IMG/VR virus record: IMGVR_UViG_3300022935_000010
Location: 1-64,000 of that record
DNA length: 64,000 nt
Source: a virus
Reading direction: 5' to 3' (one strand)
Made by a program: the position numbers and the translations under genes
Notes under the pieces: model-generated
Databases searched by the model: none
The model's input: only the letters and a program-made list of their open reading frames with translations
Told to the model about the DNA's origin: nothing
In this document: one piece after another, positions 1 through 64,000 of the stretch
How positions within the stretch are numbered: position 1 is the stretch's first letter
How the letters are laid out: each line of letters begins with the position of its first letter

Positions 1-1
1 T

Positions 2-2367
2 TCTTCTGGTTCTTCTGGTTCTTCAGGATCTTCAGGATCTAGTGGTTCTTCAGGATCTTCAGGATCATCAGGTTCTTCGGGTTCTTCGGGTTCTTCGGGT
101 TCTTCAGGATCTAGTGGCTCTTCAGGATCTTCAGGAACTTCAGGATCCTCAGGATCTAGTGGCTCTTCAGGATCTTCTGGATCTTCAGGAACATCAGGTT
201 CTTCTGGTTCTTCAGGATCTAGTGGTTCTTCTGGATCTTCAGGATCATCAGGATCTAGTGGCTCTTCAGGATCTTCAGGATCTTCAGGTTCCTCAGGAAC
301 TTCAGGATCTAGCGGTTCTTCTGGATCTAGCGGTTCTTCTGGATCTTCAGGAACCTCAGGTTCTTCTGGTTCTTCAGGTTCTTCAGGATCTAGTGGTTCT
401 TCTGGATCTAGTGGTTCTTCTGGATCTTCAGGGTCAAGTGGATCTTCAGGATCGTCAGGAACCTCAGGATCTTCAGGATCTAGTGGTTCTTCAGGATCTT
501 CAGGGTCTTCAGGAACTTCAGGATCATCAGGTTCTTCCGGATCTTCAGGATCATCAGGATCTAGTGGCTCTTCAGGATCTTCAGGATCTTCAGGTTCCTC
601 AGGAACTTCAGGATCTAGCGGTTCTTCAGGATCTAGCGGTTCTTCTGGATCGTCAGGAACCTCAGGTTCTTCTGGTTCTTCAGGTTCTTCAGGATCTAGT
701 GGTTCTTCTGGATCTTCTGGATCTTCAGGATCATCAGGATCTAGTGGTTCTTCTGGATCTTCAGGATCATCAGGATCTAGTGGCTCTTCAGGATCTTCGG
801 GATCCTCAGGTTCTTCAGGTTCTTCAGTATCTAGTGGTTCTTCTGGATCTTCTGGATCTTCAGGATCATCAGGATCTAGTGGTTCTTCTGGATCTTCAGG
901 ATCATCAGGATCTAGTGGCTCTTCAGGATCTTCGGGATCCTCAGGTTCCTCAGGAACTTCAGGATCTAGCGGTTCTTCAGGATCTAGCGGTTCTTCTGGA
1001 TCGTCAGGAACCTCAGGTTCTTCTGGTTCTTCAGGATCTTCAGGATCTTCGGGATCTAGTGGTTCTTCTGGATCTTCAGGATCATCAGGTTCTTCGGGTT
1101 CTTCGGGTTCTTCAGGATCTAGTGGCTCTTCAGGATCTTCAGGAACTTCAGGATCATCAGGATCTAGTGGCTCTTCAGGATCTTCAGGTTCCTCAGGAAC
1201 TTCAGGATCTAGCGGTTCTTCAGGATCTAGCGGTTCTTCTGGATCGTCAGGAACCTCAGGATCCTCAGGTTCTTCAGGTTCTTCAGGTTCTTCAGGTTCT
1301 TCAGGATCTAGTGGTTCTTCTGGATCTTCAGGATCATCAGGTTCTTCGGGTTCTTCAGGGTCTAGTGGCTCTTCAGGAACTTCAGGATCTAGCGGTTCTT
1401 CAGGATCATCAGGTTCTTCGGGTTCTTCGGGTTCTTCAGGATCTAGTGGCTCTTCAGGATCTTCAGGAACTTCAGGATCATCAGGATCTAGTGGCTCTTC
1501 AGGATCTTCAGGATCATCAGGTTCTTCAGGCACAAGTGGATCTTCAGGATCATCAGGTTCTTCAGGATCATCAGGTTCTTCAGGCACAAGTGGATCATCA
1601 GGTTCCTCTGGTGTATCTGGAGCCTCTGGAACTTCAGGTTCTAGTGGATCTTCCGGATCATCAGGATCTAGTGGTTCTTCTGGTTCATCAGGAACTTCAG
1701 GATCCTCAGGTTCATCAGGTTCTTCAGGATCTAGCGGTTCTTCAGGAACATCAGGTTCTTCTGGATCTAGTGGTTCTTCTGGATCATCAGGATCTTCAGG
1801 TTCTTCAGGCTCTAGTGGTTCTTCTGGATCTTCAGGAACTTCAGGATCTTCAGGTTCATCAGGATCTAGTGGATCTTCAGGATCTTCAGGTTCCTCTGGA
1901 TCATCAGGATCATCAGGATCGTCAGGTTCTTCAGGTTCTTCAGGTTCTTCAGGTTCTTCAGGTTCTTCAGGCACGAGTGGATCTTCTGGATCTTCAGGAT
2001 CGTCAGGTTCTTCTGGTTCTTCAGGTTCTTCAGGATCTAGTGGTTCTTCTGGATCTTCAGGGTCAAGTGGATCTTCAGGATCTTCAGGTTCCTCAGGAAC
2101 CTCAGGATCTAGCGGTTCTTCAGGATCTAGTGGTTCTTCTGGATCTTCAGGGTCAAGTGGATCTTCAGGATCTTCAGGGTCTTCAGGAACATCAGGTTCT
2201 TCTGGATCTAGTGGTTCTTCTGGATCATCAGGATCTTCAGGTTCTTCTGGTTCTTCTGGTTCATCAGGTTCCTCTGGTTCATCAGGTTCCTCTGGTTCTT
2301 CAGGATCATCAGGTTCTTCAGGAACATCAGGTTCTTCAGGATCTAGTGGTTCTTCCGGAACATCAGG
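2..2367 (+). repeat. Coding tandem repeat, about 260 (Ser/Thr-Ser-Gly) triplets, 9-nt unit such as TCTTCAGGA
   Basis: Directly visible; further shorter blocks at about 2762-2961 and 3317-3600. Confidence 0.97.
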
Positions 2368-4324
2368 TATTGATGGCACAAATTATTTAGGATTCTTTTC
2401 TGAATACGATTCAAGCAGTACGAACATTACAGTAGCACCATCATCCCAACAATTTGTATTAAATAATGCAAGCTTAAACAGTGTTACAGGTGCTGCGATT
2501 AGTACAACTTCTACTAATTCAGTAAATGTTACTAAGACGTTAGATATCTTCGATGAGATAGCAAACCCTGGTCCAAGAAGAGGAATTATACAGTTCTTAA
2601 CCCCAGGAAATTCTCAATTTGCATCATATTATGTAACCAGTGCAACAAAAAATCCTCCAACTAATAGTACATGGTTTCAACTAGGTTTAGAGTATATAGA
2701 TAGAGGTGGATCTGGATCCCTTACCGATGGTGAAGATTATTGGGTAGGACTTAATGTAATTGGTGATGCAGGAACATCAGGATCTTCTGGATCGTCAGGC
2801 TCTAGTGGTTCTTCAGGTTCTTCAGGAACCTCAGGATCCTCAGGCTCTAGTGGTTCTTCTGGATCTAGTGGTTCTTCAGGCTCTAGTGGATCTTCGGGAA
2901 CATCAGGCTCTAGTGGTTCTTCGGGATCATCAGGATCATCAGGAATTTCTGGTACTTCAGGATATGTAATAGACAATACCTGGGATTGGACAACATCCGG
3001 AGGATCTCCAGCAAGTGGAGAAGCTAGAAATAGCTCCGGATCTAATTTACCTGCATCACCCTTTGTCTTATTGATAAATGAAAACCCCATATCAGGACCT
3101 AATTATGTAAACATTTTTAATAGTTTAGGCAACGGAACCCTATGGAAAATAACGCGATTAGTTGGTGGATCTAACGTACTTTATTATACGCAAATCTCAG
3201 TTGGTGTTGATAACGGATCATATTGGGAATTTGATTTAGATCATTTGTCAGGTACAGGATGGTCGCCTACTACAGGTGATGATATATTAATTCAAATTGC
3301 AGGAGTAGGAGCACCAGGAAGTTCTGGAACATCAGGTTCTTCTGGATCATCAGGCTCTAGTGGTTCCTCAGGATCTAGTGGTTCTTCAGGATCCTCAGGA
3401 TCCTCAGGTTCTTCTGGATCATCAGGCTCTAGTGGTTCTTCTGGTTCATCAGGAACATCAGGATCGTCAGGCTCTAGTGGTTCCTCAGGATCTAGTGGTT
3501 CTTCAGGAACATCTGGTTCTTCTGGATCATCAGGAAGTTCTGGTTCTTCTGGATCCTCAGGAAGTTCTGGTTCTTCTGGATCATCAGGAAGTTCTGGTGT
3601 TGGAGGTAGTGTAGATAGATTTAATGGGTATGATGATGGTACTTTAAATGTAACTAATTTCTCTACCCAAGGTACCACAGCAGATATTAAAGTTTCGCAT
3701 ACACAATATGGTTTAGACCCTTCAACCAACGCCTTAATTTACGATCATACGAATGATACTGCTCTTATTGAGATTCTGCAAGATGGATATTATATAATTA
3801 GCTCTAATGTAAATTACATTGTTGGAGCAAGTAGGAGTGGTTCTAGATCAACAATGCAGCAAAATCTCTATATTAATGGTGCTGTTGTAGATTCTTCTAA
3901 GTCTGATACTTACTCAAGAGGACAGCTTTATAATGATGAAATTAATACGCTAACCACTGGTTATTTCTATTTAAATACGAATGATACTATAAGAATGGAG
4001 GTAAATGCAGCACGGATGGATAGTAGCGGTACTGGAACTGTAGCGATCACTGATGCTGTTATTAATATTGCTCGGATATCAGGAGCAGCTGCTGCTTCTG
4101 GTTCTGACGGAGCACAGGGAGCAGCAGGAGCAGCAGGAGCACAAGGAGCACAAGGAGCAGCAGCAACAATTCCGTGTGATGGAACGTGTACATCTACTGA
4201 AGGTGGTAACCCAACATTGTACTACGGGACTAATCCTGACGTTTATCTTGCAGAACCTAATGTGTGGTTCCGAATTGATTGTGATGGAACAACATATAAC
4301 GTTCCTGGATACTCTTGTGAGTAA
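2..4324 (+). CDS. Giant Gly-Ser-Ser repeat collagen-like fibre protein (5'-truncated, >1440 aa) with interspersed globular domains and a C1q/BclA-like C-terminal domain
   Basis: Frame starting at nt 2 reads SSG SSG SSG... with no stop, continues through IDGTNYLGFFSEY... (2368-2760) and joins in frame the track ORF 3071..4324; Gly at every third residue; C-terminal DGYYIISSNV...LYINGAVV...FYLNTNDTIRMEV resembles the C1q/TNF fold. Confidence 0.85.
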   Translation, partial: SSGSSGSSGSSGSSGSSGSSGSSGSSGSSGSSGSSGSSGSSGSSGTSGSSGSSGSSGSSGSSGTSGSSGSSGSSGSSGSSGSSGSSGSSGSSGSSGSSGTSGSSGSSGSSGSSGSSGTSGSSGSSGSSGSSGSSGSSGSSGSSGSSGSSGSSGTSGSSGSSGSSGSSGSSGTSGSSGSSGSSGSSGSSGSSGSSGSSGSSGTSGSSGSSGSSGSSGSSGTSGSSGSSGSSGSSGSSGSSGSSGSSGSSGSSGSSGSSGSSGSSGSSGSSGSSGSSVSSGSSGSSGSSGSSGSSGSSGSSGSSGSSGSSGSSGSSGSSGTSGSSGSSGSSGSSGSSGTSGSSGSSGSSGSSGSSGSSGSSGSSGSSGSSGSSGSSGSSGSSGTSGSSGSSGSSGSSGSSGTSGSSGSSGSSGSSGSSGTSGSSGSSGSSGSSGSSGSSGSSGSSGSSGSSGSSGSSGSSGTSGSSGSSGSSGSSGSSGSSGSSGSSGSSGTSGSSGSSGSSGSSGSSGSSGTSGSSGSSGSSGSSGSSGTSGSSGSSGVSGASGTSGSSGSSGSSGSSGSSGSSGTSGSSGSSGSSGSSGSSGTSGSSGSSGSSGSSGSSGSSGSSGSSGSSGTSGSSGSSGSSGSSGSSGSSGSSGSSGSSGSSGSSGSSGSSGSSGTSGSSGSSGSSGSSGSSGSSGSSGSSGSSGSSGSSGSSGSSGTSGSSGSSGSSGSSGSSGSSGSSGSSGSSGTSGSSGSSGSSGSSGSSGSSGSSGSSGSSGSSGSSGSSGSSGSSGTSGSSGSSGSSGTSGIDGTNYLGFFSEYDSSSTNITVAPSSQQFVLNNASLNSVTGAAISTTSTNSVNVTKTLDIFDEIANPGPRRGIIQFLTPGNSQFASYYVTSATKNPPTNSTWFQLGLEYIDRGGSGSLTDGEDYWVGLNVIGDAGTSGSSGSSGSSGSSGSSGTSGSSGSSGSSGSSGSSGSSGSSGTSGSSGSSGSSGSSGISGTSGYVIDNTWDWTTSGGSPASGEARNSSGSNLPASPFVLLINENPISGPNYVNIFNSLGNGTLWKITRLVGGSNVLYYTQISVGVDNGSYWEFDLDHLSGTGWSPTTGDDILIQIAGVGAPGSSGTSGSSGSSGSSGSSGSSGSSGSSGSSGSSGSSGSSGSSGSSGTSGSSGSSGSSGSSGSSGTSGSSGSSGSSGSSGSSGSSGSSGSSGSSGVGGSVDRFNGYDDGTLNVTNFSTQGTTADIKVSHTQYGLDPSTNALIYDHTNDTALIEILQDGYYIISSNVNYIVGASRSGSRSTMQQNLYINGAVVDSSKSDTYSRGQLYNDEINTLTTGYFYLNTNDTIRMEVNAARMDSSGTGTVAITDAVINIARISGAAAASGSDGAQGAAGAAGAQGAQGAAATIPCDGTCTSTEGGNPTLYYGTNPDVYLAEPNVWFRIDCDGTTYNVPGYSCE

Positions 4325-4336
4325 TAGATTAATGCT

Positions 4337-4591
4337 ATGAAGGAAGTACCTAAGGTAGACATGTCACTTTTACAAATGGCCAATAATTTTGTTGGAGGTG
4401 AAGAAATTTCGAGAATTGAAATTATCAATAAGGAGGGTATTGTTTTAAATACATATGATTATTCCAAATCTACTGGTGATCATATTCCGAGTGTGATTTT
4501 TTCTATGTCCGATATTCTAGGTAATTCTAATTCGATAGTTAGTAACCCCAATACAACTCAAAAGGTTAATGAATTCCCAGGATTACTTTAA
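4337..4591 (+). CDS. Hypothetical protein
   Basis: 84-aa ORF filling the gap after the fibre gene. Confidence 0.5.
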   Translation: MKEVPKVDMSLLQMANNFVGGEEISRIEIINKEGIVLNTYDYSKSTGDHIPSVIFSMSDILGNSNSIVSNPNTTQKVNEFPGLL

Positions 4592-4597
4592 ATAATT

Positions 4598-4625
4598 GAA
4601 AACCTTTGGATTGTTTGGCGTATAA
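4598..4625 (+). promoter_or_regulatory. Putative ECF-type (middle) promoter GAAAA-N18-TATAA
   Basis: Same spacing as the GAAAC-N18-TAHAA motif found at 8 other intergenic sites; 26 nt upstream of the glycosylation cluster. Confidence 0.6.
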
Positions 4626-4650
4626 GAATAAATCATTATTGTAATTCTAT

Positions 4651-5229
4651 ATGAAGGTCCAAACAATCATTATAGACGATTTCTATAAAAATCCCGATGA
4701 TGTAAGATCATTTGCTTTAGCCCAAGAATTTAGTGCTCGTGGAAATTACCCCGGACAAAGAACGGTATCTTTTTTAGCAGATAACGTAAAGAATTCTATT
4801 CAGGATATAATTAGACCTTATGGCGGAGAGGTTACTTGGTGGGGTGATGATTCAACTGGGTCCTTTCAATATACAGTAGCTGCTGACAGATCCTGGATCC
4901 ATAGCGATGACACAACAGATTGGGCAGGAGTTCTTTATTTAACACCAGATGCACCACTTTCTGCAGGTACTGGTCTTTTTAGGCATAAAGAAACTGGTCT
5001 TAATAGGTGGAGAAATTCTGAGCATCCTGATGAGGTAGCTAAAGCAGCCCCTGTTAATATAGAATCCCAGGATATGACCAAATGGGAAATGGTTGATAAA
5101 ATTGGAAATATTTATAATAGGCTGGTAATTTATCGGGGTGATTTATTTCACGTTTCTTTGGACTATTTCGGACTGGATAAAAATGACGGTAGGCTATTCC
5201 AGGTTTTCTTTTTCAACACGGAAAAATAA
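4651..5229 (+). CDS. 2OG-Fe(II) oxygenase (DUF6445-like)
   Basis: IIIDDFY..PD..R N-terminus, HxD (WIHSD), GVLYLTP, distal His (LFHVS) and Arg (GRLFQVFF). Confidence 0.75.
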   Translation: MKVQTIIIDDFYKNPDDVRSFALAQEFSARGNYPGQRTVSFLADNVKNSIQDIIRPYGGEVTWWGDDSTGSFQYTVAADRSWIHSDDTTDWAGVLYLTPDAPLSAGTGLFRHKETGLNRWRNSEHPDEVAKAAPVNIESQDMTKWEMVDKIGNIYNRLVIYRGDLFHVSLDYFGLDKNDGRLFQVFFFNTEK

Positions 5230-6528
5230 ATGCTAATTGTTAAAAGACCGACTGCTATTGTTTTTGGTTGGGATAAGCCTAGTGGCAATTATGAATTCGT
5301 TACCACAGTTTATTCTTCGGTAGAAAATAACATGCAGTGGGTGAATTTGATTTCTATTGGCATAATTGATGTAGACAATAATGTACTATCGGATTTAAAC
5401 ATCAAACACACTCCTGATGTTTTCGTTTTTATTGGTAGTAAGTATGATCAAATACATTCGCATTTTGATAGAATGGTTATAGAATACGATCAAATCCCAG
5501 ATCCTGACACACTTGCTAATGATGTGGTGGTTAAGGCAGTAGACGTTCGTACAAACCCACACATTCCTCTTTTCAGCATTTTTACCCCTGCTTTCAAAAC
5601 GGGGGAGAGAATATTTAGAACTTATCAAGGAATAGTAGATCAGAGTGAAACAGATTGGGAGTGGGTTGTTGTAGACGATTCGCCTTCAGACCATAACGAC
5701 TTATGGCATGATCTTCAAAAGATAGCTTCCAGGGATTTAAGGGTTAAACCATATAGAATAACACCAAATACCGGGGGATTTGTAGGAATGGCTAAGAAGA
5801 GGGCCTGCTCTTTGTCTAGTGGTAAATGGTTGGTAGAACTTGACCATGATGACTATTTATTGGATAATTGCTTGGCTAAAATTAAATCTGCTAGCGATAA
5901 ATTCCCTGACGCTGGATTCATTTACAGTGACTGTACAGAAATGTTTGAGAATGGGAAATTTAGAAGATATGGTAGCAAAGATGAAAAATACGATGGTAAT
6001 TTCTATGGTGTTGAAGGCAACAACTTTAACTTTGGGTATTCTGGACACTCTTGGGTTAATATAAAGGGTAAAAGATATCTAACACATCACTATCCCTCTA
6101 TAAATCCGATTACTATTAGATTTAATATTTCAATGCCAAATCATGTTAGGGCTTGGAGGTCTGATATTTATAAAAAAATCGGAGGGCATGCTGAAAGCCT
6201 ACCAATAGCGGATGATCTAGAATTAATCATTAAAACTTTTCTCGAAACAAGGATAGTCCATATTAAGGATTTGCTATATATTCAATATAGTAATGGCTCC
6301 GGGACTGTTAGCTATAACTCTTTCGAAATTAATAGAATTTCTAGAATTTTGAAAGAGAAATATAACAAAGCAATACATAACAGGATAATTGATTTGGGGT
6401 TCCATGATTGGGAGTGGGACGAAGAAAAGAGAACTAATAGGCACCAAGAGGCTATAATGAATAGTGACCTTAGTGATATAAAGTTCTGGGAGGATGAACA
6501 GGTTTTGAATTATGTATATGATGAATAA
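5230..6528 (+). CDS. Glycosyltransferase family 2 with N-terminal extension
   Basis: FSIFTPAF, WEWVVVDDS, ELDHDD (DxD), ADDLEL motifs. Confidence 0.85.
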   Translation: MLIVKRPTAIVFGWDKPSGNYEFVTTVYSSVENNMQWVNLISIGIIDVDNNVLSDLNIKHTPDVFVFIGSKYDQIHSHFDRMVIEYDQIPDPDTLANDVVVKAVDVRTNPHIPLFSIFTPAFKTGERIFRTYQGIVDQSETDWEWVVVDDSPSDHNDLWHDLQKIASRDLRVKPYRITPNTGGFVGMAKKRACSLSSGKWLVELDHDDYLLDNCLAKIKSASDKFPDAGFIYSDCTEMFENGKFRRYGSKDEKYDGNFYGVEGNNFNFGYSGHSWVNIKGKRYLTHHYPSINPITIRFNISMPNHVRAWRSDIYKKIGGHAESLPIADDLELIIKTFLETRIVHIKDLLYIQYSNGSGTVSYNSFEINRISRILKEKYNKAIHNRIIDLGFHDWEWDEEKRTNRHQEAIMNSDLSDIKFWEDEQVLNYVYDE

Positions 6529-7714
6529 GAGGGCTAAAATTTGCATGAATGCCATGGTAGCTAATGAATCCCGTGTTATTCTGAGAATGCTTGAATCCTG
6601 CTATCGATACATCGATTATTGGGTTATACAAGATAACGGCTCTACTGATGGTACCCAAGGTCTTATTAGAAATTTCTTTTCTCAAAAGGGGATACCTGGA
6701 TACCTGTATGAAACTGAATGGCAATATCCTGGATTTAATCGGGATCACACTTTGCAAGAATGTTTAAAAGCTGATCATGGTTGTGATTGGATTTTAAGGA
6801 TGGATGCAGATGAACAACTGGCTGTTGATGATAATTTTGATTGGTCTTTGATTAACGACACATCTATTCAAAGTTTTAATATTACCGCTCAGGACCCGGG
6901 TGGAATATATTATAGAACTTGGCTTTGGAATGCAAAATTGCCATGGTATTTCAAGCACGACAAAAGGCATGAGACAATTTATCTTTCTGGTCACAAAGAA
7001 GGGGAGGGTAATTTTCAGGTAATTAACTTACCCCGTGGGTTTAGACATATCATTACAAATGACGGTAAAACTTGGGAAGACCCTTTAAAGTTTTTAAATG
7101 ATGCTCTTTTACTTGAAGCTGATCAGGTTTGTTCTGGGAAGATAAAAGAGGATGATTACCATCTTTTCTATATTGGTAAAAGTTATGCTGATATTTATCA
7201 GAATGGAAATCTCCCGTTTGGCAAAAATCATAGTGATGAATACGCTAGAAGGACTATATATTACCTTGAACATTATGTGAGAAGGAAATTTCCAGTTTAT
7301 GATAATGACTCACCTCCTACAGTGTTTGATGAGATGTGTTACCTTTCTATAGTTCTTATCGGACAAGCACATAGATTTATAGGAAATCGAGATCTCGCAT
7401 ATAAAAGGCTTGAACAAGCTGACTGGTATTGTCCGGATAGAAACGAGCACTGGGTTATTTTGGCAGAGATGCTCTTGGAGGACCAAAAATTTCATAGGAT
7501 GTATGAAATAACATCAATGCTCATGAGAGATGATAGGATATGCCCATTTCCTAGATTTCATTTTTTACTCTGGACCTCTTGTTACAAGGATACCTCTGAT
7601 TATGTAGAATTTCTGTACAAAGAATCGATGAAATTTGTGGAACTAATTGAAACCCGAACAGACCAAAATAATTTAAAAACTATGGAAGACGCTTACTTTC
7701 CTGGTGAAATTTAG
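6521..7714 (+). CDS. Glycosyltransferase family 2 with helical (TPR-like) C-terminus
   Basis: ICMNAMVANE, VIQDNGSTDGT, WILRMDADE, RHE motif; start taken at MNKRAK. Confidence 0.85.
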   Translation: MNKRAKICMNAMVANESRVILRMLESCYRYIDYWVIQDNGSTDGTQGLIRNFFSQKGIPGYLYETEWQYPGFNRDHTLQECLKADHGCDWILRMDADEQLAVDDNFDWSLINDTSIQSFNITAQDPGGIYYRTWLWNAKLPWYFKHDKRHETIYLSGHKEGEGNFQVINLPRGFRHIITNDGKTWEDPLKFLNDALLLEADQVCSGKIKEDDYHLFYIGKSYADIYQNGNLPFGKNHSDEYARRTIYYLEHYVRRKFPVYDNDSPPTVFDEMCYLSIVLIGQAHRFIGNRDLAYKRLEQADWYCPDRNEHWVILAEMLLEDQKFHRMYEITSMLMRDDRICPFPRFHFLLWTSCYKDTSDYVEFLYKESMKFVELIETRTDQNNLKTMEDAYFPGEI

Positions 7715-7724
7715 ATAAAAACAT

Positions 7725-8000
7725 ATGGAAAACAATCAAACAAAAATAACATCTGAGGAGTTGGAAAAAATTAACTCCTTAAGAACCGAGATTTTAGAAA
7801 ATGTTGAATCGATAGGTAGACTGAATATTAGAAAGCATTTTCTGGTAAAAGAACTCGAGCCAATAGAGGCAACTCTGATATCATTGCTTCAAAAGTCAGA
7901 AGAACTGGACACACAGGAGAAGGATGTAATAGATGAGATCATTCAGAAATATGGGGAAGGCCAGTTAAATTTTGAAACTGGTATTTACACTAAAGAATAA
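7725..8000 (+). CDS. Small coiled-coil hypothetical protein
   Basis: 91-aa ORF ending KYGEGQLNFETG. Confidence 0.65.
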   Translation: MENNQTKITSEELEKINSLRTEILENVESIGRLNIRKHFLVKELEPIEATLISLLQKSEELDTQEKDVIDEIIQKYGEGQLNFETGIYTKE

Positions 8001-8003
8001 TAA

Positions 8004-9056
8004 ATGAAAGAGATTGAGGCTTTAAGAAAAACCAAATATGAATTGGTAAGAACAATCAATTCTATACAAAAAACATTGGATGAAAAAACCGGTGGAAAAA
8101 AGAGAATTCTTTTCGTTGCTCCACATCTTTCAACTGGAGGAATGCCTCAATACCTGTACAAAAAAATAGAGTCTTTTAACGAAGAAGCTGAAGTTTATTG
8201 CATACAATATAACAATACATCGGAGGAATATGTTGTACAGAGAAATAGGATAAAGGAAAGGATTGGTTCTAGATTCCATTGTTTGGGGGAAGATAAGACA
8301 GAGATACTTGATTTAATTGATAGAATTTACCCTGACGTTATCCATTTTGATGATTTTGTTGAATTTTTTGTAGACCCGTCGATTATTGACAAAATATATG
8401 CACTGGATAGACCATATTGCATAGTTGAAACTTGCCACAGCTCAAATATTTCCCCATCAGATAAGATATATTGTCCGGATAAACTGGTTATGGTAAATCA
8501 ATGGATGTGTAACAAATTTAAAGATCTTGGTGTTCCGACAGACATTTTAGAATACCCAATTGAGGATTTTAAAAGACCTGATAGAAAATCTGCCTTAGAG
8601 AGTCTTGGTCTAGATCCAAACAAAAAGCATGTAATAAATATCGGTTTATTCACACCAGGTAAAAACCAAGGTGAGCTTATAGAGCACGCTAGAAATCTCA
8701 TTGACTACCCAATACAATTTCACTTTATAGGAAATACTGCACCAAATTTTCAAAGCTATTGGGAACCACTTTTAGAAACACTACCTGATAATTGCAAATT
8801 ATGGGGTGAAAGAGATGATGCGGATCTTTTCTATAGTGCGGCTGACCTTTTTGTTTTTACCTCTAATTGGGAGTTAAATCCCATTGTTATAAAGGAGACT
8901 CTTTCATGGAAACTACCGATTTTAATGAGAAGACTTGATCCATACATGGATTCTTATGATCAGAATCCATTGGTAAGCTATCTTAGCCCTAGCGGTGCTT
9001 TTTTAGATATACCTGCAGATACGGAAAAAATTAAGGACATATTAGATTTAAGATGA
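8004..9056 (+). CDS. Glycosyltransferase family 4 (GT-B)
   Basis: ILFVAPHLSTGGMP, GLFTPGKNQ, ADLFVFTSNWELNPIVIKE motifs. Confidence 0.85.
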   Translation: MKEIEALRKTKYELVRTINSIQKTLDEKTGGKKRILFVAPHLSTGGMPQYLYKKIESFNEEAEVYCIQYNNTSEEYVVQRNRIKERIGSRFHCLGEDKTEILDLIDRIYPDVIHFDDFVEFFVDPSIIDKIYALDRPYCIVETCHSSNISPSDKIYCPDKLVMVNQWMCNKFKDLGVPTDILEYPIEDFKRPDRKSALESLGLDPNKKHVINIGLFTPGKNQGELIEHARNLIDYPIQFHFIGNTAPNFQSYWEPLLETLPDNCKLWGERDDADLFYSAADLFVFTSNWELNPIVIKETLSWKLPILMRRLDPYMDSYDQNPLVSYLSPSGAFLDIPADTEKIKDILDLR

Positions 9057-10234
9057 AAAATAGAGGCTTAAAAGTTTATGAGAGCTTAAAAAAAGCGGAC
9101 TTTGTAAGGTTTAGACACCCCTACACTTTTGAACTTACTTTTGATAATGGTGCTAATGTTGATTGCATAGGACCAAATAATGCTAAACCTTGTACAATAA
9201 AGTTCATGGATTTAAGTACTGGTACATATGGGTATACAGGTGAAATTTCTGCTGGACTTTTTACAAGGCTTTATAGAAAATGGTTTACTCCTTGGAGATT
9301 AGAGGCTTACGATAATGATGAATTAATCTACCAGAGAGATCTGGAAGACGTAATTAGTGAGGAAAAAGTTTGTATTAGTGTTGATAGCAACTCACTTGGT
9401 GACACTCTAGCTTGGATGCCCGTCATAGAAAAATTCAGAAGAAAATATGACTGTGACCTCTATGTTACTACATTTTGGAATGAGCTTCTTGCTAACTATT
9501 ATCCTTCCATAAGGTTTAGATCACCCGGGTCAAGAGAGATCAATACAAAAATTACATTTGGTGTGGGGTGGTATGACGAGAATGACCGCGATAGACATAG
9601 GAGGGATCCTAGAGCTATTTCGTTACAGCAGGTTGCTGGGGATATTTTAGGAATAGATGTTGAAGGTGACCTATTAAACGAAAGTGTACCACTAACAATA
9701 CAAAACACAAACTCAACTATTGACGGAAAGTATGTGTGTTTGGCTATGGATTCTACCGCTAATGCTAAACATTGGCACTATGAGGACGGCTGGCAGAAGA
9801 TTACCGATTATTTAAATTCAATAGGTTATAAGGTTGTTGTTGTACAAAAGCAGGGAACAAATTTAAATGGAGTGATTGACAAAACTGGAGATATTGATAT
9901 TTTACAAAGAGCCATTGACATTTATCACTCCGATTTCTTTATTGGAATAGGGTCTGGTCTAAGCTGGCTTGCTTGGTCACTACACAAGCCAGTTGTAATG
10001 ATATCTGGTTTTTCGGATCCCGCGTGTGAATTTTCTACTAAAAACTATAGAATCATAAACCGCGATGTCTGCCATGGTTGCTTTAGTGATACCTCAATAA
10101 AATTTGATAAGGGGGATTGGAATTGGTGTCCGAGGTTAAAGGATACCGAAAGGATGTTTGAATGTACAAAAACAATTACCCCAGAGGTTGTTCAAACCTA
10201 TATCGACGATCTGATACAAAATCACCTATCTTAA
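9053..10234 (+). CDS. TibC/Aah-like protein O-heptosyltransferase (BAHT family, GT-B)
   Basis: SLGDTLAWMP catalytic motif, FFIGIGSGLSWLAW, VVMISGFS and four-Cys iron finger VCHGC...WNWCPR...FECTK. Confidence 0.8.
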   Translation: MKNRGLKVYESLKKADFVRFRHPYTFELTFDNGANVDCIGPNNAKPCTIKFMDLSTGTYGYTGEISAGLFTRLYRKWFTPWRLEAYDNDELIYQRDLEDVISEEKVCISVDSNSLGDTLAWMPVIEKFRRKYDCDLYVTTFWNELLANYYPSIRFRSPGSREINTKITFGVGWYDENDRDRHRRDPRAISLQQVAGDILGIDVEGDLLNESVPLTIQNTNSTIDGKYVCLAMDSTANAKHWHYEDGWQKITDYLNSIGYKVVVVQKQGTNLNGVIDKTGDIDILQRAIDIYHSDFFIGIGSGLSWLAWSLHKPVVMISGFSDPACEFSTKNYRIINRDVCHGCFSDTSIKFDKGDWNWCPRLKDTERMFECTKTITPEVVQTYIDDLIQNHLS

Positions 10235-10251
10235 CCTCTTTTATTTCTACG

Positions 10252-10259
10252 GATATATA
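10252..10259 (+). promoter_or_regulatory. Putative late promoter GATATATA
   Basis: Octamer recurring upstream of structural genes (15 copies found). Confidence 0.75.
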
Positions 10260-10303
10260 AACATACAGACCGAGCTTTGTCTGTTAATAATATCTTGTAG
10301 ATA

Positions 10304-12859
10304 ATGGCTTTTTACCCAGAAAATAGATTTCCAAAAAAAGGTATCCCCGTTTATAACGGCAACGGCGATCAGAGGGATCTTTCGGATCCTAGATTTAGAT
10401 ACCAAGACAATTTGGAGAATACTACCAAGGTTTTTCACCAGAGTACAGATAACTATTTTGGAACCACTGGAGCTGCTATGGCACGTGCTGAGCAACTTGG
10501 TTGTAATGGTTATCACACAGCTCTTGCTGACGATGGGGTTTACTATTACTTACCATGTTCTGATGCTACCTGGTATGCTGAAAGAATACAGCAATTCGAA
10601 AGCTCATTAAATTTCACATACATAGGTAATTATAGGGTTCTCACTTGGGATAGCCCATTTAACTATGTACAAGCCTTCAATGGGTGGATAATAGAAACAG
10701 CAGGTGCTGTTTTGGGTGATCCTGTAAATCTTGGTGATCCAACAGCAGCTATTCCAAATGACATTGCAATTGATTTTAGATATTCTGTTGACGGGAAAAG
10801 TTGGTCCCTTTGGGCTAATGTTGGAACTGCATTAACTGGATTTTCTCAGGGTTATACCTCCAACAACGATTCGACAATCTTCTCAATTCCGCTTGATCCT
10901 TCAAAATCATTTTACCCGGAATTTAGATTTACTTCCGTTGTAGTAAATACGGACGGAACACTGGCTTATGAGACAGATGAACCTATAGATCCTTCAATAG
11001 TAATCCTTGATTTCGATCTTGATCTTACCTATGCTACTGGACCTAGTGGACCTTCTGGTTCAATAGATAACTTGGTTATTAATAGACCTGTACCAAATTG
11101 CTCTAATGAGAAGTCAAACAGACCAGTTGTTTTTGATGATTGCAACTACACTTTTAATCCCTATGCAATAAACAAGGCTGTTAACCTGTATAAGGATTTA
11201 AGCTTGGTTGTAAACAAGGTATTTGGGTTTGAGACAAATTATTATTCAGTGCAACCACAAGCTAGAGGTAAAGACGTAGTGTTGAAGGAGTATACTTTAT
11301 TTGATGTTGTAGATGAACAATGTGTGAAGGTAATGGTTCCTTCAAATCAATTTCCAGATAACCGAACAAATTATGATCCCTTCGGAATCCAGTTTGACGA
11401 ACCGTTCGAGATTCATATAGATAAGACCTATTTCGAAAACATTTTTGGAAGAGGCTCACAACCAAGGAAGAGAGATATTATTTACTTCCCTTTAACCAAT
11501 AGGATCTATGAAATAAATTCTACCTACTTGTTCAGGGATTTCATGTATTCTCCGGTTTACTACAAAATAGAGCTTAAAAAATATAGTCCTAAGTCTAATA
11601 CGTATTTCAAAGACCCTGCTTACAAAGAGGAATTAGATGGAATTGCACTTACTACAGAAAAGCTATTTGGTGCAGAGGTTGAAGCTGAAGAGCAAAAAAT
11701 AGCTAAGCCAGAGCAATACTCCGATAGTACGCAAAGAAGACAAGAGGACCCAACCAGGTCTTATATCTATAAGAATCTTCCTATAGTTGGGTATGATCTC
11801 AATAACAACTGGACAATAGTGTTTAACAACTACTACGATATGTCGGATGCTTTTGTTTCTGATTCAGAATTCGTATATCAGCCTAACAAGTATCGAGAAG
11901 CACTTAGGTATAAAAACAGACCTCTATTGGAGAGCGATGGTGAGGTATCCTACACCTGTTGGTTTAGTTTGAAGAACTATATTAATGAGGATAGCTTGGC
12001 TAAAAAACCATACTCTCCAGCACCAATCACAAAAGTCTCAGAGGATGCTAACCAAATTTTATACAGCTCTCACCCATATAAACACAATTTAACCCCATTT
12101 AGGCAATTTTCGGATAACCCGGAAGGGTATGTTGCAATTAGTACTGATGCTAACCATTCGGGAGGATTCAAGGTTCTAACTACTCCTGATGAGTTTAAAT
12201 TTTCTGTTGCAAATCCAAATCTTCCTTATGCTAAGAATACTGCAAATTGGAAAATGCAAAAGGCACAAGCAAGGAATCTAATTGATGGAACCTATATCGA
12301 TGGCTCTGGTTTGTTAAAAGGCATGAGGATAGACTTAGTGCATTCTGGTACCAACGATGCTGCAAATAATAATTATGTACAGCAAGGAAGCATTGAGATT
12401 ATCTTAAACGATCTTACGTATGATTCCAGATTGCAATTTACTCCAGAGCAGGGAGAGTGGTATGGATTGGTTGTTAATATAAGTAACAAGTATAAGCAGA
12501 TGGGAATTAACATCTGGAAAATGTCGTATGATCCAACAAATCCAGGTGCACAACAATCATCAGATTTAGTTAAAGTGCACGAAGATTATAGGACGTTAAC
12601 CAAATCTTACATTTTTGATGCTCCCTCTGATATTGAGACAAACGTAAACAACCCATTCTATGGGACGGATAATAACGCTTACAAGATTTACACATCCCCG
12701 CTCCTTTTATCGAATGTAAGACTGTTTAAGAACATGATAGATATTGATAAACAATCAATTGTCCTTAACCAGAACACTGTAAGGGATGAACAACTAGCAT
12801 ATATTATAGATAACGCTAAACCACAATTGATCCTACCTAAATTCGCAAGAAATAGGTAA
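10304..12859 (+). CDS. Neck protein (T4 gp14-like core) with N- and C-terminal extra domains
   Basis: FGIQFDEPFEIHIDKTYFE...PRKRDIIYFPLTNRIYEI resembles gp14; position upstream of terminase genes. Confidence 0.6.
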   Translation: MAFYPENRFPKKGIPVYNGNGDQRDLSDPRFRYQDNLENTTKVFHQSTDNYFGTTGAAMARAEQLGCNGYHTALADDGVYYYLPCSDATWYAERIQQFESSLNFTYIGNYRVLTWDSPFNYVQAFNGWIIETAGAVLGDPVNLGDPTAAIPNDIAIDFRYSVDGKSWSLWANVGTALTGFSQGYTSNNDSTIFSIPLDPSKSFYPEFRFTSVVVNTDGTLAYETDEPIDPSIVILDFDLDLTYATGPSGPSGSIDNLVINRPVPNCSNEKSNRPVVFDDCNYTFNPYAINKAVNLYKDLSLVVNKVFGFETNYYSVQPQARGKDVVLKEYTLFDVVDEQCVKVMVPSNQFPDNRTNYDPFGIQFDEPFEIHIDKTYFENIFGRGSQPRKRDIIYFPLTNRIYEINSTYLFRDFMYSPVYYKIELKKYSPKSNTYFKDPAYKEELDGIALTTEKLFGAEVEAEEQKIAKPEQYSDSTQRRQEDPTRSYIYKNLPIVGYDLNNNWTIVFNNYYDMSDAFVSDSEFVYQPNKYREALRYKNRPLLESDGEVSYTCWFSLKNYINEDSLAKKPYSPAPITKVSEDANQILYSSHPYKHNLTPFRQFSDNPEGYVAISTDANHSGGFKVLTTPDEFKFSVANPNLPYAKNTANWKMQKAQARNLIDGTYIDGSGLLKGMRIDLVHSGTNDAANNNYVQQGSIEIILNDLTYDSRLQFTPEQGEWYGLVVNISNKYKQMGINIWKMSYDPTNPGAQQSSDLVKVHEDYRTLTKSYIFDAPSDIETNVNNPFYGTDNNAYKIYTSPLLLSNVRLFKNMIDIDKQSIVLNQNTVRDEQLAYIIDNAKPQLILPKFARNR

Positions 12860-12873
12860 TTAACAGAATTGAT

Positions 12874-13647
12874 ATGCCAAGAAGAAAACCGAAACCAGAA
12901 AGGGTAGTCGAAGAAAAGATAAAAGAAAGTCTTGATTCTATACTGCAAGATGAAAATCTTGATTTTGATGCAGTAACAGCAGATGAGCTTCCTAGGCTAA
13001 AAACCACGGAACTTATGAACTTTAGTGAGGCTACTCAAACTACGGGTACTGATGCTAAGGGAGTTCTTGATTCCATAGTTAAGTTTTATCTTGATGAGAA
13101 CCTCATAGACCAAACCGATTACATCGAATACAAGAAGAAGATTGATTCGATGAACATCGCCTCTATGATGCTTCAACTTAAAACTGCACAGCACGCTATA
13201 ACCAAGCTACTTGAAGAAATAGATCTTGGAAACGCCAATCCAAGAATGTTTGAGGTTCTTGCACAATTGCAATCTCAAATTATGCAAATGCCTAAAGACT
13301 ACCAAACATATGTGCAAAAGATGGAGGATGGTTACAAATCAATAGCTACCCAATTGGAGGAAAAAAGCAATTCAGGATCATTTCAACTTGAACCTGGAGA
13401 AGACGGAAAGAATGTCTATAACCCATCCACTAACGAATCTGGGGGAATTAAGGTTAGAGGAACTAAGGGATTAATGGAGGGTTTAAGGGATATTATAGGG
13501 GCTGAAATTGAGGATGTAAGGGTTGAGGATGTTGACGATAACGCAGTAGTAAATGCTAAAAAGAAAGCAGAAATCGATGCAAGCAGAAACATCTCTTTGG
13601 ATGAAGAAGATACTGGCTTGGAGGTAGAAGATGATTTATTTGATTAA
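12874..13647 (+). CDS. Probable terminase small subunit (gp16-like)
   Basis: NPRMFEVLAQL motif, helical, immediately upstream of large terminase. Confidence 0.55.
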   Translation: MPRRKPKPERVVEEKIKESLDSILQDENLDFDAVTADELPRLKTTELMNFSEATQTTGTDAKGVLDSIVKFYLDENLIDQTDYIEYKKKIDSMNIASMMLQLKTAQHAITKLLEEIDLGNANPRMFEVLAQLQSQIMQMPKDYQTYVQKMEDGYKSIATQLEEKSNSGSFQLEPGEDGKNVYNPSTNESGGIKVRGTKGLMEGLRDIIGAEIEDVRVEDVDDNAVVNAKKKAEIDASRNISLDEEDTGLEVEDDLFD

Positions 13648-13649
13648 CA

Positions 13650-15446
13650 ATGGCCGAAAAAGAAGAGAAAGATTCCAATTACTGGAGTACCAAAAGAATA
13701 GAGGAACTTCTATTTAGGGTTGAAGAGGAGGGGCTTGATTACAAGTCTGTTGATAACCCCTTTCATGATGGTGACCCAGAGCTTAAGATGTCAAATCTTT
13801 TGTATGAGTATACACAAGACGAGATTTTAGAGATGGAAAGATGCGCAAAAGATGTTGTTTATTTTTCTAAGTACTGTAGGGTCATGACTGATGACGGTCT
13901 TTTTTATGTAAAACTTCGTGACTACCAAGAATCAGTTCTCCGTGAGTATCAAGCTAATAGATTTAATATATTTTTAGCACCTAGACAGGTTGGAAAATCA
14001 ATTACTTCAGCTATTGTCCTTGTTTGGTATCTTCTTTTCAATCACGATAAAAATGCAATGATCTTAGCAAACGTTGGTTCTACTGCAGAAGAACTGATGG
14101 ATAAGATCAAAGCAATAGTAAGAGGTCTGCCGTGGTTCTTAAAACCTGGTATGGTAGTAAACAATGTGATGTCTATGAAGTTTGATAACGGGTGTAGAGC
14201 AATTGCAAAAACTACTACAAAAACATCCGCAATTGGTTTTACAATTCACTTTCTTTATATGGACGAATTTGCTCATATCCACCCAAATTTTATAGAATCG
14301 TTTTTTAGATCAACATATCCTACAGTATCTTCTTCTAAGGTTTCTAGAATTATTATTACATCAACCCCAAATGGAATGAATAAATTCTATGAAATTTATA
14401 AAGGTGCTGTTGATGGTGAAAATAGCTTTAATCCTATAAGGGTTGATTGGTGGCAAGTTCCCGGAAGGGACGAAGAATGGAAAAAACAAGAAATCGCTAA
14501 CCTAGGTTCTCAAGAATTGTTTAATCAGGAATACGGCAACCAGTTTTTAAGTTCCTCTACATTGCTTCTAGGATCTAACGAGCTTAAAAAAATTAAAGCA
14601 AACGAGGTTGAATATGAATGGAGGGACATTGATGTTCTAGAGGATGTTGGACTTCCGTATGACAATTTTAGATGGCATCCAAAATTCAGTTTGAATACTG
14701 ATACTCTTTTCAATAATAGATTTGTTATTTCGATTGACTTAGCTGGTGGCGGAAAGGGGGATTTTACAGTTCTTAATATTTTTAAGGTGGTACCTCTGCC
14801 AAAAAAAGTAATAGAGGCCATGGATGATTTCCAAGATGAGTCTGACTTTTTCGGGCTTCTACAGGTTGGCATTTATAGGGATAATGAAATTGAGGTTGAG
14901 GATTTTAAAAAAATCCTCGAAGCCTTGGTTGTTAAGTTCTTCAATCCAGAAAATGTAAGGGTACTTTTAGAGATTAACTTTAAAGGTGAATTGCTTATAG
15001 ACAAGCTCATTTTAAATGACGACTTTCCTCTCGAAATCTTTGTACACACAAAGCACACAGAATCTGCTAGGACGAGAAAGCCTGGTATAAAGTACAACGA
15101 GAAAAACAAGATGAAATACTGTGAGATTCTTAGATCTCAGATGAGGATGAATAGGGTAATAATAAACGAATCTACTTGGACTGTACCTGAGTTATTCTCT
15201 TTCGGTCTTAACACTAGGGGAACTTATTCAAGTCAATCTGGACACGATGATGTAGCAATGACGATTGTAAATCTTTCTGGGATGTTTGAATCATCCGATT
15301 TTTATGATCTTGTTGGTGAATTGTATGATGAGCTTGGTGAATCTACCTACCGGGATCTTATAGATCTAAAGATGGAAGAAAATAGTGAGGATGGAGCATC
15401 AACCAAAGAGGGAGGGTTCTATAGCTCTTTCAGTCAGTTGCTCTAA
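13650..15446 (+). CDS. Terminase large subunit (T4 gp17-like)
   Basis: LRDYQ, PRQVGKS Walker A, LYMDEFA Walker B, ITSTPNG, IDLAGG nuclease, GHDD. Confidence 0.95.
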   Translation: MAEKEEKDSNYWSTKRIEELLFRVEEEGLDYKSVDNPFHDGDPELKMSNLLYEYTQDEILEMERCAKDVVYFSKYCRVMTDDGLFYVKLRDYQESVLREYQANRFNIFLAPRQVGKSITSAIVLVWYLLFNHDKNAMILANVGSTAEELMDKIKAIVRGLPWFLKPGMVVNNVMSMKFDNGCRAIAKTTTKTSAIGFTIHFLYMDEFAHIHPNFIESFFRSTYPTVSSSKVSRIIITSTPNGMNKFYEIYKGAVDGENSFNPIRVDWWQVPGRDEEWKKQEIANLGSQELFNQEYGNQFLSSSTLLLGSNELKKIKANEVEYEWRDIDVLEDVGLPYDNFRWHPKFSLNTDTLFNNRFVISIDLAGGGKGDFTVLNIFKVVPLPKKVIEAMDDFQDESDFFGLLQVGIYRDNEIEVEDFKKILEALVVKFFNPENVRVLLEINFKGELLIDKLILNDDFPLEIFVHTKHTESARTRKPGIKYNEKNKMKYCEILRSQMRMNRVIINESTWTVPELFSFGLNTRGTYSSQSGHDDVAMTIVNLSGMFESSDFYDLVGELYDELGESTYRDLIDLKMEENSEDGASTKEGGFYSSFSQLL

Positions 15447-15462
15447 ATAATTTGCTTTTTCC

Positions 15463-15522
15463 GATATATACAATTACTAACCGAGTAGCATACAAAAATG
15501 CTGGTTTTGGTTTAGATATATA
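15463..15522 (+). promoter_or_regulatory. Two tandem putative late promoters GATATATA (15463, 15515)
   Basis: Exact octamers upstream of the sheath gene. Confidence 0.75.
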
Positions 15523-15549
15523 GTAGGCAAAAATATCTCTTGTACAATA

Positions 15550-18500
15550 ATGGCAAAGAAAATCAAACTGGATTTATCCCAATTTAAAGCATCAGGAGTC
15601 TATACGCTTGAGTTTGACGCTTCAGAAAACGTCATTCTTACGTCTCAGACTATAAGATTGGTGGTGGGATTTTCGAATAAAGGACCTTTTAATGCTCCCG
15701 TGTATTTACCGGATGTAACTACAGCGGTAGCAATTTTTGGTGATATAGATAAGACTTTAGAGGCTAAAGGATCTTACTTCCACCGCTCAATATTTGCGTG
15801 TTTAAATACTGGCCCAGTATTTGCTCTGAATTTGTTGAATTTGAATAATGATATAGATAGCCCTACAGCTGATGTGGTTAACTATTTTGGTTATTCGATT
15901 GATACTGAGCAATCTAACGGGGTTCTTACTTCCAGGCTATATTCCTCCTTCTATAATAAGGAGAGATTTTGGTTTGCTGATACCGATTACTTCTTAGCTA
16001 CACTTTCTGCTGTAGATACTGGTAGACTTTTTAACCTTGTTAACCTTGGTAAGGAAGCAATAAGTGTCATTGTTAGGAAATCAACTGATGCGGTTCAACC
16101 TTTACAAGGATATGATGTTTTTGCCTTAGATTGGTATGGAGCGGACAACGTTCCTAGCTTCATGCACCCATATGATTACATTTCGGATTACTTTATAGAT
16201 GTTATCTCAGTATCTGGAGATTGGACTGATTACGAGACACTATCTTTAGACCCTAAATGGAGTTCATACTTTACAAGAAATGGATTTATAAAAAGCCAGA
16301 TCAACAATTTCTTATCACAACCTGATGTGAATATTGTTACTTCAACCACAGGATGTTTAATCCCAGATTTTGTTGACCTGAATGGTAATAACCAATACAT
16401 CCAAACGCTTATTAACAATAATACTCCTTCTACCGGTTTATTCTGTGCTGTTGATGAGGATGCAATGGATGATATCTGTACTAATCCTTATAAGATTGAC
16501 CTTGTAGGACACCACTTAATTGACGAGCTTACGGCAGATAGGGACATTGTTGATGCAAGACTTAATTTCTTAAGCTATGATCAGAATCTTACTGCTGATT
16601 ACCTATACTCACAAAATGTTACGACAATAACCGATGCAGCTACTGGTGCTAGTGGATCATCACCGGATTCTATAAATGTTGGTACACTACTAACTATTGG
16701 AGCTACCTCTACATATGGTGTAGGAGCAACAGCTTTCGATGGTTATGATCCTTCCCTTAAGTATGGAGGTTTACATTATGTAGTAACTAACAGCGGAGTT
16801 ACCGGTGCTTCCCTTACTACAGCAGAGAAAAACGAATTGGTATCTTTTGCAACTCCAAGCGCTACCTCTTCGCCTTACATTATGGGTAGAGTTACTGGTT
16901 TATCTGGGTTAACTGGTTCAGTTATAAACCAATTCTCCGAAAATGACCTAGTAAAACTAAGAGTGTCTGGTGTTATTCAAACGGGTGGAGAAGTGCTCCT
17001 AACATGGACACACCCACTTGATACTGCATCATACTCTGCTCAAGGTGTCTCAGTTACTCCATATAGCAATATGGTGGGAGCTACATCTGGAAACATTTCT
17101 GCTGACTATTATCAATTTGCATCTTCTGATTATTTAGATATTACATCAGTTAGTTCAGTAACCGGTGGAACAGCTAGTAACGCCTTAACTGGACAATTGT
17201 CTACAGCATTCTACCAGGACTTGCTTTACGGTGAACTTGAGGATGGAGACCAGATTTGGTTAAATGAAACTGGAAGTTCCATTAATTATATTTCATACGA
17301 AAGCACAATTGATAGAGACCAATTTGCTGTAGCATATGCTAGGCAGTTTGATAACGTTGCTAGACAAAATCCAGACAATTTGGTAGATTATACTGCATTC
17401 TCCACGGGTTTACCTGGCAGCAAACCTTTTGCTTCTGACAATATTGGTCTTCCAGTAGCTGCGGGTAAGACGGATATAGTTTCATCTGTAGGCTCTATTA
17501 ACCAGTTTATCGATGTGATAACACAAATAGATCCGACTAATTTCACTATATCTTCTTCACCATCATCCCCAATATCTGTTGGTGATCTTATAGTATCTAC
17601 TGACCAGGATATTTGTGAAACCGTTGGTAGTAATAGACAATATAGGTTAACGAGAGTTACCTCGGTTGCTCAAACAACAACACCAAACGTTGTGCAAGTA
17701 ACAACTGCAAGGCCTCTTTATTACTATGCGGGGAGTCCGATTCAAGTTCAGAAGTTTAAGTCAATACCTCAGTTTACTAGGTCTTTCGACTTCACATACC
17801 TGAATGGGTTTACAATGAGGGATTCCCACAGGCCAAATGGTACTGATGCTAGAGTATCTGAACTACTGGATGTAATGTACAACACAAACATTGCAGCGAC
17901 ACTTGCTGCTAAGGATGTGATCTCGTTCAGATACATCGTAGATACCTTCAGTGGTCAGATTTTGCCTAACTCTAAATATCAGCTTAGTAAGTTGGCAATG
18001 ATGAGACAGAAGGCTCTTGCTTTAATTAACGCTCCTTCGATGGAGCAGTTTAGGGAGTCAACAGACCCTAGGTTTACTGATGCACCAACACAAACTAACC
18101 CGTATCCTTCACTGAAGGCACAATATATTTCGGAAGGTGGTAACTTATCTCTTAATCCTTCTTACACTTTCAGTTTACCTACTGAAGATCAAGGAGCCAA
18201 ATACGCTGCTTTCTATACGCCATACTTAACGGTAAGGGAAAATAATAGAAATGTAAACGTTCCTCCTGCAGCTTATATCTCCAACAACTTTGTTAGAAAA
18301 TTTGCTAATGGCGAACCTTACAGCATTATAGCAGGTCAGAAGAGAGGGGTAATCTCAGGACAAAACCTTGTCGGACTCGAATATGATTTCACTGACGAAG
18401 ATAGAGGATGGTTGGAGCCAGTAGGTCTTAACCCTATAATTAAGAAGAGAGGCCTTGGTGTAGTTGTCTTTGGTAACCAAACAGCTTATCAAACTGTTAA

Positions 18501-18846
18501 TTCGGCATTTAATTTAGTACACGTGAGGGACCTTCTCATCAGTGTTGAGAATGACGTTGAAGAGATCATGGCTAACTACCTATTTGATTTCAATGAAGAT
18601 TCTATAAGACTAGAGATCAAAACCCTTGTAGATAACTACTTAGATGGAGTTAGAGCTGGTGGTGGTATTTATGCTTACCAAGTAATCATGGATTCTTCTA
18701 ACAACCCTCCTTCTATTATCGATCAGAACATCGGTATTATTGATGTAATTATCGAACCTGCTAGAGGTATTCAGAAGTTCATAAACAGAATTACTGTTAC
18801 AAGAACTGGTGGTATCGCTGCTGGAGGATTTATCCAATTCGCTTAA
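15550..18846 (+). CDS. Tail sheath protein (gp18-like) with large insertion domains
   Basis: SGVYTLEFD, GFSNKGPFNAPV, LNPIIK..G..VFGNQT, VHVRDLL, FDFNE, DSSNN motifs. Confidence 0.92.
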   Translation: MAKKIKLDLSQFKASGVYTLEFDASENVILTSQTIRLVVGFSNKGPFNAPVYLPDVTTAVAIFGDIDKTLEAKGSYFHRSIFACLNTGPVFALNLLNLNNDIDSPTADVVNYFGYSIDTEQSNGVLTSRLYSSFYNKERFWFADTDYFLATLSAVDTGRLFNLVNLGKEAISVIVRKSTDAVQPLQGYDVFALDWYGADNVPSFMHPYDYISDYFIDVISVSGDWTDYETLSLDPKWSSYFTRNGFIKSQINNFLSQPDVNIVTSTTGCLIPDFVDLNGNNQYIQTLINNNTPSTGLFCAVDEDAMDDICTNPYKIDLVGHHLIDELTADRDIVDARLNFLSYDQNLTADYLYSQNVTTITDAATGASGSSPDSINVGTLLTIGATSTYGVGATAFDGYDPSLKYGGLHYVVTNSGVTGASLTTAEKNELVSFATPSATSSPYIMGRVTGLSGLTGSVINQFSENDLVKLRVSGVIQTGGEVLLTWTHPLDTASYSAQGVSVTPYSNMVGATSGNISADYYQFASSDYLDITSVSSVTGGTASNALTGQLSTAFYQDLLYGELEDGDQIWLNETGSSINYISYESTIDRDQFAVAYARQFDNVARQNPDNLVDYTAFSTGLPGSKPFASDNIGLPVAAGKTDIVSSVGSINQFIDVITQIDPTNFTISSSPSSPISVGDLIVSTDQDICETVGSNRQYRLTRVTSVAQTTTPNVVQVTTARPLYYYAGSPIQVQKFKSIPQFTRSFDFTYLNGFTMRDSHRPNGTDARVSELLDVMYNTNIAATLAAKDVISFRYIVDTFSGQILPNSKYQLSKLAMMRQKALALINAPSMEQFRESTDPRFTDAPTQTNPYPSLKAQYISEGGNLSLNPSYTFSLPTEDQGAKYAAFYTPYLTVRENNRNVNVPPAAYISNNFVRKFANGEPYSIIAGQKRGVISGQNLVGLEYDFTDEDRGWLEPVGLNPIIKKRGLGVVVFGNQTAYQTVNSAFNLVHVRDLLISVENDVEEIMANYLFDFNEDSIRLEIKTLVDNYLDGVRAGGGIYAYQVIMDSSNNPPSIIDQNIGIIDVIIEPARGIQKFINRITVTRTGGIAAGGFIQFA

Positions 18847-18895
18847 TTTCAAAAAATTGAAAATTCGGATAAATATAAAAAAAGGACAAGACTAA

Positions 18896-19450
18896 ATGGC
18901 TGGTTTACCACATTACCAAAATTCCATAAACTCGGTTAATAAATTTGAGCCGGTTTACCTTAACCAATTTGAGGTAAATGTTATACCACCTGCGGCTGTT
19001 TCTGGAGGTCCAGTGCTACTAGAACAAGTTGTTTCTGTAAGTGGTTTGGATGTGGATAAAAACCCTAGCTTTGTATCTCAGAAATATAAGTTTGCAAAGA
19101 GGAACTATGCTGGAGGTAAACCAGATACAACAACTCTGGATCTTGGTTTAAAGTTTACTGTCAACCTTGACGATGCTAATTCAATGTACGTCTTTAAGAC
19201 GATGAGACAGTGGACTGATTTAATTTACAATCCATTGACAGGGGCGCAAGGAATTAAAGCAGATTATACTGGGACAATCGTTGTGTCTGTCTTCAATAAA
19301 AATGGTGATGTATTTAGGAGAATTACTCTTAAGGATTGCTTCCCACTAAAAGCAATTGATCCTATGGAGCTAGAATACGTAAATGGTACTACGCTCTATG
19401 AGATTAATATGACTTGGGCAGTTGATTACTGGGACGATTTATTCCTATAA
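18896..19450 (+). CDS. Tail tube protein 1 (gp19-like)
   Basis: Follows sheath; NQFEV, RQWTDLIYNP, LKDCFP, WAVDYW. Confidence 0.85.
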   Translation: MAGLPHYQNSINSVNKFEPVYLNQFEVNVIPPAAVSGGPVLLEQVVSVSGLDVDKNPSFVSQKYKFAKRNYAGGKPDTTTLDLGLKFTVNLDDANSMYVFKTMRQWTDLIYNPLTGAQGIKADYTGTIVVSVFNKNGDVFRRITLKDCFPLKAIDPMELEYVNGTTLYEINMTWAVDYWDDLFL

Positions 19451-19467
19451 AATATAACAAAGCATAA

Positions 19468-20046
19468 ATGGCAGGTTTACCACATTTTAACAACTCTAAG
19501 GCAGCAAGGAATAACTACGAGCCGGTTTTCTTAAACCAGTTTGAGGTTCTTATAACTCCACCTAACGGTATCAATCTTGCTAATACTACATTTAAGGGTG
19601 AGAATATACTTACTCAGCAAGTGAAGAGTATTTCTGCCTTACAAGTTGATATACAGCCAGCTGATGCTGTTACCCAATATTACAAGTTTGCTGAAAGAAG
19701 GTATGCTGGTGGTGAACCATCTACATCTGATGTACAGTTTAATATGTCTTTCGAAGTGAACCTTAATGAGGACAATTCTATGGTTCTTTATAAGGTTTTA
19801 AGACAATGGTCTGATTTAATTTACAATCCATTAACTGGAGCAATGGGTCTTAAAAGAGATTATGTTGGTTCTATGGTAGTTTCTGTTTTTAATAAACAAG
19901 GTGATGTCTTCAGGAGGATAACACTGAACAATTGTTTCTTGGTAGAGCCAATTACTCCAATGAACCTTTCTTACGATATCGGAGATGCTCTTTATACCAT
20001 TGATACTACATGGAAGTCAGATTACTGGAACGACCTATTCCTTTAA
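19468..20046 (+). CDS. Tail tube protein 2 (paralogue)
   Basis: Clear paralogue of the previous ORF (MAGLPH, LNQFEV, RQWSDLIYNPLTGA, DYWNDLFL). Confidence 0.85.
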   Translation: MAGLPHFNNSKAARNNYEPVFLNQFEVLITPPNGINLANTTFKGENILTQQVKSISALQVDIQPADAVTQYYKFAERRYAGGEPSTSDVQFNMSFEVNLNEDNSMVLYKVLRQWSDLIYNPLTGAMGLKRDYVGSMVVSVFNKQGDVFRRITLNNCFLVEPITPMNLSYDIGDALYTIDTTWKSDYWNDLFL

Positions 20047-20049
20047 TAC

Positions 20050-20077
20050 GGAACTTAACTCCAATTTTTTTCTATAA
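20050..20077 (+). promoter_or_regulatory. Putative ECF-type promoter GGAAC-N18-TATAA
   Basis: Matches recurring motif and spacing. Confidence 0.6.
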
Positions 20078-20113
20078 TTTCTGGTTTTTTTATACCAACG
20101 GTATATAAAGAAA

Positions 20114-21181
20114 ATGTCAAATATGTCCGATAATAACCTTTCTCCAGAAGAAATACTCAGGGAAAAAGAAATCGCTGGTGGTATTAAATATGATGAACCA
20201 GATGGCTTGAATCTGGATACAGAGCTACAAGAAAATATTTATCCAGAAAAGCAGCCCGAAAATACAGAAGACCCTCTTGGTAACATTCATGAAGGTAAAG
20301 TTGAAAGTCAACCTTATGTGCAAGAGGCCGAATCTAAACCATTAGACCTTGGGTGGAAAAACCTCCCGATGGGGATGTTACCCTCTCAGGGATTATTTTA
20401 TCCGGAAGCAACAAGAATAGCTATCAGACCAGCGGAGGTCAGGGAAATACGACAATTCTCAACAATAGATGAGGATGACATGCTAGATATAGATAACAAG
20501 CTTAATTTCATTCTTGAGGCATGCTGTAAAGTTAAGTTTGAGGAAAACGGAGGTCTTGTGTCTTACCGGGACCTAAAGCAAGAAGATAGGTTCTTTATCA
20601 TCATGGCTATAAGGGACTTAACTTTTGTTAAGGGGGAAAACAGGATTATTGTAAACCCTGAAGGTGGATGCACTACAAAAGGATGCTCTGGGATGGAAGG
20701 TATTGAGCTTAGAACTGGTGTGTTGAGCAATTATGATATAGATCGGGATTTGCTTAAATATTATTCCACTACCGAAAGAGGTTTTGTTTTCCCTATTAGA
20801 AGAATAGGGAAAACTATAAAAATGTCGCCACCGTCAATTGGTGTAACAAAAGCAATATCATCTTTTGTTGCTGATTGTGTTGCAAAGGGTGAAGAAGTCG
20901 ACAAGAGTTTTATAAAAATAGCTCCATTTTATTTTAATGATTGGAGAGGTCTTGATTATTTTAAAATCAAGGAGACTATGGTTTCTTCTTTGGAAGAATG
21001 GACAAAGGAGGAGTTTTCTGCTTATTTTGAATTAGCAGAAAAAATCAAGATAGGAACAAATCTAAGGGTAAGAGTAAAATGTGATTCTTGCGGTGCTGGG
21101 GAGGTCACCGCTCCAATTTACTTTCCCTCCGGGTTCAGATCTCTTTTCGTTATTTCAGATATCTTTAGAGAATTATTTTGA
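20114..21181 (+). CDS. Baseplate hub / tail assembly chaperone (T4 gp26-like)
   Basis: LPSQGLFY...IAIRPAEVRE, C-terminal CxxC; between tube and tape-measure-like genes. Confidence 0.6.
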   Translation: MSNMSDNNLSPEEILREKEIAGGIKYDEPDGLNLDTELQENIYPEKQPENTEDPLGNIHEGKVESQPYVQEAESKPLDLGWKNLPMGMLPSQGLFYPEATRIAIRPAEVREIRQFSTIDEDDMLDIDNKLNFILEACCKVKFEENGGLVSYRDLKQEDRFFIIMAIRDLTFVKGENRIIVNPEGGCTTKGCSGMEGIELRTGVLSNYDIDRDLLKYYSTTERGFVFPIRRIGKTIKMSPPSIGVTKAISSFVADCVAKGEEVDKSFIKIAPFYFNDWRGLDYFKIKETMVSSLEEWTKEEFSAYFELAEKIKIGTNLRVRVKCDSCGAGEVTAPIYFPSGFRSLFVISDIFRELF

Positions 21182-21356
21182 TCTCAAGTTCCGTCTTTGG
21201 AGAGAACACACAATAGATCCTAATTGGCTAGAGTCAGTTCCTTTTTATGAATATCAGATTTGGCTAGATAAATTAAACGACTCTGTTGAAGAGGAGAACA
21301 AGAAAAAACTCCAGGAGAGTGGCCAGACCGAGGTCTTTAGCTTTAACAATAAGTGA
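21081..21356 (+). CDS. gp51-like baseplate hub assembly / chaperone C-terminal part (start uncertain)
   Basis: SLENYF...LESVPFYEYQIW resembles gp51-like small proteins; overlaps previous ORF in the +1 frame. Confidence 0.5.
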   Translation: MILAVLGRSPLQFTFPPGSDLFSLFQISLENYFDLKFRLWREHTIDPNWLESVPFYEYQIWLDKLNDSVEEENKKKLQESGQTEVFSFNNK

Positions 21357-21371
21357 TAATCGTTAATGTCT

Positions 21372-21379
21372 GATATATA
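21372..21379 (+). promoter_or_regulatory. Putative late promoter GATATATA
   Basis: Exact octamer 25 nt before ATG. Confidence 0.75.
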
Positions 21380-21403
21380 ATCAGAAAATAACCCAATCTG
21401 TTA

Positions 21404-22822
21404 ATGGTAAACGGATCTGACAAATTGCTAAGAGAACTTACTACTCTTTCTTCAAATTTTGATTCACTTTATCAAGAGCTTAAGGAATCTACTAAGGCTA
21501 ATATAGAATCCTCCGAGAGTATAAAGAATCTGACAAGTGATATTAAAAAAGGAGCTATGCCCAGCGGGCAAGATTTGGAAAAGGCTTTTAAGGGATTTAC
21601 CGAGTCTTTTACTAAAACGATAACTTCTGAGAATGATAAGCTCATCAGCGATTTAAAGGATAGTATTTCCAAGTCTCTTATTGAATCCTCCTCTAATTTT
21701 ATTTCAAATTTACCTAGTCAAATTGCACAAGTAAAATCCGGAGAGCCAATAGATTTTAAAGGTATCCTGAGTAGTGGTGTAAAAAATGTTTTCTCTGATG
21801 TTATACCAAAAATTCCTGGACTGAAACAGGGTGGTACTGTTGAGGGTGATGGTATTGCGGTTGTTGGTGAGGGTGGACCAGAGCTTGTTAAGTTAGATAA
21901 AGGCAATAAAGTTAGGACTATGGAGCAGCAGATGATGGATATGATGCTTGCGGAAGAGAGAGAAAAAAATATAAAACTTGGAAGAATTGTACAACAAAAC
22001 CCATTGCAAGCTGCACTTTCTAAGATTACATCCGACTCAAAGCTTATTAGCGAGTTTATAGAGTATTCTAAAAATGACCTAGACGAAAGTGACCAGCAGG
22101 AGCTTTTGGCTGATCCTGATTACCTAAAGGATGAATTTGATTATTTCCTCAGCGAAAGAGACCGAGAATATTTTACTCAAGAGGATCTTCAAAAGTTATC
22201 TTCGGCCTCGAATGCTCCTAAGGTAGAGACGATAAAGGATACAGAGGTTCTCAAGACTCCAAACCCAAGCGTTCCTAAAGTGGAGACAATAAAGGATACC
22301 GAAGTTCTCAAGACCTCAACACCAGTTGTACCTCAAAAATCTGAGGTGACGCCTAAACAAGATTTGGTTTCAGAACAATCTAAACTTAAGTCAGGTATAT
22401 CCGGCGTAAATGATATAACAGCTTTGGTTAAATCAAAAATAGAAGATGCAAGGAAAAAAGGATCTGATGCTATGAGTCAAGTTGTAAGTACCTCGCAAGA
22501 GCTAAAGGAGAGAGTAACAAAACCATTTAATAAAGAAAGCGAAGGTAGTGGTGGTTCTAGTGCTAATAAATCTTCTAATGCTTTGGAAAAAATTAATCAA
22601 GCAACCGCAGCTCTGAAAGAATCCTCTTCTCCAACAAGCAGTACACCAGCAAAAAAGTCAAAAGAATCTTCTGCATCAAATACTCCTGCATCTTCCGACA
22701 CAATGACTTCTAAGGACGTAAAGGAGATGAAATCTTTGCTTGCTTCGATATACCAAGCACTTAGATCACCGCTAACAATTGTTAACGACGTTCCGTTTAG
22801 ACCAACGTCAAACAATTTCTAG
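21404..22822 (+). CDS. Tape-measure/baseplate hub-like tail protein
   Basis: IPGLKQGGTV...VVGEGGPELV motif typical of tape-measure proteins; helical; synteny. Confidence 0.5.
   Translation: MVNGSDKLLRELTTLSSNFDSLYQELKESTKANIESSESIKNLTSDIKKGAMPSGQDLEKAFKGFTESFTKTITSENDKLISDLKDSISKSLIESSSNFISNLPSQIAQVKSGEPIDFKGILSSGVKNVFSDVIPKIPGLKQGGTVEGDGIAVVGEGGPELVKLDKGNKVRTMEQQMMDMMLAEEREKNIKLGRIVQQNPLQAALSKITSDSKLISEFIEYSKNDLDESDQQELLADPDYLKDEFDYFLSERDREYFTQEDLQKLSSASNAPKVETIKDTEVLKTPNPSVPKVETIKDTEVLKTSTPVVPQKSEVTPKQDLVSEQSKLKSGISGVNDITALVKSKIEDARKKGSDAMSQVVSTSQELKERVTKPFNKESEGSGGSSANKSSNALEKINQATAALKESSSPTSSTPAKKSKESSASNTPASSDTMTSKDVKEMKSLLASIYQALRSPLTIVNDVPFRPTSNNF
22217..22315 (+). repeat. Internal duplication PKVETIKDTEVLKT x2 (57-nt period)
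   Basis: Directly visible in protein and DNA. Confidence 0.9.
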
Positions 22823-22864
22823 CAATTGTTTATAACTTCATTTTTTCCCAACGTGGGAAAACGT

Positions 22865-22872
22865 TATATTTG
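22865..22872 (+). promoter_or_regulatory. Putative Bacteroidota-type -7 box TAnnTTTG (TATATTTG)
   Basis: Intergenic, upstream of dCMP deaminase and ECF sigma. Confidence 0.5.
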
Positions 22873-22904
22873 TTTCTCAACTACTTTTTAATCCTGAACC
22901 GAGA

Positions 22905-23465
22905 ATGGAAGAAGCATTTATTGATCCCTCTGATTTTTTCACCAAAGAAGATCTAGCAAAAGGAGATTATTGGATAGCAAGTCCAAGCCTTAGCAGAGTT
23001 ATTACCTCGGATGATAATTTCAAAGAAATAGACGAAACCTTTTATTCCATTAAGGATAGGAAGATGGATAGGGTCTATCTAGAAATGGCAAAGGTGTGGG
23101 CTACTAATTCTTATTGCGAAAGGATGAAAGTTGGTAGTCTTATTGTGAAAGATAAATCTATTATATCTGACGGCTATAACGGTTCACCCACAGGTTTTCC
23201 AAACGTCTGCGAAGATTCATCTCACGTCACTTTACCTCATGTATTACATGCAGAGGCTAATGCGATTACTAAGTTGGCTAAGAGTACACAAAGCTCTGAT
23301 GGTGCGACACTTTATGTTACAGTATCTCCTTGCTTTGAATGCTCTAAACTTATTATTCAGAGTGGGGTAAAAAGATTAGTGTTTAAGGAGTTATATAGAA
23401 AACTTGAATCGCTTAAGTTTTTATTCGACGCTGGAATTGAACTTGTTAGATTAAATAATAAATAG
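22905..23465 (+). CDS. dCMP deaminase
   Basis: HAEANAI and PCFECSK zinc motifs, GYNGSP. Confidence 0.92.
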   Translation: MEEAFIDPSDFFTKEDLAKGDYWIASPSLSRVITSDDNFKEIDETFYSIKDRKMDRVYLEMAKVWATNSYCERMKVGSLIVKDKSIISDGYNGSPTGFPNVCEDSSHVTLPHVLHAEANAITKLAKSTQSSDGATLYVTVSPCFECSKLIIQSGVKRLVFKELYRKLESLKFLFDAGIELVRLNNK

Positions 23466-23499
23466 GAGGTAAAAAAGGAAATTACTGGGGGAATCAAAA

Positions 23500-24117
23500 A
23501 TGGCAAAAGAAAAGAATATTCAAGTTTTAGCTGAAAGCTTCATTCAGACTAAAGGAGAGAGGGAATTCCGGCCTCTCTATGAAAGGGTAAAACCCGGAGT
23601 ACTAAACCACTGTTATGGAATTCTTAAAGACTTTGAGTTGGCCGAGGATGCTTTCTTAAATGCAATGTCAAAAGTATGGCAGAAGATAGATCAATATGAC
23701 CGCGAGAGGGGTAACTTTTCTACCTGGTGTTATAATATAGCTAGGAACGAATCTCTTTTACTTCTTAAGAGCAGGAAGCGATATATTTCACAAACTTCTG
23801 AAGAGATGGAGTACACTTCGGCGAAAGCTGAGGAAAGAAACCCTTCTTATGATATAGAAGACGACCCTCTCTGGGAATTTCTTTGTGGAGGAAATGATAT
23901 TGACGATGTTTATGAACAAGTCATCGATGAGATCAAAGACCTTCCTCTTATCTATCGGGATATTATGATTGATCGTGAGATTAATGGAATGAAATACAAA
24001 GATATAGCCGATAAGTATGGAATAAAGAAGAGGTCTATTGCTACAAGAATTAGAAGAGCCCGTACTAAAATCCGAAAGAAAATGGAGGATGCTATGGGAA
24101 AATCTGATTTTAAATAA
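23500..24117 (+). CDS. ECF-type RNA polymerase sigma factor
   Basis: Region 2 (AEDAFL..VW.KIDQYD..FSTWCYNIARN) and region 4 HTH (GMKYKDIADKYGI..RIRRAR). Confidence 0.88.
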   Translation: MAKEKNIQVLAESFIQTKGEREFRPLYERVKPGVLNHCYGILKDFELAEDAFLNAMSKVWQKIDQYDRERGNFSTWCYNIARNESLLLLKSRKRYISQTSEEMEYTSAKAEERNPSYDIEDDPLWEFLCGGNDIDDVYEQVIDEIKDLPLIYRDIMIDREINGMKYKDIADKYGIKKRSIATRIRRARTKIRKKMEDAMGKSDFK

Positions 24118-24578
24118 TGGGAAGAATACTAGCTATATTTAGGATATTAAAGATCATTAGGGAGTTAAGGGTATACTCCCAATACAGGTCCACTGTAAAG
24201 GATGAGAGCATGAACTCTCCCTTTTGGACACGGTTGAGGCTGAGACATGATTGGCTTGGTAGAATTTACACTGTTGTAAATTTACCGCCGGAGGTAACAC
24301 AATCTAGGGATTTCCCTGTCGATGCAAGACCTGCCTACGTTTTTGAAGAGATTAAATCGGTAAACGACTACTTAACTAAGCTAAATTTGCAAGAGATTAT
24401 TACTCCCGTACTTAAGCCTCTACCTGAAACAAACGGGGATTCCTATTTGGTTATTTATTACTTCTTTTTTAGGCATTTGTCTTGGCTTTGGATTTTAAGA
24501 TTTTTATTAGAGGTAACTGCTATTACTTTTGTTTTTTTGAAATTGGAATTAATTATAACTTATTTGGGATTTGCTTAA
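24117..24578 (+). CDS. Hypothetical membrane protein
   Basis: Hydrophobic C-terminus; coupled to sigma gene. Confidence 0.6.
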   Translation: MGRILAIFRILKIIRELRVYSQYRSTVKDESMNSPFWTRLRLRHDWLGRIYTVVNLPPEVTQSRDFPVDARPAYVFEEIKSVNDYLTKLNLQEIITPVLKPLPETNGDSYLVIYYFFFRHLSWLWILRFLLEVTAITFVFLKLELIITYLGFA

Positions 24579-25377
24579 TTTAGAGAAGACAAAACAGGAT
24601 TATCAAAAGAAGCTAGATATTTTTAAGGACTCTAGATTTATTTTTAACGAGTCTGTTCATACATATCATTTTGATGGGGTCAAATATGATTCTGTTACTA
24701 CCTTTCTTAAAAAGTTTAAAGTCCCCTTTGATCGTGAGTATTGGGCTAATAGAAAAGCCGATGAAAGAGGTGTAGACGTTTCTGTTATAAAATCCGAATG
24801 GCAAGAAAAAGCGAATGTCGCAAATGCTCTTGGAACCAAGGTTCATAAGTGGATAGAAGATTACTGGACAGGATTGGATCCTGAAATGCCAGAAGACCCG
24901 GAAGTTAGGAGTAGGGTCGAAAAATTCTTAGTCCTTAGAGATGAAAGATTTACAGACCTTGTGCCACTGGAGTCTGAGTTAAAGGTATTTTCGAAAAAAT
25001 GGAGATTAGCTGGAACCGTGGATCAACCCTTTCTTATGTGGGACAAGAAAGAAAATAAGCTTTTGTTCCTCATCGGTGATTGGAAGACCAATAAGGAATT
25101 TAAGGACGATAATCATCCAAAGGGTAGATTCAAAAAACTTTTGCATCCTTTCGTGGATCTTTATGAGAATTCTCATAATGAATATTCCATACAAATTAGC
25201 CTGTATAGGCTAATAATAGAGGAAGAAACCGGATTAGAAACCCATGGAGGTTTCCTTTGCCACATTGGGCCTCAAGACAAACCTAAACTATATCCTGTAA
25301 AAGACTTACGAGAAAGACTTAAGATATATTTGCAACATAATCGGGAAGAATTCGATGTTTTCGATATCTCCGAGTGA
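24571..25377 (+). CDS. PD-(D/E)XK exonuclease (Cas4/RecB-like)
   Basis: SVTTFL, GTKVHKWIE, AGTVD, IGDWKT, YSIQISLY. Confidence 0.85.
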   Translation: MLNLEKTKQDYQKKLDIFKDSRFIFNESVHTYHFDGVKYDSVTTFLKKFKVPFDREYWANRKADERGVDVSVIKSEWQEKANVANALGTKVHKWIEDYWTGLDPEMPEDPEVRSRVEKFLVLRDERFTDLVPLESELKVFSKKWRLAGTVDQPFLMWDKKENKLLFLIGDWKTNKEFKDDNHPKGRFKKLLHPFVDLYENSHNEYSIQISLYRLIIEEETGLETHGGFLCHIGPQDKPKLYPVKDLRERLKIYLQHNREEFDVFDISE

Positions 25378-25402
25378 AACATTACTGTTTAAATAACTAA
25401 AA
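25376..25402 (+). promoter_or_regulatory. Putative ECF-type promoter GAAAC-N17-TAAAA
   Basis: Recurring motif, spacing one shorter. Confidence 0.5.
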
Positions 25403-25418
25403 AATAAAAAGAAATCAA

Positions 25419-25940
25419 ATGGCAAAGTCAAAAAAACAAACACAGCCAAAAGTAGTAGAACTAGATGCTGACCAACTTGCAGATTCAGTGGGTGAAGAAG
25501 CTCTTTCTCGTTTAAATGAGGGAAGGATTAAAGCTGCTGAGGAAAACCTAGAAAATGCAAAAAAGAGAGTAGCTACCAAAGTTTATGCAGTCCAGTTTGA
25601 ATCAATGGATCACATAGATAGATTTATCAGTTTTATGGAAAATGAGGCAGAATGGAAAGAAAAGGAGTCTCTTGGCGTTATTGAAATTTGTAAGGTTTTG
25701 GATAATCTAAAATCTGATGGCATTAAGAACAATATACTTTACTTACAAGCTTTGCCTTTAGAAGCAAGTCACTATTTTATATCTAAGCAAAGTGGTAAAG
25801 GACTTAAAGAAGCTAAGGAATTTATTTCCCTTTTGAAGCCTTTTGAACAAGGCCTGGAATCTGCAAAAGCTGATGCAAGAGAGATTCAGGATTTAGAAAA
25901 AGAACTCGCCGCAGCTCAACAGGGGCTTGAATTAGCCTAG
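25419..25940 (+). CDS. Hypothetical protein
   Basis: 173-aa ORF with A-rich leader. Confidence 0.7.
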   Translation: MAKSKKQTQPKVVELDADQLADSVGEEALSRLNEGRIKAAEENLENAKKRVATKVYAVQFESMDHIDRFISFMENEAEWKEKESLGVIEICKVLDNLKSDGIKNNILYLQALPLEASHYFISKQSGKGLKEAKEFISLLKPFEQGLESAKADAREIQDLEKELAAAQQGLELA

Positions 25941-25965
25941 AGCACACTATACAAAACCATTATAT

Positions 25966-25999
25966 AAAATAGGCCTTGAGTGATCTAGGCCTATTTTTT
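25966..25999 (+). terminator. Intrinsic terminator
   Basis: AAAATAGGCC...GGCCTATTTT hairpin followed by T run. Confidence 0.75.
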
Positions 26000-26020
26000 A
26001 GTGTATATGGATTTGGGTTA

Positions 26021-26028
26021 GATATATA
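26021..26028 (+). promoter_or_regulatory. Putative late promoter GATATATA
   Basis: Exact octamer. Confidence 0.75.
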
Positions 26029-26052
26029 GTAAAACTAAAATTGTAAATAATC

Positions 26053-26346
26053 ATGGTACAAAAGATTAAAGACAACTTCCAATTCATAGTATTAGGATTT
26101 CTAGTATTGGTTTTTTTCAGACAGTGCGGGGTAAACAGAGACATCGACCGTATTGAAAAGGAGCTCAAAGCATCCAACACAGAATTAAATACCAAACTTG
26201 ACTCGATCAACACACTTACAAAGGCTGAGATCAGGCATGAGATGAATCAGGTAATGTTTCAGTTCCTTATTTATGAGGACGATTTTGATAAGAAGAGAAT
26301 TTCACTTTCTGAGATTAAAAATAAGATAGAAGAGAGTGAAGAGTAA
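26053..26346 (+). CDS. Small membrane-anchored coiled-coil protein (possible lipoprotein/spanin-like)
   Basis: N-terminal TM ending FFRQCG, then coiled coil. Confidence 0.55.
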   Translation: MVQKIKDNFQFIVLGFLVLVFFRQCGVNRDIDRIEKELKASNTELNTKLDSINTLTKAEIRHEMNQVMFQFLIYEDDFDKKRISLSEIKNKIEESEE

Positions 26347-27124
26347 ATCAAAATTGGTAAGCGGGTTTATCATAACTACTTTTGTGTCTCTGTACCTTAT
26401 GGTGTCTGTGATATCCACTATCCACGTTATCGACTTCTTTAAGCTTTCCAATCCTACTTGGTTAGCAATTTCGTTAGCTATTGCATTTGAGGTTGGTGCT
26501 GCAGCTTCCCTTGCTTCTTTGATTGCAATGGAGAAGATGAACAAATCCCTTGTATGGTTCCTATTCATACTTTTAACAGCAATGCAGGCTATGGGGAACA
26601 CGTACTATGCATTTGTTAACCTTGGTGATTATAGTTCATGGTCTGAGCTATTTGGCTTGATTGAGGAGGAGAGAGTTTTCCAAAAGAGAGTGCTTTCAAT
26701 TGTTTCTGGTGCTATTTTACCTATCGTAGCACTTGGCTTTATCAAGTCACTGGTTGACTATATTAAACCAGAGGAAGTTGAAATAGATGGTGGTGCATCG
26801 GATGATTCTTGGAATTCATCAGTTGACACCGGGTTGGATGATGCTGATGATATAAGCGAACCTCTAATTTATGATTCTTCTTTAGATATGATTAAACCTG
26901 ATGTTATGTCTTCACCTGTCTATGAAGAAGCACCTCAAGATGATTTCTATGGAGCACAAGCTATCGAAAAAGAAATTGTGGAAGAACATGCGGAGGTTAA
27001 AAATTCAATTATGGAGGATAACGTTGAGGTAGTTAATGTAAATGCGAACAAAATAAACCCGCGTATTAGACCTAAAGTGGTAGAAATGCCGGAAAATCCC
27101 GACATAAACCCTACAAGACTTTAA
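26336..27124 (+). CDS. Four-TM membrane protein with acidic tail
   Basis: Four hydrophobic segments in the first 140 aa. Confidence 0.65.
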   Translation: MKSKSKLVSGFIITTFVSLYLMVSVISTIHVIDFFKLSNPTWLAISLAIAFEVGAAASLASLIAMEKMNKSLVWFLFILLTAMQAMGNTYYAFVNLGDYSSWSELFGLIEEERVFQKRVLSIVSGAILPIVALGFIKSLVDYIKPEEVEIDGGASDDSWNSSVDTGLDDADDISEPLIYDSSLDMIKPDVMSSPVYEEAPQDDFYGAQAIEKEIVEEHAEVKNSIMEDNVEVVNVNANKINPRIRPKVVEMPENPDINPTRL

Positions 27125-27125
27125 G

Positions 27126-27800
27126 ATGAGTGCAAATATAGGTGACAATTTAGAAATCTTCGGGGGTGGATCTAGTAAAGGTGGAACTGGATCAGGCACT
27201 CCTTTCGGCTATGGCGATAGTAACCCAGCATTAACGACAGGTCAGTCTGGTCCTTTTGATACTAGATATACGTTAATTGCTAACACTCCTGGGTCTATGA
27301 GAAGAGTAAATCTTACCTTCTCAAACTATAACGATCCACACGAGGTAAGGATATTTCAGACTTCGATGAATGTTACCTATCAAGCAGATATAGATGAAAA
27401 ATTAGATCTTTCTGAATATTTTCACCCTTTACAGTCATTTTCAGGATACCAGAGACAATCTTTTGTGATCTCCCCTGACACCTCTATTAATTTGGATCCT
27501 GGGGATTTTGACACTACTCTGGGTGAAGTAAGTCTTGTTATGGCAAGAGCTCATTATTATGCTGATGCTGAGGAAGACCAAAGACTTCTCTACTGGCATT
27601 ATAACAGTGGATTAAGATACATTATGTCTGATATGATGATGCTTACAGGCCAAGTTAAACCTGATGCTTCCTGGAAGGGGTGGCAAACTCTGCCTGATAT
27701 GGATGACCAGGTTGGATATACTGGGGCAGCTACTGGTGGATTTGTATTTTCAAATCCTACTGAATATCCGGTTAAACTTACAATATTAACAGCAAGCTAA
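27126..27800 (+). CDS. Hypothetical virion protein (paralogue of next ORF)
   Basis: Shares YW.Y...M.LTG and GG..FSNP...VKL.I with 27800..28345. Confidence 0.65.
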   Translation: MSANIGDNLEIFGGGSSKGGTGSGTPFGYGDSNPALTTGQSGPFDTRYTLIANTPGSMRRVNLTFSNYNDPHEVRIFQTSMNVTYQADIDEKLDLSEYFHPLQSFSGYQRQSFVISPDTSINLDPGDFDTTLGEVSLVMARAHYYADAEEDQRLLYWHYNSGLRYIMSDMMMLTGQVKPDASWKGWQTLPDMDDQVGYTGAATGGFVFSNPTEYPVKLTILTAS

Positions 27801-28345
27801 TGGCAACAAGACCTATTATATGTCCACCTCAGCCTATTGAGGGATTTCTTTTTAGAAAGGATAAGTTTGTTCTGGAGGAGGATTACAATATCACCAATTT
27901 TTTTGACTTTAGTGACTTACGGGATGAGGTAATTTCCTATTCAAGACTAAAAGTAACCCTTAAAAGGAATAAAAGTGTAAAGATAAGTCAAACTGACATT
28001 GGGGACTCTAACGGATTTGTTAAATGGATAGCAGTTAAGGTAAAGTACCCAGCTCCTAGAAATCCGATTCTTTATGGATCCCAGACACCTATTATACCGG
28101 GAGTCCCAACTCCAACAAACGGTACCCCTCAAGTCAAGAAATACATCTATTGGACATATAGAGGAAATACATATAATGTCGGGGAACTAATGATTCTAAC
28201 TGGTGGAAAGTTAGGGTCAACAGATTCCGAAAAAACCGGATGGAACCTCAGTGAGGATTTCCTGCCGTATGAAGACGGAGGAATTACGTTCAGCAACCCT
28301 CACACTGACATTGACGTAAAGCTTGAAATTATTATAGCAAGATAA
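27800..28345 (+). CDS. Hypothetical virion protein (paralogue of previous ORF)
   Basis: See previous. Confidence 0.65.
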   Translation: MATRPIICPPQPIEGFLFRKDKFVLEEDYNITNFFDFSDLRDEVISYSRLKVTLKRNKSVKISQTDIGDSNGFVKWIAVKVKYPAPRNPILYGSQTPIIPGVPTPTNGTPQVKKYIYWTYRGNTYNVGELMILTGGKLGSTDSEKTGWNLSEDFLPYEDGGITFSNPHTDIDVKLEIIIAR

Positions 28346-28407
28346 GTTTTTCCAAAAAATATGATTTGGAAGAATATATAATGGAAAAGTTTCAATATCA
28401 CAGGTGT

Positions 28408-28415
28408 GATATATA
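28408..28415 (+). promoter_or_regulatory. Putative late promoter GATATATA
   Basis: Exact octamer; places true start at ATG 28439 rather than GTG 28406. Confidence 0.75.
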
Positions 28416-28438
28416 GAAAGCAAAAAAACACAAGTAGA

Positions 28439-31231
28439 ATGGACTTACTTAATCAATTAAAAACTCTTAGGGAAACAACCACTAACCCTGAAGTTAGATC
28501 GATTTGCGAATCCCACATTAATAAAATACAAAATGGGGAATCTGTAAATGAATCCGCAATCCTTGAATCTGTTGACCAGGTAGTAAAGGAAAGTGAAGGC
28601 GAAACCGCTGCAAATCCTATCGAAATGCTAAGACAGCAAGAAATAGAAAGATCTAAATCAGCAGCTCAAAAACTAATGGAATCTTGGGGTGGTATTGGAT
28701 CTAATACCTCTAAAAATTCTGGATCTTATGTAGATGGTAAGAAAGATGATTCTGTTGAAGTTACTAATATTTCTGAGAGTCTTAAGGAGGTGGCAGAAAA
28801 GGATCCTTCAGCTAAAGCATTCATTGATTCACAGGCAGTTAATAATCTTGGTGTATACGAGTCTATTCTATCTTTGAAAGGCACTGGCATTTACGAGCAT
28901 CCGAATGTAAAAATCCTTTGCGAGAAATTTACTCATCTTTTAAAGAACAATAATACCCCTGAATTTTTATTAGCTGAGGCATTTGTCCAGGAGCTACAAA
29001 ACTTCAACTGGGATAACAAAGTAAAATCAGCAGTAGAGACAATTAAGGAAAACGTCGCTTCGCTAAGACCTGAGATTGAGGTTTCAAAGGCTTTATATTC
29101 TATTGAAAAGAACGCTGGTGCTGATTTCTATTCTCCAGTAACAGAATCTCTGAATAAGTGGTTGATATCAGAGAATAAGTCCGTTTCACTTTTGTCCAAA
29201 GAGATCTCGAGATGGTCTTTTAACCCGACGGTAAGAAATCTTGTTAATACGCTTTCTTTAATGGAATCCTCAGAGTCTAAGCTAAGTATACCGGTTAACA
29301 ATGGTAATTCTTCTGTGAGGAAAGTTTATTCTCCAGTACACGTTTCTGGTGGTAAGACAGTATTTACTATTGGTAGTAATGTATTTGAAGGTAATTCTGA
29401 GGGAATCAAGAGACTCTCGAATGTTGAATACTCTGCTCTGCCAGAGTCATTTAAAACTTTGTTAGGGTCATTTTACTCTCCGATGGTTAAAATTAACGAA
29501 AGCGGGCTAAGTTTCTATGTTGGAAACAGCAGCTTCAAGATTGTGGAAGAGTCTGACTCTGTATCAATCTATTCTAAAGAGAATAAGATTAACTTTAGTG
29601 ACACAACTCAATTGGCAAAGCAGATAGCATTAGAAATATCTGGAAGCTTGGGAGTTAATGAGTCGAAAGCAGTTTCTGACATCATTAATCTTTATGAAAA
29701 CTTCTCAAATGTTGTTGAGCTTGATTTTGCTAAAAGGTTAGAATCTAAAGTTTTCGAAGGTGTATCAGTAAACTTGATTAAATGGAACTCAAACCTTTAT
29801 CTTAACAGGATCAACGAAGGAATGAACGAGAATTCTTTATTCCAAGTAAATGGTACGCAAGCTACTTCAATGGTTAAGGATCTTATGAAATATGATATTT
29901 CTGAAGGATTAACTGAATTCTTGGACGGTGAGAATAGAATTAAGTCAATTATGCTTAATGATAGAAAGCAAATTATTGACAATATCGCTATTGTAGAAAA
30001 TGAGATCAATAAGATCTCACAAGCAATGGCTACCAACCCACTTTACGAAAACTCTAAGGAAATGGCAAGAGCCAAGCATATGCTTGAGCAGGAGCTATCT
30101 TCGCTTAGGAAAAAATGGTCGGCTGTTAACGAGGAGATCGAAAAAATAGAATCTTCTTCTGTTGAAATGGAGGATTTAAACGAGGATCAAAAATTCACCG
30201 TTGGTGATTACGTAAAGGTAAAGGAGTCCGGAAATACAGGAAAGATTATTTCTATGGATAGTACGTCAGGTTCTTACACTGTACTAATGGATAACGGAAG
30301 AACCGGTGATTTCAGAATGGATGAAATCGTTGACATTGAGGAAGCTCTAAAATCTGCTGGTGAAGAAAATCAGGAAGCTGATGAAACTCAAGAGGAGGTT
30401 AAAGAGAACGAAACACCGATAGAAACTGCTGAAGAAAATACAGAGGATGCTTTGGAAGAGTCTTCTCAGGATATGGCAGTAGCTCCGGAGAACAAAACAG
30501 CATCTGAAAAGGATAAAACTCCAGCTTCTACACTAAAGGCAAATACTTCTGAAGCACCTGCAGCTAAGGATCAAGATGAAGCTGGTAAAAAAGATATCGA
30601 GAAAGAAGACCACGCTAATTTAGAAGAAGCTCCTGAAGGAAGCGAAAAGGAAACTGATTATAGCGTTAAGCTTAAGGATTCTTTGGTTGATAAGATTGGG
30701 TATAACGTAAATGAAAATACAGAGGAAGTGGAGTCATCAGATAACGAAATGGCTACAGCTCCTTCCGAAGGAAATTCGGAGTTGTCTGAAAGAGATGTTG
30801 AAAACACAGATCAGCAATTAGCAGAAGCACCGGGTGGAAGATCTCATGCGGATTATGAGGTAAAATCAGTTAAAGCTGAAGAGTCAAATCCTGACATGGT
30901 AAAAACAGACTCAGACATGGCATCTGCTCCTGGAGATGGTACTGACAAGGAATTACATCACGAAGTTGGCGATGAGATGGGATATAACCTTGATGAGGCT
31001 GATGATATGGAAAAAACAGATCAGCAATTATCAGTTGCCCCTGGTGGTGAGCACAAAGCAGAATATGATGTTGAAGTTGCCAAGGCAGAAAAAGCAGCAG
31101 CCGATATCATGAAAACTAACCAGGAATTAGCAGAAGCACCAGCAGCTGGTACTGAAGCAGAAACTGATTTAGAAGTTAACCCAGAAATGGGATATAACAT
31201 TGACGAAAGCGAGGAGTCAAAAAAAAACTAA
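28439..31231 (+). CDS. Large acidic head/core protein with SH3/KOW-like domain and C-terminal Ala-Pro repeats; possible -1 frameshift extension to 31407
   Basis: Many (I/L/V)xES sites, FTVGDYVKVKESGNTGKII domain, repeats MAVAPE/LEEAPEG/MATAPSEG/LAEAPGG. Confidence 0.7.
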   Translation: MDLLNQLKTLRETTTNPEVRSICESHINKIQNGESVNESAILESVDQVVKESEGETAANPIEMLRQQEIERSKSAAQKLMESWGGIGSNTSKNSGSYVDGKKDDSVEVTNISESLKEVAEKDPSAKAFIDSQAVNNLGVYESILSLKGTGIYEHPNVKILCEKFTHLLKNNNTPEFLLAEAFVQELQNFNWDNKVKSAVETIKENVASLRPEIEVSKALYSIEKNAGADFYSPVTESLNKWLISENKSVSLLSKEISRWSFNPTVRNLVNTLSLMESSESKLSIPVNNGNSSVRKVYSPVHVSGGKTVFTIGSNVFEGNSEGIKRLSNVEYSALPESFKTLLGSFYSPMVKINESGLSFYVGNSSFKIVEESDSVSIYSKENKINFSDTTQLAKQIALEISGSLGVNESKAVSDIINLYENFSNVVELDFAKRLESKVFEGVSVNLIKWNSNLYLNRINEGMNENSLFQVNGTQATSMVKDLMKYDISEGLTEFLDGENRIKSIMLNDRKQIIDNIAIVENEINKISQAMATNPLYENSKEMARAKHMLEQELSSLRKKWSAVNEEIEKIESSSVEMEDLNEDQKFTVGDYVKVKESGNTGKIISMDSTSGSYTVLMDNGRTGDFRMDEIVDIEEALKSAGEENQEADETQEEVKENETPIETAEENTEDALEESSQDMAVAPENKTASEKDKTPASTLKANTSEAPAAKDQDEAGKKDIEKEDHANLEEAPEGSEKETDYSVKLKDSLVDKIGYNVNENTEEVESSDNEMATAPSEGNSELSERDVENTDQQLAEAPGGRSHADYEVKSVKAEESNPDMVKTDSDMASAPGDGTDKELHHEVGDEMGYNLDEADDMEKTDQQLSVAPGGEHKAEYDVEVAKAEKAAADIMKTNQELAEAPAAGTEAETDLEVNPEMGYNIDESEESKKN

Positions 31232-31410
31232 GAAAAATACTTAGTAAAGTTTGGTCTTTTGCTCCTACGGGAGAGGAGCAATCTGAATCTCCAGAGCCTT
31301 TCGTCGATAATATCGAAGATAAAATGAGCGTCGCCCCAGATGGAAAGGAACCTACTGGGGACACGCTCATTTCTTCTGAAGATGGTACCGAAGAGGATAA
31401 GGCTTAGGTC

Positions 31411-31438
31411 GAAACTAACCTCGAGGTTTAAACTAAAA
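31411..31438 (+). promoter_or_regulatory. Putative ECF-type promoter GAAAC-N18-TAAAA driving the late sigma gene
   Basis: Recurring motif 20 nt upstream of 31459. Confidence 0.65.
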
Positions 31439-31458
31439 ATAATATAAGTATAAAGGTT

Positions 31459-31818
31459 ATGGCAAAGGCTTATGTAAGGAATAAAGATCTGATGGCTGCA
31501 GTATTGGAGTCAAAGGAAAAAGGTGAACTCACACCTGAGACTATAGAGATGTTTGGCCTAATGGTTCAAGGTATATCTAAGAAGATGGCTTACCGGGATC
31601 CTGATGATAAAGCAGACTGTATGGCTTTTGCTATGGAGGACCTTTGCAAATATTGGAATAGGTTCAATCCAGAAAAATCTAATAACCCCTTTGCATACTT
31701 TACACAGATAGCTAAAAATGGTTTTGCTAAAGGATGGAAAAAAATACATCCACCAAAAGCTCCAAAAACTATTCCTTTTTCATACATAACCGGAGATGAC
31801 AATACGTATAATGTGTAG
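31459..31818 (+). CDS. Late-transcription sigma factor (T4 gp55-like)
   Basis: YVRNKDL...KYWNRFNPEKSNNPFAYFTQIA hallmark of gp55 family. Confidence 0.85.
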   Translation: MAKAYVRNKDLMAAVLESKEKGELTPETIEMFGLMVQGISKKMAYRDPDDKADCMAFAMEDLCKYWNRFNPEKSNNPFAYFTQIAKNGFAKGWKKIHPPKAPKTIPFSYITGDDNTYNV

Positions 31819-31820
31819 AA

Positions 31821-32306
31821 ATGCCGGATATAAAAAAAATAAAACCCAACGGGGATTATAAGTCTGGACTATATGTAGCTCAAAACCCAGACAAATATAT
31901 CGGCGACGTTCATAACATAATATGTAGATCCTCGTGGGAATTTAGATTTTGTCGCTATTGTGACAATAATGAAAAAATCCTTAAATGGAGTTCTGAACCT
32001 ATATCAATTCCTTATTACAATCCATTAGATAAGAAAGAGCATCAGTATAATGTGGATTTTTATATGCAGGTCCTTAAAGATGATGGACAAACACAGGATT
32101 GGATAATAGAGGTAAAGCCAGAAAAGCACTTTAAGAGACCGATTCTAGAGGGAAATAGCACACTCAAAAAGCTTAAGTCTTATAATCACAAGATGCAAAT
32201 ATGGATTACCAACCAAGCAAAATTTAAAGCGGCTCAGAGATGGGCAGATGCTAGAGGCTATAAATTCGGCGTGGTTGATGAGAATTTTTTATTTAAGAGC
32301 AAGTGA
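31821..32306 (+). CDS. Head completion nuclease (T4 gp4-like, TnsA-like endonuclease)
   Basis: NPDKYIGD, RSSWE, WSSEPISIPY, YNVDF, IEVKP, NQAKFKAA. Confidence 0.88.
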   Translation: MPDIKKIKPNGDYKSGLYVAQNPDKYIGDVHNIICRSSWEFRFCRYCDNNEKILKWSSEPISIPYYNPLDKKEHQYNVDFYMQVLKDDGQTQDWIIEVKPEKHFKRPILEGNSTLKKLKSYNHKMQIWITNQAKFKAAQRWADARGYKFGVVDENFLFKSK

Positions 32307-32908
32307 AATCCTTTGAAGAGCAGATAAAGGATTTGAGGGATGGATCTAGTTCGGTCTCTCAGGTTTCGACCGATTCAAACAGATACTTTTTTGGTAAGTA
32401 TGGCCCAGGCGGTGATGGTGGTAATATGAAATTTGATGGAAATTTTATACCTGGGAAAATTTATTCAGCTTCATATAAAACCAAGACAATGGTTTCTGAA
32501 AAACATCCATTCATAGATAGGTCTCCAATATTCATGTTTGTAAAGAAGGAAAGACATAACGGTTCTGATATTCTGATTTCTCTAGATCTTAATGTTATTC
32601 CTCCCGACTATAGAGGGAACATTTTATTCAAATTATGGGAACAGTACTTTCCCCTATTTAAGGAAAATTCCCAGCTTCCTTACTCCTCTCAAGCTCCGGT
32701 AAGAAATATTACTCAATCTTTTGACAGGCTCCTAAGCGGGACTGGGTGGAAAACATCTTTAACGGGCTTTAAGAGGGATTTTATAGCAGAAGTGAGCGTT
32801 GTAGATTATGAGGATTGGGTCAGAATCCCATATATTTCCGATTTTAGGATAGAGGGTCAATCTACCAGTGGGATATATAATGATTATAGATCGAAATTAA
32901 ATGCTTAG
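32303..32908 (+). CDS. DNA end protector-like protein (T4 gp2-like)
   Basis: PGKIY..Y..K, PFIDRSP, LNVIPPDYR; adjacent to gp4. Confidence 0.6.
   Translation: MKSFEEQIKDLRDGSSSVSQVSTDSNRYFFGKYGPGGDGGNMKFDGNFIPGKIYSASYKTKTMVSEKHPFIDRSPIFMFVKKERHNGSDILISLDLNVIPPDYRGNILFKLWEQYFPLFKENSQLPYSSQAPVRNITQSFDRLLSGTGWKTSLTGFKRDFIAEVSVVDYEDWVRIPYISDFRIEGQSTSGIYNDYRSKLNA
32872..32879 (+). promoter_or_regulatory. Putative late promoter GATATATA for portal genes
   Basis: Exact octamer in the 3' end of the preceding ORF. Confidence 0.7.
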
Positions 32909-32942
32909 TCTCTAATACAAAAACTAGATCATATTACTATAA

Positions 32943-34553
32943 ATGGCCGGATTTAACGAAAATCAAGAAGGAAGCCCAATATTCCAGAGAATACGAGAGT
33001 CTGTAAAGTCTCTTAGTAACTTTGGTATGAGATATGGTGATATGGTGATTAAGAACTCGCAAGCTATCGGGTCGATAGAAGCTGAGTTCATGAAAAAGCA
33101 AGCTATTGACGATGAAAGCTTGCTTTATTCTTTAGGAAGGCAAGACACTACAACCAGGCAGTTTATTAGTTATTATGATAAAGATTATGCTGGTAAAAGG
33201 GATTATCTAAGAAAGTTTGCTTTAAATCCTGAAATTGAGTACATCCTGGATACCGTTTGTGATGAAGCTATAACTTTCGATCCCCAAAACTTCTTCGCAC
33301 ATCCTGCATTCCTAAACTTAACTGACGTAAAGGACAAAGTAAAGGATAGAATCGACGAAAACTTTAAAAAGCTGTACGACATGTTCGGCTTTACTGATGA
33401 TATAAGTGCTTGGCAATACTTCAGGCAATTGATGGTTGATGGATTCCTTGCCTTTGAGATTGTATATAATGACAAGGGTAAGGAGATAATAGGATTTAAG
33501 GAATTAGATGCTACAACTCTAATGCCTTCTGTTGAAAAACAGCCAGACGGAACATATCTAAATGTTTGGTATCAGTATCCTAATGATATTAACAAGAGAA
33601 GGATGCTCTATGATTCTCAGGTTATTTATATTTCTTTTGCCAAAGGTAATACAGTTTCTCGGGTTAGTTATGTTGAAAGACTTATTAGGCCTTACAACAT
33701 TCTAAGAATTATAGAATACACCAGGGTTATTTGGTCTGTAATGAACGCATCTTTTAGAATGAAGATGACGGTACCAATTGGATCGAGGTCACCTCAAAAG
33801 TCAATGCAGACCTTAGGTGAATTGATGAGTATCTACAAAGAAGATATTAGGTTTAATGATGAGAGCGGGGAATTAACTGTAGATGGTAGACCTAAAATAC
33901 AGTTCTACAAAAATTACCTTATGCCTTCTGGTGTAAATGGTACTCCAACTATAGAGCCTATAAATAATGCTGGACCAAACCTTAACGACCCTCAACCGCT
34001 TGCTTACTTTTATGACAAGCTGGTTCAAGAATCGAAGGTTCCTTTTTCTAGATTCCAGGGTCCTGACGGCGGATCGATTGGAAATTATTCAAATGGCGCT
34101 GAAGGACTTGATAAGGAAGAAATAAGATTTGCCAAGTTTATTACTAGGCTTAGATCTATTTTCCAAGATGTCCTTGTTAAGCCACTTTGGATACAGATGT
34201 GTAAAGACTTCCCCGAGCTGGAGAAGGATTATTTGTTCAAGAGTCAGTTGGGCTTGGAATTTGTTTCTGATAATCCGTTTAGGATAAACCAGGAGATAGA
34301 AACCATGCTTAAAAAGAAGGAGCAAATAGATGGCATGTACACTTTAACCGACGACTCCGGTGAGCCCTTCTTCTCTTTAGCTTATTTAATTGAATCCCAT
34401 CTGGGTATGAATGCTGATGATATTAAAGGTAATAAGGAGGCGATTCAAAAAAGGAAGGAAGAAGAAGCTAAAAAGGCTGAAGAAGAAAAGGATGAAGATG
34501 AAGCACAGGAACCCGCAGAGGAATCAACGGAGGAAGCCCCTCCTCAAGAATAA
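32943..34553 (+). CDS. Portal protein 1 (T4 gp20-like)
   Basis: PEIEYILDTVCDEAI, FRQLMVDG, SYVERLIRPYNILRIIE, EEIRFAKFITRLRSIF. Confidence 0.88.
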   Translation: MAGFNENQEGSPIFQRIRESVKSLSNFGMRYGDMVIKNSQAIGSIEAEFMKKQAIDDESLLYSLGRQDTTTRQFISYYDKDYAGKRDYLRKFALNPEIEYILDTVCDEAITFDPQNFFAHPAFLNLTDVKDKVKDRIDENFKKLYDMFGFTDDISAWQYFRQLMVDGFLAFEIVYNDKGKEIIGFKELDATTLMPSVEKQPDGTYLNVWYQYPNDINKRRMLYDSQVIYISFAKGNTVSRVSYVERLIRPYNILRIIEYTRVIWSVMNASFRMKMTVPIGSRSPQKSMQTLGELMSIYKEDIRFNDESGELTVDGRPKIQFYKNYLMPSGVNGTPTIEPINNAGPNLNDPQPLAYFYDKLVQESKVPFSRFQGPDGGSIGNYSNGAEGLDKEEIRFAKFITRLRSIFQDVLVKPLWIQMCKDFPELEKDYLFKSQLGLEFVSDNPFRINQEIETMLKKKEQIDGMYTLTDDSGEPFFSLAYLIESHLGMNADDIKGNKEAIQKRKEEEAKKAEEEKDEDEAQEPAEESTEEAPPQE

Positions 34554-34563
34554 GTAATAAAGG

Positions 34564-36159
34564 ATGGCAGGATTTTTAGATTACGTAGCAGAAAGATCTT
34601 TCCTTGGGAATCTTTATAAGAATTTATCCAAGGTGGGGAGATTTGGTATGGAGTACGAAGACATGGTTATTCGTAACTCCCAAGCTATTGGTGCTACAGA
34701 ATCTAATTTCTTTAATGAGCAAGGTACAGGATTCACTGAGAATAATGCTTTTTATTGGACTCTTGGTTATCAAGATACTAAGGTAAGAAAGTATATAGCA
34801 TATTTCGATAAGGACTATTTAGGCAAAAGAGACTTCCTTAGGAAATTTTCCCTTAACGGCGAAATTGATTTTATCTTAGATACACTTACAGACGATGCTA
34901 TAAATTATGATGACAAGAATTTTATTGGGTATCCATCTCTTTCTAATATAGACCTAAAGCCTAATATTATAGATAAACTAGACGAAAACTATAGAAACAT
35001 GTATATGCTTTTTGGTTTTCAACAGGGAATACTAGCTTGGCAATATTTTAAGCAATTTCTTATAGATGGATTTCTTGCTTTTGAAATCGTATATTCCACC
35101 GACGGTAAAAAAATAGTTGGTTTTAAAGAGCTAGACCCTACTTCATTGCAACCTGCTACACAACCTCAACCAAATGGTGAGTATCAACAAATATGGATTC
35201 AGTATCCTGGTGATAGCAAGATGACCAGAAATCTTAAAAGCGAGCAGGTTATCTATATTTCTTACGCAAAGGGTAATACTATATCTAGGGTAAGCTATGT
35301 AGAACGTTTAATTAGATCCTATAATATTCTAAGAATCATGGAAAACACCAGGGTTATATGGAATGTTATGAATGCATCATACAGACTAAAATTTGTAATT
35401 CCTGTGGGTTCCCAATCTCAACAAAAGGCAATGCAGACATTGGGACAGCTTATGTCTATTTACAAGGAAGAAATGGAAATAAACGATTCTTCGGGTGAAC
35501 TCACTGTAAATGGTAGACCGAAGGTTCAATTCTATAAGAACTACTTATTTCCGGAAAAAGATGGGCAATCTCCCCAAATTGAAACATTAGATCCTAATGG
35601 TCCTGATTTCAATGTAATGGATAACGTAATTTATTTCTACAATAAGCTTAAACAGGATTCAAAGATACCATATGCAAGGTTTGCTTTCAGAAACGGAACT
35701 CCTGCTAATTATCAAATTAGCATCGACCAATTGGAAAGGGATGAGATTAGATTTGAGAAATTCCTAACAAGGCTCAGATCTATTTTCCAAGAAATATTGG
35801 TGAAACCCTTGTATATACAAATGTGTCTTGATTTTCCTGAATTATCTAAGGACAGATCTTTTAAATCAAATTTAGGCCTAACTTATGTTAGGGAGAATCT
35901 TTTTGAAGAATTTATACAGCTTCAGAATTATACTAAGAGAGCACAGTTTGTAAATGATCTTGGTGAGATGAAGCAGAAGATTGGTGAAGAGGAAGAACCT
36001 TATTTTGATAAGAATTTCCTAATAAAGAGGTATCTTGGACTTACGATGGACGAGTATAAGAAAAACGAGAAGTATAAGGAGATGGAGCAGAAAAAGGCCG
36101 AGGAAAAGGCTAAGGAAGCTGGAGGTGAGGAGGAATCTTCAGATAGTTTCACACTATAA
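34564..36159 (+). CDS. Portal protein 2 (paralogue)
   Basis: Same motifs: EIDFILDTLTDDAI, SYVERLIRSYNILRIME, RDEIRFEKFLTRLRSIF. Confidence 0.88.
   Translation: MAGFLDYVAERSFLGNLYKNLSKVGRFGMEYEDMVIRNSQAIGATESNFFNEQGTGFTENNAFYWTLGYQDTKVRKYIAYFDKDYLGKRDFLRKFSLNGEIDFILDTLTDDAINYDDKNFIGYPSLSNIDLKPNIIDKLDENYRNMYMLFGFQQGILAWQYFKQFLIDGFLAFEIVYSTDGKKIVGFKELDPTSLQPATQPQPNGEYQQIWIQYPGDSKMTRNLKSEQVIYISYAKGNTISRVSYVERLIRSYNILRIMENTRVIWNVMNASYRLKFVIPVGSQSQQKAMQTLGQLMSIYKEEMEINDSSGELTVNGRPKVQFYKNYLFPEKDGQSPQIETLDPNGPDFNVMDNVIYFYNKLKQDSKIPYARFAFRNGTPANYQISIDQLERDEIRFEKFLTRLRSIFQEILVKPLYIQMCLDFPELSKDRSFKSNLGLTYVRENLFEEFIQLQNYTKRAQFVNDLGEMKQKIGEEEEPYFDKNFLIKRYLGLTMDEYKKNEKYKEMEQKKAEEKAKEAGGEEESSDSFTL
36132..36159 (+). 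promoter_or_regulatory. Putative ECF-type promoter variant GGAAT-N18-TATAA
   Basis: Same spacing as the GAAAC motif, upstream of heptose kinase gene. Confidence 0.45.
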
Positions 36160-36186
36160 ATAAGTAAGGTTCTTAAATCAATTTTT

Positions 36187-36957
36187 ATGTTAAAGGTTTT
36201 AGTAGTAGGTGAACTCTGTATAGATCGGTTTGTTTACGGAGAGGTAAGTAGAATGTGCCCAGAAGCTCCAGTTCCTGTTTTTAACCCAATCGAAATTGTA
36301 GAAAATAATGGGATGGCGGGGAACGTCGTGGATAACCTGAATTCTTTAAGTGATGACATAGAGGTTGTTCATTGGCATCAGGCTAATAAGATAGAGAAAA
36401 TTAGGTTCGTTGAGAAGAAGAGTAACCATATGATTGTTCGGGTTGACGAGGGCGAAAGTTTTCCAATGGATTCTTTTTCCTTTATGTCTTCTAGAAAGAG
36501 AGGTACGATTAACGAGTCTGATCTGGTAATAATCAGCGACTATAACAAGGGATTTCTTACCACATCTCATATAGAGCAAATAGCTAATCAGGGCAGCTTG
36601 GTTCTTATGGATAGTAAGAAGAAATTGTCTGAAGATCTTATACAGGAAATAACATTCGTTAAACTGAATGAGATAGAATATGAAAACAACAAGGACCTGG
36701 CGGATAAGTACCCAGAGAAGTTTATAATAACCCTAGGTTCCAATGGTGCTATGTTTAACGGAGAGATCTACCCAAGTTCAAATCCACAGGATACCATCGA
36801 TGTAAGTGGTGCTGGAGATACTTTTATATCTGCCTTTTCGCTGAAGTACTTATCTACTGGTAATACTGGTGAATCTATTGAATTTGCTAATAGCGCTTGT
36901 GCAAATGTGGTAAATAAAAAGGGGGTAGCAGTACCAGATTCTTCGTTTAGGATATAA
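36187..36957 (+). CDS. HldE/RfaE-type heptose-7-phosphate kinase domain (PfkB family), stand-alone
   Basis: VLVVGELCIDRFVYGEVSRMCPEAPVPV, GMAGNV, ISDYNKG, DVSGAGDTF. Confidence 0.85.
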   Translation: MLKVLVVGELCIDRFVYGEVSRMCPEAPVPVFNPIEIVENNGMAGNVVDNLNSLSDDIEVVHWHQANKIEKIRFVEKKSNHMIVRVDEGESFPMDSFSFMSSRKRGTINESDLVIISDYNKGFLTTSHIEQIANQGSLVLMDSKKKLSEDLIQEITFVKLNEIEYENNKDLADKYPEKFIITLGSNGAMFNGEIYPSSNPQDTIDVSGAGDTFISAFSLKYLSTGNTGESIEFANSACANVVNKKGVAVPDSSFRI

Positions 36958-36984
36958 TAATCCGTCTCAATTTTTTAGCTAATT

Positions 36985-37013
36985 AAATCCACTTTGCTGT
37001 GGATTCTTTTTTT
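36985..37013 (+). terminator. Intrinsic terminator
   Basis: AATCCAC-tttgct-GTGGATT followed by T run. Confidence 0.65.
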
Positions 37014-37026
37014 ATTTGCGTTCTTA

Positions 37027-37045
37027 TTGCTTAGTTTTGTTTAAA
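37027..37045 (+). promoter_or_regulatory. Putative Bacteroidota-type promoter, TTGCTTAGTTTTGTTTAAA (-7 box TAGTTTTG)
   Basis: Near-identical element at 44118-44136. Confidence 0.6.
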
Positions 37046-37055
37046 ATACACTGAT

Positions 37056-38402
37056 ATGCTTAAAGAGCTAGAAATATTTTGCCAGCTGGAAGAACTTACA
37101 GGTAACGGTTCACAAAAGGAGAAACAGAGATTGATCTCACAAAATCTCACCGAGGAGATGTCTTATATTCTGGATATCTGTTTTAATCCATTTGTAACAA
37201 CCAAACTACACAAACTAGACCTCTCAGAGGAGCAACCAGTGAGAAGTTATTCAACAAATCCCGATTCATTTTGGGATTCCTTTGTTTCTCTCATAGAGGA
37301 TCTGAAGAATGCTCCAGCAGCCAATGATTTATTGAGAGGAAGGGCGCAAGATTTACTGGACCATTCTTTTGTGCAATACCCAGATCAGGATCTCGAAATA
37401 AGAAAGATGCTTATGAGGATCCTCACTAAGAGAATGAATGTAGGAATTGGCGCAAAGCTTATAAACAAAGCTGTCGGGAAGGAAATCATTCCGGATCCTT
37501 CTTTAATGTTAGCTACGGATAAGCAGGAGGAAATTGAAAAGTGGGATAAAATATATTGCGAGGAGAAATACGACGGTGTTCGTGTTATTGCCATGATGAA
37601 TCCTGATAGATCATTCTCTTTTTATACTCGTGCTTTTAATGAGTTGGATGCCTCTAAGCTTAGTAACATTGCTAAGGATCTTTCCCTTATCTCTGATGCA
37701 GCTGGACATACTGCTATTTTCTATGATGGCGAGTTAACAGATTTAAACAGAAAGTCTGTTTCGGGAAAGGTGACACAGATTCTTAAAGGCACAGCCCCAG
37801 ACAATATAGATGCAAATTTCCTTTTTAATGTGTTTGATATGGAGGATAATTCAACCCTCGAAAAAGGAAGGGGCTCTGTTCTTTATATTAAAAGGAGAAA
37901 GAAGCTATCAGAAACGCTGGACCTTCTACCAGAGGGATCAAATATTAGGTTAGGTCAGATGTGGGAGGTGGATTCTATGGAGGATACCTTGGTCATTTAT
38001 AAAGACATTGTAAATCAAGGTGGAGAAGGAGTTATATGTAAAAACGACCACCTCTATGAATGTAAAAGAAGTAAAAGTTGGATAAAACTTAAAGAGGTCA
38101 ACGATTGTGATCTCGAAGTTGTTGGGTGGTATCCAGGCGAGGGTAAAAGGGAGGGATTTATAGGTGGACTGGATTGCACTGATAAATCAAAAACTCTCAA
38201 CGTAAAAATTGGTTCTGGATTTACTGATAAAGATCTAGAAATACTAAGCGAAAATCCGAATGATCTTATAGGTAAGATTGCAGCTGTGCAGTATAACGTA
38301 ACAATTACGGATAAGCACGAAAATCGAAGTCTTTTCTTACCCAGGTTTATAGAAATTAGGAACGATAAATCCGACCCAGACGACATGTCTAACTTGTTCT
38401 AA
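37056..38402 (+). CDS. ATP-dependent DNA ligase
   Basis: EEKYDGVR motif I, YDGEL, FNVFD, EGVICK, WIKLK, IGSGF, LFLPRF. Confidence 0.95.
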   Translation: MLKELEIFCQLEELTGNGSQKEKQRLISQNLTEEMSYILDICFNPFVTTKLHKLDLSEEQPVRSYSTNPDSFWDSFVSLIEDLKNAPAANDLLRGRAQDLLDHSFVQYPDQDLEIRKMLMRILTKRMNVGIGAKLINKAVGKEIIPDPSLMLATDKQEEIEKWDKIYCEEKYDGVRVIAMMNPDRSFSFYTRAFNELDASKLSNIAKDLSLISDAAGHTAIFYDGELTDLNRKSVSGKVTQILKGTAPDNIDANFLFNVFDMEDNSTLEKGRGSVLYIKRRKKLSETLDLLPEGSNIRLGQMWEVDSMEDTLVIYKDIVNQGGEGVICKNDHLYECKRSKSWIKLKEVNDCDLEVVGWYPGEGKREGFIGGLDCTDKSKTLNVKIGSGFTDKDLEILSENPNDLIGKIAAVQYNVTITDKHENRSLFLPRFIEIRNDKSDPDDMSNLF

Positions 38403-38406
38403 ATGG

Positions 38407-38434
38407 GAAACTTAAGGCTCTTTTTTCTGTACAA
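38407..38434 (+). promoter_or_regulatory. Putative ECF-type promoter GAAAC-N18-TACAA
   Basis: Recurring motif. Confidence 0.65.
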
Positions 38435-38451
38435 GGATAAAGAGCTTTTTT

Positions 38452-39399
38452 ATGATAGACCAACTCCTTACTGAGAAGTTAAGACCGAAAGAAATTAGAC
38501 ACATGATCCTCCCTGATAGGATCCGGTCTTTATTTGATAATAAGGGACTAAATCACAATGTACTTTTAGCAGGATCTCCTGGATGTGGGAAAACCACTCT
38601 GGCAAAGATACTTTCGAACGGTCTCCCGCACATCTTTATAAATGTTTCTGATGAGAGTTCAGTAGACACTATCAGAACAAAGATAAATGACTTTTGTTCC
38701 ACCATGAGCATTATGGATGGTAAGTCTTCTAAAAAGGTTGTTGTCCTTGATGAGTTTGATGGTGCTTCCGATCAATTTTATAAGGCTCTTAGAGGTACAA
38801 TAGAAAAATTTGCTTCTAATACAAGGTTCATAGCTACTTGTAATTGGCTCAATAAAGTACCAGATGCTATACAAAGCAGATTTGAGGTAATTAACTTTGA
38901 TCCGATAAATCAAGCGGAGGAAGAGAAGATACGGACAGAATGGAGATCCCGAATCAAGCTAATTCTGGGCAAACTTTCTATTTCAATAGATGATGCTTCA
39001 CTTGATGAGTTTGAGAAGGAGTACTTCCCAGATCTTAGATCTTCTCTTAACCGTATTCAATCTTGGGTGATTGAGGGAGTTAAAGAGATAGATATATCAA
39101 GGGTACGAGATTCTGGATGGTCTTACGAGGATCTTTATAATATGATATTTACATCTAAAGATCCAATAGGAAATTACCAAATAATCGTTGGTCAATACTC
39201 ATCAAAGGTTGATGACGTAATGGCAGCACTCGGGGAGGAGTTTATTCAATGGATTATGAAGAATAAATCATCTCACTCAAATATCGTACCTGCTGTGGTA
39301 GTTGAGGTTGCTCATCATCAGGCCCAAAGACAGTTGGTAATAGATCCTGTTGTTAGTTTACTTTCCCTCATTTTTAAGATACAAAAATTTATAGACTAA
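38452..39399 (+). CDS. Sliding clamp loader AAA+ subunit (T4 gp44-like)
   Basis: EKLRP, GSPGCGKTT, VLDEFD, FIATCN, IQSRF. Confidence 0.92.
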   Translation: MIDQLLTEKLRPKEIRHMILPDRIRSLFDNKGLNHNVLLAGSPGCGKTTLAKILSNGLPHIFINVSDESSVDTIRTKINDFCSTMSIMDGKSSKKVVVLDEFDGASDQFYKALRGTIEKFASNTRFIATCNWLNKVPDAIQSRFEVINFDPINQAEEEKIRTEWRSRIKLILGKLSISIDDASLDEFEKEYFPDLRSSLNRIQSWVIEGVKEIDISRVRDSGWSYEDLYNMIFTSKDPIGNYQIIVGQYSSKVDDVMAALGEEFIQWIMKNKSSHSNIVPAVVVEVAHHQAQRQLVIDPVVSLLSLIFKIQKFID

Positions 39400-39689
39400 T
39401 GGATTTATTACCAGAAGAGATTCGAAAAAACACTTACCTCTATAAGTTTTATAAAAGAGGTGAAAAAGCCATTATGTATGAGCAAACAGAACCAGATAGT
39501 GGTATTACTGTTGCTTACGAGGTATTTAAAAGAAAAATAGATAAGCCAAAGATTGTTTTTGGAATTCAGCTCAATGAAAGGGAGATATTCCCAGGTAACG
39601 AGGATTTTGGTAAATGGGCTTGGGCAATTTCTGACGAGGGTAGAGCCTTAGAAAAGTTTGATTTGATAGAGAACCAAGTGGATGAATAA
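39399..39689 (+). CDS. Hypothetical protein
   Basis: 96-aa ORF translationally coupled. Confidence 0.65.
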   Translation: MDLLPEEIRKNTYLYKFYKRGEKAIMYEQTEPDSGITVAYEVFKRKIDKPKIVFGIQLNEREIFPGNEDFGKWAWAISDEGRALEKFDLIENQVDE

Positions 39690-40026
39690 ACAGGGTTTAA
39701 TATTTTTTTTAATTATTGCTTTAGCACAGTCGGGAGCTTGGTTCCAACAATTTTCTCAAGTTAGGTGGGATTGGTTTAGAAACAACACCTGGTTTAACAT
39801 TGGGATTTTAGGAATTGTCCTATCTATACTTTTTGTCTATGGAGCTAGAGTAGGATACGCAGCATGGGAAAGTGTGTGGAAAGTAAGATTAATACAATTC
39901 TCTATCGGTGCTTTTGTTGTTTCTTTTTGGAGTTGGATAATCTTAGGTGAGGGTGTCAATTTAAAAACATTTGTTTGCCTTTTACTAGCTTTAATGATTA
40001 TCATCATACAGGTTTTTTGGAAATAA
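39682..40026 (+). CDS. Small four-TM membrane protein (SMR/EamA-like topology)
   Basis: 114 aa, four hydrophobic helices, ILGEGVN motif. Confidence 0.6.
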   Translation: MNKQGLIFFLIIALAQSGAWFQQFSQVRWDWFRNNTWFNIGILGIVLSILFVYGARVGYAAWESVWKVRLIQFSIGAFVVSFWSWIILGEGVNLKTFVCLLLALMIIIIQVFWK

Positions 40027-40027
40027 T

Positions 40028-40549
40028 ATGAAGAGACTTATAATAGTTGGTAAAGGTGGCTCTGGTAAGGATCACTTAAGAAAAATACTACAGGGAAGGG
40101 GACTTAGGTATTGTGTTTCCCACACCACTAGGCCCCCAAGGGAAGGAGAGGTAAGCGGTAAAGATTATCATTTTATATCTTCAGATACCGCACATCAGGA
40201 GTTTATTAGATCTGGTAATTACTATGAATACGTAATTTTTAACGGGTGGATTTATCTTACCTCCCTGGATGAATTCAATGCTAGTAACCTGTTTATTATG
40301 ACCCCCTCTGGACTTCTTTCTATGAAGCCTGCGGATAGAAAAGAATCCGTTGTACTATACTTAGATATTGATGAAAAAACAAGGAGATCTAGGTTATCTA
40401 AAAGGAATGATGCAGATAAGCTCGAAAGGAGATTAGAAGCTGATTATAATGACTTTGAGGATTTTATTGATTATGATTTTAGAATTACAGACCCTTATTT
40501 TAAGGATATTGGTGAATTTGGAAATTTAAATTTTTATAGAAATGATTAA
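40028..40549 (+). CDS. Guanylate kinase-like
   Basis: GKGGSGKD, VSHTTRPPREGEVSGKDYHF. Confidence 0.88.
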   Translation: MKRLIIVGKGGSGKDHLRKILQGRGLRYCVSHTTRPPREGEVSGKDYHFISSDTAHQEFIRSGNYYEYVIFNGWIYLTSLDEFNASNLFIMTPSGLLSMKPADRKESVVLYLDIDEKTRRSRLSKRNDADKLERRLEADYNDFEDFIDYDFRITDPYFKDIGEFGNLNFYRND

Positions 40550-41678
40550 TATACTTATAGATGGCAATTATATCTTCCATAAGACCTTTGGTGTTTTTGG
40601 TGGATATGGAAATAAGAATCCCATGGATATCCTCGGAACTTCCAATGAGCAATCCATGTTCATTCGCAAGATTTCAACTGATCTTACATCTTCTTTAAGA
40701 TCTATCCCAACTGGTGGTAGGTTAGTTTTTGCTGCTGATAGTAGAAGCTGGAGGAAGGATGTTGAGATTGAGGGTGGTGGTTATAAATCTAATAGGGTAA
40801 AGGACGAAGAGGTTGACTGGAGCGTATTTTTTAACCTCCTTACTTCTTACGGGGAACATTTGGAAAAAATGGGATTTATTTTTTCTAAGGTAAATGGAGC
40901 TGAAGGTGACGATTTGTTATATTTCTGGGCTGATTATCTAACCTCGAAGGGTGAAAATTGTATCATAATCTCTGGTGACAAAGATCTACATCAGCTTGCA
41001 AGGTGGAAGCAAGACAATTGGACAATTGTGTGGAACGCTAATTCCAAAAATAATATACTCTCAGTTCCCAAAGGGTGGGAAGAGAAATGGTTAAATAAGA
41101 ACTCTGAGGCATCTGTTTTTGACATGGGAAGCATAATGGACCCAGATAAGGAAAAGCTTAAGGAGTTTAAAAAGAAGGTGGATGTTAATGAGATATCCCC
41201 CCGGGATTTTGTTTTTGTAAAGATGCTCGTTGGTGATAAAGGAGATGCAGTACCTGGTATTTGGGAGGTAAAAAATGGTTCTAGAATCCAGAGGGTTACC
41301 CCAAAAAAGGCAGAAGTTGTATTGGAATCCTTGCAAACCACTAAGTGGGCAAAGCTGCCTTTTTCTTATTTAATTGACGATGATGAATTTTTGGAATGGA
41401 CTGCTGGATATTGCATTAGGTTACTGAAGGATATAGACAGTAAGGAAAACAGGGAGAAAGCAGCTAACAACCTAAGGAGAAACTATAAACTTATGTGGCT
41501 GGATAAAACTGTTATACCCTCTGAAGTTATTAGTGGAACTATAGAGGAGCTAAAGAGAGGAATATCCTTGGAGAAAAAGTCTATAACGTTAGACAGGGTT
41601 AAGATAATTGAAGGGACAAATTGGGTAAGTTCCCAAAATGCTCCCAGCCAGTTTGACCCATTTAAAGACTTTAATTAA
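40542..41678 (+). CDS. 5'-3' exonuclease / RNase H (T4 rnh-like)
   Basis: ILIDGN, YKSNR, EGDD, ISGDKDLHQL, GDKGDAVPG. Confidence 0.88.
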   Translation: MINILIDGNYIFHKTFGVFGGYGNKNPMDILGTSNEQSMFIRKISTDLTSSLRSIPTGGRLVFAADSRSWRKDVEIEGGGYKSNRVKDEEVDWSVFFNLLTSYGEHLEKMGFIFSKVNGAEGDDLLYFWADYLTSKGENCIIISGDKDLHQLARWKQDNWTIVWNANSKNNILSVPKGWEEKWLNKNSEASVFDMGSIMDPDKEKLKEFKKKVDVNEISPRDFVFVKMLVGDKGDAVPGIWEVKNGSRIQRVTPKKAEVVLESLQTTKWAKLPFSYLIDDDEFLEWTAGYCIRLLKDIDSKENREKAANNLRRNYKLMWLDKTVIPSEVISGTIEELKRGISLEKKSITLDRVKIIEGTNWVSSQNAPSQFDPFKDFN

Positions 41679-42103
41679 TGGAGCTTTTTGACGTAGTAAA
41701 AACCATATTCAAAAAAGATCAGGACTGGGATAAGGTTTCTAGAAATGATAAGGTGAGAAATTTTTTCATGATTAATAGGATTATGTCAATCCAGTTCCCG
41801 ATACAGGCAGACCAATTCAATCACACTAAAATCTTACCAAGACCTGTAGTTGATTGGTGGCACGGAACCCTAAGCAAGCACTACACCAAAATTCCAGGAT
41901 GGATATTTACGAAAACTAAAAAAAGCAAAAAAGGTTCGGCTGCTAATACGAACTACGAAGCTTCGCCAGATGTTGAAAAGTTTGTTATGAATAGGTTTGA
42001 AATATCCAGGAGAGAATTAGTGGACCTTAAGAAGTTTTACCCAGAAAAATATCAACAGTGGATGGAATCAATTAAGGAACAATTAGATATGACAAAGAAG
42101 TAG
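41678..42103 (+). CDS. Possible clamp loader small subunit (gp62-like)
   Basis: MELFD, FFMINRIMS pattern; weak. Confidence 0.4.
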   Translation: MELFDVVKTIFKKDQDWDKVSRNDKVRNFFMINRIMSIQFPIQADQFNHTKILPRPVVDWWHGTLSKHYTKIPGWIFTKTKKSKKGSAANTNYEASPDVEKFVMNRFEISRRELVDLKKFYPEKYQQWMESIKEQLDMTKK

Positions 42104-42107
42104 GTTC

Positions 42108-42115
42108 GATATATA
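42108..42115 (+). promoter_or_regulatory. Putative late promoter GATATATA
   Basis: Exact octamer. Confidence 0.7.
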
Positions 42116-42141
42116 ACATATACGCTCCTAATGGACATGAT

Positions 42142-42684
42142 ATGAGAAAGGATTTCAGAAAACTTATAGAAAAGGTAATTCAGAATTTAGACTGGGACAC
42201 AATTTTCGAAATACACAAGGCCTTCAAATTTGGTATTGGTGAAGGGAGTGAGGTAATACCTGGATTGAAAAGAAAGATTTTTAGCGAAGATCTTACAAAA
42301 AATGATGTAAAGAGCGAACTAAAAGCATTGTTAAGATTTGTAATCAATAATGATATTTCTAAGTTTTCTTACGGCCCTTGGATGCTATTCTGGTTTAATC
42401 AAGATTGGGATATAATGTTTGAAGATCCTGAGGTTGATGACCTGACCGAGGCGGAATTGGAGGAATTTAAAGTTGATTCTAGATTGGAGGTAATCTTTTC
42501 TCCCCAAAGGATTTGTTTGACTGTTGATGCTAGACCGGAAGTAAACGGGGATGAGTTATCAAGTGAAGAGGTAATTCTAACAAAAATGCTTAAAAGAGCT
42601 TTAAAATCTGAAAACTATGAACTTGCTGGAAAAATACAGGAAGTCTTGGATTCAAATAATTCTGAGTCAACAACAGATAAATAG
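42142..42684 (+). CDS. Hypothetical protein with C-terminal UVR-like motif
   Basis: LKRALKSENYELAGKIQ resembles UvrB/C coiled-coil motif. Confidence 0.55.
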   Translation: MRKDFRKLIEKVIQNLDWDTIFEIHKAFKFGIGEGSEVIPGLKRKIFSEDLTKNDVKSELKALLRFVINNDISKFSYGPWMLFWFNQDWDIMFEDPEVDDLTEAELEEFKVDSRLEVIFSPQRICLTVDARPEVNGDELSSEEVILTKMLKRALKSENYELAGKIQEVLDSNNSESTTDK

Positions 42685-42702
42685 ATAAAATAAATTCAAA
42701 CC

Positions 42703-43185
42703 TTGAGGTATATTAAAACTATAAATGAATTTTTTGATGTTGGTGTATTTGGTGACACTTATGGATATGGCGGAGCTAATGGTATCTTTAAGGTTCAGTA
42801 TAAACCCTACAAGGATCTTTCAGTTTCTGTTGGTCCTGACCCAAATCAAAAAAGGAATGTAAGAGGGTCTCAATTTCAGGTTGGTGATTTAGTTATAGGT
42901 ATTCCTGTAGATTCCAAAGACAAAGTTGCGGGAATGATCGTAAGGGCGGAAAGAACCCCAGATAACAAGTCCTATAAGTACTTCGTACAGGTTCACTCGA
43001 AAGGTAAAGATAGCGAGGAGGTTTTGGAGCTTATCCCAGACTCCGTTGAATTTATTGATAACGGGGATAAAGGACACAAGCAAATAATATCCCACTTTAA
43101 ACTAGATACTATGCCCTCTGGTGTTTACAATTCTCCTACGGTATACAACAACACTAAGCTTGGAATCGAAGCTATTGGAAGTTAG
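42703..43185 (+). CDS. Hypothetical protein, putative internal head protein
   Basis: YIKTINEF N-terminus; GATAAATA variant at 42676. Confidence 0.6.
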   Translation: MRYIKTINEFFDVGVFGDTYGYGGANGIFKVQYKPYKDLSVSVGPDPNQKRNVRGSQFQVGDLVIGIPVDSKDKVAGMIVRAERTPDNKSYKYFVQVHSKGKDSEEVLELIPDSVEFIDNGDKGHKQIISHFKLDTMPSGVYNSPTVYNNTKLGIEAIGS

Positions 43186-43212
43186 AAACTTTTGATCGTT
43201 TGCCTGCTAAAA
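43185..43212 (+). promoter_or_regulatory. Putative ECF-type promoter GAAAC-N18-TAAAA
   Basis: Recurring motif. Confidence 0.6.
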
Positions 43213-43216
43213 CACT

Positions 43217-44098
43217 TTGATGATACTAGGCAGGAATTTAAATCGGATAGGTTATACTAGCAAGGTAATTGGTCCAAAGACCAAGGACGTGTCTATTTTT
43301 GCCGAAACTGTGTTGGGACTAGTTTCAGAAAATCAAGAAAGAGGCATATCTGTTACCTGTATAGAGGTAGAACAAGGATTCCATCCTTTGGACTTTTCCG
43401 TCATCGAGGACGGTAGCCAGGAATCTGATGTTATCTGGGAAGTTTTCCAATTTTTGAAGTCAAATCGACATCGTCTTTTCTTCTTCCTGCCAAGTTACTA
43501 TTTTTTGGGGAGTCAAATTCCTGAAGTTGTAACTGGCACAAAAGAAGTCTTAAAATCCCTATCTGTATTCCTTGACCAGGTTGGTGTAAGGGAAACGTCT
43601 ATAATTCTTAGGATTGGTAGCGCTTATGGTGCAAGGAAGCCTACTATGGAAAGATTTTGTGATGTGATAGAAGGGCTTGAGAGTTCAATAGGTGAAAAGC
43701 TTTCGGTGTGTAATGACGAGAAGCCAAGCCTTTTTTCTGTAACCGATTTATTAAGTGGGATATTTTACAGGATTGGGATCCCTATAGTTTTTAGATTTTT
43801 ACCACATCAGTTTAATGCTGGTAGCCTTTCTACTAGGGAGGCTTACTTTCTAGCGGTTTCAACTTGGGTTAAAGGAAAGGTACCTATTTTTATGCATTCT
43901 GAATCCTCCGAGGTTGATGAGAATGGTATTTCCCTTTCCCCAGCACCCTCTGATTATCTAAGACATCGAATACCAACTTTTGGTTTAGAAATAGATGTCA
44001 TCATAGATCTCCCAACAGGATTGAATGGGTGTATGCATTACTTGGCTAATTCGATTTCTTTCAAGCCAATGGTAATCAACAAAATTGGAAAGAAATAA
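43217..44098 (+). CDS. UV-damage endonuclease UvdE-like protein with degenerate active site
   Basis: GSAYG.RK.TMERF, NDEKPSLFSV.DL, MHSES, SDY order matches UvdE but several His/Glu/Asp ligands are replaced. Confidence 0.65.
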   Translation: MMILGRNLNRIGYTSKVIGPKTKDVSIFAETVLGLVSENQERGISVTCIEVEQGFHPLDFSVIEDGSQESDVIWEVFQFLKSNRHRLFFFLPSYYFLGSQIPEVVTGTKEVLKSLSVFLDQVGVRETSIILRIGSAYGARKPTMERFCDVIEGLESSIGEKLSVCNDEKPSLFSVTDLLSGIFYRIGIPIVFRFLPHQFNAGSLSTREAYFLAVSTWVKGKVPIFMHSESSEVDENGISLSPAPSDYLRHRIPTFGLEIDVIIDLPTGLNGCMHYLANSISFKPMVINKIGKK

Positions 44099-44117
44099 TT
44101 TTTATTGTACGCTTCCT

Positions 44118-44136
44118 TTGCTTAGTTTTGTCTAAA
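44118..44136 (+). promoter_or_regulatory. Putative Bacteroidota-type promoter, TTGCTTAGTTTTGTCTAAA
   Basis: Near-identical to 37027-37045. Confidence 0.6.
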
Positions 44137-44144
44137 TTCTAAAT

Positions 44145-44939
44145 ATGCCGGAATTAGCTGAATTGAAATTAACCTCGGATTTTGTAAATCTAGCATCTGA
44201 GAATAAAGCCTTTACTCACATTAGTAAGAACCCGGACCACAAGTGGAATGAAATTGACTTTGGTGAGGATTTTACAATAGAATCCCAAAGTAGAGGAAAG
44301 GAAATTAAACTGGTGTTAAGATCTACACAAACAGATAGAACAAGTAATCTAATGATGACTATGGGTATGGGAGGGCATTTTCAATGGGCAAATCCAAGGG
44401 AAAGCATTAAGCACACACATCTTTTTTTCCATGCTAAAAATGGAGGACACCTAGCCTTTGTTGACGTTCGTAGATTTGGTAAATGGAAATGGGGAGATTG
44501 GAATAAAGATAGAGGCCCAGATCCTACCACCGAGTATTTTTTGTTCTGTAACAATATATTGAAGAATTTACATAAACTTGCTTTTGATCATCCTATCTAC
44601 GAGGTTTTAATGAATCAGAGATATTTCAATGGGATTGGGAATTACCTTAGAGCTGAAATATTGTTTCGAATACCCGATGAGGATCCGTTTGTTCCTGCAC
44701 GAGATTACATAAAGAGGAATACATGGGAGCTTTTTGAACTCTGTCGGGACATCCCAATTAAAGTTTATGAAATTGGTGGTGGTACTATAAAGGACTGGAA
44801 AAACCCTTTTGGGGAGGTTTCATCAGTTTCAGATCTTATGTTATGCTATGGAAATCCACATATGCTCAAAATTAAAGACAGAGGTGGGAGGATGTTCTGG
44901 TATGACCCAAAATGGAAAAGAATAGAATATGATAGATAA
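44145..44939 (+). CDS. Fpg/Nei family DNA glycosylase, NEIL1-like (no zinc finger)
   Basis: MPELAE catalytic Pro/Glu, RGKE, FVDVRRFG, NQRYFNGIGNYLRAEIL H2TH. Confidence 0.9.
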   Translation: MPELAELKLTSDFVNLASENKAFTHISKNPDHKWNEIDFGEDFTIESQSRGKEIKLVLRSTQTDRTSNLMMTMGMGGHFQWANPRESIKHTHLFFHAKNGGHLAFVDVRRFGKWKWGDWNKDRGPDPTTEYFLFCNNILKNLHKLAFDHPIYEVLMNQRYFNGIGNYLRAEILFRIPDEDPFVPARDYIKRNTWELFELCRDIPIKVYEIGGGTIKDWKNPFGEVSSVSDLMLCYGNPHMLKIKDRGGRMFWYDPKWKRIEYDR

Positions 44940-45636
44940 AAGAATTTTAGAGAATTGTCTCTTCTTAGATGTTGAGACTGCAACAGGCTGTCCTGATTTT
45001 GAAACCCTGTCTGAGGTGGATCCTAGACTAGCGGAACTTTGGAAAAAGAGAGCAAAATACTACAGAACTGTATACGAGGATATGAACGGACTTGCTACTT
45101 CTGAGATTTATAAAGAAAAAGCAACTCTGGAGCCGGAATTTTCAAAAGTAGTTTGTGTGTCCTTTGGTGTACATCAAGAGAATGGGCAGTTTCGTATGAC
45201 TTCCTTCTACGGAGAGGACGAGGAAGATATTCTCATGAAGACTGCTAAGGTTTTTAATAATGCTCTTGCTAAGAACATGAAGCTCGCAGGACATAATATA
45301 AAGGGCTTTGATATTCCCTGCCTTGGTAAGAGGATGATTTATAAACTAAGTTCTCCTGTGCTTCCACAAAACCTTGTTATTTGGGACAAAAAGCCATGGG
45401 AGATTCCATATTTGGATACGTCGGAGGTTTTCTCATTTGGTAGTTGGTCGCACCAAAAGTACCTTTCACTAGACCTTCTTGCTTGTTCGTTAGGAGTTGA
45501 CTCCCCTAAGGGTGATATGGACGGATCTAAGGTTAGTGAAGCCTACTGGAATGATAGAGATTTTGAAAAGATTAAAGAATATTGTGAAAGGGATGTCCAA
45601 ACCGTAATAGACGTCCTAAACAAAGTAGCAACATAG
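44929..45636 (+). CDS. 3'-5' exonuclease (DnaQ/PolB-like, stand-alone)
   Basis: FLDVET, GHNIKGFDIP, YCERDV. Confidence 0.85.
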   Translation: MIDKRILENCLFLDVETATGCPDFETLSEVDPRLAELWKKRAKYYRTVYEDMNGLATSEIYKEKATLEPEFSKVVCVSFGVHQENGQFRMTSFYGEDEEDILMKTAKVFNNALAKNMKLAGHNIKGFDIPCLGKRMIYKLSSPVLPQNLVIWDKKPWEIPYLDTSEVFSFGSWSHQKYLSLDLLACSLGVDSPKGDMDGSKVSEAYWNDRDFEKIKEYCERDVQTVIDVLNKVAT

Positions 45637-45671
45637 AATTTCCTTTTTCTATTTCCTTCGGGGATTGTTTG

Positions 45672-45679
45672 GATATATA
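45672..45679 (+). promoter_or_regulatory. Putative late promoter GATATATA
   Basis: Exact octamer. Confidence 0.75.
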
Positions 45680-45701
45680 AAGTCCAAATAATCCCTTTTT
45701 T

Positions 45702-46493
45702 GTGGGCGCAGTTTTAGATTTTAACAGATTTGTTTTAAATGAGGATAAGATTGGTTCTTTTTATAACGATGAACTAAATCCAAAGTTCTGGGACAAATAC
45801 AAAAACAAGAATGGTGAAACCCAATGGGTCTTTGATAGGCTAGTAAGAAAAAAGCTGCTTAAGATAGCCGAAGACTTCTATGAAAAATATAGTGATCTAT
45901 TGGGAGACCTACCTATCGAGGATATACAACTCACTGGATCACTAGCTAATTTTAACTATACAGATAAGTCAGATCTTGATGTTCACGTGCTGGTTGACTT
46001 TAATAAGGTAAAGTCAAAACCAGAGATGGTAAAAGCAGCAGTTGATGGTATTAGGTTTGTTTGGAATCTAAGACATGATGTTGTTATTAGAAACCATGAC
46101 GTTGAGCTTTATCTCCAGAATATACACGAGCCACATACAGCTTCTGGCCTTTATTCCCTGCTTAATGATAAGTGGATTAGAAAACCAAAGTTTGATCCCC
46201 CGGAGGTAGACGAGCAAGATGTAAGAAAGAAGTTTGATGGATTAGCATCCGAGATTAATCAAATGGAATCAAAGCTTGTTATTTCTGCATCACTTCCCAA
46301 AGATGCAAAGGAGATGTATAAAAGACTTCTTAGGCTGAAGGAGAAGATACAGAAAATGAGAAAAGACGGACTTTCAAAGGACGGAGAATTCTCGATAGGT
46401 AACCTCGCCTTTAAAATGCTAAGAAACGAGGGATATATAAGTAAGCTCATAGATTTAATTTCAAAAGCTTACGCTAGAATTTATTCAGAGTAA
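45702..46493 (+). CDS. Nucleotidyltransferase (Pol-beta superfamily)
   Basis: LTGSLAN...SDLDVHV signature, DVELY. Confidence 0.8.
   Translation: MGAVLDFNRFVLNEDKIGSFYNDELNPKFWDKYKNKNGETQWVFDRLVRKKLLKIAEDFYEKYSDLLGDLPIEDIQLTGSLANFNYTDKSDLDVHVLVDFNKVKSKPEMVKAAVDGIRFVWNLRHDVVIRNHDVELYLQNIHEPHTASGLYSLLNDKWIRKPKFDPPEVDEQDVRKKFDGLASEINQMESKLVISASLPKDAKEMYKRLLRLKEKIQKMRKDGLSKDGEFSIGNLAFKMLRNEGYISKLIDLISKAYARIYSE
46432..46439 (+). promoter_or_regulatory. Putative late promoter GATATATA
   Basis: Exact octamer inside the 3' end of the NTase gene, 73 nt before the next ATG. Confidence 0.55.
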
Positions 46494-46511
46494 AAACTTT
46501 ATTAGAATAGC

Positions 46512-49211
46512 ATGATACTAGTATTTAGAAAGGGCCTTGAATATAATGGGAGCATGAACGGCCTCCCAGAAAACCAAGACGAGAACATTTTCCCAATCAT
46601 GTCGGTTCCTCTTGATTTAGAGGGCGAAGAAACTGACCTTAATGATTTTCAATGGTGGGCATATTCTGACAAGTGGAATGAGTGGCTAAAAGATAACCCA
46701 AGAGAATGGAAAGCTGAATCTCATGACGTGAGGTTTGATAAGGCTGAGCAAATTTTAGAAGGTATAGTAACTGCTAAAAATCCTGTTACCGAATACGTTT
46801 CCCACCAGGCTAAGAGTTTATGGAAAAACGGTGAGGTTTCTTCCTTTTCTGATTATGTAAAAATGTTAGAAGCAGAAAGCACATCTGGATCTAGAGATGC
46901 TGCTAAGAAGTTTATTAAACTCGGGTATGCTTTAGAAAAACTTTCAAAAGAAGGAAAGCTTAAAGACGTCTTAAAGATGGAAGATCTCGAAGATGATAAG
47001 GAATATGCGGTTGTTGTCGATCCAATGACCGAGAGCGGTGACCCAGTTCAAGAGGCAAGACAGGCTTTGAGAATAAAGAAAATTGGGGATTCTGCCGGTA
47101 TCATTATAGCTGAGGTTGATTACAGCATCCCATTGGGTGAAGTAGAGGACACTAAGGATTTCATGGACAAGGTCGCAGAATTTGCTAAAGATGTAGCAAT
47201 TGGAGGTGCAGGTCTTGCGGCACTTTATGGTGTAGCTCAAGTAGCTGGGTCTCTGTTCTTAGGATGGCAACTTTTAAAAGGAGCACGTGGTATTTACCGT
47301 ACGCTCGGAAGGGCTAGAAGAATTCATAGCGCTGTTGCCGGTGCAAGAACTGCAGGAGCACCTGCTTGGAACACGGTTAGATCTTTTGCTACAAGAGCTT
47401 TTACAAGAAGAGCAGGGGCACAAGCAGTTGCAAATGCTGCTAGAATTACCTTACCTTCCGGTGCATTTGTTGAGGGCGGATTAGCTTACTCTACAAGAGC
47501 AACTGGAAATGTTCTTTTAAAAGGTGCAGCAGAAAAATCCGTTAAGTCAGCAGCACAAAGACTGGTAGCTCAAGGCGGAGCAAGAGCGGCAACAGCAGTA
47601 GCTGGTAGAGGAGCTGTAGCTGCTGGTGCAAGCTCAGCTGTAGCTGCTGAAGCTTCTAATCCAGTCGGATGGATTTTGCTAGCAGCTCAGGCAGTCGGTT
47701 CTGGAATTAATCAACTATGGAATTGGTATAGTGATAAACAAGCACCTAGGTACGGTGAAGTTGAGGACTTTGCATATGGAAGTTTTAATCCTAAAAATAT
47801 TCCTGTAGGAAAGGCAATAACCGTTTGCTGGACTAGCGACGGTGGTGCAGGATGGGGTGAATATATCCTGGATATCTTAACTATGTCTAAGGATGATACT
47901 AGAACAACTATGGAATTGGTCAAACTTGGTGAGTTTGATGATAGGTCAGTTTTTGTAATGCTTCAAGTAAACTCAGAAATGTTTGAAAAGGCTATGAAGG
48001 ATAACGACCTTATACTACTGTCTTTTGCTAACAATGATAAATTTGAAAGAGGAACATTTGATAATGATGATCTGGAATTCCAAACTATAGTTATTCCTGA
48101 TATTACTGAACTTACAATTGGTACATCCTTTGTTGGATACTCAACATGGACCGAAATGAAAGAGGCTTATAAAGAGAGCCCTGATAGCCCAATTTACGTA
48201 CCAAGCGGAGCAAGAAAGGATTATCAATTCCATTACACAGACAAGGACGGAAACGATGTAAATGTAACTGGAACCCTTGTAAATGAAAATGAGATAAGTG
48301 ACACAGTCCTACAGGATTTAGTTCCTGGTGCAGCTGGTGCTGTTGAGGAATCTGCTAGTCCCGGTCTAGATTATTCGCACCTGGTAAATGAAAGCAAGGT
48401 ATTATCATTCAACGACTTCTCAAATAGAGCTAATCCTATAATGGAAGAAGACGAAAACTCTCCAGAAGAAGATGGGAATACAGAAAATGCTGAGAGTACA
48501 GAATCCACTGAATCCACAGAAGGGAATACTTACGAGGAAGATTTGCTAACCTCTCTTTCTGCTGCATCTCCACTCGAGACAGAATATAGTCAAATACCAG
48601 TATTAGCATATAGAGTTAATAGAATAAGTTTTGTCGACCCAACTGTTAATGAAGATGTTGATCAGTTTAACTACTTTATAATCGGCGAGCAAAGTATGGA
48701 TCCTAAACCAAATCAGCCAATCCTGGTTGAATCCGCTTCGGAGGATGCTATTGAAGAACCTAGATTTGGATTGAAAACATACGTACCTCCAGTAGAGGAT
48801 GATGAAAAAAAGGATGATAAGGAAGATGAGATTGATGACCCTGAAGTAATTGATATCGAAGACGTCGATGAACCATCATCTAAAATGGTAAGAACACAAA
48901 GAGGCGATGTTCAAATAAAAAGCAAATCAGGATCCCTAACTATTAAAGATAGAGAAATGGAAGGTGGCATTAACATCTTTGATGAATTTGCAAACTCTAG
49001 CTTGAAGAAAAAACTTAATATCGATGATTGGAAAAACATAACTAGCGTAAAGGTTAGGTATGATAATGAGGGAGAACCTAAAAAGGTAATTTTGAAAAAC
49101 AGGTTTGCAAAAGTTGGTGATAGGAGAAGGGTTTTACAGAAAGGGGAGCAAGGATTTGAATCTGCTTTAAAATTTGCAGAGTCTGTAGAAGATGGTATAT
49201 CTTTCTCCTGA
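46512..49211 (+). CDS. Large virion-associated protein with Ala/Gly-rich hydrophobic segments (possible ejection protein)
   Basis: 899 aa; hydrophobic stretches VAIGGAGLAALYGVA.. and ASNPVGWILLAA; acidic remainder. Confidence 0.6.
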   Translation: MILVFRKGLEYNGSMNGLPENQDENIFPIMSVPLDLEGEETDLNDFQWWAYSDKWNEWLKDNPREWKAESHDVRFDKAEQILEGIVTAKNPVTEYVSHQAKSLWKNGEVSSFSDYVKMLEAESTSGSRDAAKKFIKLGYALEKLSKEGKLKDVLKMEDLEDDKEYAVVVDPMTESGDPVQEARQALRIKKIGDSAGIIIAEVDYSIPLGEVEDTKDFMDKVAEFAKDVAIGGAGLAALYGVAQVAGSLFLGWQLLKGARGIYRTLGRARRIHSAVAGARTAGAPAWNTVRSFATRAFTRRAGAQAVANAARITLPSGAFVEGGLAYSTRATGNVLLKGAAEKSVKSAAQRLVAQGGARAATAVAGRGAVAAGASSAVAAEASNPVGWILLAAQAVGSGINQLWNWYSDKQAPRYGEVEDFAYGSFNPKNIPVGKAITVCWTSDGGAGWGEYILDILTMSKDDTRTTMELVKLGEFDDRSVFVMLQVNSEMFEKAMKDNDLILLSFANNDKFERGTFDNDDLEFQTIVIPDITELTIGTSFVGYSTWTEMKEAYKESPDSPIYVPSGARKDYQFHYTDKDGNDVNVTGTLVNENEISDTVLQDLVPGAAGAVEESASPGLDYSHLVNESKVLSFNDFSNRANPIMEEDENSPEEDGNTENAESTESTESTEGNTYEEDLLTSLSAASPLETEYSQIPVLAYRVNRISFVDPTVNEDVDQFNYFIIGEQSMDPKPNQPILVESASEDAIEEPRFGLKTYVPPVEDDEKKDDKEDEIDDPEVIDIEDVDEPSSKMVRTQRGDVQIKSKSGSLTIKDREMEGGINIFDEFANSSLKKKLNIDDWKNITSVKVRYDNEGEPKKVILKNRFAKVGDRRRVLQKGEQGFESALKFAESVEDGISFS

Positions 49212-49245
49212 TAAAAAAACGTCAAATTTTCTGAAAAAGAAAATG

Positions 49246-49253
49246 GATATATA
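49246..49253 (+). promoter_or_regulatory. Putative late promoter GATATATA
   Basis: Exact octamer. Confidence 0.75.
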
Positions 49254-49279
49254 AAGTTAAATAATAGCAAAGTCAAGAA

Positions 49280-51295
49280 ATGAACGAGTCTTTATTGAAT
49301 GGGAACCTTCTCTTCATCCTTGAAAAGCAAGAAAATAATCTTGCAGTTTCAAAGGACGGTAACTCGGATGGTGGTGGTTATATACTCAAAGGTATTGCTG
49401 CTCAGTTTGGGAAAGAGAATAATAACAATAGAATATACGAGGAAGGTGAATACCTACCTCACCTTGAGTACCTAAAGGATAAGATAGGACAAAAGAGATT
49501 AGTTGGTGAATTAGATCACCCTGAAAAATTCGACGTATCTCTTAAAAACATTTCTCACGTTGTAGAAGATCTTGTTTATGACAAGGACGGAAGAGTATTA
49601 AACATTAAGGTTCGTTTGCTTGACACACCAGCTGGACAAATTGCTAAGAAATTAGTTGATGCTGGTATACCTCTTTCTATTTCTTCTAGAGCAGCTGGAA
49701 ATGTAGGTCCAGATAAGAAGGTACAGATCAAAAAGATCTTTACTTATGATTTGGTTGCAGATCCAGGTTTCCAAGACGCTCAACTCGAGAGAGTTTATGA
49801 AAGCGCTGGATTTGATGCTTTTGAATTTGAAGAAAGATCAAAAAAATCCGTTGTTAACAACTTAGAGTGTGTAAATGAGTCACTAGGTATAGAAAATGAA
49901 TCTGGGGTAAAGATATATAAAGTTGAAAATAGCGAAGAATTCGAAAAAATCCTTAATCAAGAAAAAAATAAATCCAACATTATGGAGGCCAACAAAGAAT
50001 ATGTTACTGCTGACGAGCTTAATAAGTATTCTATCTTTTTGAAAAATAAGATGGATGAGCTGGAAACGCAGATTTCTGAAATGAAACAACAAGAAGCTCA
50101 AGTTTCCGAGAGCGAAAGTGAATCTGTAGATTGCAAAGCTTTGGAGGAAAGAGTTGCTAAGCTAGAAAAGTACTCCGAGTATCTTGCTGAAAATCTAGAA
50201 AGTGCTATTAAGTACGGTGAGTATTTGTCAGAAAACCTAGATAGCAGCATTACGTATTCTAAGTACCTTGCTGAGAATCTAGACAAGACTATCTCTTATT
50301 CTAAGTATTTGGCCGAAAATGTTGATAAGGGTATTTCTTACACTGAATATGTAGCTGAGAATGTTGATAAGACTATCGACTATTCTAAGTATTTGGCAGA
50401 AAAACTAGATGATGGTATTCAATATACAGAATACGTGGCTGAAAATCTTGATAAGAATATCGCTTACTCTGAATACTTAGCAGAAAATGTTGATAAGAAC
50501 ATTGCTTACTCTGAGTATTTGGCAGAGAATCTAGATAAGGGTATTTCTTACTCTGAATATCTAGCAGAAAACTTAGATAAGGGAATAGCTTACTCTGAGT
50601 ACATTGCAGAAAAACTAGATCAAGGAATAAACTACACTGAGTACCTAGCAGAAAACCTAAATAAAGGTATTGCTTACTCAGATTATTTAGCTGAAAAGCT
50701 AAATGGAAATATAGCTAACACTGAAGCTATACACGAAAGCGTTAAAGCAGAAAACTCGCCAACACTTAACGAAAGTGCTAGGGAAAATGCTGAAAGCGCA
50801 TCTAAAACTGAATTGGTTGAATCAGGATTTGCTGGAGATTATGAAAATCTCGGAAGCAAGATTGATTCTCTAATTGAATCAGTCAAAACACAAAAGACTG
50901 AGGAAAATATAAATGAGGCACAAACGAAAGTTGAGCCGACTGCTCAAACACAAAAAGCAGATGAGGCAATCAACGAAGCCGAAGAAGAAACATTGGCAGG
51001 ATCATCAGGTCACAAATTTATTGATGAAATGCCAGAAGATTACTCTCCGATTTGGGAGTCACTAAATGAAAGTCAAAAGCAATCAGTAATTGCACAATCA
51101 GCTTTCTATAACTTAGAGACTGCTTATCAGATCAAGAACTTCTGGTCAACTCGTCAGCTTGGTGCTAAACCAGTAGGACTTCAGAAACTTCAAGAGAGCC
51201 AAGAAACACCAGAGCCTAAGACGGCTACTAACCCTCAGGGGTATTCAAACGATTACCTTAATTGGGTCGCTAAGTCGCTCGAAGGTAAGTTTTAA
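49280..51295 (+). CDS. Prohead protease (gp21-like) fused to scaffold/core domain
   Basis: NNNNRIY, GELDHP, LLDTPAG, ISSRAAG, TYDLVADPGF; coiled-coil repeat C-terminal half. Confidence 0.9.
   Translation: MNESLLNGNLLFILEKQENNLAVSKDGNSDGGGYILKGIAAQFGKENNNNRIYEEGEYLPHLEYLKDKIGQKRLVGELDHPEKFDVSLKNISHVVEDLVYDKDGRVLNIKVRLLDTPAGQIAKKLVDAGIPLSISSRAAGNVGPDKKVQIKKIFTYDLVADPGFQDAQLERVYESAGFDAFEFEERSKKSVVNNLECVNESLGIENESGVKIYKVENSEEFEKILNQEKNKSNIMEANKEYVTADELNKYSIFLKNKMDELETQISEMKQQEAQVSESESESVDCKALEERVAKLEKYSEYLAENLESAIKYGEYLSENLDSSITYSKYLAENLDKTISYSKYLAENVDKGISYTEYVAENVDKTIDYSKYLAEKLDDGIQYTEYVAENLDKNIAYSEYLAENVDKNIAYSEYLAENLDKGISYSEYLAENLDKGIAYSEYIAEKLDQGINYTEYLAENLNKGIAYSDYLAEKLNGNIANTEAIHESVKAENSPTLNESARENAESASKTELVESGFAGDYENLGSKIDSLIESVKTQKTEENINEAQTKVEPTAQTQKADEAINEAEEETLAGSSGHKFIDEMPEDYSPIWESLNESQKQSVIAQSAFYNLETAYQIKNFWSTRQLGAKPVGLQKLQESQETPEPKTATNPQGYSNDYLNWVAKSLEGKF
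49912..49919 (+). promoter_or_regulatory. Internal putative late promoter GATATATA
   Basis: Exact octamer within protease gene, 63 nt before in-frame ATG 49982 with A-rich leader. Confidence 0.6.
49982..51295 (+). CDS. Putative nested in-frame scaffold protein (MEANKEY...)
   Basis: Internal promoter, A-rich leader, in frame with protease. Confidence 0.5.
   Translation: MEANKEYVTADELNKYSIFLKNKMDELETQISEMKQQEAQVSESESESVDCKALEERVAKLEKYSEYLAENLESAIKYGEYLSENLDSSITYSKYLAENLDKTISYSKYLAENVDKGISYTEYVAENVDKTIDYSKYLAEKLDDGIQYTEYVAENLDKNIAYSEYLAENVDKNIAYSEYLAENLDKGISYSEYLAENLDKGIAYSEYIAEKLDQGINYTEYLAENLNKGIAYSDYLAEKLNGNIANTEAIHESVKAENSPTLNESARENAESASKTELVESGFAGDYENLGSKIDSLIESVKTQKTEENINEAQTKVEPTAQTQKADEAINEAEEETLAGSSGHKFIDEMPEDYSPIWESLNESQKQSVIAQSAFYNLETAYQIKNFWSTRQLGAKPVGLQKLQESQETPEPKTATNPQGYSNDYLNWVAKSLEGKF
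50171..50716 (+). repeat. 13 x 42-nt (14-aa) repeat YSEYLAENLDKGIx
   Basis: Directly visible, exact 42-nt period. Confidence 0.95.
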
Positions 51296-51321
51296 AAACT
51301 AAAAAAATAAAAGATAGTAAA

Positions 51322-53043
51322 ATGAAACTAATCAACGAAGCAGAAATCTTCGAAACCTGGTCTCCTATCATCGAGCAGAAGGCCGGTATTCAAGATGCTG
51401 AAAAAAAAGGATGGTTGAGCAAGTACTGCCACTACCATTCATTAAACGAGTCTGCTGGTGCATATCAGTCACTAGCAACTGTAAACGGTATGGGTGCCGT
51501 ACAACCACCCGCATACCCAGGTGGGTATAACTCCACTGGTTCTGCAGTAGGTACGCAAGCAAATTCTGCTTTCTATAACTCTGCTAACCAAGGTTCAGGT
51601 GATAAGTTTCCTTCACTTCTTCCATTGGCAATTCAGGTTGCTGCGAAGACTGTTGGATTCGATATCGTTCCTGTAATTCCTATGTCAGGTCCTACTGGCG
51701 TACTTTCTTACCTAGATTACGTATACTCAGGTGGTAAAATCAGTCCTGCATCTGCTGGCGCAACATCTGCTGAAGCTCTTGCAACTGCACCTTCTATGAT
51801 CAAGGTAGAATTGACAACCCCTGCAGCAGGTTATCCTGCTAACTTTGCAGTAGGTACTACTTACTACATCACTAACGCTTCTTCAGCTGGTGCATATATC
51901 ACTACTGAGTTTGTTGGTCTATCTAGAATCGATGCATTCCCAATCTTTAGAGTTATGGGATTAACTGCTGGTGAGACTATCTCTGCAGTTCTTGATGGTA
52001 ACGCAGCTAAAATTGGTACTGCAGTAGATGGAAACCAAGCTGGTACTACAACTGCGAGAGCAGAATTGGTTAAAGCTCTTGAGGATCACATCCAAGGATT
52101 CTCTGGTGCTGGTTTCAACAACGACCAAGACTGGCAAGGACCATTCGTAGATGGTACTAAGACTTACAACCCAATGCTAAGAGGTGTTGGTGAGAGCACT
52201 TACTACCAATCAATGGGTCTATCAACGTTCACTAAGTTCGTCGAAGCTGATACTTTCCAAGTAGCTGCTTCAGTAACTACTGAGCAGATCCAAGACCTTA
52301 ACAAGCAATTCGGTATCGACGTAATTTCTATGATCGAGAACGCATTGGTTAATGAGGTATCTCAAGCTATTAACAAGCACATCCTATCTAGAGCATTCGC
52401 TCTTGGTTGGTCTAACCACGACGAATTCTTGACTACAGAAGGTCAGAACTTGAACCTAAACCTCGTTATCGGTGGTACTGCTGGTTCTTACACTATTCCT
52501 TCTTACATAGGTAAGTCTGACTCTGGTATCTCTATCGCTTCTGTTGCAGGTCCTGCTTCAGGAACTTACGAGAACTTGTCAACTCTACAGAGAAGACTAT
52601 TCTCTAGAATTCTAGCATCTGCTAACGTGGTTGCTAACAGAGGAAGAAGAGGTCCTGCTAACTTCATCGTTACTAACGCTAACGTTGCAAGTGCATTGCA
52701 AGACATCTCTCAGTTCACTTTCGCACCTTTCTCTAACACTCTAACTCAGAACAACGGTACACTTTACCCAGTAGGTTCTCTTGCTGGTATGACCGTATAT
52801 GTTGATCAGAACATGAAGTTCGGTGATAACAGAGTATTAGTAGGTAGAAAAGGTGGTGACGACGAACCAGGACTTAAGTTCATGCCTTACATGATGGCTG
52901 AGTCTATCCAAACAATCTCTGAAGGTACTATGTCACCTAAGATTGCGGTTAAGTCTCGTTACGCACTAGTAGAAGCTGGTTTCCACCCAGAAACTATGTA
53001 CTTCTGTTTCCACGTGAACGTTCCTGCTGGAGGTCTATCCTAA
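51322..53043 (+). CDS. Major capsid protein (T4 gp23-like)
   Basis: WSPIIE, VPVIPMSGPTG, TTEQIQDL, RGRRGPANFIV, FMPY, KSRYAL; strongly biased codons. Confidence 0.93.
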   Translation: MKLINEAEIFETWSPIIEQKAGIQDAEKKGWLSKYCHYHSLNESAGAYQSLATVNGMGAVQPPAYPGGYNSTGSAVGTQANSAFYNSANQGSGDKFPSLLPLAIQVAAKTVGFDIVPVIPMSGPTGVLSYLDYVYSGGKISPASAGATSAEALATAPSMIKVELTTPAAGYPANFAVGTTYYITNASSAGAYITTEFVGLSRIDAFPIFRVMGLTAGETISAVLDGNAAKIGTAVDGNQAGTTTARAELVKALEDHIQGFSGAGFNNDQDWQGPFVDGTKTYNPMLRGVGESTYYQSMGLSTFTKFVEADTFQVAASVTTEQIQDLNKQFGIDVISMIENALVNEVSQAINKHILSRAFALGWSNHDEFLTTEGQNLNLNLVIGGTAGSYTIPSYIGKSDSGISIASVAGPASGTYENLSTLQRRLFSRILASANVVANRGRRGPANFIVTNANVASALQDISQFTFAPFSNTLTQNNGTLYPVGSLAGMTVYVDQNMKFGDNRVLVGRKGGDDEPGLKFMPYMMAESIQTISEGTMSPKIAVKSRYALVEAGFHPETMYFCFHVNVPAGGLS

Positions 53044-53068
53044 TCAGTAGTTAGTACACACTAATATT

Positions 53069-53098
53069 AAACCCCAGGTTTTTGCCTGGGGTTTTTTT
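53069..53098 (+). terminator. Intrinsic terminator after capsid gene
   Basis: AAACCCCAGG-loop-CCTGGGGTTT followed by T run. Confidence 0.9.
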
Positions 53099-53108
53099 AT
53101 TGTCCATG

Positions 53109-53116
53109 GATATATA
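53109..53116 (+). promoter_or_regulatory. Putative late promoter GATATATA
   Basis: Exact octamer. Confidence 0.75.
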
Positions 53117-53138
53117 GAATAAATGTGATGGTTGCATA

Positions 53139-54239
53139 ATGAGGAAAATAAGCTCACATAAACAGTTCCTTATTGAAAGGGATCTTTCGGTAGAAGTAGA
53201 TCAGGTGGTGTTAGCTGAAATGCTTCTGGACTATTATGGATTAAACGAGGGAAAGGCATTGGATACTCTTAAAAATTCGATTTCTAAAGCTTTATTTGGT
53301 CCTTTCTCCAGATTGTCTGTTATAGACACAATCAGGAAAGGAAATCTCGATATACAAAAGGAGATCATTAGAAAACAGTATGATGTGGAAGATGAAATCC
53401 TAGATCTGGAGGATAGGATAGAGGAGCTGAGAAAGAGCGGATCCTCTAGGAGCGATATTTCACGAATTCAAACACAGATTGAAAGAAAGAGAAAGGAATA
53501 TAGATCTTTTGTTAAAATGAAGAAGGAGCAGACCAATAAAGGGATGAAACTTCTTGAGAAAACAATAGGTAAAAATCCAAGAAGGAGAGAATATTACGAG
53601 GCTGGATTCTTAGACGATAAATACGAACTTGCAAAGTTTGAATTTGAACTTGCACAACAGAAATCTGCTGAAGCTGGAAATCTAAAAGATCTAAAGAAGG
53701 ATCTTGAAGACGCTGCTAAAAAAGCAGAATCCTTTGTAGTAAAGACAAAAAGCTCTGCACAAACTAAGGGGAAAATAAAAGACTCCGAACTTGAGGATGT
53801 ATCTGCTTTGAGAAAGAGAATCTCAGCAAATGATATGGGCGTTATAATATCTCTAAGAGAAAAGTCTAGGGATAGAATAAAGGAGCTTAAATCACAAATG
53901 TCCAAGATTCTTAGCGATATGAAGGGATTTATTTCAAAATCTCCTACATACGAGGAGGTTAAAGCTTCTGGAAAAATAACAAAGGGTATAAACGATCTCG
54001 AATCCAAAGCTAATGAGATGGATTCATTAGATAACCTTTCTAAGGTTTACTCTGATGTTATTTCTTCAAAGGGTAAATCTATTTCCAATGAATCATCATT
54101 GACTAGCTTATTTGGTAAGATTAACTCTGCTATTTCCGATGGAAATGATGCAGGATCTGGTGTTACTAAAGATGTTGTGGATATGAAATCGGACATCACA
54201 TTGAAAAAGATTGGAAATCTAATAAAAAAATTGTCCTAA
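53139..54239 (+). CDS. Coiled-coil protein, putative internal head protein
   Basis: Lys/Glu-rich helical; late promoter. Confidence 0.65.
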   Translation: MRKISSHKQFLIERDLSVEVDQVVLAEMLLDYYGLNEGKALDTLKNSISKALFGPFSRLSVIDTIRKGNLDIQKEIIRKQYDVEDEILDLEDRIEELRKSGSSRSDISRIQTQIERKRKEYRSFVKMKKEQTNKGMKLLEKTIGKNPRRREYYEAGFLDDKYELAKFEFELAQQKSAEAGNLKDLKKDLEDAAKKAESFVVKTKSSAQTKGKIKDSELEDVSALRKRISANDMGVIISLREKSRDRIKELKSQMSKILSDMKGFISKSPTYEEVKASGKITKGINDLESKANEMDSLDNLSKVYSDVISSKGKSISNESSLTSLFGKINSAISDGNDAGSGVTKDVVDMKSDITLKKIGNLIKKLS

Positions 54240-54241
54240 AG

Positions 54242-55135
54242 ATGCTTTTAAAATTTAAAGAGTGGGAATCACAAAACATAAATGAAGGGGATGTTAGCCT
54301 TGATAAGATTATGAATTGGCTTAGCTCTAATTTTGGTGGTACAATATCTAAAATAGATTCTTTGCTTTCCAAAATAAGTTCCATAGAAACCCAATATTCT
54401 AAAGACTGGAATGATATCCAGACTGATATAGATGCACTGGAGGTAAAGAAAGCTCAAACAAAGAGCGATCCTGCTGAAGCTAAGAAGCTGGAAAGAATGA
54501 TTGATAGGAATCAGAAATTGCTTACAGCTTTAAACAAGAAAAGAAAAGCGGACATAGCTAAGGTTGATGATAAAGTAGAAAAATTAACTAAAGGTAAAAC
54601 AAGACTTGTTTCTTATTGGAATTTAAAGAAGGCTGAATTGGAAGCAGATCTCGCCGAGAGTATGTACAAGATGGCTAAAGATCTTACTGACGAATCTGTT
54701 GCTGATGAATTGTACGACAAATACAAAGAGGCAGCACTTCAAGCGAAATCTAAAGATGAGAAGTTTAGGGAAAGGTTTGGTAAGTTGGAATTAGCTAAGC
54801 CCTCCACTCTTAAATCAGATACTGAGTCTAAGGCTATATCAGGTGCTAACTTTTCAATGGATCCTATCTTTTCAATGAACGCTCCCCAATTTACTAAATT
54901 CGTTCAGGATTTGGAAAAGAGTCAGGTAAGCGCATTAATCAAAGCCATGCAATCCGAAAGAAATGAAAGATATGCTACTTTAGATACCGAAAGAGATAGA
55001 CTTGAAGCTCAAGCTGAAAAGAAAGGTTTGTCTCGGGATAGTGTGAAGAGGGATCTTTCAGATCTACGTGAAACTCTAATGAGACAAATTAGGGATTTGA
55101 GAACTAAAATAACTATTGCTAGAAGATATGCTTAA
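54242..55135 (+). CDS. Coiled-coil protein, distant paralogue of previous ORF
   Basis: Similar FG...ID...DI..LE and ..R..Y...ELA..A segments. Confidence 0.65.
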   Translation: MLLKFKEWESQNINEGDVSLDKIMNWLSSNFGGTISKIDSLLSKISSIETQYSKDWNDIQTDIDALEVKKAQTKSDPAEAKKLERMIDRNQKLLTALNKKRKADIAKVDDKVEKLTKGKTRLVSYWNLKKAELEADLAESMYKMAKDLTDESVADELYDKYKEAALQAKSKDEKFRERFGKLELAKPSTLKSDTESKAISGANFSMDPIFSMNAPQFTKFVQDLEKSQVSALIKAMQSERNERYATLDTERDRLEAQAEKKGLSRDSVKRDLSDLRETLMRQIRDLRTKITIARRYA

Positions 55136-55397
55136 TCGTATTAAAAAACTAAATGAGTTTCCCTTATTGGAAGGTGTAAACGAGGATTTGGTAAAAGCAA
55201 AGGCTGATGTGAATGAAAAGCAAGCAGAAATTGCCGAAGAAATAGCAAAGCAGAAAGAAACCACAGATCTTAAGGAAAAAGCTGCTAGTATAAGAAACCA
55301 GGCTAGACTTGCTGGTCAGATGCCTTCTTTATTGAATGCGCTGGCAAATGCAATGGATGCAAAGGCTGATTCTGGTGACACAACAAATATTTATTAA
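55128..55397 (+). CDS. Small helical hypothetical protein
   Basis: MLNRIKKLNEF start at ATG 55128. Confidence 0.6.
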   Translation: MLNRIKKLNEFPLLEGVNEDLVKAKADVNEKQAEIAEEIAKQKETTDLKEKAASIRNQARLAGQMPSLLNALANAMDAKADSGDTTNIY

Positions 55398-55400
55398 AAG

Positions 55401-57794
55401 ATGGCAAACAATTATCTTAGGAATAACCCAGTAGCGAATCAATTGTCGATTGACACATTTAGATTGTTTGAAAATCAGGATGTTGACAAAGCTCTTGAAA
55501 TAGCAGTCGATACTCTTTTAGGGGTCTTCAAAAAAATCACTTTTGATCTAGCTTCGGATAGGAATAGATCTTTTGAATCTTTTTCTAAAAAGCTTATGGG
55601 AGTGGGCGAGGCATCTTCTTTTAAATCACTGATTGCTAACATAAAAGACGTTTGTGGGGATATTGAGCTTGCTGATCCTATTTTGGCACCACTTAAAAAG
55701 ATGTATCTTGATTCTATCGATACGTTGGGTGATGCTATCAAAAGAATGATAGAGTTAGATCCATCACTAGAAGCAAAAGCTATTGAATATTTCAAAAAAG
55801 CTAGCAAAAGATTGTTGGAAACAATTAAAAGAGTTGCTGACCAATACCAGGAAAGGATAAACGAATCCCAAGCTATTGGTGTTCCTGGCAGAATGGAGAG
55901 GCTTAAGAGAATCTTGGTAAATCACATTATGGATTCAAAGGGAAAGGATGCAAAAGCTGGTTATGGTAGGGATTGGCACAGATTGTTTACTACTTTGGAA
56001 CAGAAACTTTCTTCCATAAATGCCGATAAAGCAACATTCTCAGATGGTGATAGAAAAAATCTCGCAGAACTTGAAAAGAAGACTGATAGCTTAACACAAG
56101 AGTACAATCAGTACAAAGTTAGAGCGGCTGAAACCGTGATGAGCAAGATTATCAAGGATCCTGACCTAGAGTCAAAATTTGCTGATTATATTGAGATCAT
56201 GACTAATGCCTTAGATGGTGTTACGAAAGCAAATACCGAGGAGGGCCTTATCGAGGTAAAAGTACGTGAGATCCTTGATGATAAGGAAACTAAAATGCAG
56301 GATAGGGTATTCCCACTGAAAGTTGGTGATAAGGACAATGACGGTAAGCTTAAGGGTTCTGGCTTGATTCAGACAGTCCAGAAGGCACTTATTGATGCCT
56401 TTATACCGATTAAAAATCTTTTGGATCCTAGAGGTGGTGCTAATGGTAAATTTGAAACCCCAACTAGTGTTGCTGTAAAGTCTATACAAGCTTCACTTGG
56501 AAATAAAGATGTGAATGGTACTTTGGATAAGCCTTTATTGGATGTTATTTTAAAGCTGGATCAGGTGTCTGGAGAAAATAAAGATGCAATAAAAGAAGCT
56601 ATTTCAAAGCTTAGGGTTTCTTATTCATCAATGAGTGAGTCTACAAGCGCATTAAGTGTTACCGAATTTATGAGGCTGATGGAAGCTATGACTTATATAG
56701 ATCCTAATGAAATAGAGGATAAAATCAAAATGTACAGTGAGGAAATAACTGAAGATGATGATTCTGTTGCACAACCAACTACCTCTGACTACACCATGGC
56801 TGAAAGACTGGCTAAGATGTTAAGGACTAAGAATTACAACAAAAACGCGGAGACAGAAGATTTTCTTAAGGAGGATGGTACTTTAAAGGGATCTTGTCCC
56901 CAAGATTTTATTGACGGCTGGACAAAAGCAATATCTGGTGATAAGTCTGTTTCCTTCTTTTTTATAGAGGATGAGAATGGAGGTTCACTTTATCCTACTA
57001 AGAGATTATCTTGTAATGTGAATAAGCCATGTAACTGGAAAAGGTATAAATCTATTGCTGGAGATGAAACAGACGACGTTCACAATTTTGGAAAATGGTA
57101 CACGACATACTGGAAAAATTTTGGTGGCGTTGGTTCTGAAATCAAGTCAAAAGTTTTGGATGATGTAATGAAGTCCAATTGTTCATTGGCTAAAGAGGAA
57201 AAACTTTCCGATGTTATAACGATCTACGAAGATCTTGAGAACTCTTTCATGCCTCATAAGGATGAAATATCACATGGCTATCTTAGACCAAATTCAATAA
57301 AGGAGATTTCTTCTGGAATAAAGGGTATGTTAGGTAATGATGGTGTTTCTAATCTTAGTCCTGCTGAACTAAGAGCTTTATATAACTCAGTTGTCCTAAT
57401 TTCTCCCCTAATCACATTTGATAGAGAAAGAGATGAATGGGTACCAGCACTATCCTTCCTATGTAAGACACTGGATTTAACTGAAGATGAGCTATTATCT
57501 GGGATTAAGAAAAGTAGTTCCTTAGGAAAGAAAGGCAAAATGAGTTCTGAAAAAGTAGCTTATCTTGATACTAAATCCTTACAGGATGGAGGTGATAGTG
57601 AAATTTTGAAATCAACTGTTATCGGTAGCACAGAGGATCCAGAGAAGATAAACAACATGAAATCAACACTAGATAAGGTTAAGTCTGTACTAAAGAGTCT
57701 TTCCAAACACACTAAGAGAATTAGTATAAGCGATGTTGGTGATATTACTCCTGATATTTCTGATTCTGTTGTTGTTATCTCTATGGCCAAGTAA
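55401..57794 (+). CDS. Large helical protein with peptidoglycan-binding-like domain
   Basis: LKVGD...IQTVQKAL...NGKFETPTSVAVKSIQ...VNGTLD resembles PG_binding_1. Confidence 0.6.
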   Translation: MANNYLRNNPVANQLSIDTFRLFENQDVDKALEIAVDTLLGVFKKITFDLASDRNRSFESFSKKLMGVGEASSFKSLIANIKDVCGDIELADPILAPLKKMYLDSIDTLGDAIKRMIELDPSLEAKAIEYFKKASKRLLETIKRVADQYQERINESQAIGVPGRMERLKRILVNHIMDSKGKDAKAGYGRDWHRLFTTLEQKLSSINADKATFSDGDRKNLAELEKKTDSLTQEYNQYKVRAAETVMSKIIKDPDLESKFADYIEIMTNALDGVTKANTEEGLIEVKVREILDDKETKMQDRVFPLKVGDKDNDGKLKGSGLIQTVQKALIDAFIPIKNLLDPRGGANGKFETPTSVAVKSIQASLGNKDVNGTLDKPLLDVILKLDQVSGENKDAIKEAISKLRVSYSSMSESTSALSVTEFMRLMEAMTYIDPNEIEDKIKMYSEEITEDDDSVAQPTTSDYTMAERLAKMLRTKNYNKNAETEDFLKEDGTLKGSCPQDFIDGWTKAISGDKSVSFFFIEDENGGSLYPTKRLSCNVNKPCNWKRYKSIAGDETDDVHNFGKWYTTYWKNFGGVGSEIKSKVLDDVMKSNCSLAKEEKLSDVITIYEDLENSFMPHKDEISHGYLRPNSIKEISSGIKGMLGNDGVSNLSPAELRALYNSVVLISPLITFDRERDEWVPALSFLCKTLDLTEDELLSGIKKSSSLGKKGKMSSEKVAYLDTKSLQDGGDSEILKSTVIGSTEDPEKINNMKSTLDKVKSVLKSLSKHTKRISISDVGDITPDISDSVVVISMAK

Positions 57795-57798
57795 CCTA

Positions 57799-57826
57799 GA
57801 AACTTATCAAACACATAACTCTATAA
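57799..57826 (+). promoter_or_regulatory. Putative ECF-type promoter GAAAC-N18-TATAA
   Basis: Recurring motif. Confidence 0.7.
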
Positions 57827-57845
57827 CTCCTAAAGGTGTTTTTTA

Positions 57846-58778
57846 ATGTGTAAGGCAGTTAAGTTATATTTCTTGAGTTTTTGTAGACAAGGTCCACCCT
57901 ACGATTCGGGTAAAGACCTCACTAGTAACGTGGATAATATAAAAGCTCTACTTGGTGGTTTCTTTGACGATGTAATTATTTACTCCCCAGCTTCTCTTAA
58001 AGAGTGTGAGGGTAGCGATGGATTTTGTGAGTTCCACGATGGTGATTTTCCACTTAACGCCGGTTTGAATGCAAATGGATGCGGGGATTTTAAATCTTTC
58101 ATTATAGATAAAACTCTCGGTGAGATTGATGATGGTGATATTCTGGTTTACCATGATTGCAATTTTGCTAAATATCCACAATACTGGCAAACAGATTGGG
58201 AAAACCTACACGATATTGTAAATTTCTTACTTTCTGAAAATGGTTCGGATTTTTTTATACCCTTTGAGCATGAGGCATTTGGCAAAAAACCTACAGTTTC
58301 TCTTCACGGAAAAAGATATACTACAAATAAAATCATAACAAATTCTACTGAGGCTGAGATTGTTTCCAGATGCTATGAGATCGCTTCCAGTAGGATGATA
58401 ATAAGGAATTCTGAATCCTCTCGTGCTTTCTTTGGTGATTATAAAAGGCTGTGTAGCCAAAAGGATCTACTAACAAAATATCCAAATCCAAATCCATATC
58501 CGGAATTTACCCATAGCTGCCCAGAGCAACATGTGTTAAATTGTTTAATTTACAAGTACATTTTAGACGGTAAGCTTGATAAGCATTTTCCTAGGTATTC
58601 ATTTCCCAACGGGAGACTTTCAATCCATTCTGGAGTTGAATATAGAATAAACGAGGAACTGTCGAAATATATGAAGGTTAAGACCATAAAAGAATTTGAA
58701 AAAAGGAACAACAATGTCGGGGAAAATAAAGATATTCGAGGGACCAAGGAATTCGGGGAAGACATTTTTAGCACGTAG
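57846..58778 (+). CDS. Glycosyltransferase-like protein (GT-A type, tentative)
   Basis: FKSFII..L....GDILVYHDC and H..EQHVLN patterns. Confidence 0.45.
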   Translation: MCKAVKLYFLSFCRQGPPYDSGKDLTSNVDNIKALLGGFFDDVIIYSPASLKECEGSDGFCEFHDGDFPLNAGLNANGCGDFKSFIIDKTLGEIDDGDILVYHDCNFAKYPQYWQTDWENLHDIVNFLLSENGSDFFIPFEHEAFGKKPTVSLHGKRYTTNKIITNSTEAEIVSRCYEIASSRMIIRNSESSRAFFGDYKRLCSQKDLLTKYPNPNPYPEFTHSCPEQHVLNCLIYKYILDGKLDKHFPRYSFPNGRLSIHSGVEYRINEELSKYMKVKTIKEFEKRNNNVGENKDIRGTKEFGEDIFST

Positions 58779-59262
58779 GTATTCTGAGATCCACAGTCTT
58801 CCTATTTATCAGTTTGACTTCGTTGGGTGGTTCAATAAGTTAGAATTTGATAATGGCTCCCGAGAGACCCACTCATTTGCGCTTGGTAAGGAACTGATGC
58901 TGCTCCAGCTTTCGAGGGATAAACTACTTCCTACCTTTATACTCGATCGGGGTATAATTACTGTGCTTTCCTGGGGAATATTATCAGGAAGGATAACGGA
59001 AGAATTTGCTCTAAATCAGCTTAAAATGATTGCTGGAGAGGGTTTGCTTAAAAACTGTGAAATCTATTTCGTAACTGGAGATAATCCAGACAAGTCCCCT
59101 AGAAATAAGGACAATTGGGATTTTACTGAGGAAGACAACAAGGAACTAGAGATAGTTGAAAATTTGATAGGTTATATTCAAAATCAACCTTACAATGTTT
59201 ATACCCAACGTATTTTTAATAGCTTCAGTGATAAAACGATAAACGATTTAAAACATATTTAG
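58714..59262 (+). CDS. P-loop nucleoside monophosphate kinase-like (thymidylate kinase type)
   Basis: IFEGPRNSGKT, ILDRG; start taken at MSGKIK. Confidence 0.7.
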   Translation: MSGKIKIFEGPRNSGKTFLARRYSEIHSLPIYQFDFVGWFNKLEFDNGSRETHSFALGKELMLLQLSRDKLLPTFILDRGIITVLSWGILSGRITEEFALNQLKMIAGEGLLKNCEIYFVTGDNPDKSPRNKDNWDFTEEDNKELEIVENLIGYIQNQPYNVYTQRIFNSFSDKTINDLKHI

Positions 59263-60666
59263 ATGTGTGGAATAATAATTACGAAAACTCCAGGTGAGGA
59301 TGTTTTAGACTCTATTAAACATAGGGGGATTGAGAAAACTGTGGTTGTGAAAAACGGACTCAGTATTTGTCACCACAGGCTCCCAATTCAAACATCTGAT
59401 GGTGATAATTGGAATCAGCCTATAGAGGTAGCAGACGGCATTTATTTGCTGTTTAATGGTGAGATATTTAACTATGACACAGTAAGGTTTGATTCTGATA
59501 TAGAATATCTAACCAACTTATTTAGAAGATACCGAGGCGGGAGTTTTGAGATGTTCTGCTCTCTTTTTATTCCTATTATACAAACTTGGGATGGATTTTG
59601 GGCAATTACAATCTATGATTCTTCAACCAACGATATAATTGCATTTACGGATCCTTTGGGTAGAAAATGTCTTTATTACAATTCACTTGGTGAAATTGCA
59701 TCCGAGATTAAGCCTTTGGTTTATGAGAATTCCCAGATCGATGAATCTTTTATTAGTACTGTGAGAAAGTGGGGGTACAACACCGATGAAAGAACACCAT
59801 ACAGCGACATTAAAAGGATCCTACCGAACAACATTTATCACTTTAATTTAGATAAAACTCCTGAGTTTAAAAATGTTTATCAAACTTACTATAAGGGTTT
59901 TGACTACCCAATTCAAGAATTGGTTGGTAAAGATTATGATGCCCATATGGAATGGCTTTGGTCTAAAATGTTCGAGTCTGTTAGGAATAGATTGATCTCT
60001 AAAGATTATCCGATTTCACTTCTAATCTCAGGGGGGCTTGATTCTTCAATTATTGCATCAATTCTCAATGAGCTTGGTGCTGATGTTAGGTGGTTTAGTA
60101 TTGAGAATGGCGAGAAGGAGTTTGTTGACATTCTCGCTTCAAAGCTCGGTAAAGAGGTTTCCTTTTTGGACTATTCAATGGATGAATCTATGAATGAAAA
60201 AATCTACAAGAAGTGGAACGAATCACCGATAGATCTGGGTTCTGTAATACCGCAATACCACTTATTTGATGCGGTAAAAAGATTTGGTGGATATCGTATA
60301 GTTCTTTCTGGTGATGGTGCTGATGAGCTATTTGGAGGGTATAAAAGAATACACGAATATGATTCTCAAAAGTCAGATGTTTTTGATGAGCTTTCATACT
60401 ACCACTTGCCTAGGCTTGATAAAATGTCTATGGCGCATACACTTGAGTTAAGAAGCCCATTTTTAAATCTTGATCTAGTAAGGTTTGCTTTACATCTTCC
60501 CCTTGAATGGAGAAAGGACAAAAAAATTCTTAAGGACACTTTTGCACCGTTACTCCCCGATGAGATTATTAATCGTAAGAAGGCACCACTAAAAAATCCG
60601 AAGATAAAGGAGGATAAAATTGCATATAGATATAAAGCAGTTGATCTTTTTCTAGGTAATAGATAA
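59263..60666 (+). CDS. Asparagine synthetase B-like glutamine amidotransferase
   Basis: MCGI, HRG, FNGEIFNY, SGGLDSS, SGDGADELFGGY, RLDKMSM, ELRSPFL. Confidence 0.9.
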   Translation: MCGIIITKTPGEDVLDSIKHRGIEKTVVVKNGLSICHHRLPIQTSDGDNWNQPIEVADGIYLLFNGEIFNYDTVRFDSDIEYLTNLFRRYRGGSFEMFCSLFIPIIQTWDGFWAITIYDSSTNDIIAFTDPLGRKCLYYNSLGEIASEIKPLVYENSQIDESFISTVRKWGYNTDERTPYSDIKRILPNNIYHFNLDKTPEFKNVYQTYYKGFDYPIQELVGKDYDAHMEWLWSKMFESVRNRLISKDYPISLLISGGLDSSIIASILNELGADVRWFSIENGEKEFVDILASKLGKEVSFLDYSMDESMNEKIYKKWNESPIDLGSVIPQYHLFDAVKRFGGYRIVLSGDGADELFGGYKRIHEYDSQKSDVFDELSYYHLPRLDKMSMAHTLELRSPFLNLDLVRFALHLPLEWRKDKKILKDTFAPLLPDEIINRKKAPLKNPKIKEDKIAYRYKAVDLFLGNR

Positions 60667-60681
60667 ATTACTTCTTGGAGC

Positions 60682-60689
60682 GATATATA
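60682..60689 (+). promoter_or_regulatory. Putative late promoter GATATATA
   Basis: Exact octamer. Confidence 0.75.
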
Positions 60690-60706
60690 AAGAAAAAATC
60701 TCCAAA

Positions 60707-61387
60707 ATGGCTAATAATATTAAATCCTTTGAGGATTTTAAATCTGATATAGCTCAGGAAGTAAACGAGAGCTGGTTCTCTGATATACTTGGGTATGCTG
60801 GAGGTGCATTTAGCGATGTTCTAAAAGGTAAAGCATCTGCTTACCTTATGAGTTTCTTTGGTATTGGTGAGCAATCTATATTTAGTAAACTTGTACAGAA
60901 CTTTGTAGAACAAATTCCAATTGCAGATTTAACCAAAATTATATTTGCTGGTAAGGCAAATTCTGCTTACCTTGCTCCAAAAATGGCTGACGCAACTATA
61001 GAATTCCTTTCTGAGAAAGGTCTAGACGGGATAGCAGAGGATCTCCATATAGAGCCTTCTGGATGGATTTACAGGACATTATCAGAGATAATAAGCAACC
61101 AAGCAAGAAGGGAAAATTTCAGGGAATCCTTGGTTAAATTTTACTTGCAAGCATTTAATGGATTTGAAAGTCCTGATGTCGAGGAATTTAAAAGTTCTTT
61201 ATCTTCCATGGATAAAAGAAGTCTGGAAAGGGGTCTAGAGGATGCTTCCAGAAGATCTGGTGCTGATTTAGATGTGGCATCTAGCGAAGCTGGAAGGGAT
61301 ATGGTTACTGACTTTTTATCTGGATTAGCTGGTGATGGTCAATCAATGCAATCTCTCGGATTAAGTACTGGGGGAACAATACAATAA
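60707..61387 (+). CDS. Hypothetical protein, putative internal head protein
   Basis: IKSFEDF...VNES N-terminus, late promoter. Confidence 0.65.
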   Translation: MANNIKSFEDFKSDIAQEVNESWFSDILGYAGGAFSDVLKGKASAYLMSFFGIGEQSIFSKLVQNFVEQIPIADLTKIIFAGKANSAYLAPKMADATIEFLSEKGLDGIAEDLHIEPSGWIYRTLSEIISNQARRENFRESLVKFYLQAFNGFESPDVEEFKSSLSSMDKRSLERGLEDASRRSGADLDVASSEAGRDMVTDFLSGLAGDGQSMQSLGLSTGGTIQ

Positions 61388-61400
61388 AAATACTAATATC

Positions 61401-61766
61401 ATGAATATAAATGACGTAGCAAAGAGAGAGGTTTTAGACTTTGATCAATTTAAGAAAAAGGTACACGACGAAACATACAAACCATTCGCTGCTGAAAATC
61501 AAGAAGGTGGTGAAGGAAAGACTGGACTACATAGGATAAAAAGAGAGCCTGCTTACGATTGGGTTGGCTATGCTGATGCAGTATTTAGCCCAGAAAAAGC
61601 GGGAATCGAGGTTCCTGGATATAATGCTGATGGTGACAGAGAGTACAACATTGCAAATGCTGGTCCTTCTATAGTAAATGCCCCAAATTCTTCTATCTCT
61701 GGATTGGGAGAATCTGAAACACCAGTTAATGAATCGTTTTCAATTAAGAGGTTAGAAGATTTCTAA
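61401..61766 (+). CDS. Hypothetical protein, putative internal head protein
   Basis: VLDFDQF and VNESFSIKRLEDF motifs. Confidence 0.6.
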   Translation: MNINDVAKREVLDFDQFKKKVHDETYKPFAAENQEGGEGKTGLHRIKREPAYDWVGYADAVFSPEKAGIEVPGYNADGDREYNIANAGPSIVNAPNSSISGLGESETPVNESFSIKRLEDF

Positions 61767-61791
61767 CATAACCGGTTTTGATAAATCTTAT

Positions 61792-61824
61792 AAGACAAGT
61801 TTCACCCGAAACTTGTCTTTTTTT
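61792..61824 (+). terminator. Intrinsic terminator overlapping an ECF-type promoter
   Basis: AAGACAAGTTTC-accc-GAAACTTGTCTT followed by T run. Confidence 0.8.
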
Positions 61825-61835
61825 ATGTAATATAA
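61808..61835 (+). promoter_or_regulatory. Putative ECF-type promoter GAAAC-N18-TATAA
   Basis: Recurring motif. Confidence 0.6.
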
Positions 61836-61860
61836 AAAAAACAAAGATCCGGATCTCACA

Positions 61861-62529
61861 ATGAATATTAAATTAGTTCACATACTGACAGAGCCCGAAA
61901 CAAGAAGAGAGCAAGCTTCAATAAACTCCTTATCTCCACTTGGAGAAATGTGCTTAACTTATCAACAACAGGTTAATGAGAGATACAAGGGTGAAGCATG
62001 GAAGGAAGTTCCTGCTCTTTCCCAATCCCCTGCTACAAACCATGGACCTGGACACTATGGTGCTTTCCAATCCTTCAAGAAAGCAATGTTAGAGAATTTC
62101 TCGGATGATTTGGATGCTTTGGTTTTATGCGAGTGCGATTGTGTTCTTGAATGCTCCCACGAAGACTTTATGAATAAGCTGAAGAGGGGTATTGATTTCT
62201 GTAATAGGAATGACCTTAAATACCTTTCTCTGGGTTCCAGATTTGTTAACGGTGTTTTACAGTCCCCAGAGATCGATTCTGATGATGAATACAAAGACTT
62301 TTATGTTACCAATAAGGTGATCTTGGCTCACTGTATTGTTCTCCCCGCATCTTCTAGGGATCTTATCCTAGGTGCCCTTGATAAATTCAGTTGGGATAGT
62401 CCGGACATCTGGTTTAATGAAGCTTTGTGGAAGTCTGGTATAAATAGATTTGGTATTGTAAAAGAAAGGCTTGCTAGACAGCACGAGGGCATCTCGCTTA
62501 TAGATAATGTCTGGAAGGAGTCTCAGTAA
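61861..62529 (+). CDS. Glycosyltransferase family 25-like protein
   Basis: HYGAFQSF, ALVLCECDC (cf. ILEDD), LAHCIV, SPDIW, LARQ. Confidence 0.55.
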   Translation: MNIKLVHILTEPETRREQASINSLSPLGEMCLTYQQQVNERYKGEAWKEVPALSQSPATNHGPGHYGAFQSFKKAMLENFSDDLDALVLCECDCVLECSHEDFMNKLKRGIDFCNRNDLKYLSLGSRFVNGVLQSPEIDSDDEYKDFYVTNKVILAHCIVLPASSRDLILGALDKFSWDSPDIWFNEALWKSGINRFGIVKERLARQHEGISLIDNVWKESQ

Positions 62530-63258
62530 TTACCTTCTTTCCCTCTCTTCCTTACTTACCTCTCTTATGAATAGCTCCTTTGCTATCTTTAATGTTACTG
62601 AATCCTCAGTAAAATCTTCGTATATCTCCATCACATTAACTGCAGGATCAATGTGTCTATCTAGATCCATTGCTTCTAATATTTCGTTAACTATGAATTC
62701 ATAGGACATTGAAAAATAACTGTTCCTTAGGAAAACCCTTTTCATTAATGTTCCTTGTGGTCCACTGTTATTCTTTCCGTTTTGCCACCAGTAAGCGATT
62801 ATATTGTCTGTTGCCATGTTTCTAAAGATCAGTATACCACTATCTTTGTTTTTTACATCCCCAAATTTCCCTAGAGAAAATGCTTTGATCCTGCTTTCGA
62901 TGTTCTTCCAGAGTTCCATACCGAGGTCTGCATATTTATAGAGGATGTTAAGTGACATCTCTATGATTTTGAAAATTTCTTCGTTCTCAAAATCCTCTAT
63001 TTCAGAATTTTCGTAATACTCAACCAGTTTTTTAATATTTAATGGTAGATCTTCTGGTATCTGATTAAATTCGTTTTCAATCCAGACTTTAATTGAAGTG
63101 ATTTCCTTGATCATTGAGAATATTCTCTTTATGGGATAATAAATATCCTCCTCTGCAATGTCCTTGTTTACAGTGGATAGAAAATCTAATAAAACGTATT
63201 GTTTGTATTCTTGATCGATTGGATGTTCGATGAACCATGTGGGTTTAATATCTTTCAT
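62530..63258 (-). CDS. Hypothetical protein (only substantial minus-strand gene)
   Basis: 242-aa ORF filling an otherwise empty gap, WF..PID.EYKQYVLL N-terminus. Confidence 0.75.
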   Translation of the reverse strand: MKDIKPTWFIEHPIDQEYKQYVLLDFLSTVNKDIAEEDIYYPIKRIFSMIKEITSIKVWIENEFNQIPEDLPLNIKKLVEYYENSEIEDFENEEIFKIIEMSLNILYKYADLGMELWKNIESRIKAFSLGKFGDVKNKDSGILIFRNMATDNIIAYWWQNGKNNSGPQGTLMKRVFLRNSYFSMSYEFIVNEILEAMDLDRHIDPAVNVMEIYEDFTEDSVTLKIAKELFIREVSKEERERR

Positions 63259-63341
63259 GGTAAAGAAGAATTATGTTTGATATTCTATATATTATCCCCG
63301 GGGTATACTTCTGGACTTTTAAAGAACCCATTTTAGGTTGT

Positions 63342-63349
63342 GATATATA
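63342..63349 (+). promoter_or_regulatory. Putative late promoter GATATATA
   Basis: Exact octamer. Confidence 0.75.
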
Positions 63350-63373
63350 ATACATAAAAATAGTGGTCCCATC

Positions 63374-63811
63374 ATGCCAAGAATAGACGATTATATTTCA
63401 TTCAGCTCCAATAAGAAAAACAACGTTTCTAGCGAGTTTATTTTTTCAAAAGAACTGGGCTTGTTAGACGTTGAGGTTGTTAATAGGCCTCCTGAGATTT
63501 CTGATGTTGATTCGTTAGAATGTGAAATTGAATACAAGGTTGGCATAGAAAGAAGAAAAGATGGGATACAGGACCTGAACTTTTCTATAGAGGAAATAGA
63601 ACTTGAAATTAAAGTCGACGATTATCCAAACGAACAGAAGGAATTTGAATTTGATATAGTACCAGATGTAAACATCGCTATTCCTTCCATTGTAATCCAG
63701 AAGGGGTCGAGATTAGTCCCAACAGATCCTTCTTTTGCAAGAATTGATATGAGAAAGTCGATGAATCCCAAAGACTTCAGAATCCAAATACTCTTTGGAA
63801 CCAATGAATAA
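63374..63811 (+). CDS. Hypothetical protein
   Basis: 145-aa ORF after late promoter. Confidence 0.65.
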   Translation: MPRIDDYISFSSNKKNNVSSEFIFSKELGLLDVEVVNRPPEISDVDSLECEIEYKVGIERRKDGIQDLNFSIEEIELEIKVDDYPNEQKEFEFDIVPDVNIAIPSIVIQKGSRLVPTDPSFARIDMRKSMNPKDFRIQILFGTNE

Positions 63812-64000
63812 AGCACTTAAATTTGGCCAGTTTGGGAGAATTTTTGAATCTCGGGGGATATCTAAAAAGGATGTTGGACTAATTGGTCCAAATATGTCTG
63901 GCGAAATAAAGCTTAGAATACCTAATCCTGGTATCACATTAAAGAGAATAGACGATGGTGATAACTTTACTTTTCAAATGGGTGAGAAGTCTTGTTCGGT
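63804..64000 (+). CDS. Hypothetical protein, 3'-truncated (MNKALKFGQFGRIFES...)
   Basis: ATG at 63804 overlapping previous stop, open to window end; not in ORF track. Confidence 0.6.
   Translation, partial: MNKALKFGQFGRIFESRGISKKDVGLIGPNMSGEIKLRIPNPGITLKRIDDGDNFTFQMGEKSCS

Follow-up and report, generated by a model that had tools for sequence, protein, structure and literature searches.

Does a phage coat its own fibre with sugar and, if so, with which enzyme and which donor? The question is raised by the first 10 kb of the virus record IMGVR_UViG_3300022935_000010 (IMG/VR), whose positions 1 to 64,000 form the 64,000-nt window analysed here, and in which a collagen-like, serine-dominated fibre gene is followed by a tight operon of a 2OG oxygenase, two GT2 glycosyltransferases, a small coiled-coil ORF, a GT4 glycosyltransferase and a 393-aa enzyme of the TibC/Aah family (BAHT). 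To our knowledge, protein heptosylation by the TibC/Aah family is confined to autotransporter adhesins of Proteobacteria, and the acceptors known for BAHTs are the beta-helical passengers of autotransporters and not stretches of Gly-X-Y triplets. This is a large phage of the T4 type, related to the Lak-type megaphages, and its host is probably a member of the Bacteroidota. Since the operon ends in a true TibC relative, the phage probably sugar-coats its own fibre, and the genomic and structure-prediction evidence tilts modestly towards reading the locus as a virion-fibre O-glycosylation module.

The fibre gene and its Gly-X-Y tracts

The fibre gene and its parts are as follows.

2–4324 (+): 3′ part of a collagen-like giant fibre gene (translation, 1440 aa; Pfam Collagen, PF01391, 86 bits)
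8–2383 (+): main (GSS/GTS)n tract, runs of 273 and 516 aa around a single VSS triplet; the proposed acceptor
2384–2761 (+): non-collagen insert 1 (126 aa), no Pfam or PHROG match
2762–2968 (+): second G-S/T-S tract (69 aa)
2969–3307 (+): non-collagen insert 2 (113 aa)
3308–3613 (+): third G-S/T-S tract (102 aa)
3614–4324 (+): distal fibre, with a 162-aa globular domain, a short (GAQ/GAA) tract (4100–4162) and a 53-aa four-Cys tail

The frame is open at its 5′ end, which is lost at the contig start. The hundreds of (GSS)n serines that the sequence-only reading had noticed are indeed there: the composition is that of a (GSS/GTS)n protein, in which Ser accounts for 646 and Thr for 84 of the 1440 residues. 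Unbroken Gly-X-Y register covers 981 residues, with 626 Ser/Thr within those runs (273, 516, 69 and 102 residues, one VSS break), and would correspond to a length of ~280 nm if triple-helical. The X and Y positions are nearly all Ser/Thr, with a single Pro among the 981 G-X-Y residues (hence “proline-free” below), and the visible tract is without Lys; measured against collagen (PF01391), the fibre has the long Gly-X-Y register and fails the Pro/Hyp-rich X and Y positions. We take the tract to be presumably triple-helical, although (GSS)n could instead form a flexible, disordered region.

The 63-letter DNA pattern used to search for Gly-Ser/Thr repeats, (GGN WSN WSN)x7, matches the region of the main tract 279 times on the + strand and 0 times on the reverse strand. 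All six Ser codons are in use, so the repeat is maintained at the protein level. A reverse-strand ORF at 1–2379, which would read (PEE/PDE)n, was rejected as a side effect of the repeat, since it is the + frame alone that continues through the non-repeat domains.

The globular parts, for which a C1q-like tip had been suspected, gave no usable match in PDB and PHROG. The 53-aa tail, which may be a trimerisation or tip module, is conserved in six relatives (L003–L005, L009, L010, L015), and a different tip is found in L011–L013. The contigs of relatives likewise start inside the Gly-Ser repeat; the repeats break metagenome assemblies at a fixed place, leaving fibre genes systematically truncated in databases. 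Within the 107-kb record, the fibre is the sole large Ser/Thr G-X-Y tract.

An operon between fibre and neck

Downstream of the fibre, the following genes lead up to the neck gene.

4337–4591 (+): small ORF (84 aa), no family match, conserved in close relatives only
4651–5229 (+): 2OG-Fe(II) oxygenase-fold protein (DUF6445; PF20043, 56.8 bits), first gene of the operon
5230–6528 (+): GT2 glycosyltransferase a (GT2a, 432 aa; PF00535, 42 bits)
6512–7714 (+): GT2 glycosyltransferase b (GT2b, 400 aa; PF13704 and PF00535), with a helical C-terminal half
7725–8000 (+): small coiled-coil-like ORF (91 aa), travelling with GT4–BAHT in this clade
8004–9056 (+): GT4 glycosyltransferase (Glycos_transf_1; PF00534, 41 bits), the conserved partner of the BAHT
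9053–10234 (+): stand-alone TibC/Aah-family (BAHT) glycosyltransferase (393 aa; TIGR04414, hepto_Aah_TibC)
10304–12859 (+): T4-type neck/head-closure protein (PF11649; phrog_679)

The genes are closely packed: GT2a starts at the base directly after the stop of the DUF6445 gene, GT2b overlaps GT2a by 17 nt, and GT4 and BAHT share an ATGA in which the stop of the former overlaps the start of the latter. The neck gene is followed by terminase, sheath and portal genes, and the cassette lies within the morphogenesis module. A scan of the operon for sigma-70 promoters and terminators did no better than shuffles, and megablast of the cassette against cultured phages returned no match.

By sequence and predicted structure, the first gene carries the iron triad of a 2OG oxygenase on a double-stranded beta-helix fold. 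The triad, HxD...H, is H84-x-D86...H167 and is at least 90% conserved, and in Foldseek the AF2 model (pLDDT 93.7) matches OGFOD1, PHD2, P4H and HygX at probability 1.0 with TM 0.5–0.6. Family and fold matches bear out the oxygenase, the two GT2s and the GT4 that had been proposed downstream of the fibre. The description of the second GT2 as a GT2-TPR protein survives in part: the GT2 assignment stands in Pfam and the TPR falls away, with no Pfam TPR match at E <= 1; by eye, the C-terminal half is helical-repeat-like. The best PDB sequence match of GT2b is GmaR (E 2.7e-4), next to a weak match to SunS; the same search with the GT4 gave no match.

The terminal enzyme is a TibC relative

Profile and predicted fold agree that 9053–10234 encodes a true TibC/Aah-family member, not an LPS enzyme of GT9. 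The protein scores 279.5 bits against TIGR04414 (E 4e-83, cut-off 200; 279.1 bits in the genome scan) and is ~40% identical to TibC (E 1e-57). Its AF2 model (pLDDT 89), which has strands across residues 25–96, superposes on TibC in Foldseek with TM 0.82–0.85 over 379–386 columns, that is, at full length including the N-terminal beta-barrel, while WaaC and WaaF reach TM 0.45–0.53 and rank below every TibC chain. The GT9 models TIGR02193 (24.6 bits, cut-off 185.3) and PRK10964 (16.7, cut-off 437) stay far under their thresholds, next to a weak Pfam GT9 match of 26 bits, and PHROGs hold no family for the protein. Grouping with the LPS GT9 enzymes, which the sequence-only reading had named as a result that would speak against it, is therefore not what is seen, and the LGD motif and four-Cys finger on which that reading had built are both present.

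In TibC, Asp110 of the LGD motif is catalytic, Thr226 and Lys230 contact the beta-phosphate, Arg286 the adenine and Trp305 the heptose, and Cys339, 342, 358 and 370 form the iron finger (PMC4358343). Mapped by hand on the alignment, with the numbering of that paper, D117 of the phage enzyme falls on D110 as the catalytic base, the donor contacts T226, K230, R286 and W305 are all four identical, and C340, C343, C359 and C371 occupy the finger positions, with predicted iron binding. The catalytic Asp, T226, K230, W305 and the four Cys are invariant across 40 viral homologues; R286 is not, being kept in 10 of them, this clade included, and Thr, Val or Ile in the other 30. Position 300 is also variable among viral BAHTs, and together with the replacement of R286 this suggests that donors differ within the family. 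We count it in favour of ADP-heptose as the donor here that this clade retains the Arg which contacts adenine, and against it that the position governing the choice between D,D- and L,D-heptose is Gly.

A beta-hairpin thumb (Phe265/Val266) builds the dodecamer ring of TibC (PMC4358343). In the phage enzyme the thumb region is 9 residues shorter and its Phe-Val tip has become Thr-Asn, so the ring mechanism of TibC may not apply; the short form is common to most viral homologues.

Linkage of BAHT, GT4 and Gly-Ser/Thr-Ser repeats

A BAHT relative is encoded on 154 viral contigs. A Gly-[ST]-[ST] repeat ORF is present in 45 of 80 phage BAHT loci, at a median distance of 1.7 kb and in three arrangements, and the flank is cut in 24 of the 35 loci that have none. 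BAHT identities across the loci span 36–86%, and repeat ORFs occur in 10 of the 15 clusters formed at 60% identity (11 counting G092). A GT4 homologue lies upstream of the BAHT on the same strand in ~66 of the 80 loci. GT4–BAHT is the constant pair; GT2a and GT2b do not extend beyond the close clade, and in relatives a methyltransferase, a sulfotransferase and an APS kinase stand in for the accessory genes.

Among viral records found by DNA patterns, a BAHT is present in 12 of 44 with Gly-Ser/Thr repeats versus 0 of 47 with Gly-Pro-X repeats (Fisher p = 7e-5); restricted to records of 40 kb or more, the same comparison gives p = 0.034, the control sets differing in phage type and size. The co-occurrence of GSS-type fibres and BAHTs across diverse phages that had been anticipated from the sequence is thus found, in counts that are not independent since the sampled loci come from related phages of similar waters. 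About half of the reasonably complete repeat-bearing phage records are without a BAHT; such fibres therefore do not need the enzyme.

The association extends to cells: on bacterial and archaeal MAG contigs of several phyla outside the Burkholderiaceae, small Gly-[ST]-[ST] ORFs adjoin a BAHT. In the tree, the autotransporter-linked enzymes (Aah, a TibC-like enzyme and those of Burkholderiaceae and Selenomonadaceae) form one clade (SH-aLRT 99) with repeats in 0 of 22, versus 35 of 62 elsewhere, and the phage BAHT lies outside it. The E. coli controls have an autotransporter immediately downstream of the BAHT, where the phage gene has the collagen-like fibre and the neck gene as its neighbours. 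Literature searches linking this enzyme family to phages, other viruses or collagen-like proteins gave no relevant paper, and none on the BAHT–repeat pairing.

ADP-heptose supply and the dispersed loci

Three genes elsewhere in the window had been drawn into the same system.

36187–36957 (+): PfkB sugar kinase, HldE-domain-I-like, short form (TIGR02198, 130 bits, cut-off 345)
57846–58778 (+): ORF with GT-A-like clusters as a language-model lead only, at most a possible member of the system
61861–62529 (+): ORF with GT25-like clusters as a language-model lead only, at most a possible member of the system

The kinase, proposed as HldE, is a PfkB protein whose best model is indeed HldE domain I, yet at a score well under the cut-off. 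TIGR02198 is matched in two pieces that skip positions 66–93 (~30 positions), and the protein also matches phrog_8133 (241 bits) and keeps the N-terminal and GAGD motifs. An N-terminally truncated kinase was ruled out, as the genome scan shows the gap to be internal. Close relatives have a full-length form (295–303 bits), and the kinase may act on heptose 7-phosphate. The further claim that the phage itself makes ADP-heptose found no support: this kinase-like gene stands by itself, with no match to GmhA, GmhB, the HldE domain II adenylyltransferase or the HldD epimerase in the 107-kb record (39% complete). A search for GmhA in 32 BAHT-positive phage records, including 8 that are at least 90% complete, turned up none, and no BAHT-positive phage has a complete heptose pathway. 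A Saprospirales MAG in which a 75%-identical phage contig is binned has GmhA-like, HldE-I-like and HldE-II genes of its own.

The idea of one dispersed system behind a single promoter is not borne out by the distribution of the motif. GAAAC-N17-19-TAHAA is enriched (8 matches versus 2.7 expected) and precedes 57846 and 61861, and also four other genes, at 25419, 31459, 38452 and 43217; upstream of 4651 there is only a near-variant, and upstream of 36187 TATAAATA instead. Nor did 57846 and 61861 prove to be glycan-related by family, neither having a Pfam, NCBIfam or PHROG match.

Proposed mechanism and alternatives

From the families, residues, gene order and linkage observed above we infer the acceptor, the sugar and the order of transfer, and propose the following. 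The fibre gene sits at the place of the T4 whisker gene, just before the neck gene. The translationally coupled GT4–BAHT pair, as the conserved core, would attach sugar to the many Ser/Thr hydroxyls exposed along the fibre, in the cytoplasm of the infected cell and prior to assembly. The BAHT would most likely transfer heptose from ADP-heptose supplied by the host, which the phage's HldE-kinase-like enzyme might top up, and further extension or diversification would fall to the GT4 and to the GT2s specific to this clade. The coat may serve to stabilise the helix, as a protease or hydration shield, or in adhesion.

The operon might also glycosylate the fibre by other chemistry, GT2b or GT4 priming Ser/Thr and the BAHT elongating the glycan or using a donor other than ADP-heptose. 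The resemblance of GT2b to the protein O-/S-glycosyltransferases GmaR and SunS, the replacement of R286 and variability of position 300 in viral BAHTs, the missing heptose pathways and the swapped accessory genes would all fit; nevertheless we think it unlikely, for the GmaR and SunS matches are weak, GT2a and GT2b occur only in the close clade around a constant GT4–BAHT pair, and this phage keeps R286, T226, K230 and W305 together. That the operon instead alters the envelope of the host during infection, be it the LPS core, the capsule or a surface protein, for instance to block superinfection, with its position beside the fibre incidental, is very unlikely: the BAHT falls with TibC and not with WaaC/WaaF, it is absent from the Gly-Pro-X records and present among the Gly-Ser/Thr ones, the pairing is repeated in three different gene orders and also on cellular MAG contigs, and the operon lies inside a morphogenesis block. 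This must be set against GT2 and GT4 families typical of polysaccharide synthesis, PHROG labels of “moron / host takeover”, the Pfam GT9 match on the BAHT and the fact that heptose is chiefly an LPS sugar.

A BAHT that modifies another phage or host protein, its association with the repeats due to common ancestry and to structural genes lying close together in one group of large aquatic phages, would account for several of the counts: one broad BAHT cluster (60% linkage level) holds 45 of the 80 loci, 35 of the 80 loci and 32 of the 44 repeat-bearing records are without the partner, and the BAHT of LR756504 has no Gly-Ser/Thr-Ser ORF within 20 kb. Many of these negatives are truncated contigs, however, and the divergence among the BAHTs, the spread of repeat ORFs over 10–11 of the 15 clusters, the varying arrangement and the same adjacency on MAG contigs of several phyla make this reading quite unlikely.

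Comparison with known systems

Mycobacteriophage glycosyltransferases reportedly decorate the capsid and tail-tube proteins of the phage (Freeman and colleagues, in 2023), and modification of a phage's own structural proteins by its own cytoplasmic transferases is what we propose here; the enzyme families, the host phylum and the acceptors differ, with short C-terminal tracts there and hundreds of triplets here. WaaC and WaaF (GT9) share with the phage BAHT the GT-B fold, the ADP-heptose binding mode and the weak Pfam GT9 match, and are without the N-terminal barrel and iron finger predicted in the phage enzyme.

TibC–TibA and Aah–AIDA-I of E. coli (PDB 4RAP/4RB4; PMC4358343), among the closest known systems, belong to the same BAHT family by HMM, identity and predicted fold. 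The catalytic Asp, beta-phosphate Thr/Lys, adenine Arg, heptose Trp and four iron-finger Cys are kept, and both would work in the cytoplasm on the product of a neighbouring gene, a long rod rich in Ser. The neighbour, however, is an autotransporter there and a collagen-like Gly-Ser-Ser fibre here, and the phage enzyme is virus-encoded, lies outside the autotransporter-linked clade, has a truncated dodecamer thumb and, unlike Aah and TibC, comes with a conserved GT4.

In BclA-type collagen-like glycoproteins, Thr is O-glycosylated by a dedicated transferase (PMC7157674). In the exosporium glycoproteins BclA and BclA3 of Bacillus and C. difficile (PMC7157674), a globular domain at the C-terminus follows a collagen-like stalk of Gly-X-Thr triplets, and the hydroxy-amino acid of the triplet is glycosylated by a cytoplasmic transferase encoded nearby (SgtA, for example), the scheme we propose for the phage. 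In contrast, the BclA transferase belongs to a non-BAHT family and BclA is a spore surface protein, not part of a virion. Its repeats are Pro-containing GPT triplets, where the phage fibre has GSS. Mimivirus likewise encodes a collagen-like protein, a 2OG oxygenase and glycosyltransferases (PMC4691112, PMC9614988), but viruses of that type infect eukaryotes and carry hydroxylysine-linked sugars, unlike the Lys-free tract and the BAHT as key enzyme here.

A possible glyco-collagen

Going beyond this locus, we put forward, tentatively and with more doubt than conviction, that within the TibC/Aah family a so far undescribed and widespread branch, with a GT4 as its invariable partner, is devoted to hyper-O-glycosylation of proline-free, collagen-like Gly-Ser/Thr-Ser rods in phages and in certain bacteria and archaea. 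Sugars (heptose in this phage) would replace hydroxyproline in holding the triple helix together, giving “glyco-collagen” virion whiskers hundreds of nm long. BAHT substrates would then be known for the first time beyond the autotransporters, and protein heptosylation for the first time from a virus-encoded enzyme. These compact enzymes could also be of use where simple repeat peptides are to be glycosylated densely and at specific sites. If phage BAHTs do coat collagen-like fibres, glycan-coated appendages would be a feature of many abundant aquatic phages, with effects on adsorption, grazing, sinking and recognition, the formation of stable rods from proline-free Gly-Ser-Ser tracts could be explained, and the family would gain a second, structurally unrelated class of substrates and a viral home.

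The fibre gene and the adjoining operon

The window opens inside the gene of a collagen-like fibre, which is followed by a six-gene operon (4651–10234) with intergenic gaps of only −17 to +10 nt. The operon ends in a glycosyltransferase of the TibC/Aah family, called BAHT below. The features discussed here are the following.

2–4324, + strand: fibre ORF, 5′ end open at the contig start; hundreds of Gly-Ser-Ser triplets and occasional Gly-Thr-Ser
4651–5229: DUF6445 protein with a conserved HxD...H triad; structure model with pLDDT 93.7
5230–6528: GT2a, PF00535 match
6512–7714: GT2b, PF13704 and PF00535 matches
between GT2b and GT4: coiled-coil-like ORF of 91 aa
8004–9056: GT4, preceding BAHT, its stop overlapping the BAHT start as ATGA
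9053–10234, + strand: BAHT, 393 aa, final gene of the operon
36187–36957: short-form kinase, 256 aa, closest to HldE domain I (130 bits against a cut-off of 345); phrog_8133

The visible fibre of 1440 residues contains 646 Ser, 84 Thr and 373 Gly, and matches the Pfam Collagen family with 86 bits. Its Gly-X-Y runs of 273, 516, 69, 102 and 21 residues (981 in total) have one VSS break and one Pro, and the non-repeat parts are inserts of 126, 113 and 162 residues and a 53-residue tail with four Cys. All six Ser codons are present, with TCT preferred at X and TCA at Y, so the repeat is old enough for its DNA to have diverged while the protein pattern was kept. No second large Ser/Thr Gly-X-Y tract is found in the 107-kb record. 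Long ORFs in another + frame and on the opposite strand (the latter a Pro-Glu-Glu-like reading) within 1–2390 were rejected as by-products of the repeat, because the fibre frame alone runs on through the non-repeat domains; they could mislead gene callers.

The parent IMG/VR record is 107,115 bp long, its first 64 kb forming the window, and nearly all genes of the window lie on the + strand. A T4-type neck protein, large terminase, tail sheath and two portal genes follow 3′ of the operon, placing it within a morphogenesis block. In T4, the whisker-fibre gene wac precedes the neck genes gp13/gp14; here a collagen-like gene holds that place, and this analogy of position suggests a neck or collar fibre. 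The two T4-type portal genes stand in tandem (32943–36159), and in the contig of a related phage, assigned to a Saprospirales MAG by binning (G118:C278:29195–32104), one open frame of 1084 aa holds both portal matches and may be a fused double portal. By portal, the relatives are megaphages of Bacteroidota, Lak-type and others.

The DUF6445 model best fits 2OG oxygenases, among them the prolyl hydroxylases OGFOD1 and PHD2. DUF6445 is far commoner than BAHT (3492 proteins matched at E ≤ 1e-5, with 65–99% identity in the top 120), and its role may thus not be tied to the fibre. In five loci at contig starts of related phages (L004, L005, L009, L010 and L015), the fibres end in a long (Gly-Ala-Gln)n stretch with regular Gly-Ala-Lys triplets. 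X-Lys-Gly is the context for collagen lysyl hydroxylases, and the pairing of these triplets with an adjoining 2OG oxygenase is suggestive; Lys is absent from the triplets of the window's visible fibre. For GT2b, GmaR was the best match in a PDB sequence search and SunS a weak one, and the TPR that the sequence-only reading had ascribed to this protein was not recovered by TPR models at E ≤ 1.

Identity of the TibC-like enzyme

BAHT scores 279.5 bits against NCBIfam TIGR04414 (autotransporter strand-loop-strand O-heptosyltransferase; cut-off 200) and only 17–25 bits against the LPS heptosyltransferase models (cut-offs 185–437), and it aligns with TibC (4RAP) at E 1e-57. Its AlphaFold model (pLDDT 89, pTM 0.87) matches the TibC chains with TM 0.82–0.85 (E 5e-33), the next matches being WaaF and WaaC with TM 0.45–0.53; the enzyme thus does not group with LPS GT9 enzymes, and its earlier assignment to the TibC/Aah family is borne out. 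A search of 1.84 billion proteins gives 735 family representatives at E ≤ 1e-30.

Functional residues were taken from the TibC structure paper (PMC4358343) and mapped by hand onto the BAHT–TibC alignment. In TibC, Asp110 is catalytic, Thr226 and Lys230 bind the β-phosphate, Arg286 contacts adenine, Trp305 contacts the heptose O4, and Cys339, Cys342, Cys358 and Cys370 bind iron (PMC4358343). Asp110 corresponds to D117 of BAHT, within SLGD, and all eight other residues are retained; the likeness to TibC covers HMM, fold, catalytic Asp, donor contacts and iron-finger Cys. The mapped residues are invariant in 40 viral homologues (36–86% identical) with the exception of Arg286, which is kept in 10 of the 40, all in or near the clade of the window phage, and is otherwise Thr, Val or Ile. 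BAHT differs from TibC in two respects: the thumb, a β-hairpin whose Phe265/Val266 tip links TibC dimers into a dodecamer, is nine residues shorter and ends in Thr-Asn, and the position governing stereoselectivity, Pro300 in TibC and Ser in Aah (PMC4358343), is Gly.

Co-occurrence of BAHT and Gly-Ser/Thr repeats

BAHT relatives are encoded on 154 viral contigs. We sampled 80 loci with flanks of up to 10 kb and scored as a repeat ORF any with at least 8 consecutive Gly-X-Y triplets in which Ser/Thr fill at least 60% of the X and Y positions. Such an ORF was present in 45/80 loci, at a median distance of 1.7 kb (30 downstream on the opposite strand, 10 upstream and 5 downstream on the same strand), and 10 of the 15 BAHT clusters at 60% identity had at least one repeat-positive locus. 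The flank is cut in 24 of the 35 repeat-negative loci. The “negatives” of the window phage's own clade are contigs whose start falls within the fibre gene, for two of them (G092, 230 kb, and G109) in the repeat itself, and many relatives' contigs begin, like the window record, 27–31 kb upstream of the portal. Assembly is evidently broken by the repeat.

In the reverse direction, we searched viral records with a DNA pattern encoding seven Gly-[ST]-[ST] triplets and, as a control, one encoding seven Gly-Pro-X triplets. A TIGR04414 match was found in 12/44 records with the first pattern (6/12 among those at least 60% complete) and in 0/47 control records (Fisher p = 7e-5; p = 0.034 for records of at least 40 kb only). 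These counts, like those for cellular assemblies and for the tree below, lack phylogenetic independence, and the types of phage differ between the control sets; we therefore regard them as strong leads rather than proof that the fibre is the target.

The pairing recurs in cellular assemblies: 15 of 49 bacterial and archaeal BAHT loci have repeat ORFs, often small and directly adjoining the enzyme. The repeat-positive MAGs include Arenicellales, other gammaproteobacterial, Ignavibacteria and Lentimicrobiaceae, and repeat ORFs are absent from more than 20 Burkholderiaceae BAHT loci. In a maximum-likelihood tree, two E. coli enzymes that adjoin annotated autotransporters, Aah and a TibC-like one, group with Burkholderiaceae and Selenomonadaceae enzymes. 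This autotransporter-linked clade (SH-aLRT 99) has repeat neighbours in 0/22 rows, whereas the remaining rows have them in 35/62.

A constant core with variable neighbours

About 66 of the 80 loci have a GT4 homologue (37–83% identical) upstream of BAHT and in the same orientation, while DUF6445, GT2a and GT2b are limited to the close clade; the picture is of a fixed two-enzyme GT4–BAHT core with clade-specific tailoring genes. In G092, genes for a GT4, an FkbM methyltransferase, a sulfotransferase, an APS kinase and a small cytidylyltransferase-like protein (L449, G092:C1, 4943–11674) are found. The extra genes stand between the fibre and the GT4–BAHT pair, in place of the 2OG oxygenase and GT2 genes, and hint at methylated or sulfated glycans with a phage-made PAPS supply.

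Most BAHT relatives in the databases are fusions of 600–2000 aa with BAHT at the C-terminus. In the cultured Microcystis phage Mel-JY01 (PP395634.1), a 1226-aa protein (4750–8430) labelled only “methyltransferase FkbM” ends in the BAHT domain, which stands 1.7 kb from a Gly-Ser/Thr repeat ORF. At 2–3049 of this phage the + strand has an open frame of 1016 aa with many Gly-Ser/Thr triplets, where the record annotates a minus-strand hypothetical gene. Particular to the window are the stand-alone BAHT, the adenine-contact Arg, the 2OG oxygenase with two GT2 enzymes, and the near-pure Gly-Ser-Ser tract.

Sugar donor and promoter motif

That the phage itself makes ADP-heptose, as first proposed, is not upheld: the 107-kb record (39% complete by CheckV) lacks GmhA, GmhB, HldE domain II and HldD, leaving only the kinase-like gene. 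This short form keeps the N-terminal and GAGD motifs and lacks about 30 model positions; close relatives carry, at the same site after the portals, a full-length kinase of 332–335 aa that is 29% identical to it. Of 32 BAHT-positive phage records, 9 carry HldE-kinase-like genes and 8 carry weak adenylyltransferase-like genes; all 32 lack GmhA. A 75%-identical phage contig was binned in a Saprospirales MAG, binning being weak evidence of host, and the MAG has of its own GmhA-like (189 bits), HldE-I-like (304 bits) and HldE-II (193 bits, above cut-off) genes. With the portal kinship to Bacteroidota megaphages, these heptose genes make supply of ADP-heptose by the host plausible.

The promoter motif thought to tie the glycan loci together, GAAAC-N17-19-TAHAA, has 8 matches in the window against 2.7 expected, with sites (GAAAC-N17-19-TA[ACT]AA) at 25376, 31411, 38407, 43185, 57799 and 61808, each a short distance ahead of a gene start. 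Many of the genes behind it have nothing to do with glycans, and the motif gives no link between the glycan loci; ahead of the operon there is only a near-variant, and ahead of the kinase gene a TATAAATA box. The motif is probably a general class of phage promoter with no tie to glycosylation as such. Family searches gave no match for the ORFs at 57846 and 61861, whose only leads come from a language model, to GT-A-like and GT25-like clusters, respectively. Between them stands a homologue of glutamine-dependent asparagine synthase (59263–60666; PF00733, 138 bits, plus a GATase domain); amidotransferases of this kind can amidate sugar acids.

Implications

The core of the sequence-only reading is thus real, in the enzyme and its pairing with the fibre, and the reading goes too far on the sugar supply and the shared promoter. 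From sequence and structure models, we lean towards a reading in which the GT4–BAHT core would act in the cytoplasm on Ser/Thr of the collagen-like fibre, glycosylation most likely starting from host ADP-heptose. Our literature search found no paper on a viral BAHT or on its pairing with a Gly-Ser-Ser fibre, and the association of BAHT with collagen-like Gly-Ser/Thr repeats in phages is apparently an unpublished pattern.

Follow-up and report, generated by a model that had tools for sequence, protein, structure and literature searches.

A conserved run of nine adenines as a probable programmed recoding site at the 3' end of a huge-phage gene

Introduction

In the window, the 64,000-nucleotide stretch of viral DNA analysed here (IMG/VR record IMGVR_UViG_3300022935_000010, positions 1 to 64,000), the gene of a 930-residue protein ends in a run of nine A (A9) closely followed by a stop codon, beyond which the −1 frame stays open. 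The locus raises the question whether all copies of the protein end at this stop, or whether a fraction is extended into the −1 frame, and if so, by which mechanism. A literature search gave no account of recoding in this huge-phage protein family, although this does not prove that none exists.

Results

The gene end and the run of nine A

The following features define the end of the gene.

28439–31231, plus strand: main (0-frame) ORF, short isoform; 930 aa from an ATG shared with the homologues, ending in ESKKN and then TAA
31219–31227, plus strand: candidate recoding site, an invariant run of nine A conserved in relatives
31222–31228, plus strand: slippery heptamer A_AAA_AAC, of the form X_XXY_YYZ and in the phase of the upstream ORF
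31229–31231, plus strand: 0-frame stop codon TAA, directly 3' of the A run

An in-frame GTG at position 28406 would open a longer ORF of 941 codons. As the consensus start of the homologues is a methionine 11 codons inside this ORF, the protein is taken to begin at 28439 and to comprise 930 residues. Its last codons read TCA (31217–31219) and AAA AAA AAC (31220–31228), followed by the TAA, so that the slippery A_AAA_AAC at the ORF stop, which the initial annotation had pointed out, lies exactly at the positions and in the phase claimed for it. A second in-phase heptamer, A_AAA_AAA, overlaps it at 31219–31225. Homopolymer runs of at least 8 bases are scarce in the window, with A8 runs at 31832, 51401 and 61834, and the A9 at 31219–31227 is the only one of at least 9 bases. 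Being the sole run of this length and conserved in every relative examined, the arrangement is more than chance. The window contains no detected tRNA genes.

Conservation in related phages

Related loci were selected by their protein, and those with a complete gene end were kept, which gave 75 loci. The slippery site and stop, for which the initial annotation had recommended a search in relatives, recur in all of them: the window and the 75 related viral contigs (41–94% protein identity) share the pattern xxA AAA AAA AAY, a stop codon and a −1 ORF. This ORF comprises 50–62 codons, and 77 in one locus (L093). The heptamer ends in AAC at 63 loci and in AAT at 13, and the adjacent 0-frame stop is TAA in 70 of 76 and TGA in the other 6. 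Of 77 first-site loci, 76 have the stop immediately after the heptamer; in the exception, L094, the nine A lie in another codon phase and the adjacent stop is absent, while a −1 shift is still required to enter the extension.

The length of the run does not vary. A pattern scan of viral contigs found A9 in 46 and neither A10 nor A8 in any; the sample numbers in the 46 contig names all differ, and all are consensus assemblies. Across 59 sequences, 119 degenerate columns are invariant, and of these only the two lysine columns of the run never depart from one codon, AAA; ten other invariant lysine columns mix AAA and AAG. This indicates that the run is under selection. All nine A are invariant, here and at the two further sites described below, including the wobble base of the preceding Ser, Leu, Val or Gly codon. 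The base 3' of the run may be C, T, G or A and varies between close relatives. Hence the run length is conserved whatever the flanking base and, as L094 shows, whatever the codon phase. The initial annotation had centred on the slippery heptamer, whereas the comparison identifies the complete nine-A stretch as the unit that is conserved.

The extension in the −1 frame

31228–31407, plus strand: −1 frame extension, 59 codons and TAG (31405–31407), supported by alignment and coding signature

Translation from 31228 gives the same 59-residue peptide that the initial annotation had described as carrying the protein's own repeats, with two x-A-P-x-G motifs, FAPTG (31258–31272) and VAPDG (31330–31344). 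When the 48 distinct peptides that 49 different extension DNAs encode are aligned, the conserved blocks LS+..W.FAP, P.FV and MS.AP.GK stand out, followed by an acidic end. The dN/dS ratio is about 0.28 in the −1 frame compared to 1.1 and 1.4 in the other two frames, where the peptide-guided alignment introduces a slight bias towards the −1 frame. Purifying selection is seen in the −1 frame only, and the third codon position varies most. The same coding signature is found within the 33 codons that precede any start codon. Judged by these signatures, the extension is very probably translated.

The −1 frame is closed 4–18 codons upstream of the extension. ATG, GTG and TTG are absent before codon 24–33 of the extension and wholly absent in nine distinct sequences; in the window, the first start codon is an ATG at codon 33. 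Independent initiation was discarded for want of a usable start codon. Stop-codon readthrough was rejected because the 0 frame contains further stops and shows no conservation, and a +1 shift because the +1 frame closes within 1–9 codons at all three sites.

RNA structure and downstream neighbourhood

31411–31429, plus strand: conserved palindromic element, with the palindrome AACCTCGAGGTT at 31417–31428, just 3' of the extension stop
31459–31818, plus strand: next gene, gp55-like late sigma factor (phrog_234, 5e-15; Sigma70_r2 sub-threshold)

Two small hairpins that had been noted downstream of the run (31228–31244 and 31261–31279) do form in the predicted RNA fold of the window, but they are not kept in relatives. 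The fold itself is unremarkable (z = −2.2), and RNAalifold, applied to 30 diverse sequences, found 0 consensus pairs and thus no conserved downstream structure. An upstream Shine-Dalgarno (SD)-like stimulator is likewise not conserved, GAGGAG in the window being replaced by GAAGAG or other sequences in relatives. The adjacent stop codon may serve in place of an RNA stimulator.

The promoter that the initial annotation had placed at 31411 corresponds to the palindromic element, which occurs only once in the window; promoter prediction in the spacer called no sigma-70-type promoter on the plus strand. The element is conserved in the clade of the window, with compensatory CCCGGG variants, and is possibly an RNA hairpin. 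The sigma factor gene starts 51 nt past the extension stop and bounds the recoded unit. One clade has an intrinsic terminator 3' of the extension stop and not 3' of the 0-frame stop.

The main protein

30209–30334, plus strand: small SH3/Tudor/KOW-like beta-barrel (PF20297 sub-threshold; strands 591–632 of the model; matches to Tudor/KOW chains)
30401–31228 (start approximate), plus strand: acidic C-terminal tail, from the translation and the tails of 120 homologues

The 930-residue protein has 256 homologues, all of them without a name, and the C-terminal KKN is present in 120 of the 120 homologues listed. A long coiled-coil hairpin precedes the barrel, which superimposes on Tudor/KOW chains with a TM score of 0.7–0.8 on the target and an rmsd of ~1.6 Å. 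The acidic tail repeats the motifs [LM]-[AS]-x-A-P-x-G and EMGYN and is probably disordered.

The gene product had initially been labelled a head protein, a label for which neither PHROG and Pfam nor fold searches provide a basis, as they point to no function. Searches of PHROGs and Pfam with the protein and nine remote homologues found no annotated family, and a Foldseek search of the model against the PDB matched only the Tudor/KOW-like barrel. VIA wide returned generic coiled-coil hairpins only, at a Z of ~9, which is below the meaningful level for helical models. Viral structure matches, which include homologues in the Tenacibaculum phages PTm1 and pT24, were uncharacterised proteins throughout, the sole return from the ESM Atlas was a cluster of the protein's own kind (score 0.79), and megablast of the region against phage records gave no match. 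If the forms that carry and that lack a C-terminal interaction module were made in a fixed ratio, this would follow the logic of tau/gamma and G/GT, which hints at a role as an assembly or scaffolding factor.

Second and third sites in homologous proteins

The same design is found at two other positions in homologous proteins, which belong to two distant subfamilies. At the second site, A9 followed by G and a −1 ORF of 153–216 codons are present in 24 of 24 loci. This ORF encodes an SH3-like and a C-terminal domain (~200 aa together), which are encoded in frame in LR756500 and other members. At the third site, the run is A9 in 52 loci and A10 in 4, each with a −1 ORF of 80–84 codons that encodes a helical module of ~82 aa; the 52 include L232, whose −1 ORF has 55 codons and which is already counted among the first-site loci. 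In the four A10 loci the following G has given way to the additional A, which leaves the frame relation unchanged. Both the run and the −1 ORF are absent in six loci.

By comparison of these loci, the nine-A device appears to serve the family as a general means of producing a protein that either carries or lacks a C-terminal module. We tentatively propose that this huge-phage family recruited A9 and a slipping RNA polymerase at at least three positions to append three unrelated C-terminal modules.

Recoding and its mechanism

Based on the conserved A9 and the coding extension, the first site is very probably a conserved programmed recoding site that yields two C-terminal isoforms, in support of the initial proposal that slippage on the run, by the ribosome or in transcription, gives rise to two isoforms. 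Standard decoding would stop at the TAA (31229–31231) and give the 930-residue short form. In some expression events, the frame downstream of 31219–31227 would shift to −1, and translation would continue through 31228–31404, adding 59 residues with two more A-P motifs and the acidic end. We lean towards RNA polymerase slippage at the nine-A run as the mechanism. The polymerase would slip on nine rA:dT pairs and add one untemplated A; the resulting A10 mRNAs would be read normally into the extension and give the long form, while transcripts with eight A or with the templated nine would reach a stop after a few codons, so that their product is in essence the short form. Slippage is favoured over −1 ribosomal frameshifting since nine A are conserved and not a particular heptamer, which needs only six or seven. 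The variable base after the run, the lack of a conserved downstream RNA structure, the early closure of the +1 frame and the scarcity of runs of 8 or more in the window point the same way. In many bacteria, A/T runs become slippage-prone at nine (PMC1088944), although the threshold in the host may differ.

Programmed −1 ribosomal frameshifting, in which the tRNAs slip back by one base on A_AAA_AAA or A_AAA_AAC, would produce the same isoforms and is a serious, though less probable, candidate. Every A9 run at all sites contains an in-phase A_AAA_AAN heptamer, and slow decoding of the stop that adjoins it in nearly all first-site loci would favour a shift; ribosomal shifting is classically helped by a stop in this position, whereas polymerase slippage makes no use of it. 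The constraint of two overlapping frames could also hold the adjacent stop in place. The run never exceeds nine A at the first and second sites, although a longer run would cause more polymerase slippage, and a nine-A run may allow the E-site tRNA to re-pair. A_AAA_AAG, the heptamer at two of the three sites (the second and third), is the most shift-prone heptamer in Escherichia coli (PMC5009743), and a −1 shift on A_AAA_AAC is proven for IS1, where no stimulator is known (PMC4066793). Against ribosomal frameshifting stand the failure of the search for a conserved downstream structure, the invariance that reaches three bases past the heptamer at all three sites, and L094, which works without the adjacent stop.

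A further explanation is an error: some platforms are prone to misread homopolymers, and since the contig was assembled from a metagenome, the true genome could carry A10 and a single continuous ORF. The occurrence of A9 in 46 contigs of different sample numbers and in the window and 75 protein-selected loci, along with the same design at two other sites, makes such an error next to inconceivable. In none of the relatives does the first site hold A10 or an uninterrupted ORF, so that recoding withstands both conditions that the initial annotation had set for its rejection, and a search with the extension peptide against longer proteins found no fused protein, which is weak evidence. Long homopolymers are also mutable, and replication slippage in the DNA could toggle between A9 and A10 and thereby switch the extension on and off. 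The four third-site loci with A10 could be taken for such a variant, but their frame relation is unchanged, and the consensus assemblies show no length polymorphism at the first site or in the 24 second-site loci; we regard phase variation as highly improbable. The same applies to the idea that a small gene of its own, or the unexpressed, decaying remnant of a tail that was once in frame, accounts for the −1 ORF; the ATG at codon 33 in the window and the family members without an extension might speak for it. Conserved blocks with a coding signature precede this ATG, any start codon is missing from nine distinct sequences, and an open frame, a dN/dS of 0.28 and an invariant A9 would not persist in a remnant down to 41% identity.

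Discussion

Gene callers truncate the protein in every genome, with 120 of 120 listed entries stopping at KKN, and in the sister subfamilies annotation loses a domain of ~200 aa or a module of ~82 aa. The rule "A9 plus −1 ORF" corrects the annotation of a protein that is conserved throughout an abundant environmental lineage of huge phages. The lineage also provides a natural comparative series, with three positions, four following bases, one phase variant and members that lack both run and ORF, which could separate RNA polymerase slippage from ribosomal frameshifting in the probable hosts, the Bacteroidota. These bacteria translate without Shine-Dalgarno pairing, and recoding in them has, to our knowledge, been little studied. 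If slippage does operate at all three sites, programmed transcriptional slippage would be a widespread and modular device of dsDNA phages, and loss of the module in a lineage would have gone with loss of the A9 run.

Programmed recoding on A9 runs and on slippery heptamers is already known, and this huge-phage protein would be a further case. Transcriptional slippage on A9 or T9 has been described for dnaX of Thermus thermophilus (tau/gamma) and for the orfA-orfB fusions of IS elements (PMC1088944, PMC5009743). The phage site shares with these systems exactly nine sense-strand A, the absence of an RNA stimulator and two products with a common N-terminus, and, as in Thermus dnaX, non-productive frames are closed by nearby stops (here the +1 frame, within 1–9 codons). 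In Thermus the slipped mRNAs encode the shorter product, whereas here they would encode the longer one, as in Shigella mxiE and spa13 and in IS elements. The present case also differs in that slippage is proposed from sequence comparison and the gene encodes a phage protein.

With the −1 frameshifting of E. coli dnaX and the IS1 and IS3 families, the site has in common the same heptamers in the correct phase (PMC5009743, PMC4066793) and suppressed synonymous variation at the shift site. At dnaX and most IS3 sites the heptamer is accompanied by an SD-like element upstream, by a stem-loop or pseudoknot downstream, or by both, whereas none of these is conserved here; IS1 also has no known stimulator, so that a stimulator is not obligatory (PMC4066793). 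In contrast to E. coli dnaX and the IS elements, nine A are conserved instead of seven, and the last base is free. Iterated AAA codons also make the ribosome lose its frame by sliding on poly(A), which in an E. coli system is robust at A11 and gives little product at A9 or A10 (PMC4363877); sliding is therefore unlikely as the main route here.

Among phages, the closest parallels in layout are gene 10A/10B of T7, the major capsid protein, and G/GT of lambda, the tail assembly chaperone, in both of which a −1 shift yields a minor isoform at a site that is not an A9 run. The present locus resembles both in being a phage gene with a −1 shift at its 3' end that would give a C-terminally extended isoform and that is conserved in relatives, while the 930-residue protein itself matches neither a capsid protein nor a tail chaperone in the profile and structure searches. 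The frameshift of lambda G/GT has been described (PMC5009743).

The nine-A run at the gene end

All genes of the window lie on one strand. The following features, read from its sequence, mark the gene end.

31217-31231: end of the main ORF, TCA AAA AAA AAC TAA
31219-31227: A run, exactly nine
31222-31228: heptamer A_AAA_AAC, in X_XXY_YYZ phase
31219-31225: overlapping second heptamer A_AAA_AAA

The upstream ORF has 941 codons counted from GTG 28406; homologues start at a Met 11 codons inside it, which gives 930 aa from 28439. In the -1 frame, translation from 31228 yields 59 residues ending at TAG (31405-31407), among them two further copies of the x-A-P-x-G motif that recurs in the acidic tail of the protein. 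Sequence and translation bear out the initial annotation in the gene end, the heptamer, its phase and the 59-residue peptide. No other homopolymer in the 64-kb window (GC 37.6%) reaches nine bases; A runs of length 5, 6, 7, 8 and 9 number 150, 53, 22, 3 and 1. Long A runs look depleted in the window: the counts fall more steeply between A7 and A8 than between shorter lengths, which would fit a cost of runs of at least eight in this system.

Conservation of the run

None of the 256 homologues of the protein carries a functional name. Among the 120 listed, with identities of 43-93%, all 120 end in KKN, although the preceding residues vary by clade. The window and all 75 related viral loci whose gene end is complete read xxA AAA AAA AAY followed immediately by a stop; the last codon of the run is AAC in 63 and AAT in 13 of these, and the stop is TAA in 70 and TGA in 6. 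The codon before the run is tcA, ttA, ctA or gtA and always ends in A, so that the run is always nine. In a variant locus, L094, the A9 run is in a different phase (GA-A AAA AAA A-CC) and the stop of the 0 frame comes 14 codons further on; here too the extension can be reached only by a -1 shift.

A degenerate-flank pattern scan of the viral contig collection found A9 in 46 contigs, no two of which share the sample number in their names, and A10 or A8 versions of the site in none. With A9 also in the window and the 75 loci, a homopolymer or assembly error is rejected. No relative has one continuous ORF at this site, and a search with the extension peptide found no fused form among the longer proteins searched, which is weak evidence. 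Selection acts on the run at synonymous sites: in an alignment of 59 distinct gene sequences, with 119 invariant amino-acid columns that have degenerate codons, a single codon is used in all 59 at only two columns, both of them Lys codons of the run, and both AAA and AAG occur in each of the other ten invariant Lys columns (overall AAA usage 71%).

The extension as coding sequence

The extension has the marks of a translated sequence that depends on a shift. Its 49 distinct DNAs encode 48 distinct peptides, whose alignment shows the conserved blocks LS+..[WF].FAP, P.FV, [ML]S.AP.GK and an acidic end, in this order. Median pairwise dN/dS over the same columns is 0.28 in the -1 frame and 1.11 and 1.43 in the other two, and the entropy of the columns is 0.96, 0.72 and 1.44 at codon positions 1, 2 and 3. 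For the first 33 codons alone, which precede any start codon, pN/pS is 0.48 versus 0.93 and 1.16 in the other frames. Downstream of the run, the 0 and +1 frames contain many stops. Independent initiation is excluded, since in all loci a stop lies in the -1 frame 4-18 codons before the run, and no ATG, GTG or TTG occurs before extension codon 24-33, with nine distinct sequences lacking any.

Recurrence at three sites

The N-terminal domain (about 580 aa) gained 341 remoter representatives from a profile search, many of which end in KKN or KKK plus 0-2 residues. Homologous genes carry the run at three positions.

Positions of the A9 run in homologous genes
Site 1 (window): extreme C-terminus; window and 75 loci, plus L094; A9 + C/T, then stop; -1 ORF 50-62 codons (L093 alone, 77)
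Site 2: just before the SH3-like domain; 24/24 loci; A9 + G, stop 0-2 codons on; -1 ORF 153-216 codons
Site 3: after the last A-P motif; 52 A9 loci (including L232, itself a site-1 locus), 4 A10; A9 + G/C/A, then stop; -1 ORF 80-84 codons

In the site-2 subfamily (loci L098-L121, e.g. L098:4050-4700) a -1 ORF behind the ORF of about 520 aa encodes the SH3-like and C-terminal domains; other members, including LR756500, have these domains in frame and no A9 run. Database entries for this subfamily stop short, at about 520 aa. The site-3 subfamily (L169-L235, e.g. L169:3760-4040) has an ORF of about 780 aa and then a -1 ORF encoding a conserved helical module. In its six members without the run, among them L175, L223, L178 and L179, the Lys codons are interrupted, the -1 ORF is missing and a terminator comes right behind the gene. 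As run-bearing loci have the ORF and run-less members have neither, run and -1 ORF co-occur without exception in the loci examined. The recurrence of one minimal signal at three positions in homologous genes is the unusual feature.

Mechanism of the shift

Two isoforms by ribosomal or transcriptional slippage had been proposed. The recoding is upheld by the comparative sequence evidence, and for its mechanism we lean, with modest confidence, towards slippage of RNA polymerase on the nine-A run, by which the -1 extension would be reached. This preference is based on the conservation of all nine A's at all three sites, including the wobble position of the codon before the run, which may stand for Ser, Leu, Val or Gly, on the free choice of the next base (C, T, G or A, differing even between near-identical relatives), on the lack of conserved RNA structure and on published A9 cases. 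A nine-base run underlies transcriptional slippage in Thermus thermophilus dnaX and several IS elements, and A/T runs are visibly selected against from length nine in many bacterial genomes (PMC1088944). Robust ribosome sliding is reported from A11 only (PMC4363877).

A -1 ribosomal frameshift at the run is the less likely but still credible reading. The 0-frame stop directly adjoins the run in 76/77 first-site loci and in-phase heptamers are present at every site, as such a shift would have it, but the conserved unit comprises all nine A's with a free following base, and in 30 diverse sequences RNAalifold found no consensus pair downstream. The two hairpins pointed out in the initial annotation form in the window only. 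The GAGGAG upstream of the run is not kept in relatives. The proven A_AAA_AAC shift of IS1 operates with no known stimulator (PMC4066793), which lends the ribosomal reading a precedent. Polymerase slippage and ribosomal frameshifting could also act together.

Elements behind the extension

In the clade with LSRNFYFAP-type extensions (L076-L097) a strong, classic intrinsic terminator (GC-rich hairpin and T-run) lies 0-40 nt 3' of the extension stop, and not behind the 0-frame stop. In the ...ELKKN clade the next gene is 4-33 nt away and is preceded by a GATATATA-like motif. The window has the following element:

31411-31429: conserved single-copy element with the palindrome AACCTCGAGGTT, just past the extension stop

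Compensatory CCCGGG variants of the palindrome in relatives suggest that it forms an RNA hairpin or binds a protein; a canonical terminator is rejected because the T-tract is missing.

The protein and its phage

The label "head protein" is unsupported: Pfam gave a sub-threshold SH3-like match and PHROGs none, and solved structures matched only in a Tudor/KOW-like barrel and generic coiled coils. A confident AlphaFold model of residues 1-654 (pLDDT 86.8, pTM 0.70) predicts a helical region and a middle part rich in beta structure, together with a long coiled-coil hairpin and a small barrel; its matches among viral models are uncharacterised proteins only. To the acidic A-P-repeat tail the extension adds two A-P motifs and an aromatic W.FAP block, and together they resemble an array of short binding motifs.

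The window derives from a 107-kb IMG/VR contig, estimated 39% complete; the largest related contigs reach 434 kb. Neighbouring genes include a head-closure protein, a ligase, a clamp loader and the following:

23500-24117: sigma-70-family-like gene
31459-31818: gp55-like late sigma factor gene
32943-34553 and 34564-36159: two full-length, tandem portal-like genes, both phrog_213 (about 1e-57)

The two sigma-factor-like genes suggest phage-directed reprogramming of host RNA polymerase, the enzyme that would need to slip on the A9 run. A Bacteroidota host is plausible, given that the portal's closest records are metagenomic huge phages (LR7565xx, 460-735 kb) and Prevotella Lak megaphages, and that Tenacibaculum phages hold structure-level relatives of the 930-aa protein. 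The Lak megaphages MK250015-MK250029 (e.g. MK250016.1:55524-56693), which use an alternative genetic code, encode a remote homologue of the N-terminal domain, at about 25% identity.

Comparison with known systems

A non-exhaustive literature search found no prior description of recoding in this protein family or phage lineage; both would be new for a kind of recoding that is already known. Judging from sequence, a single gene would here yield two proteins that share an N-terminus, and the slippery site would fix their proportion; dnaX tau/gamma, IS orfA-orfB, Shigella mxiE and spa13, lambda G/GT and T7 10A/10B follow the same logic.
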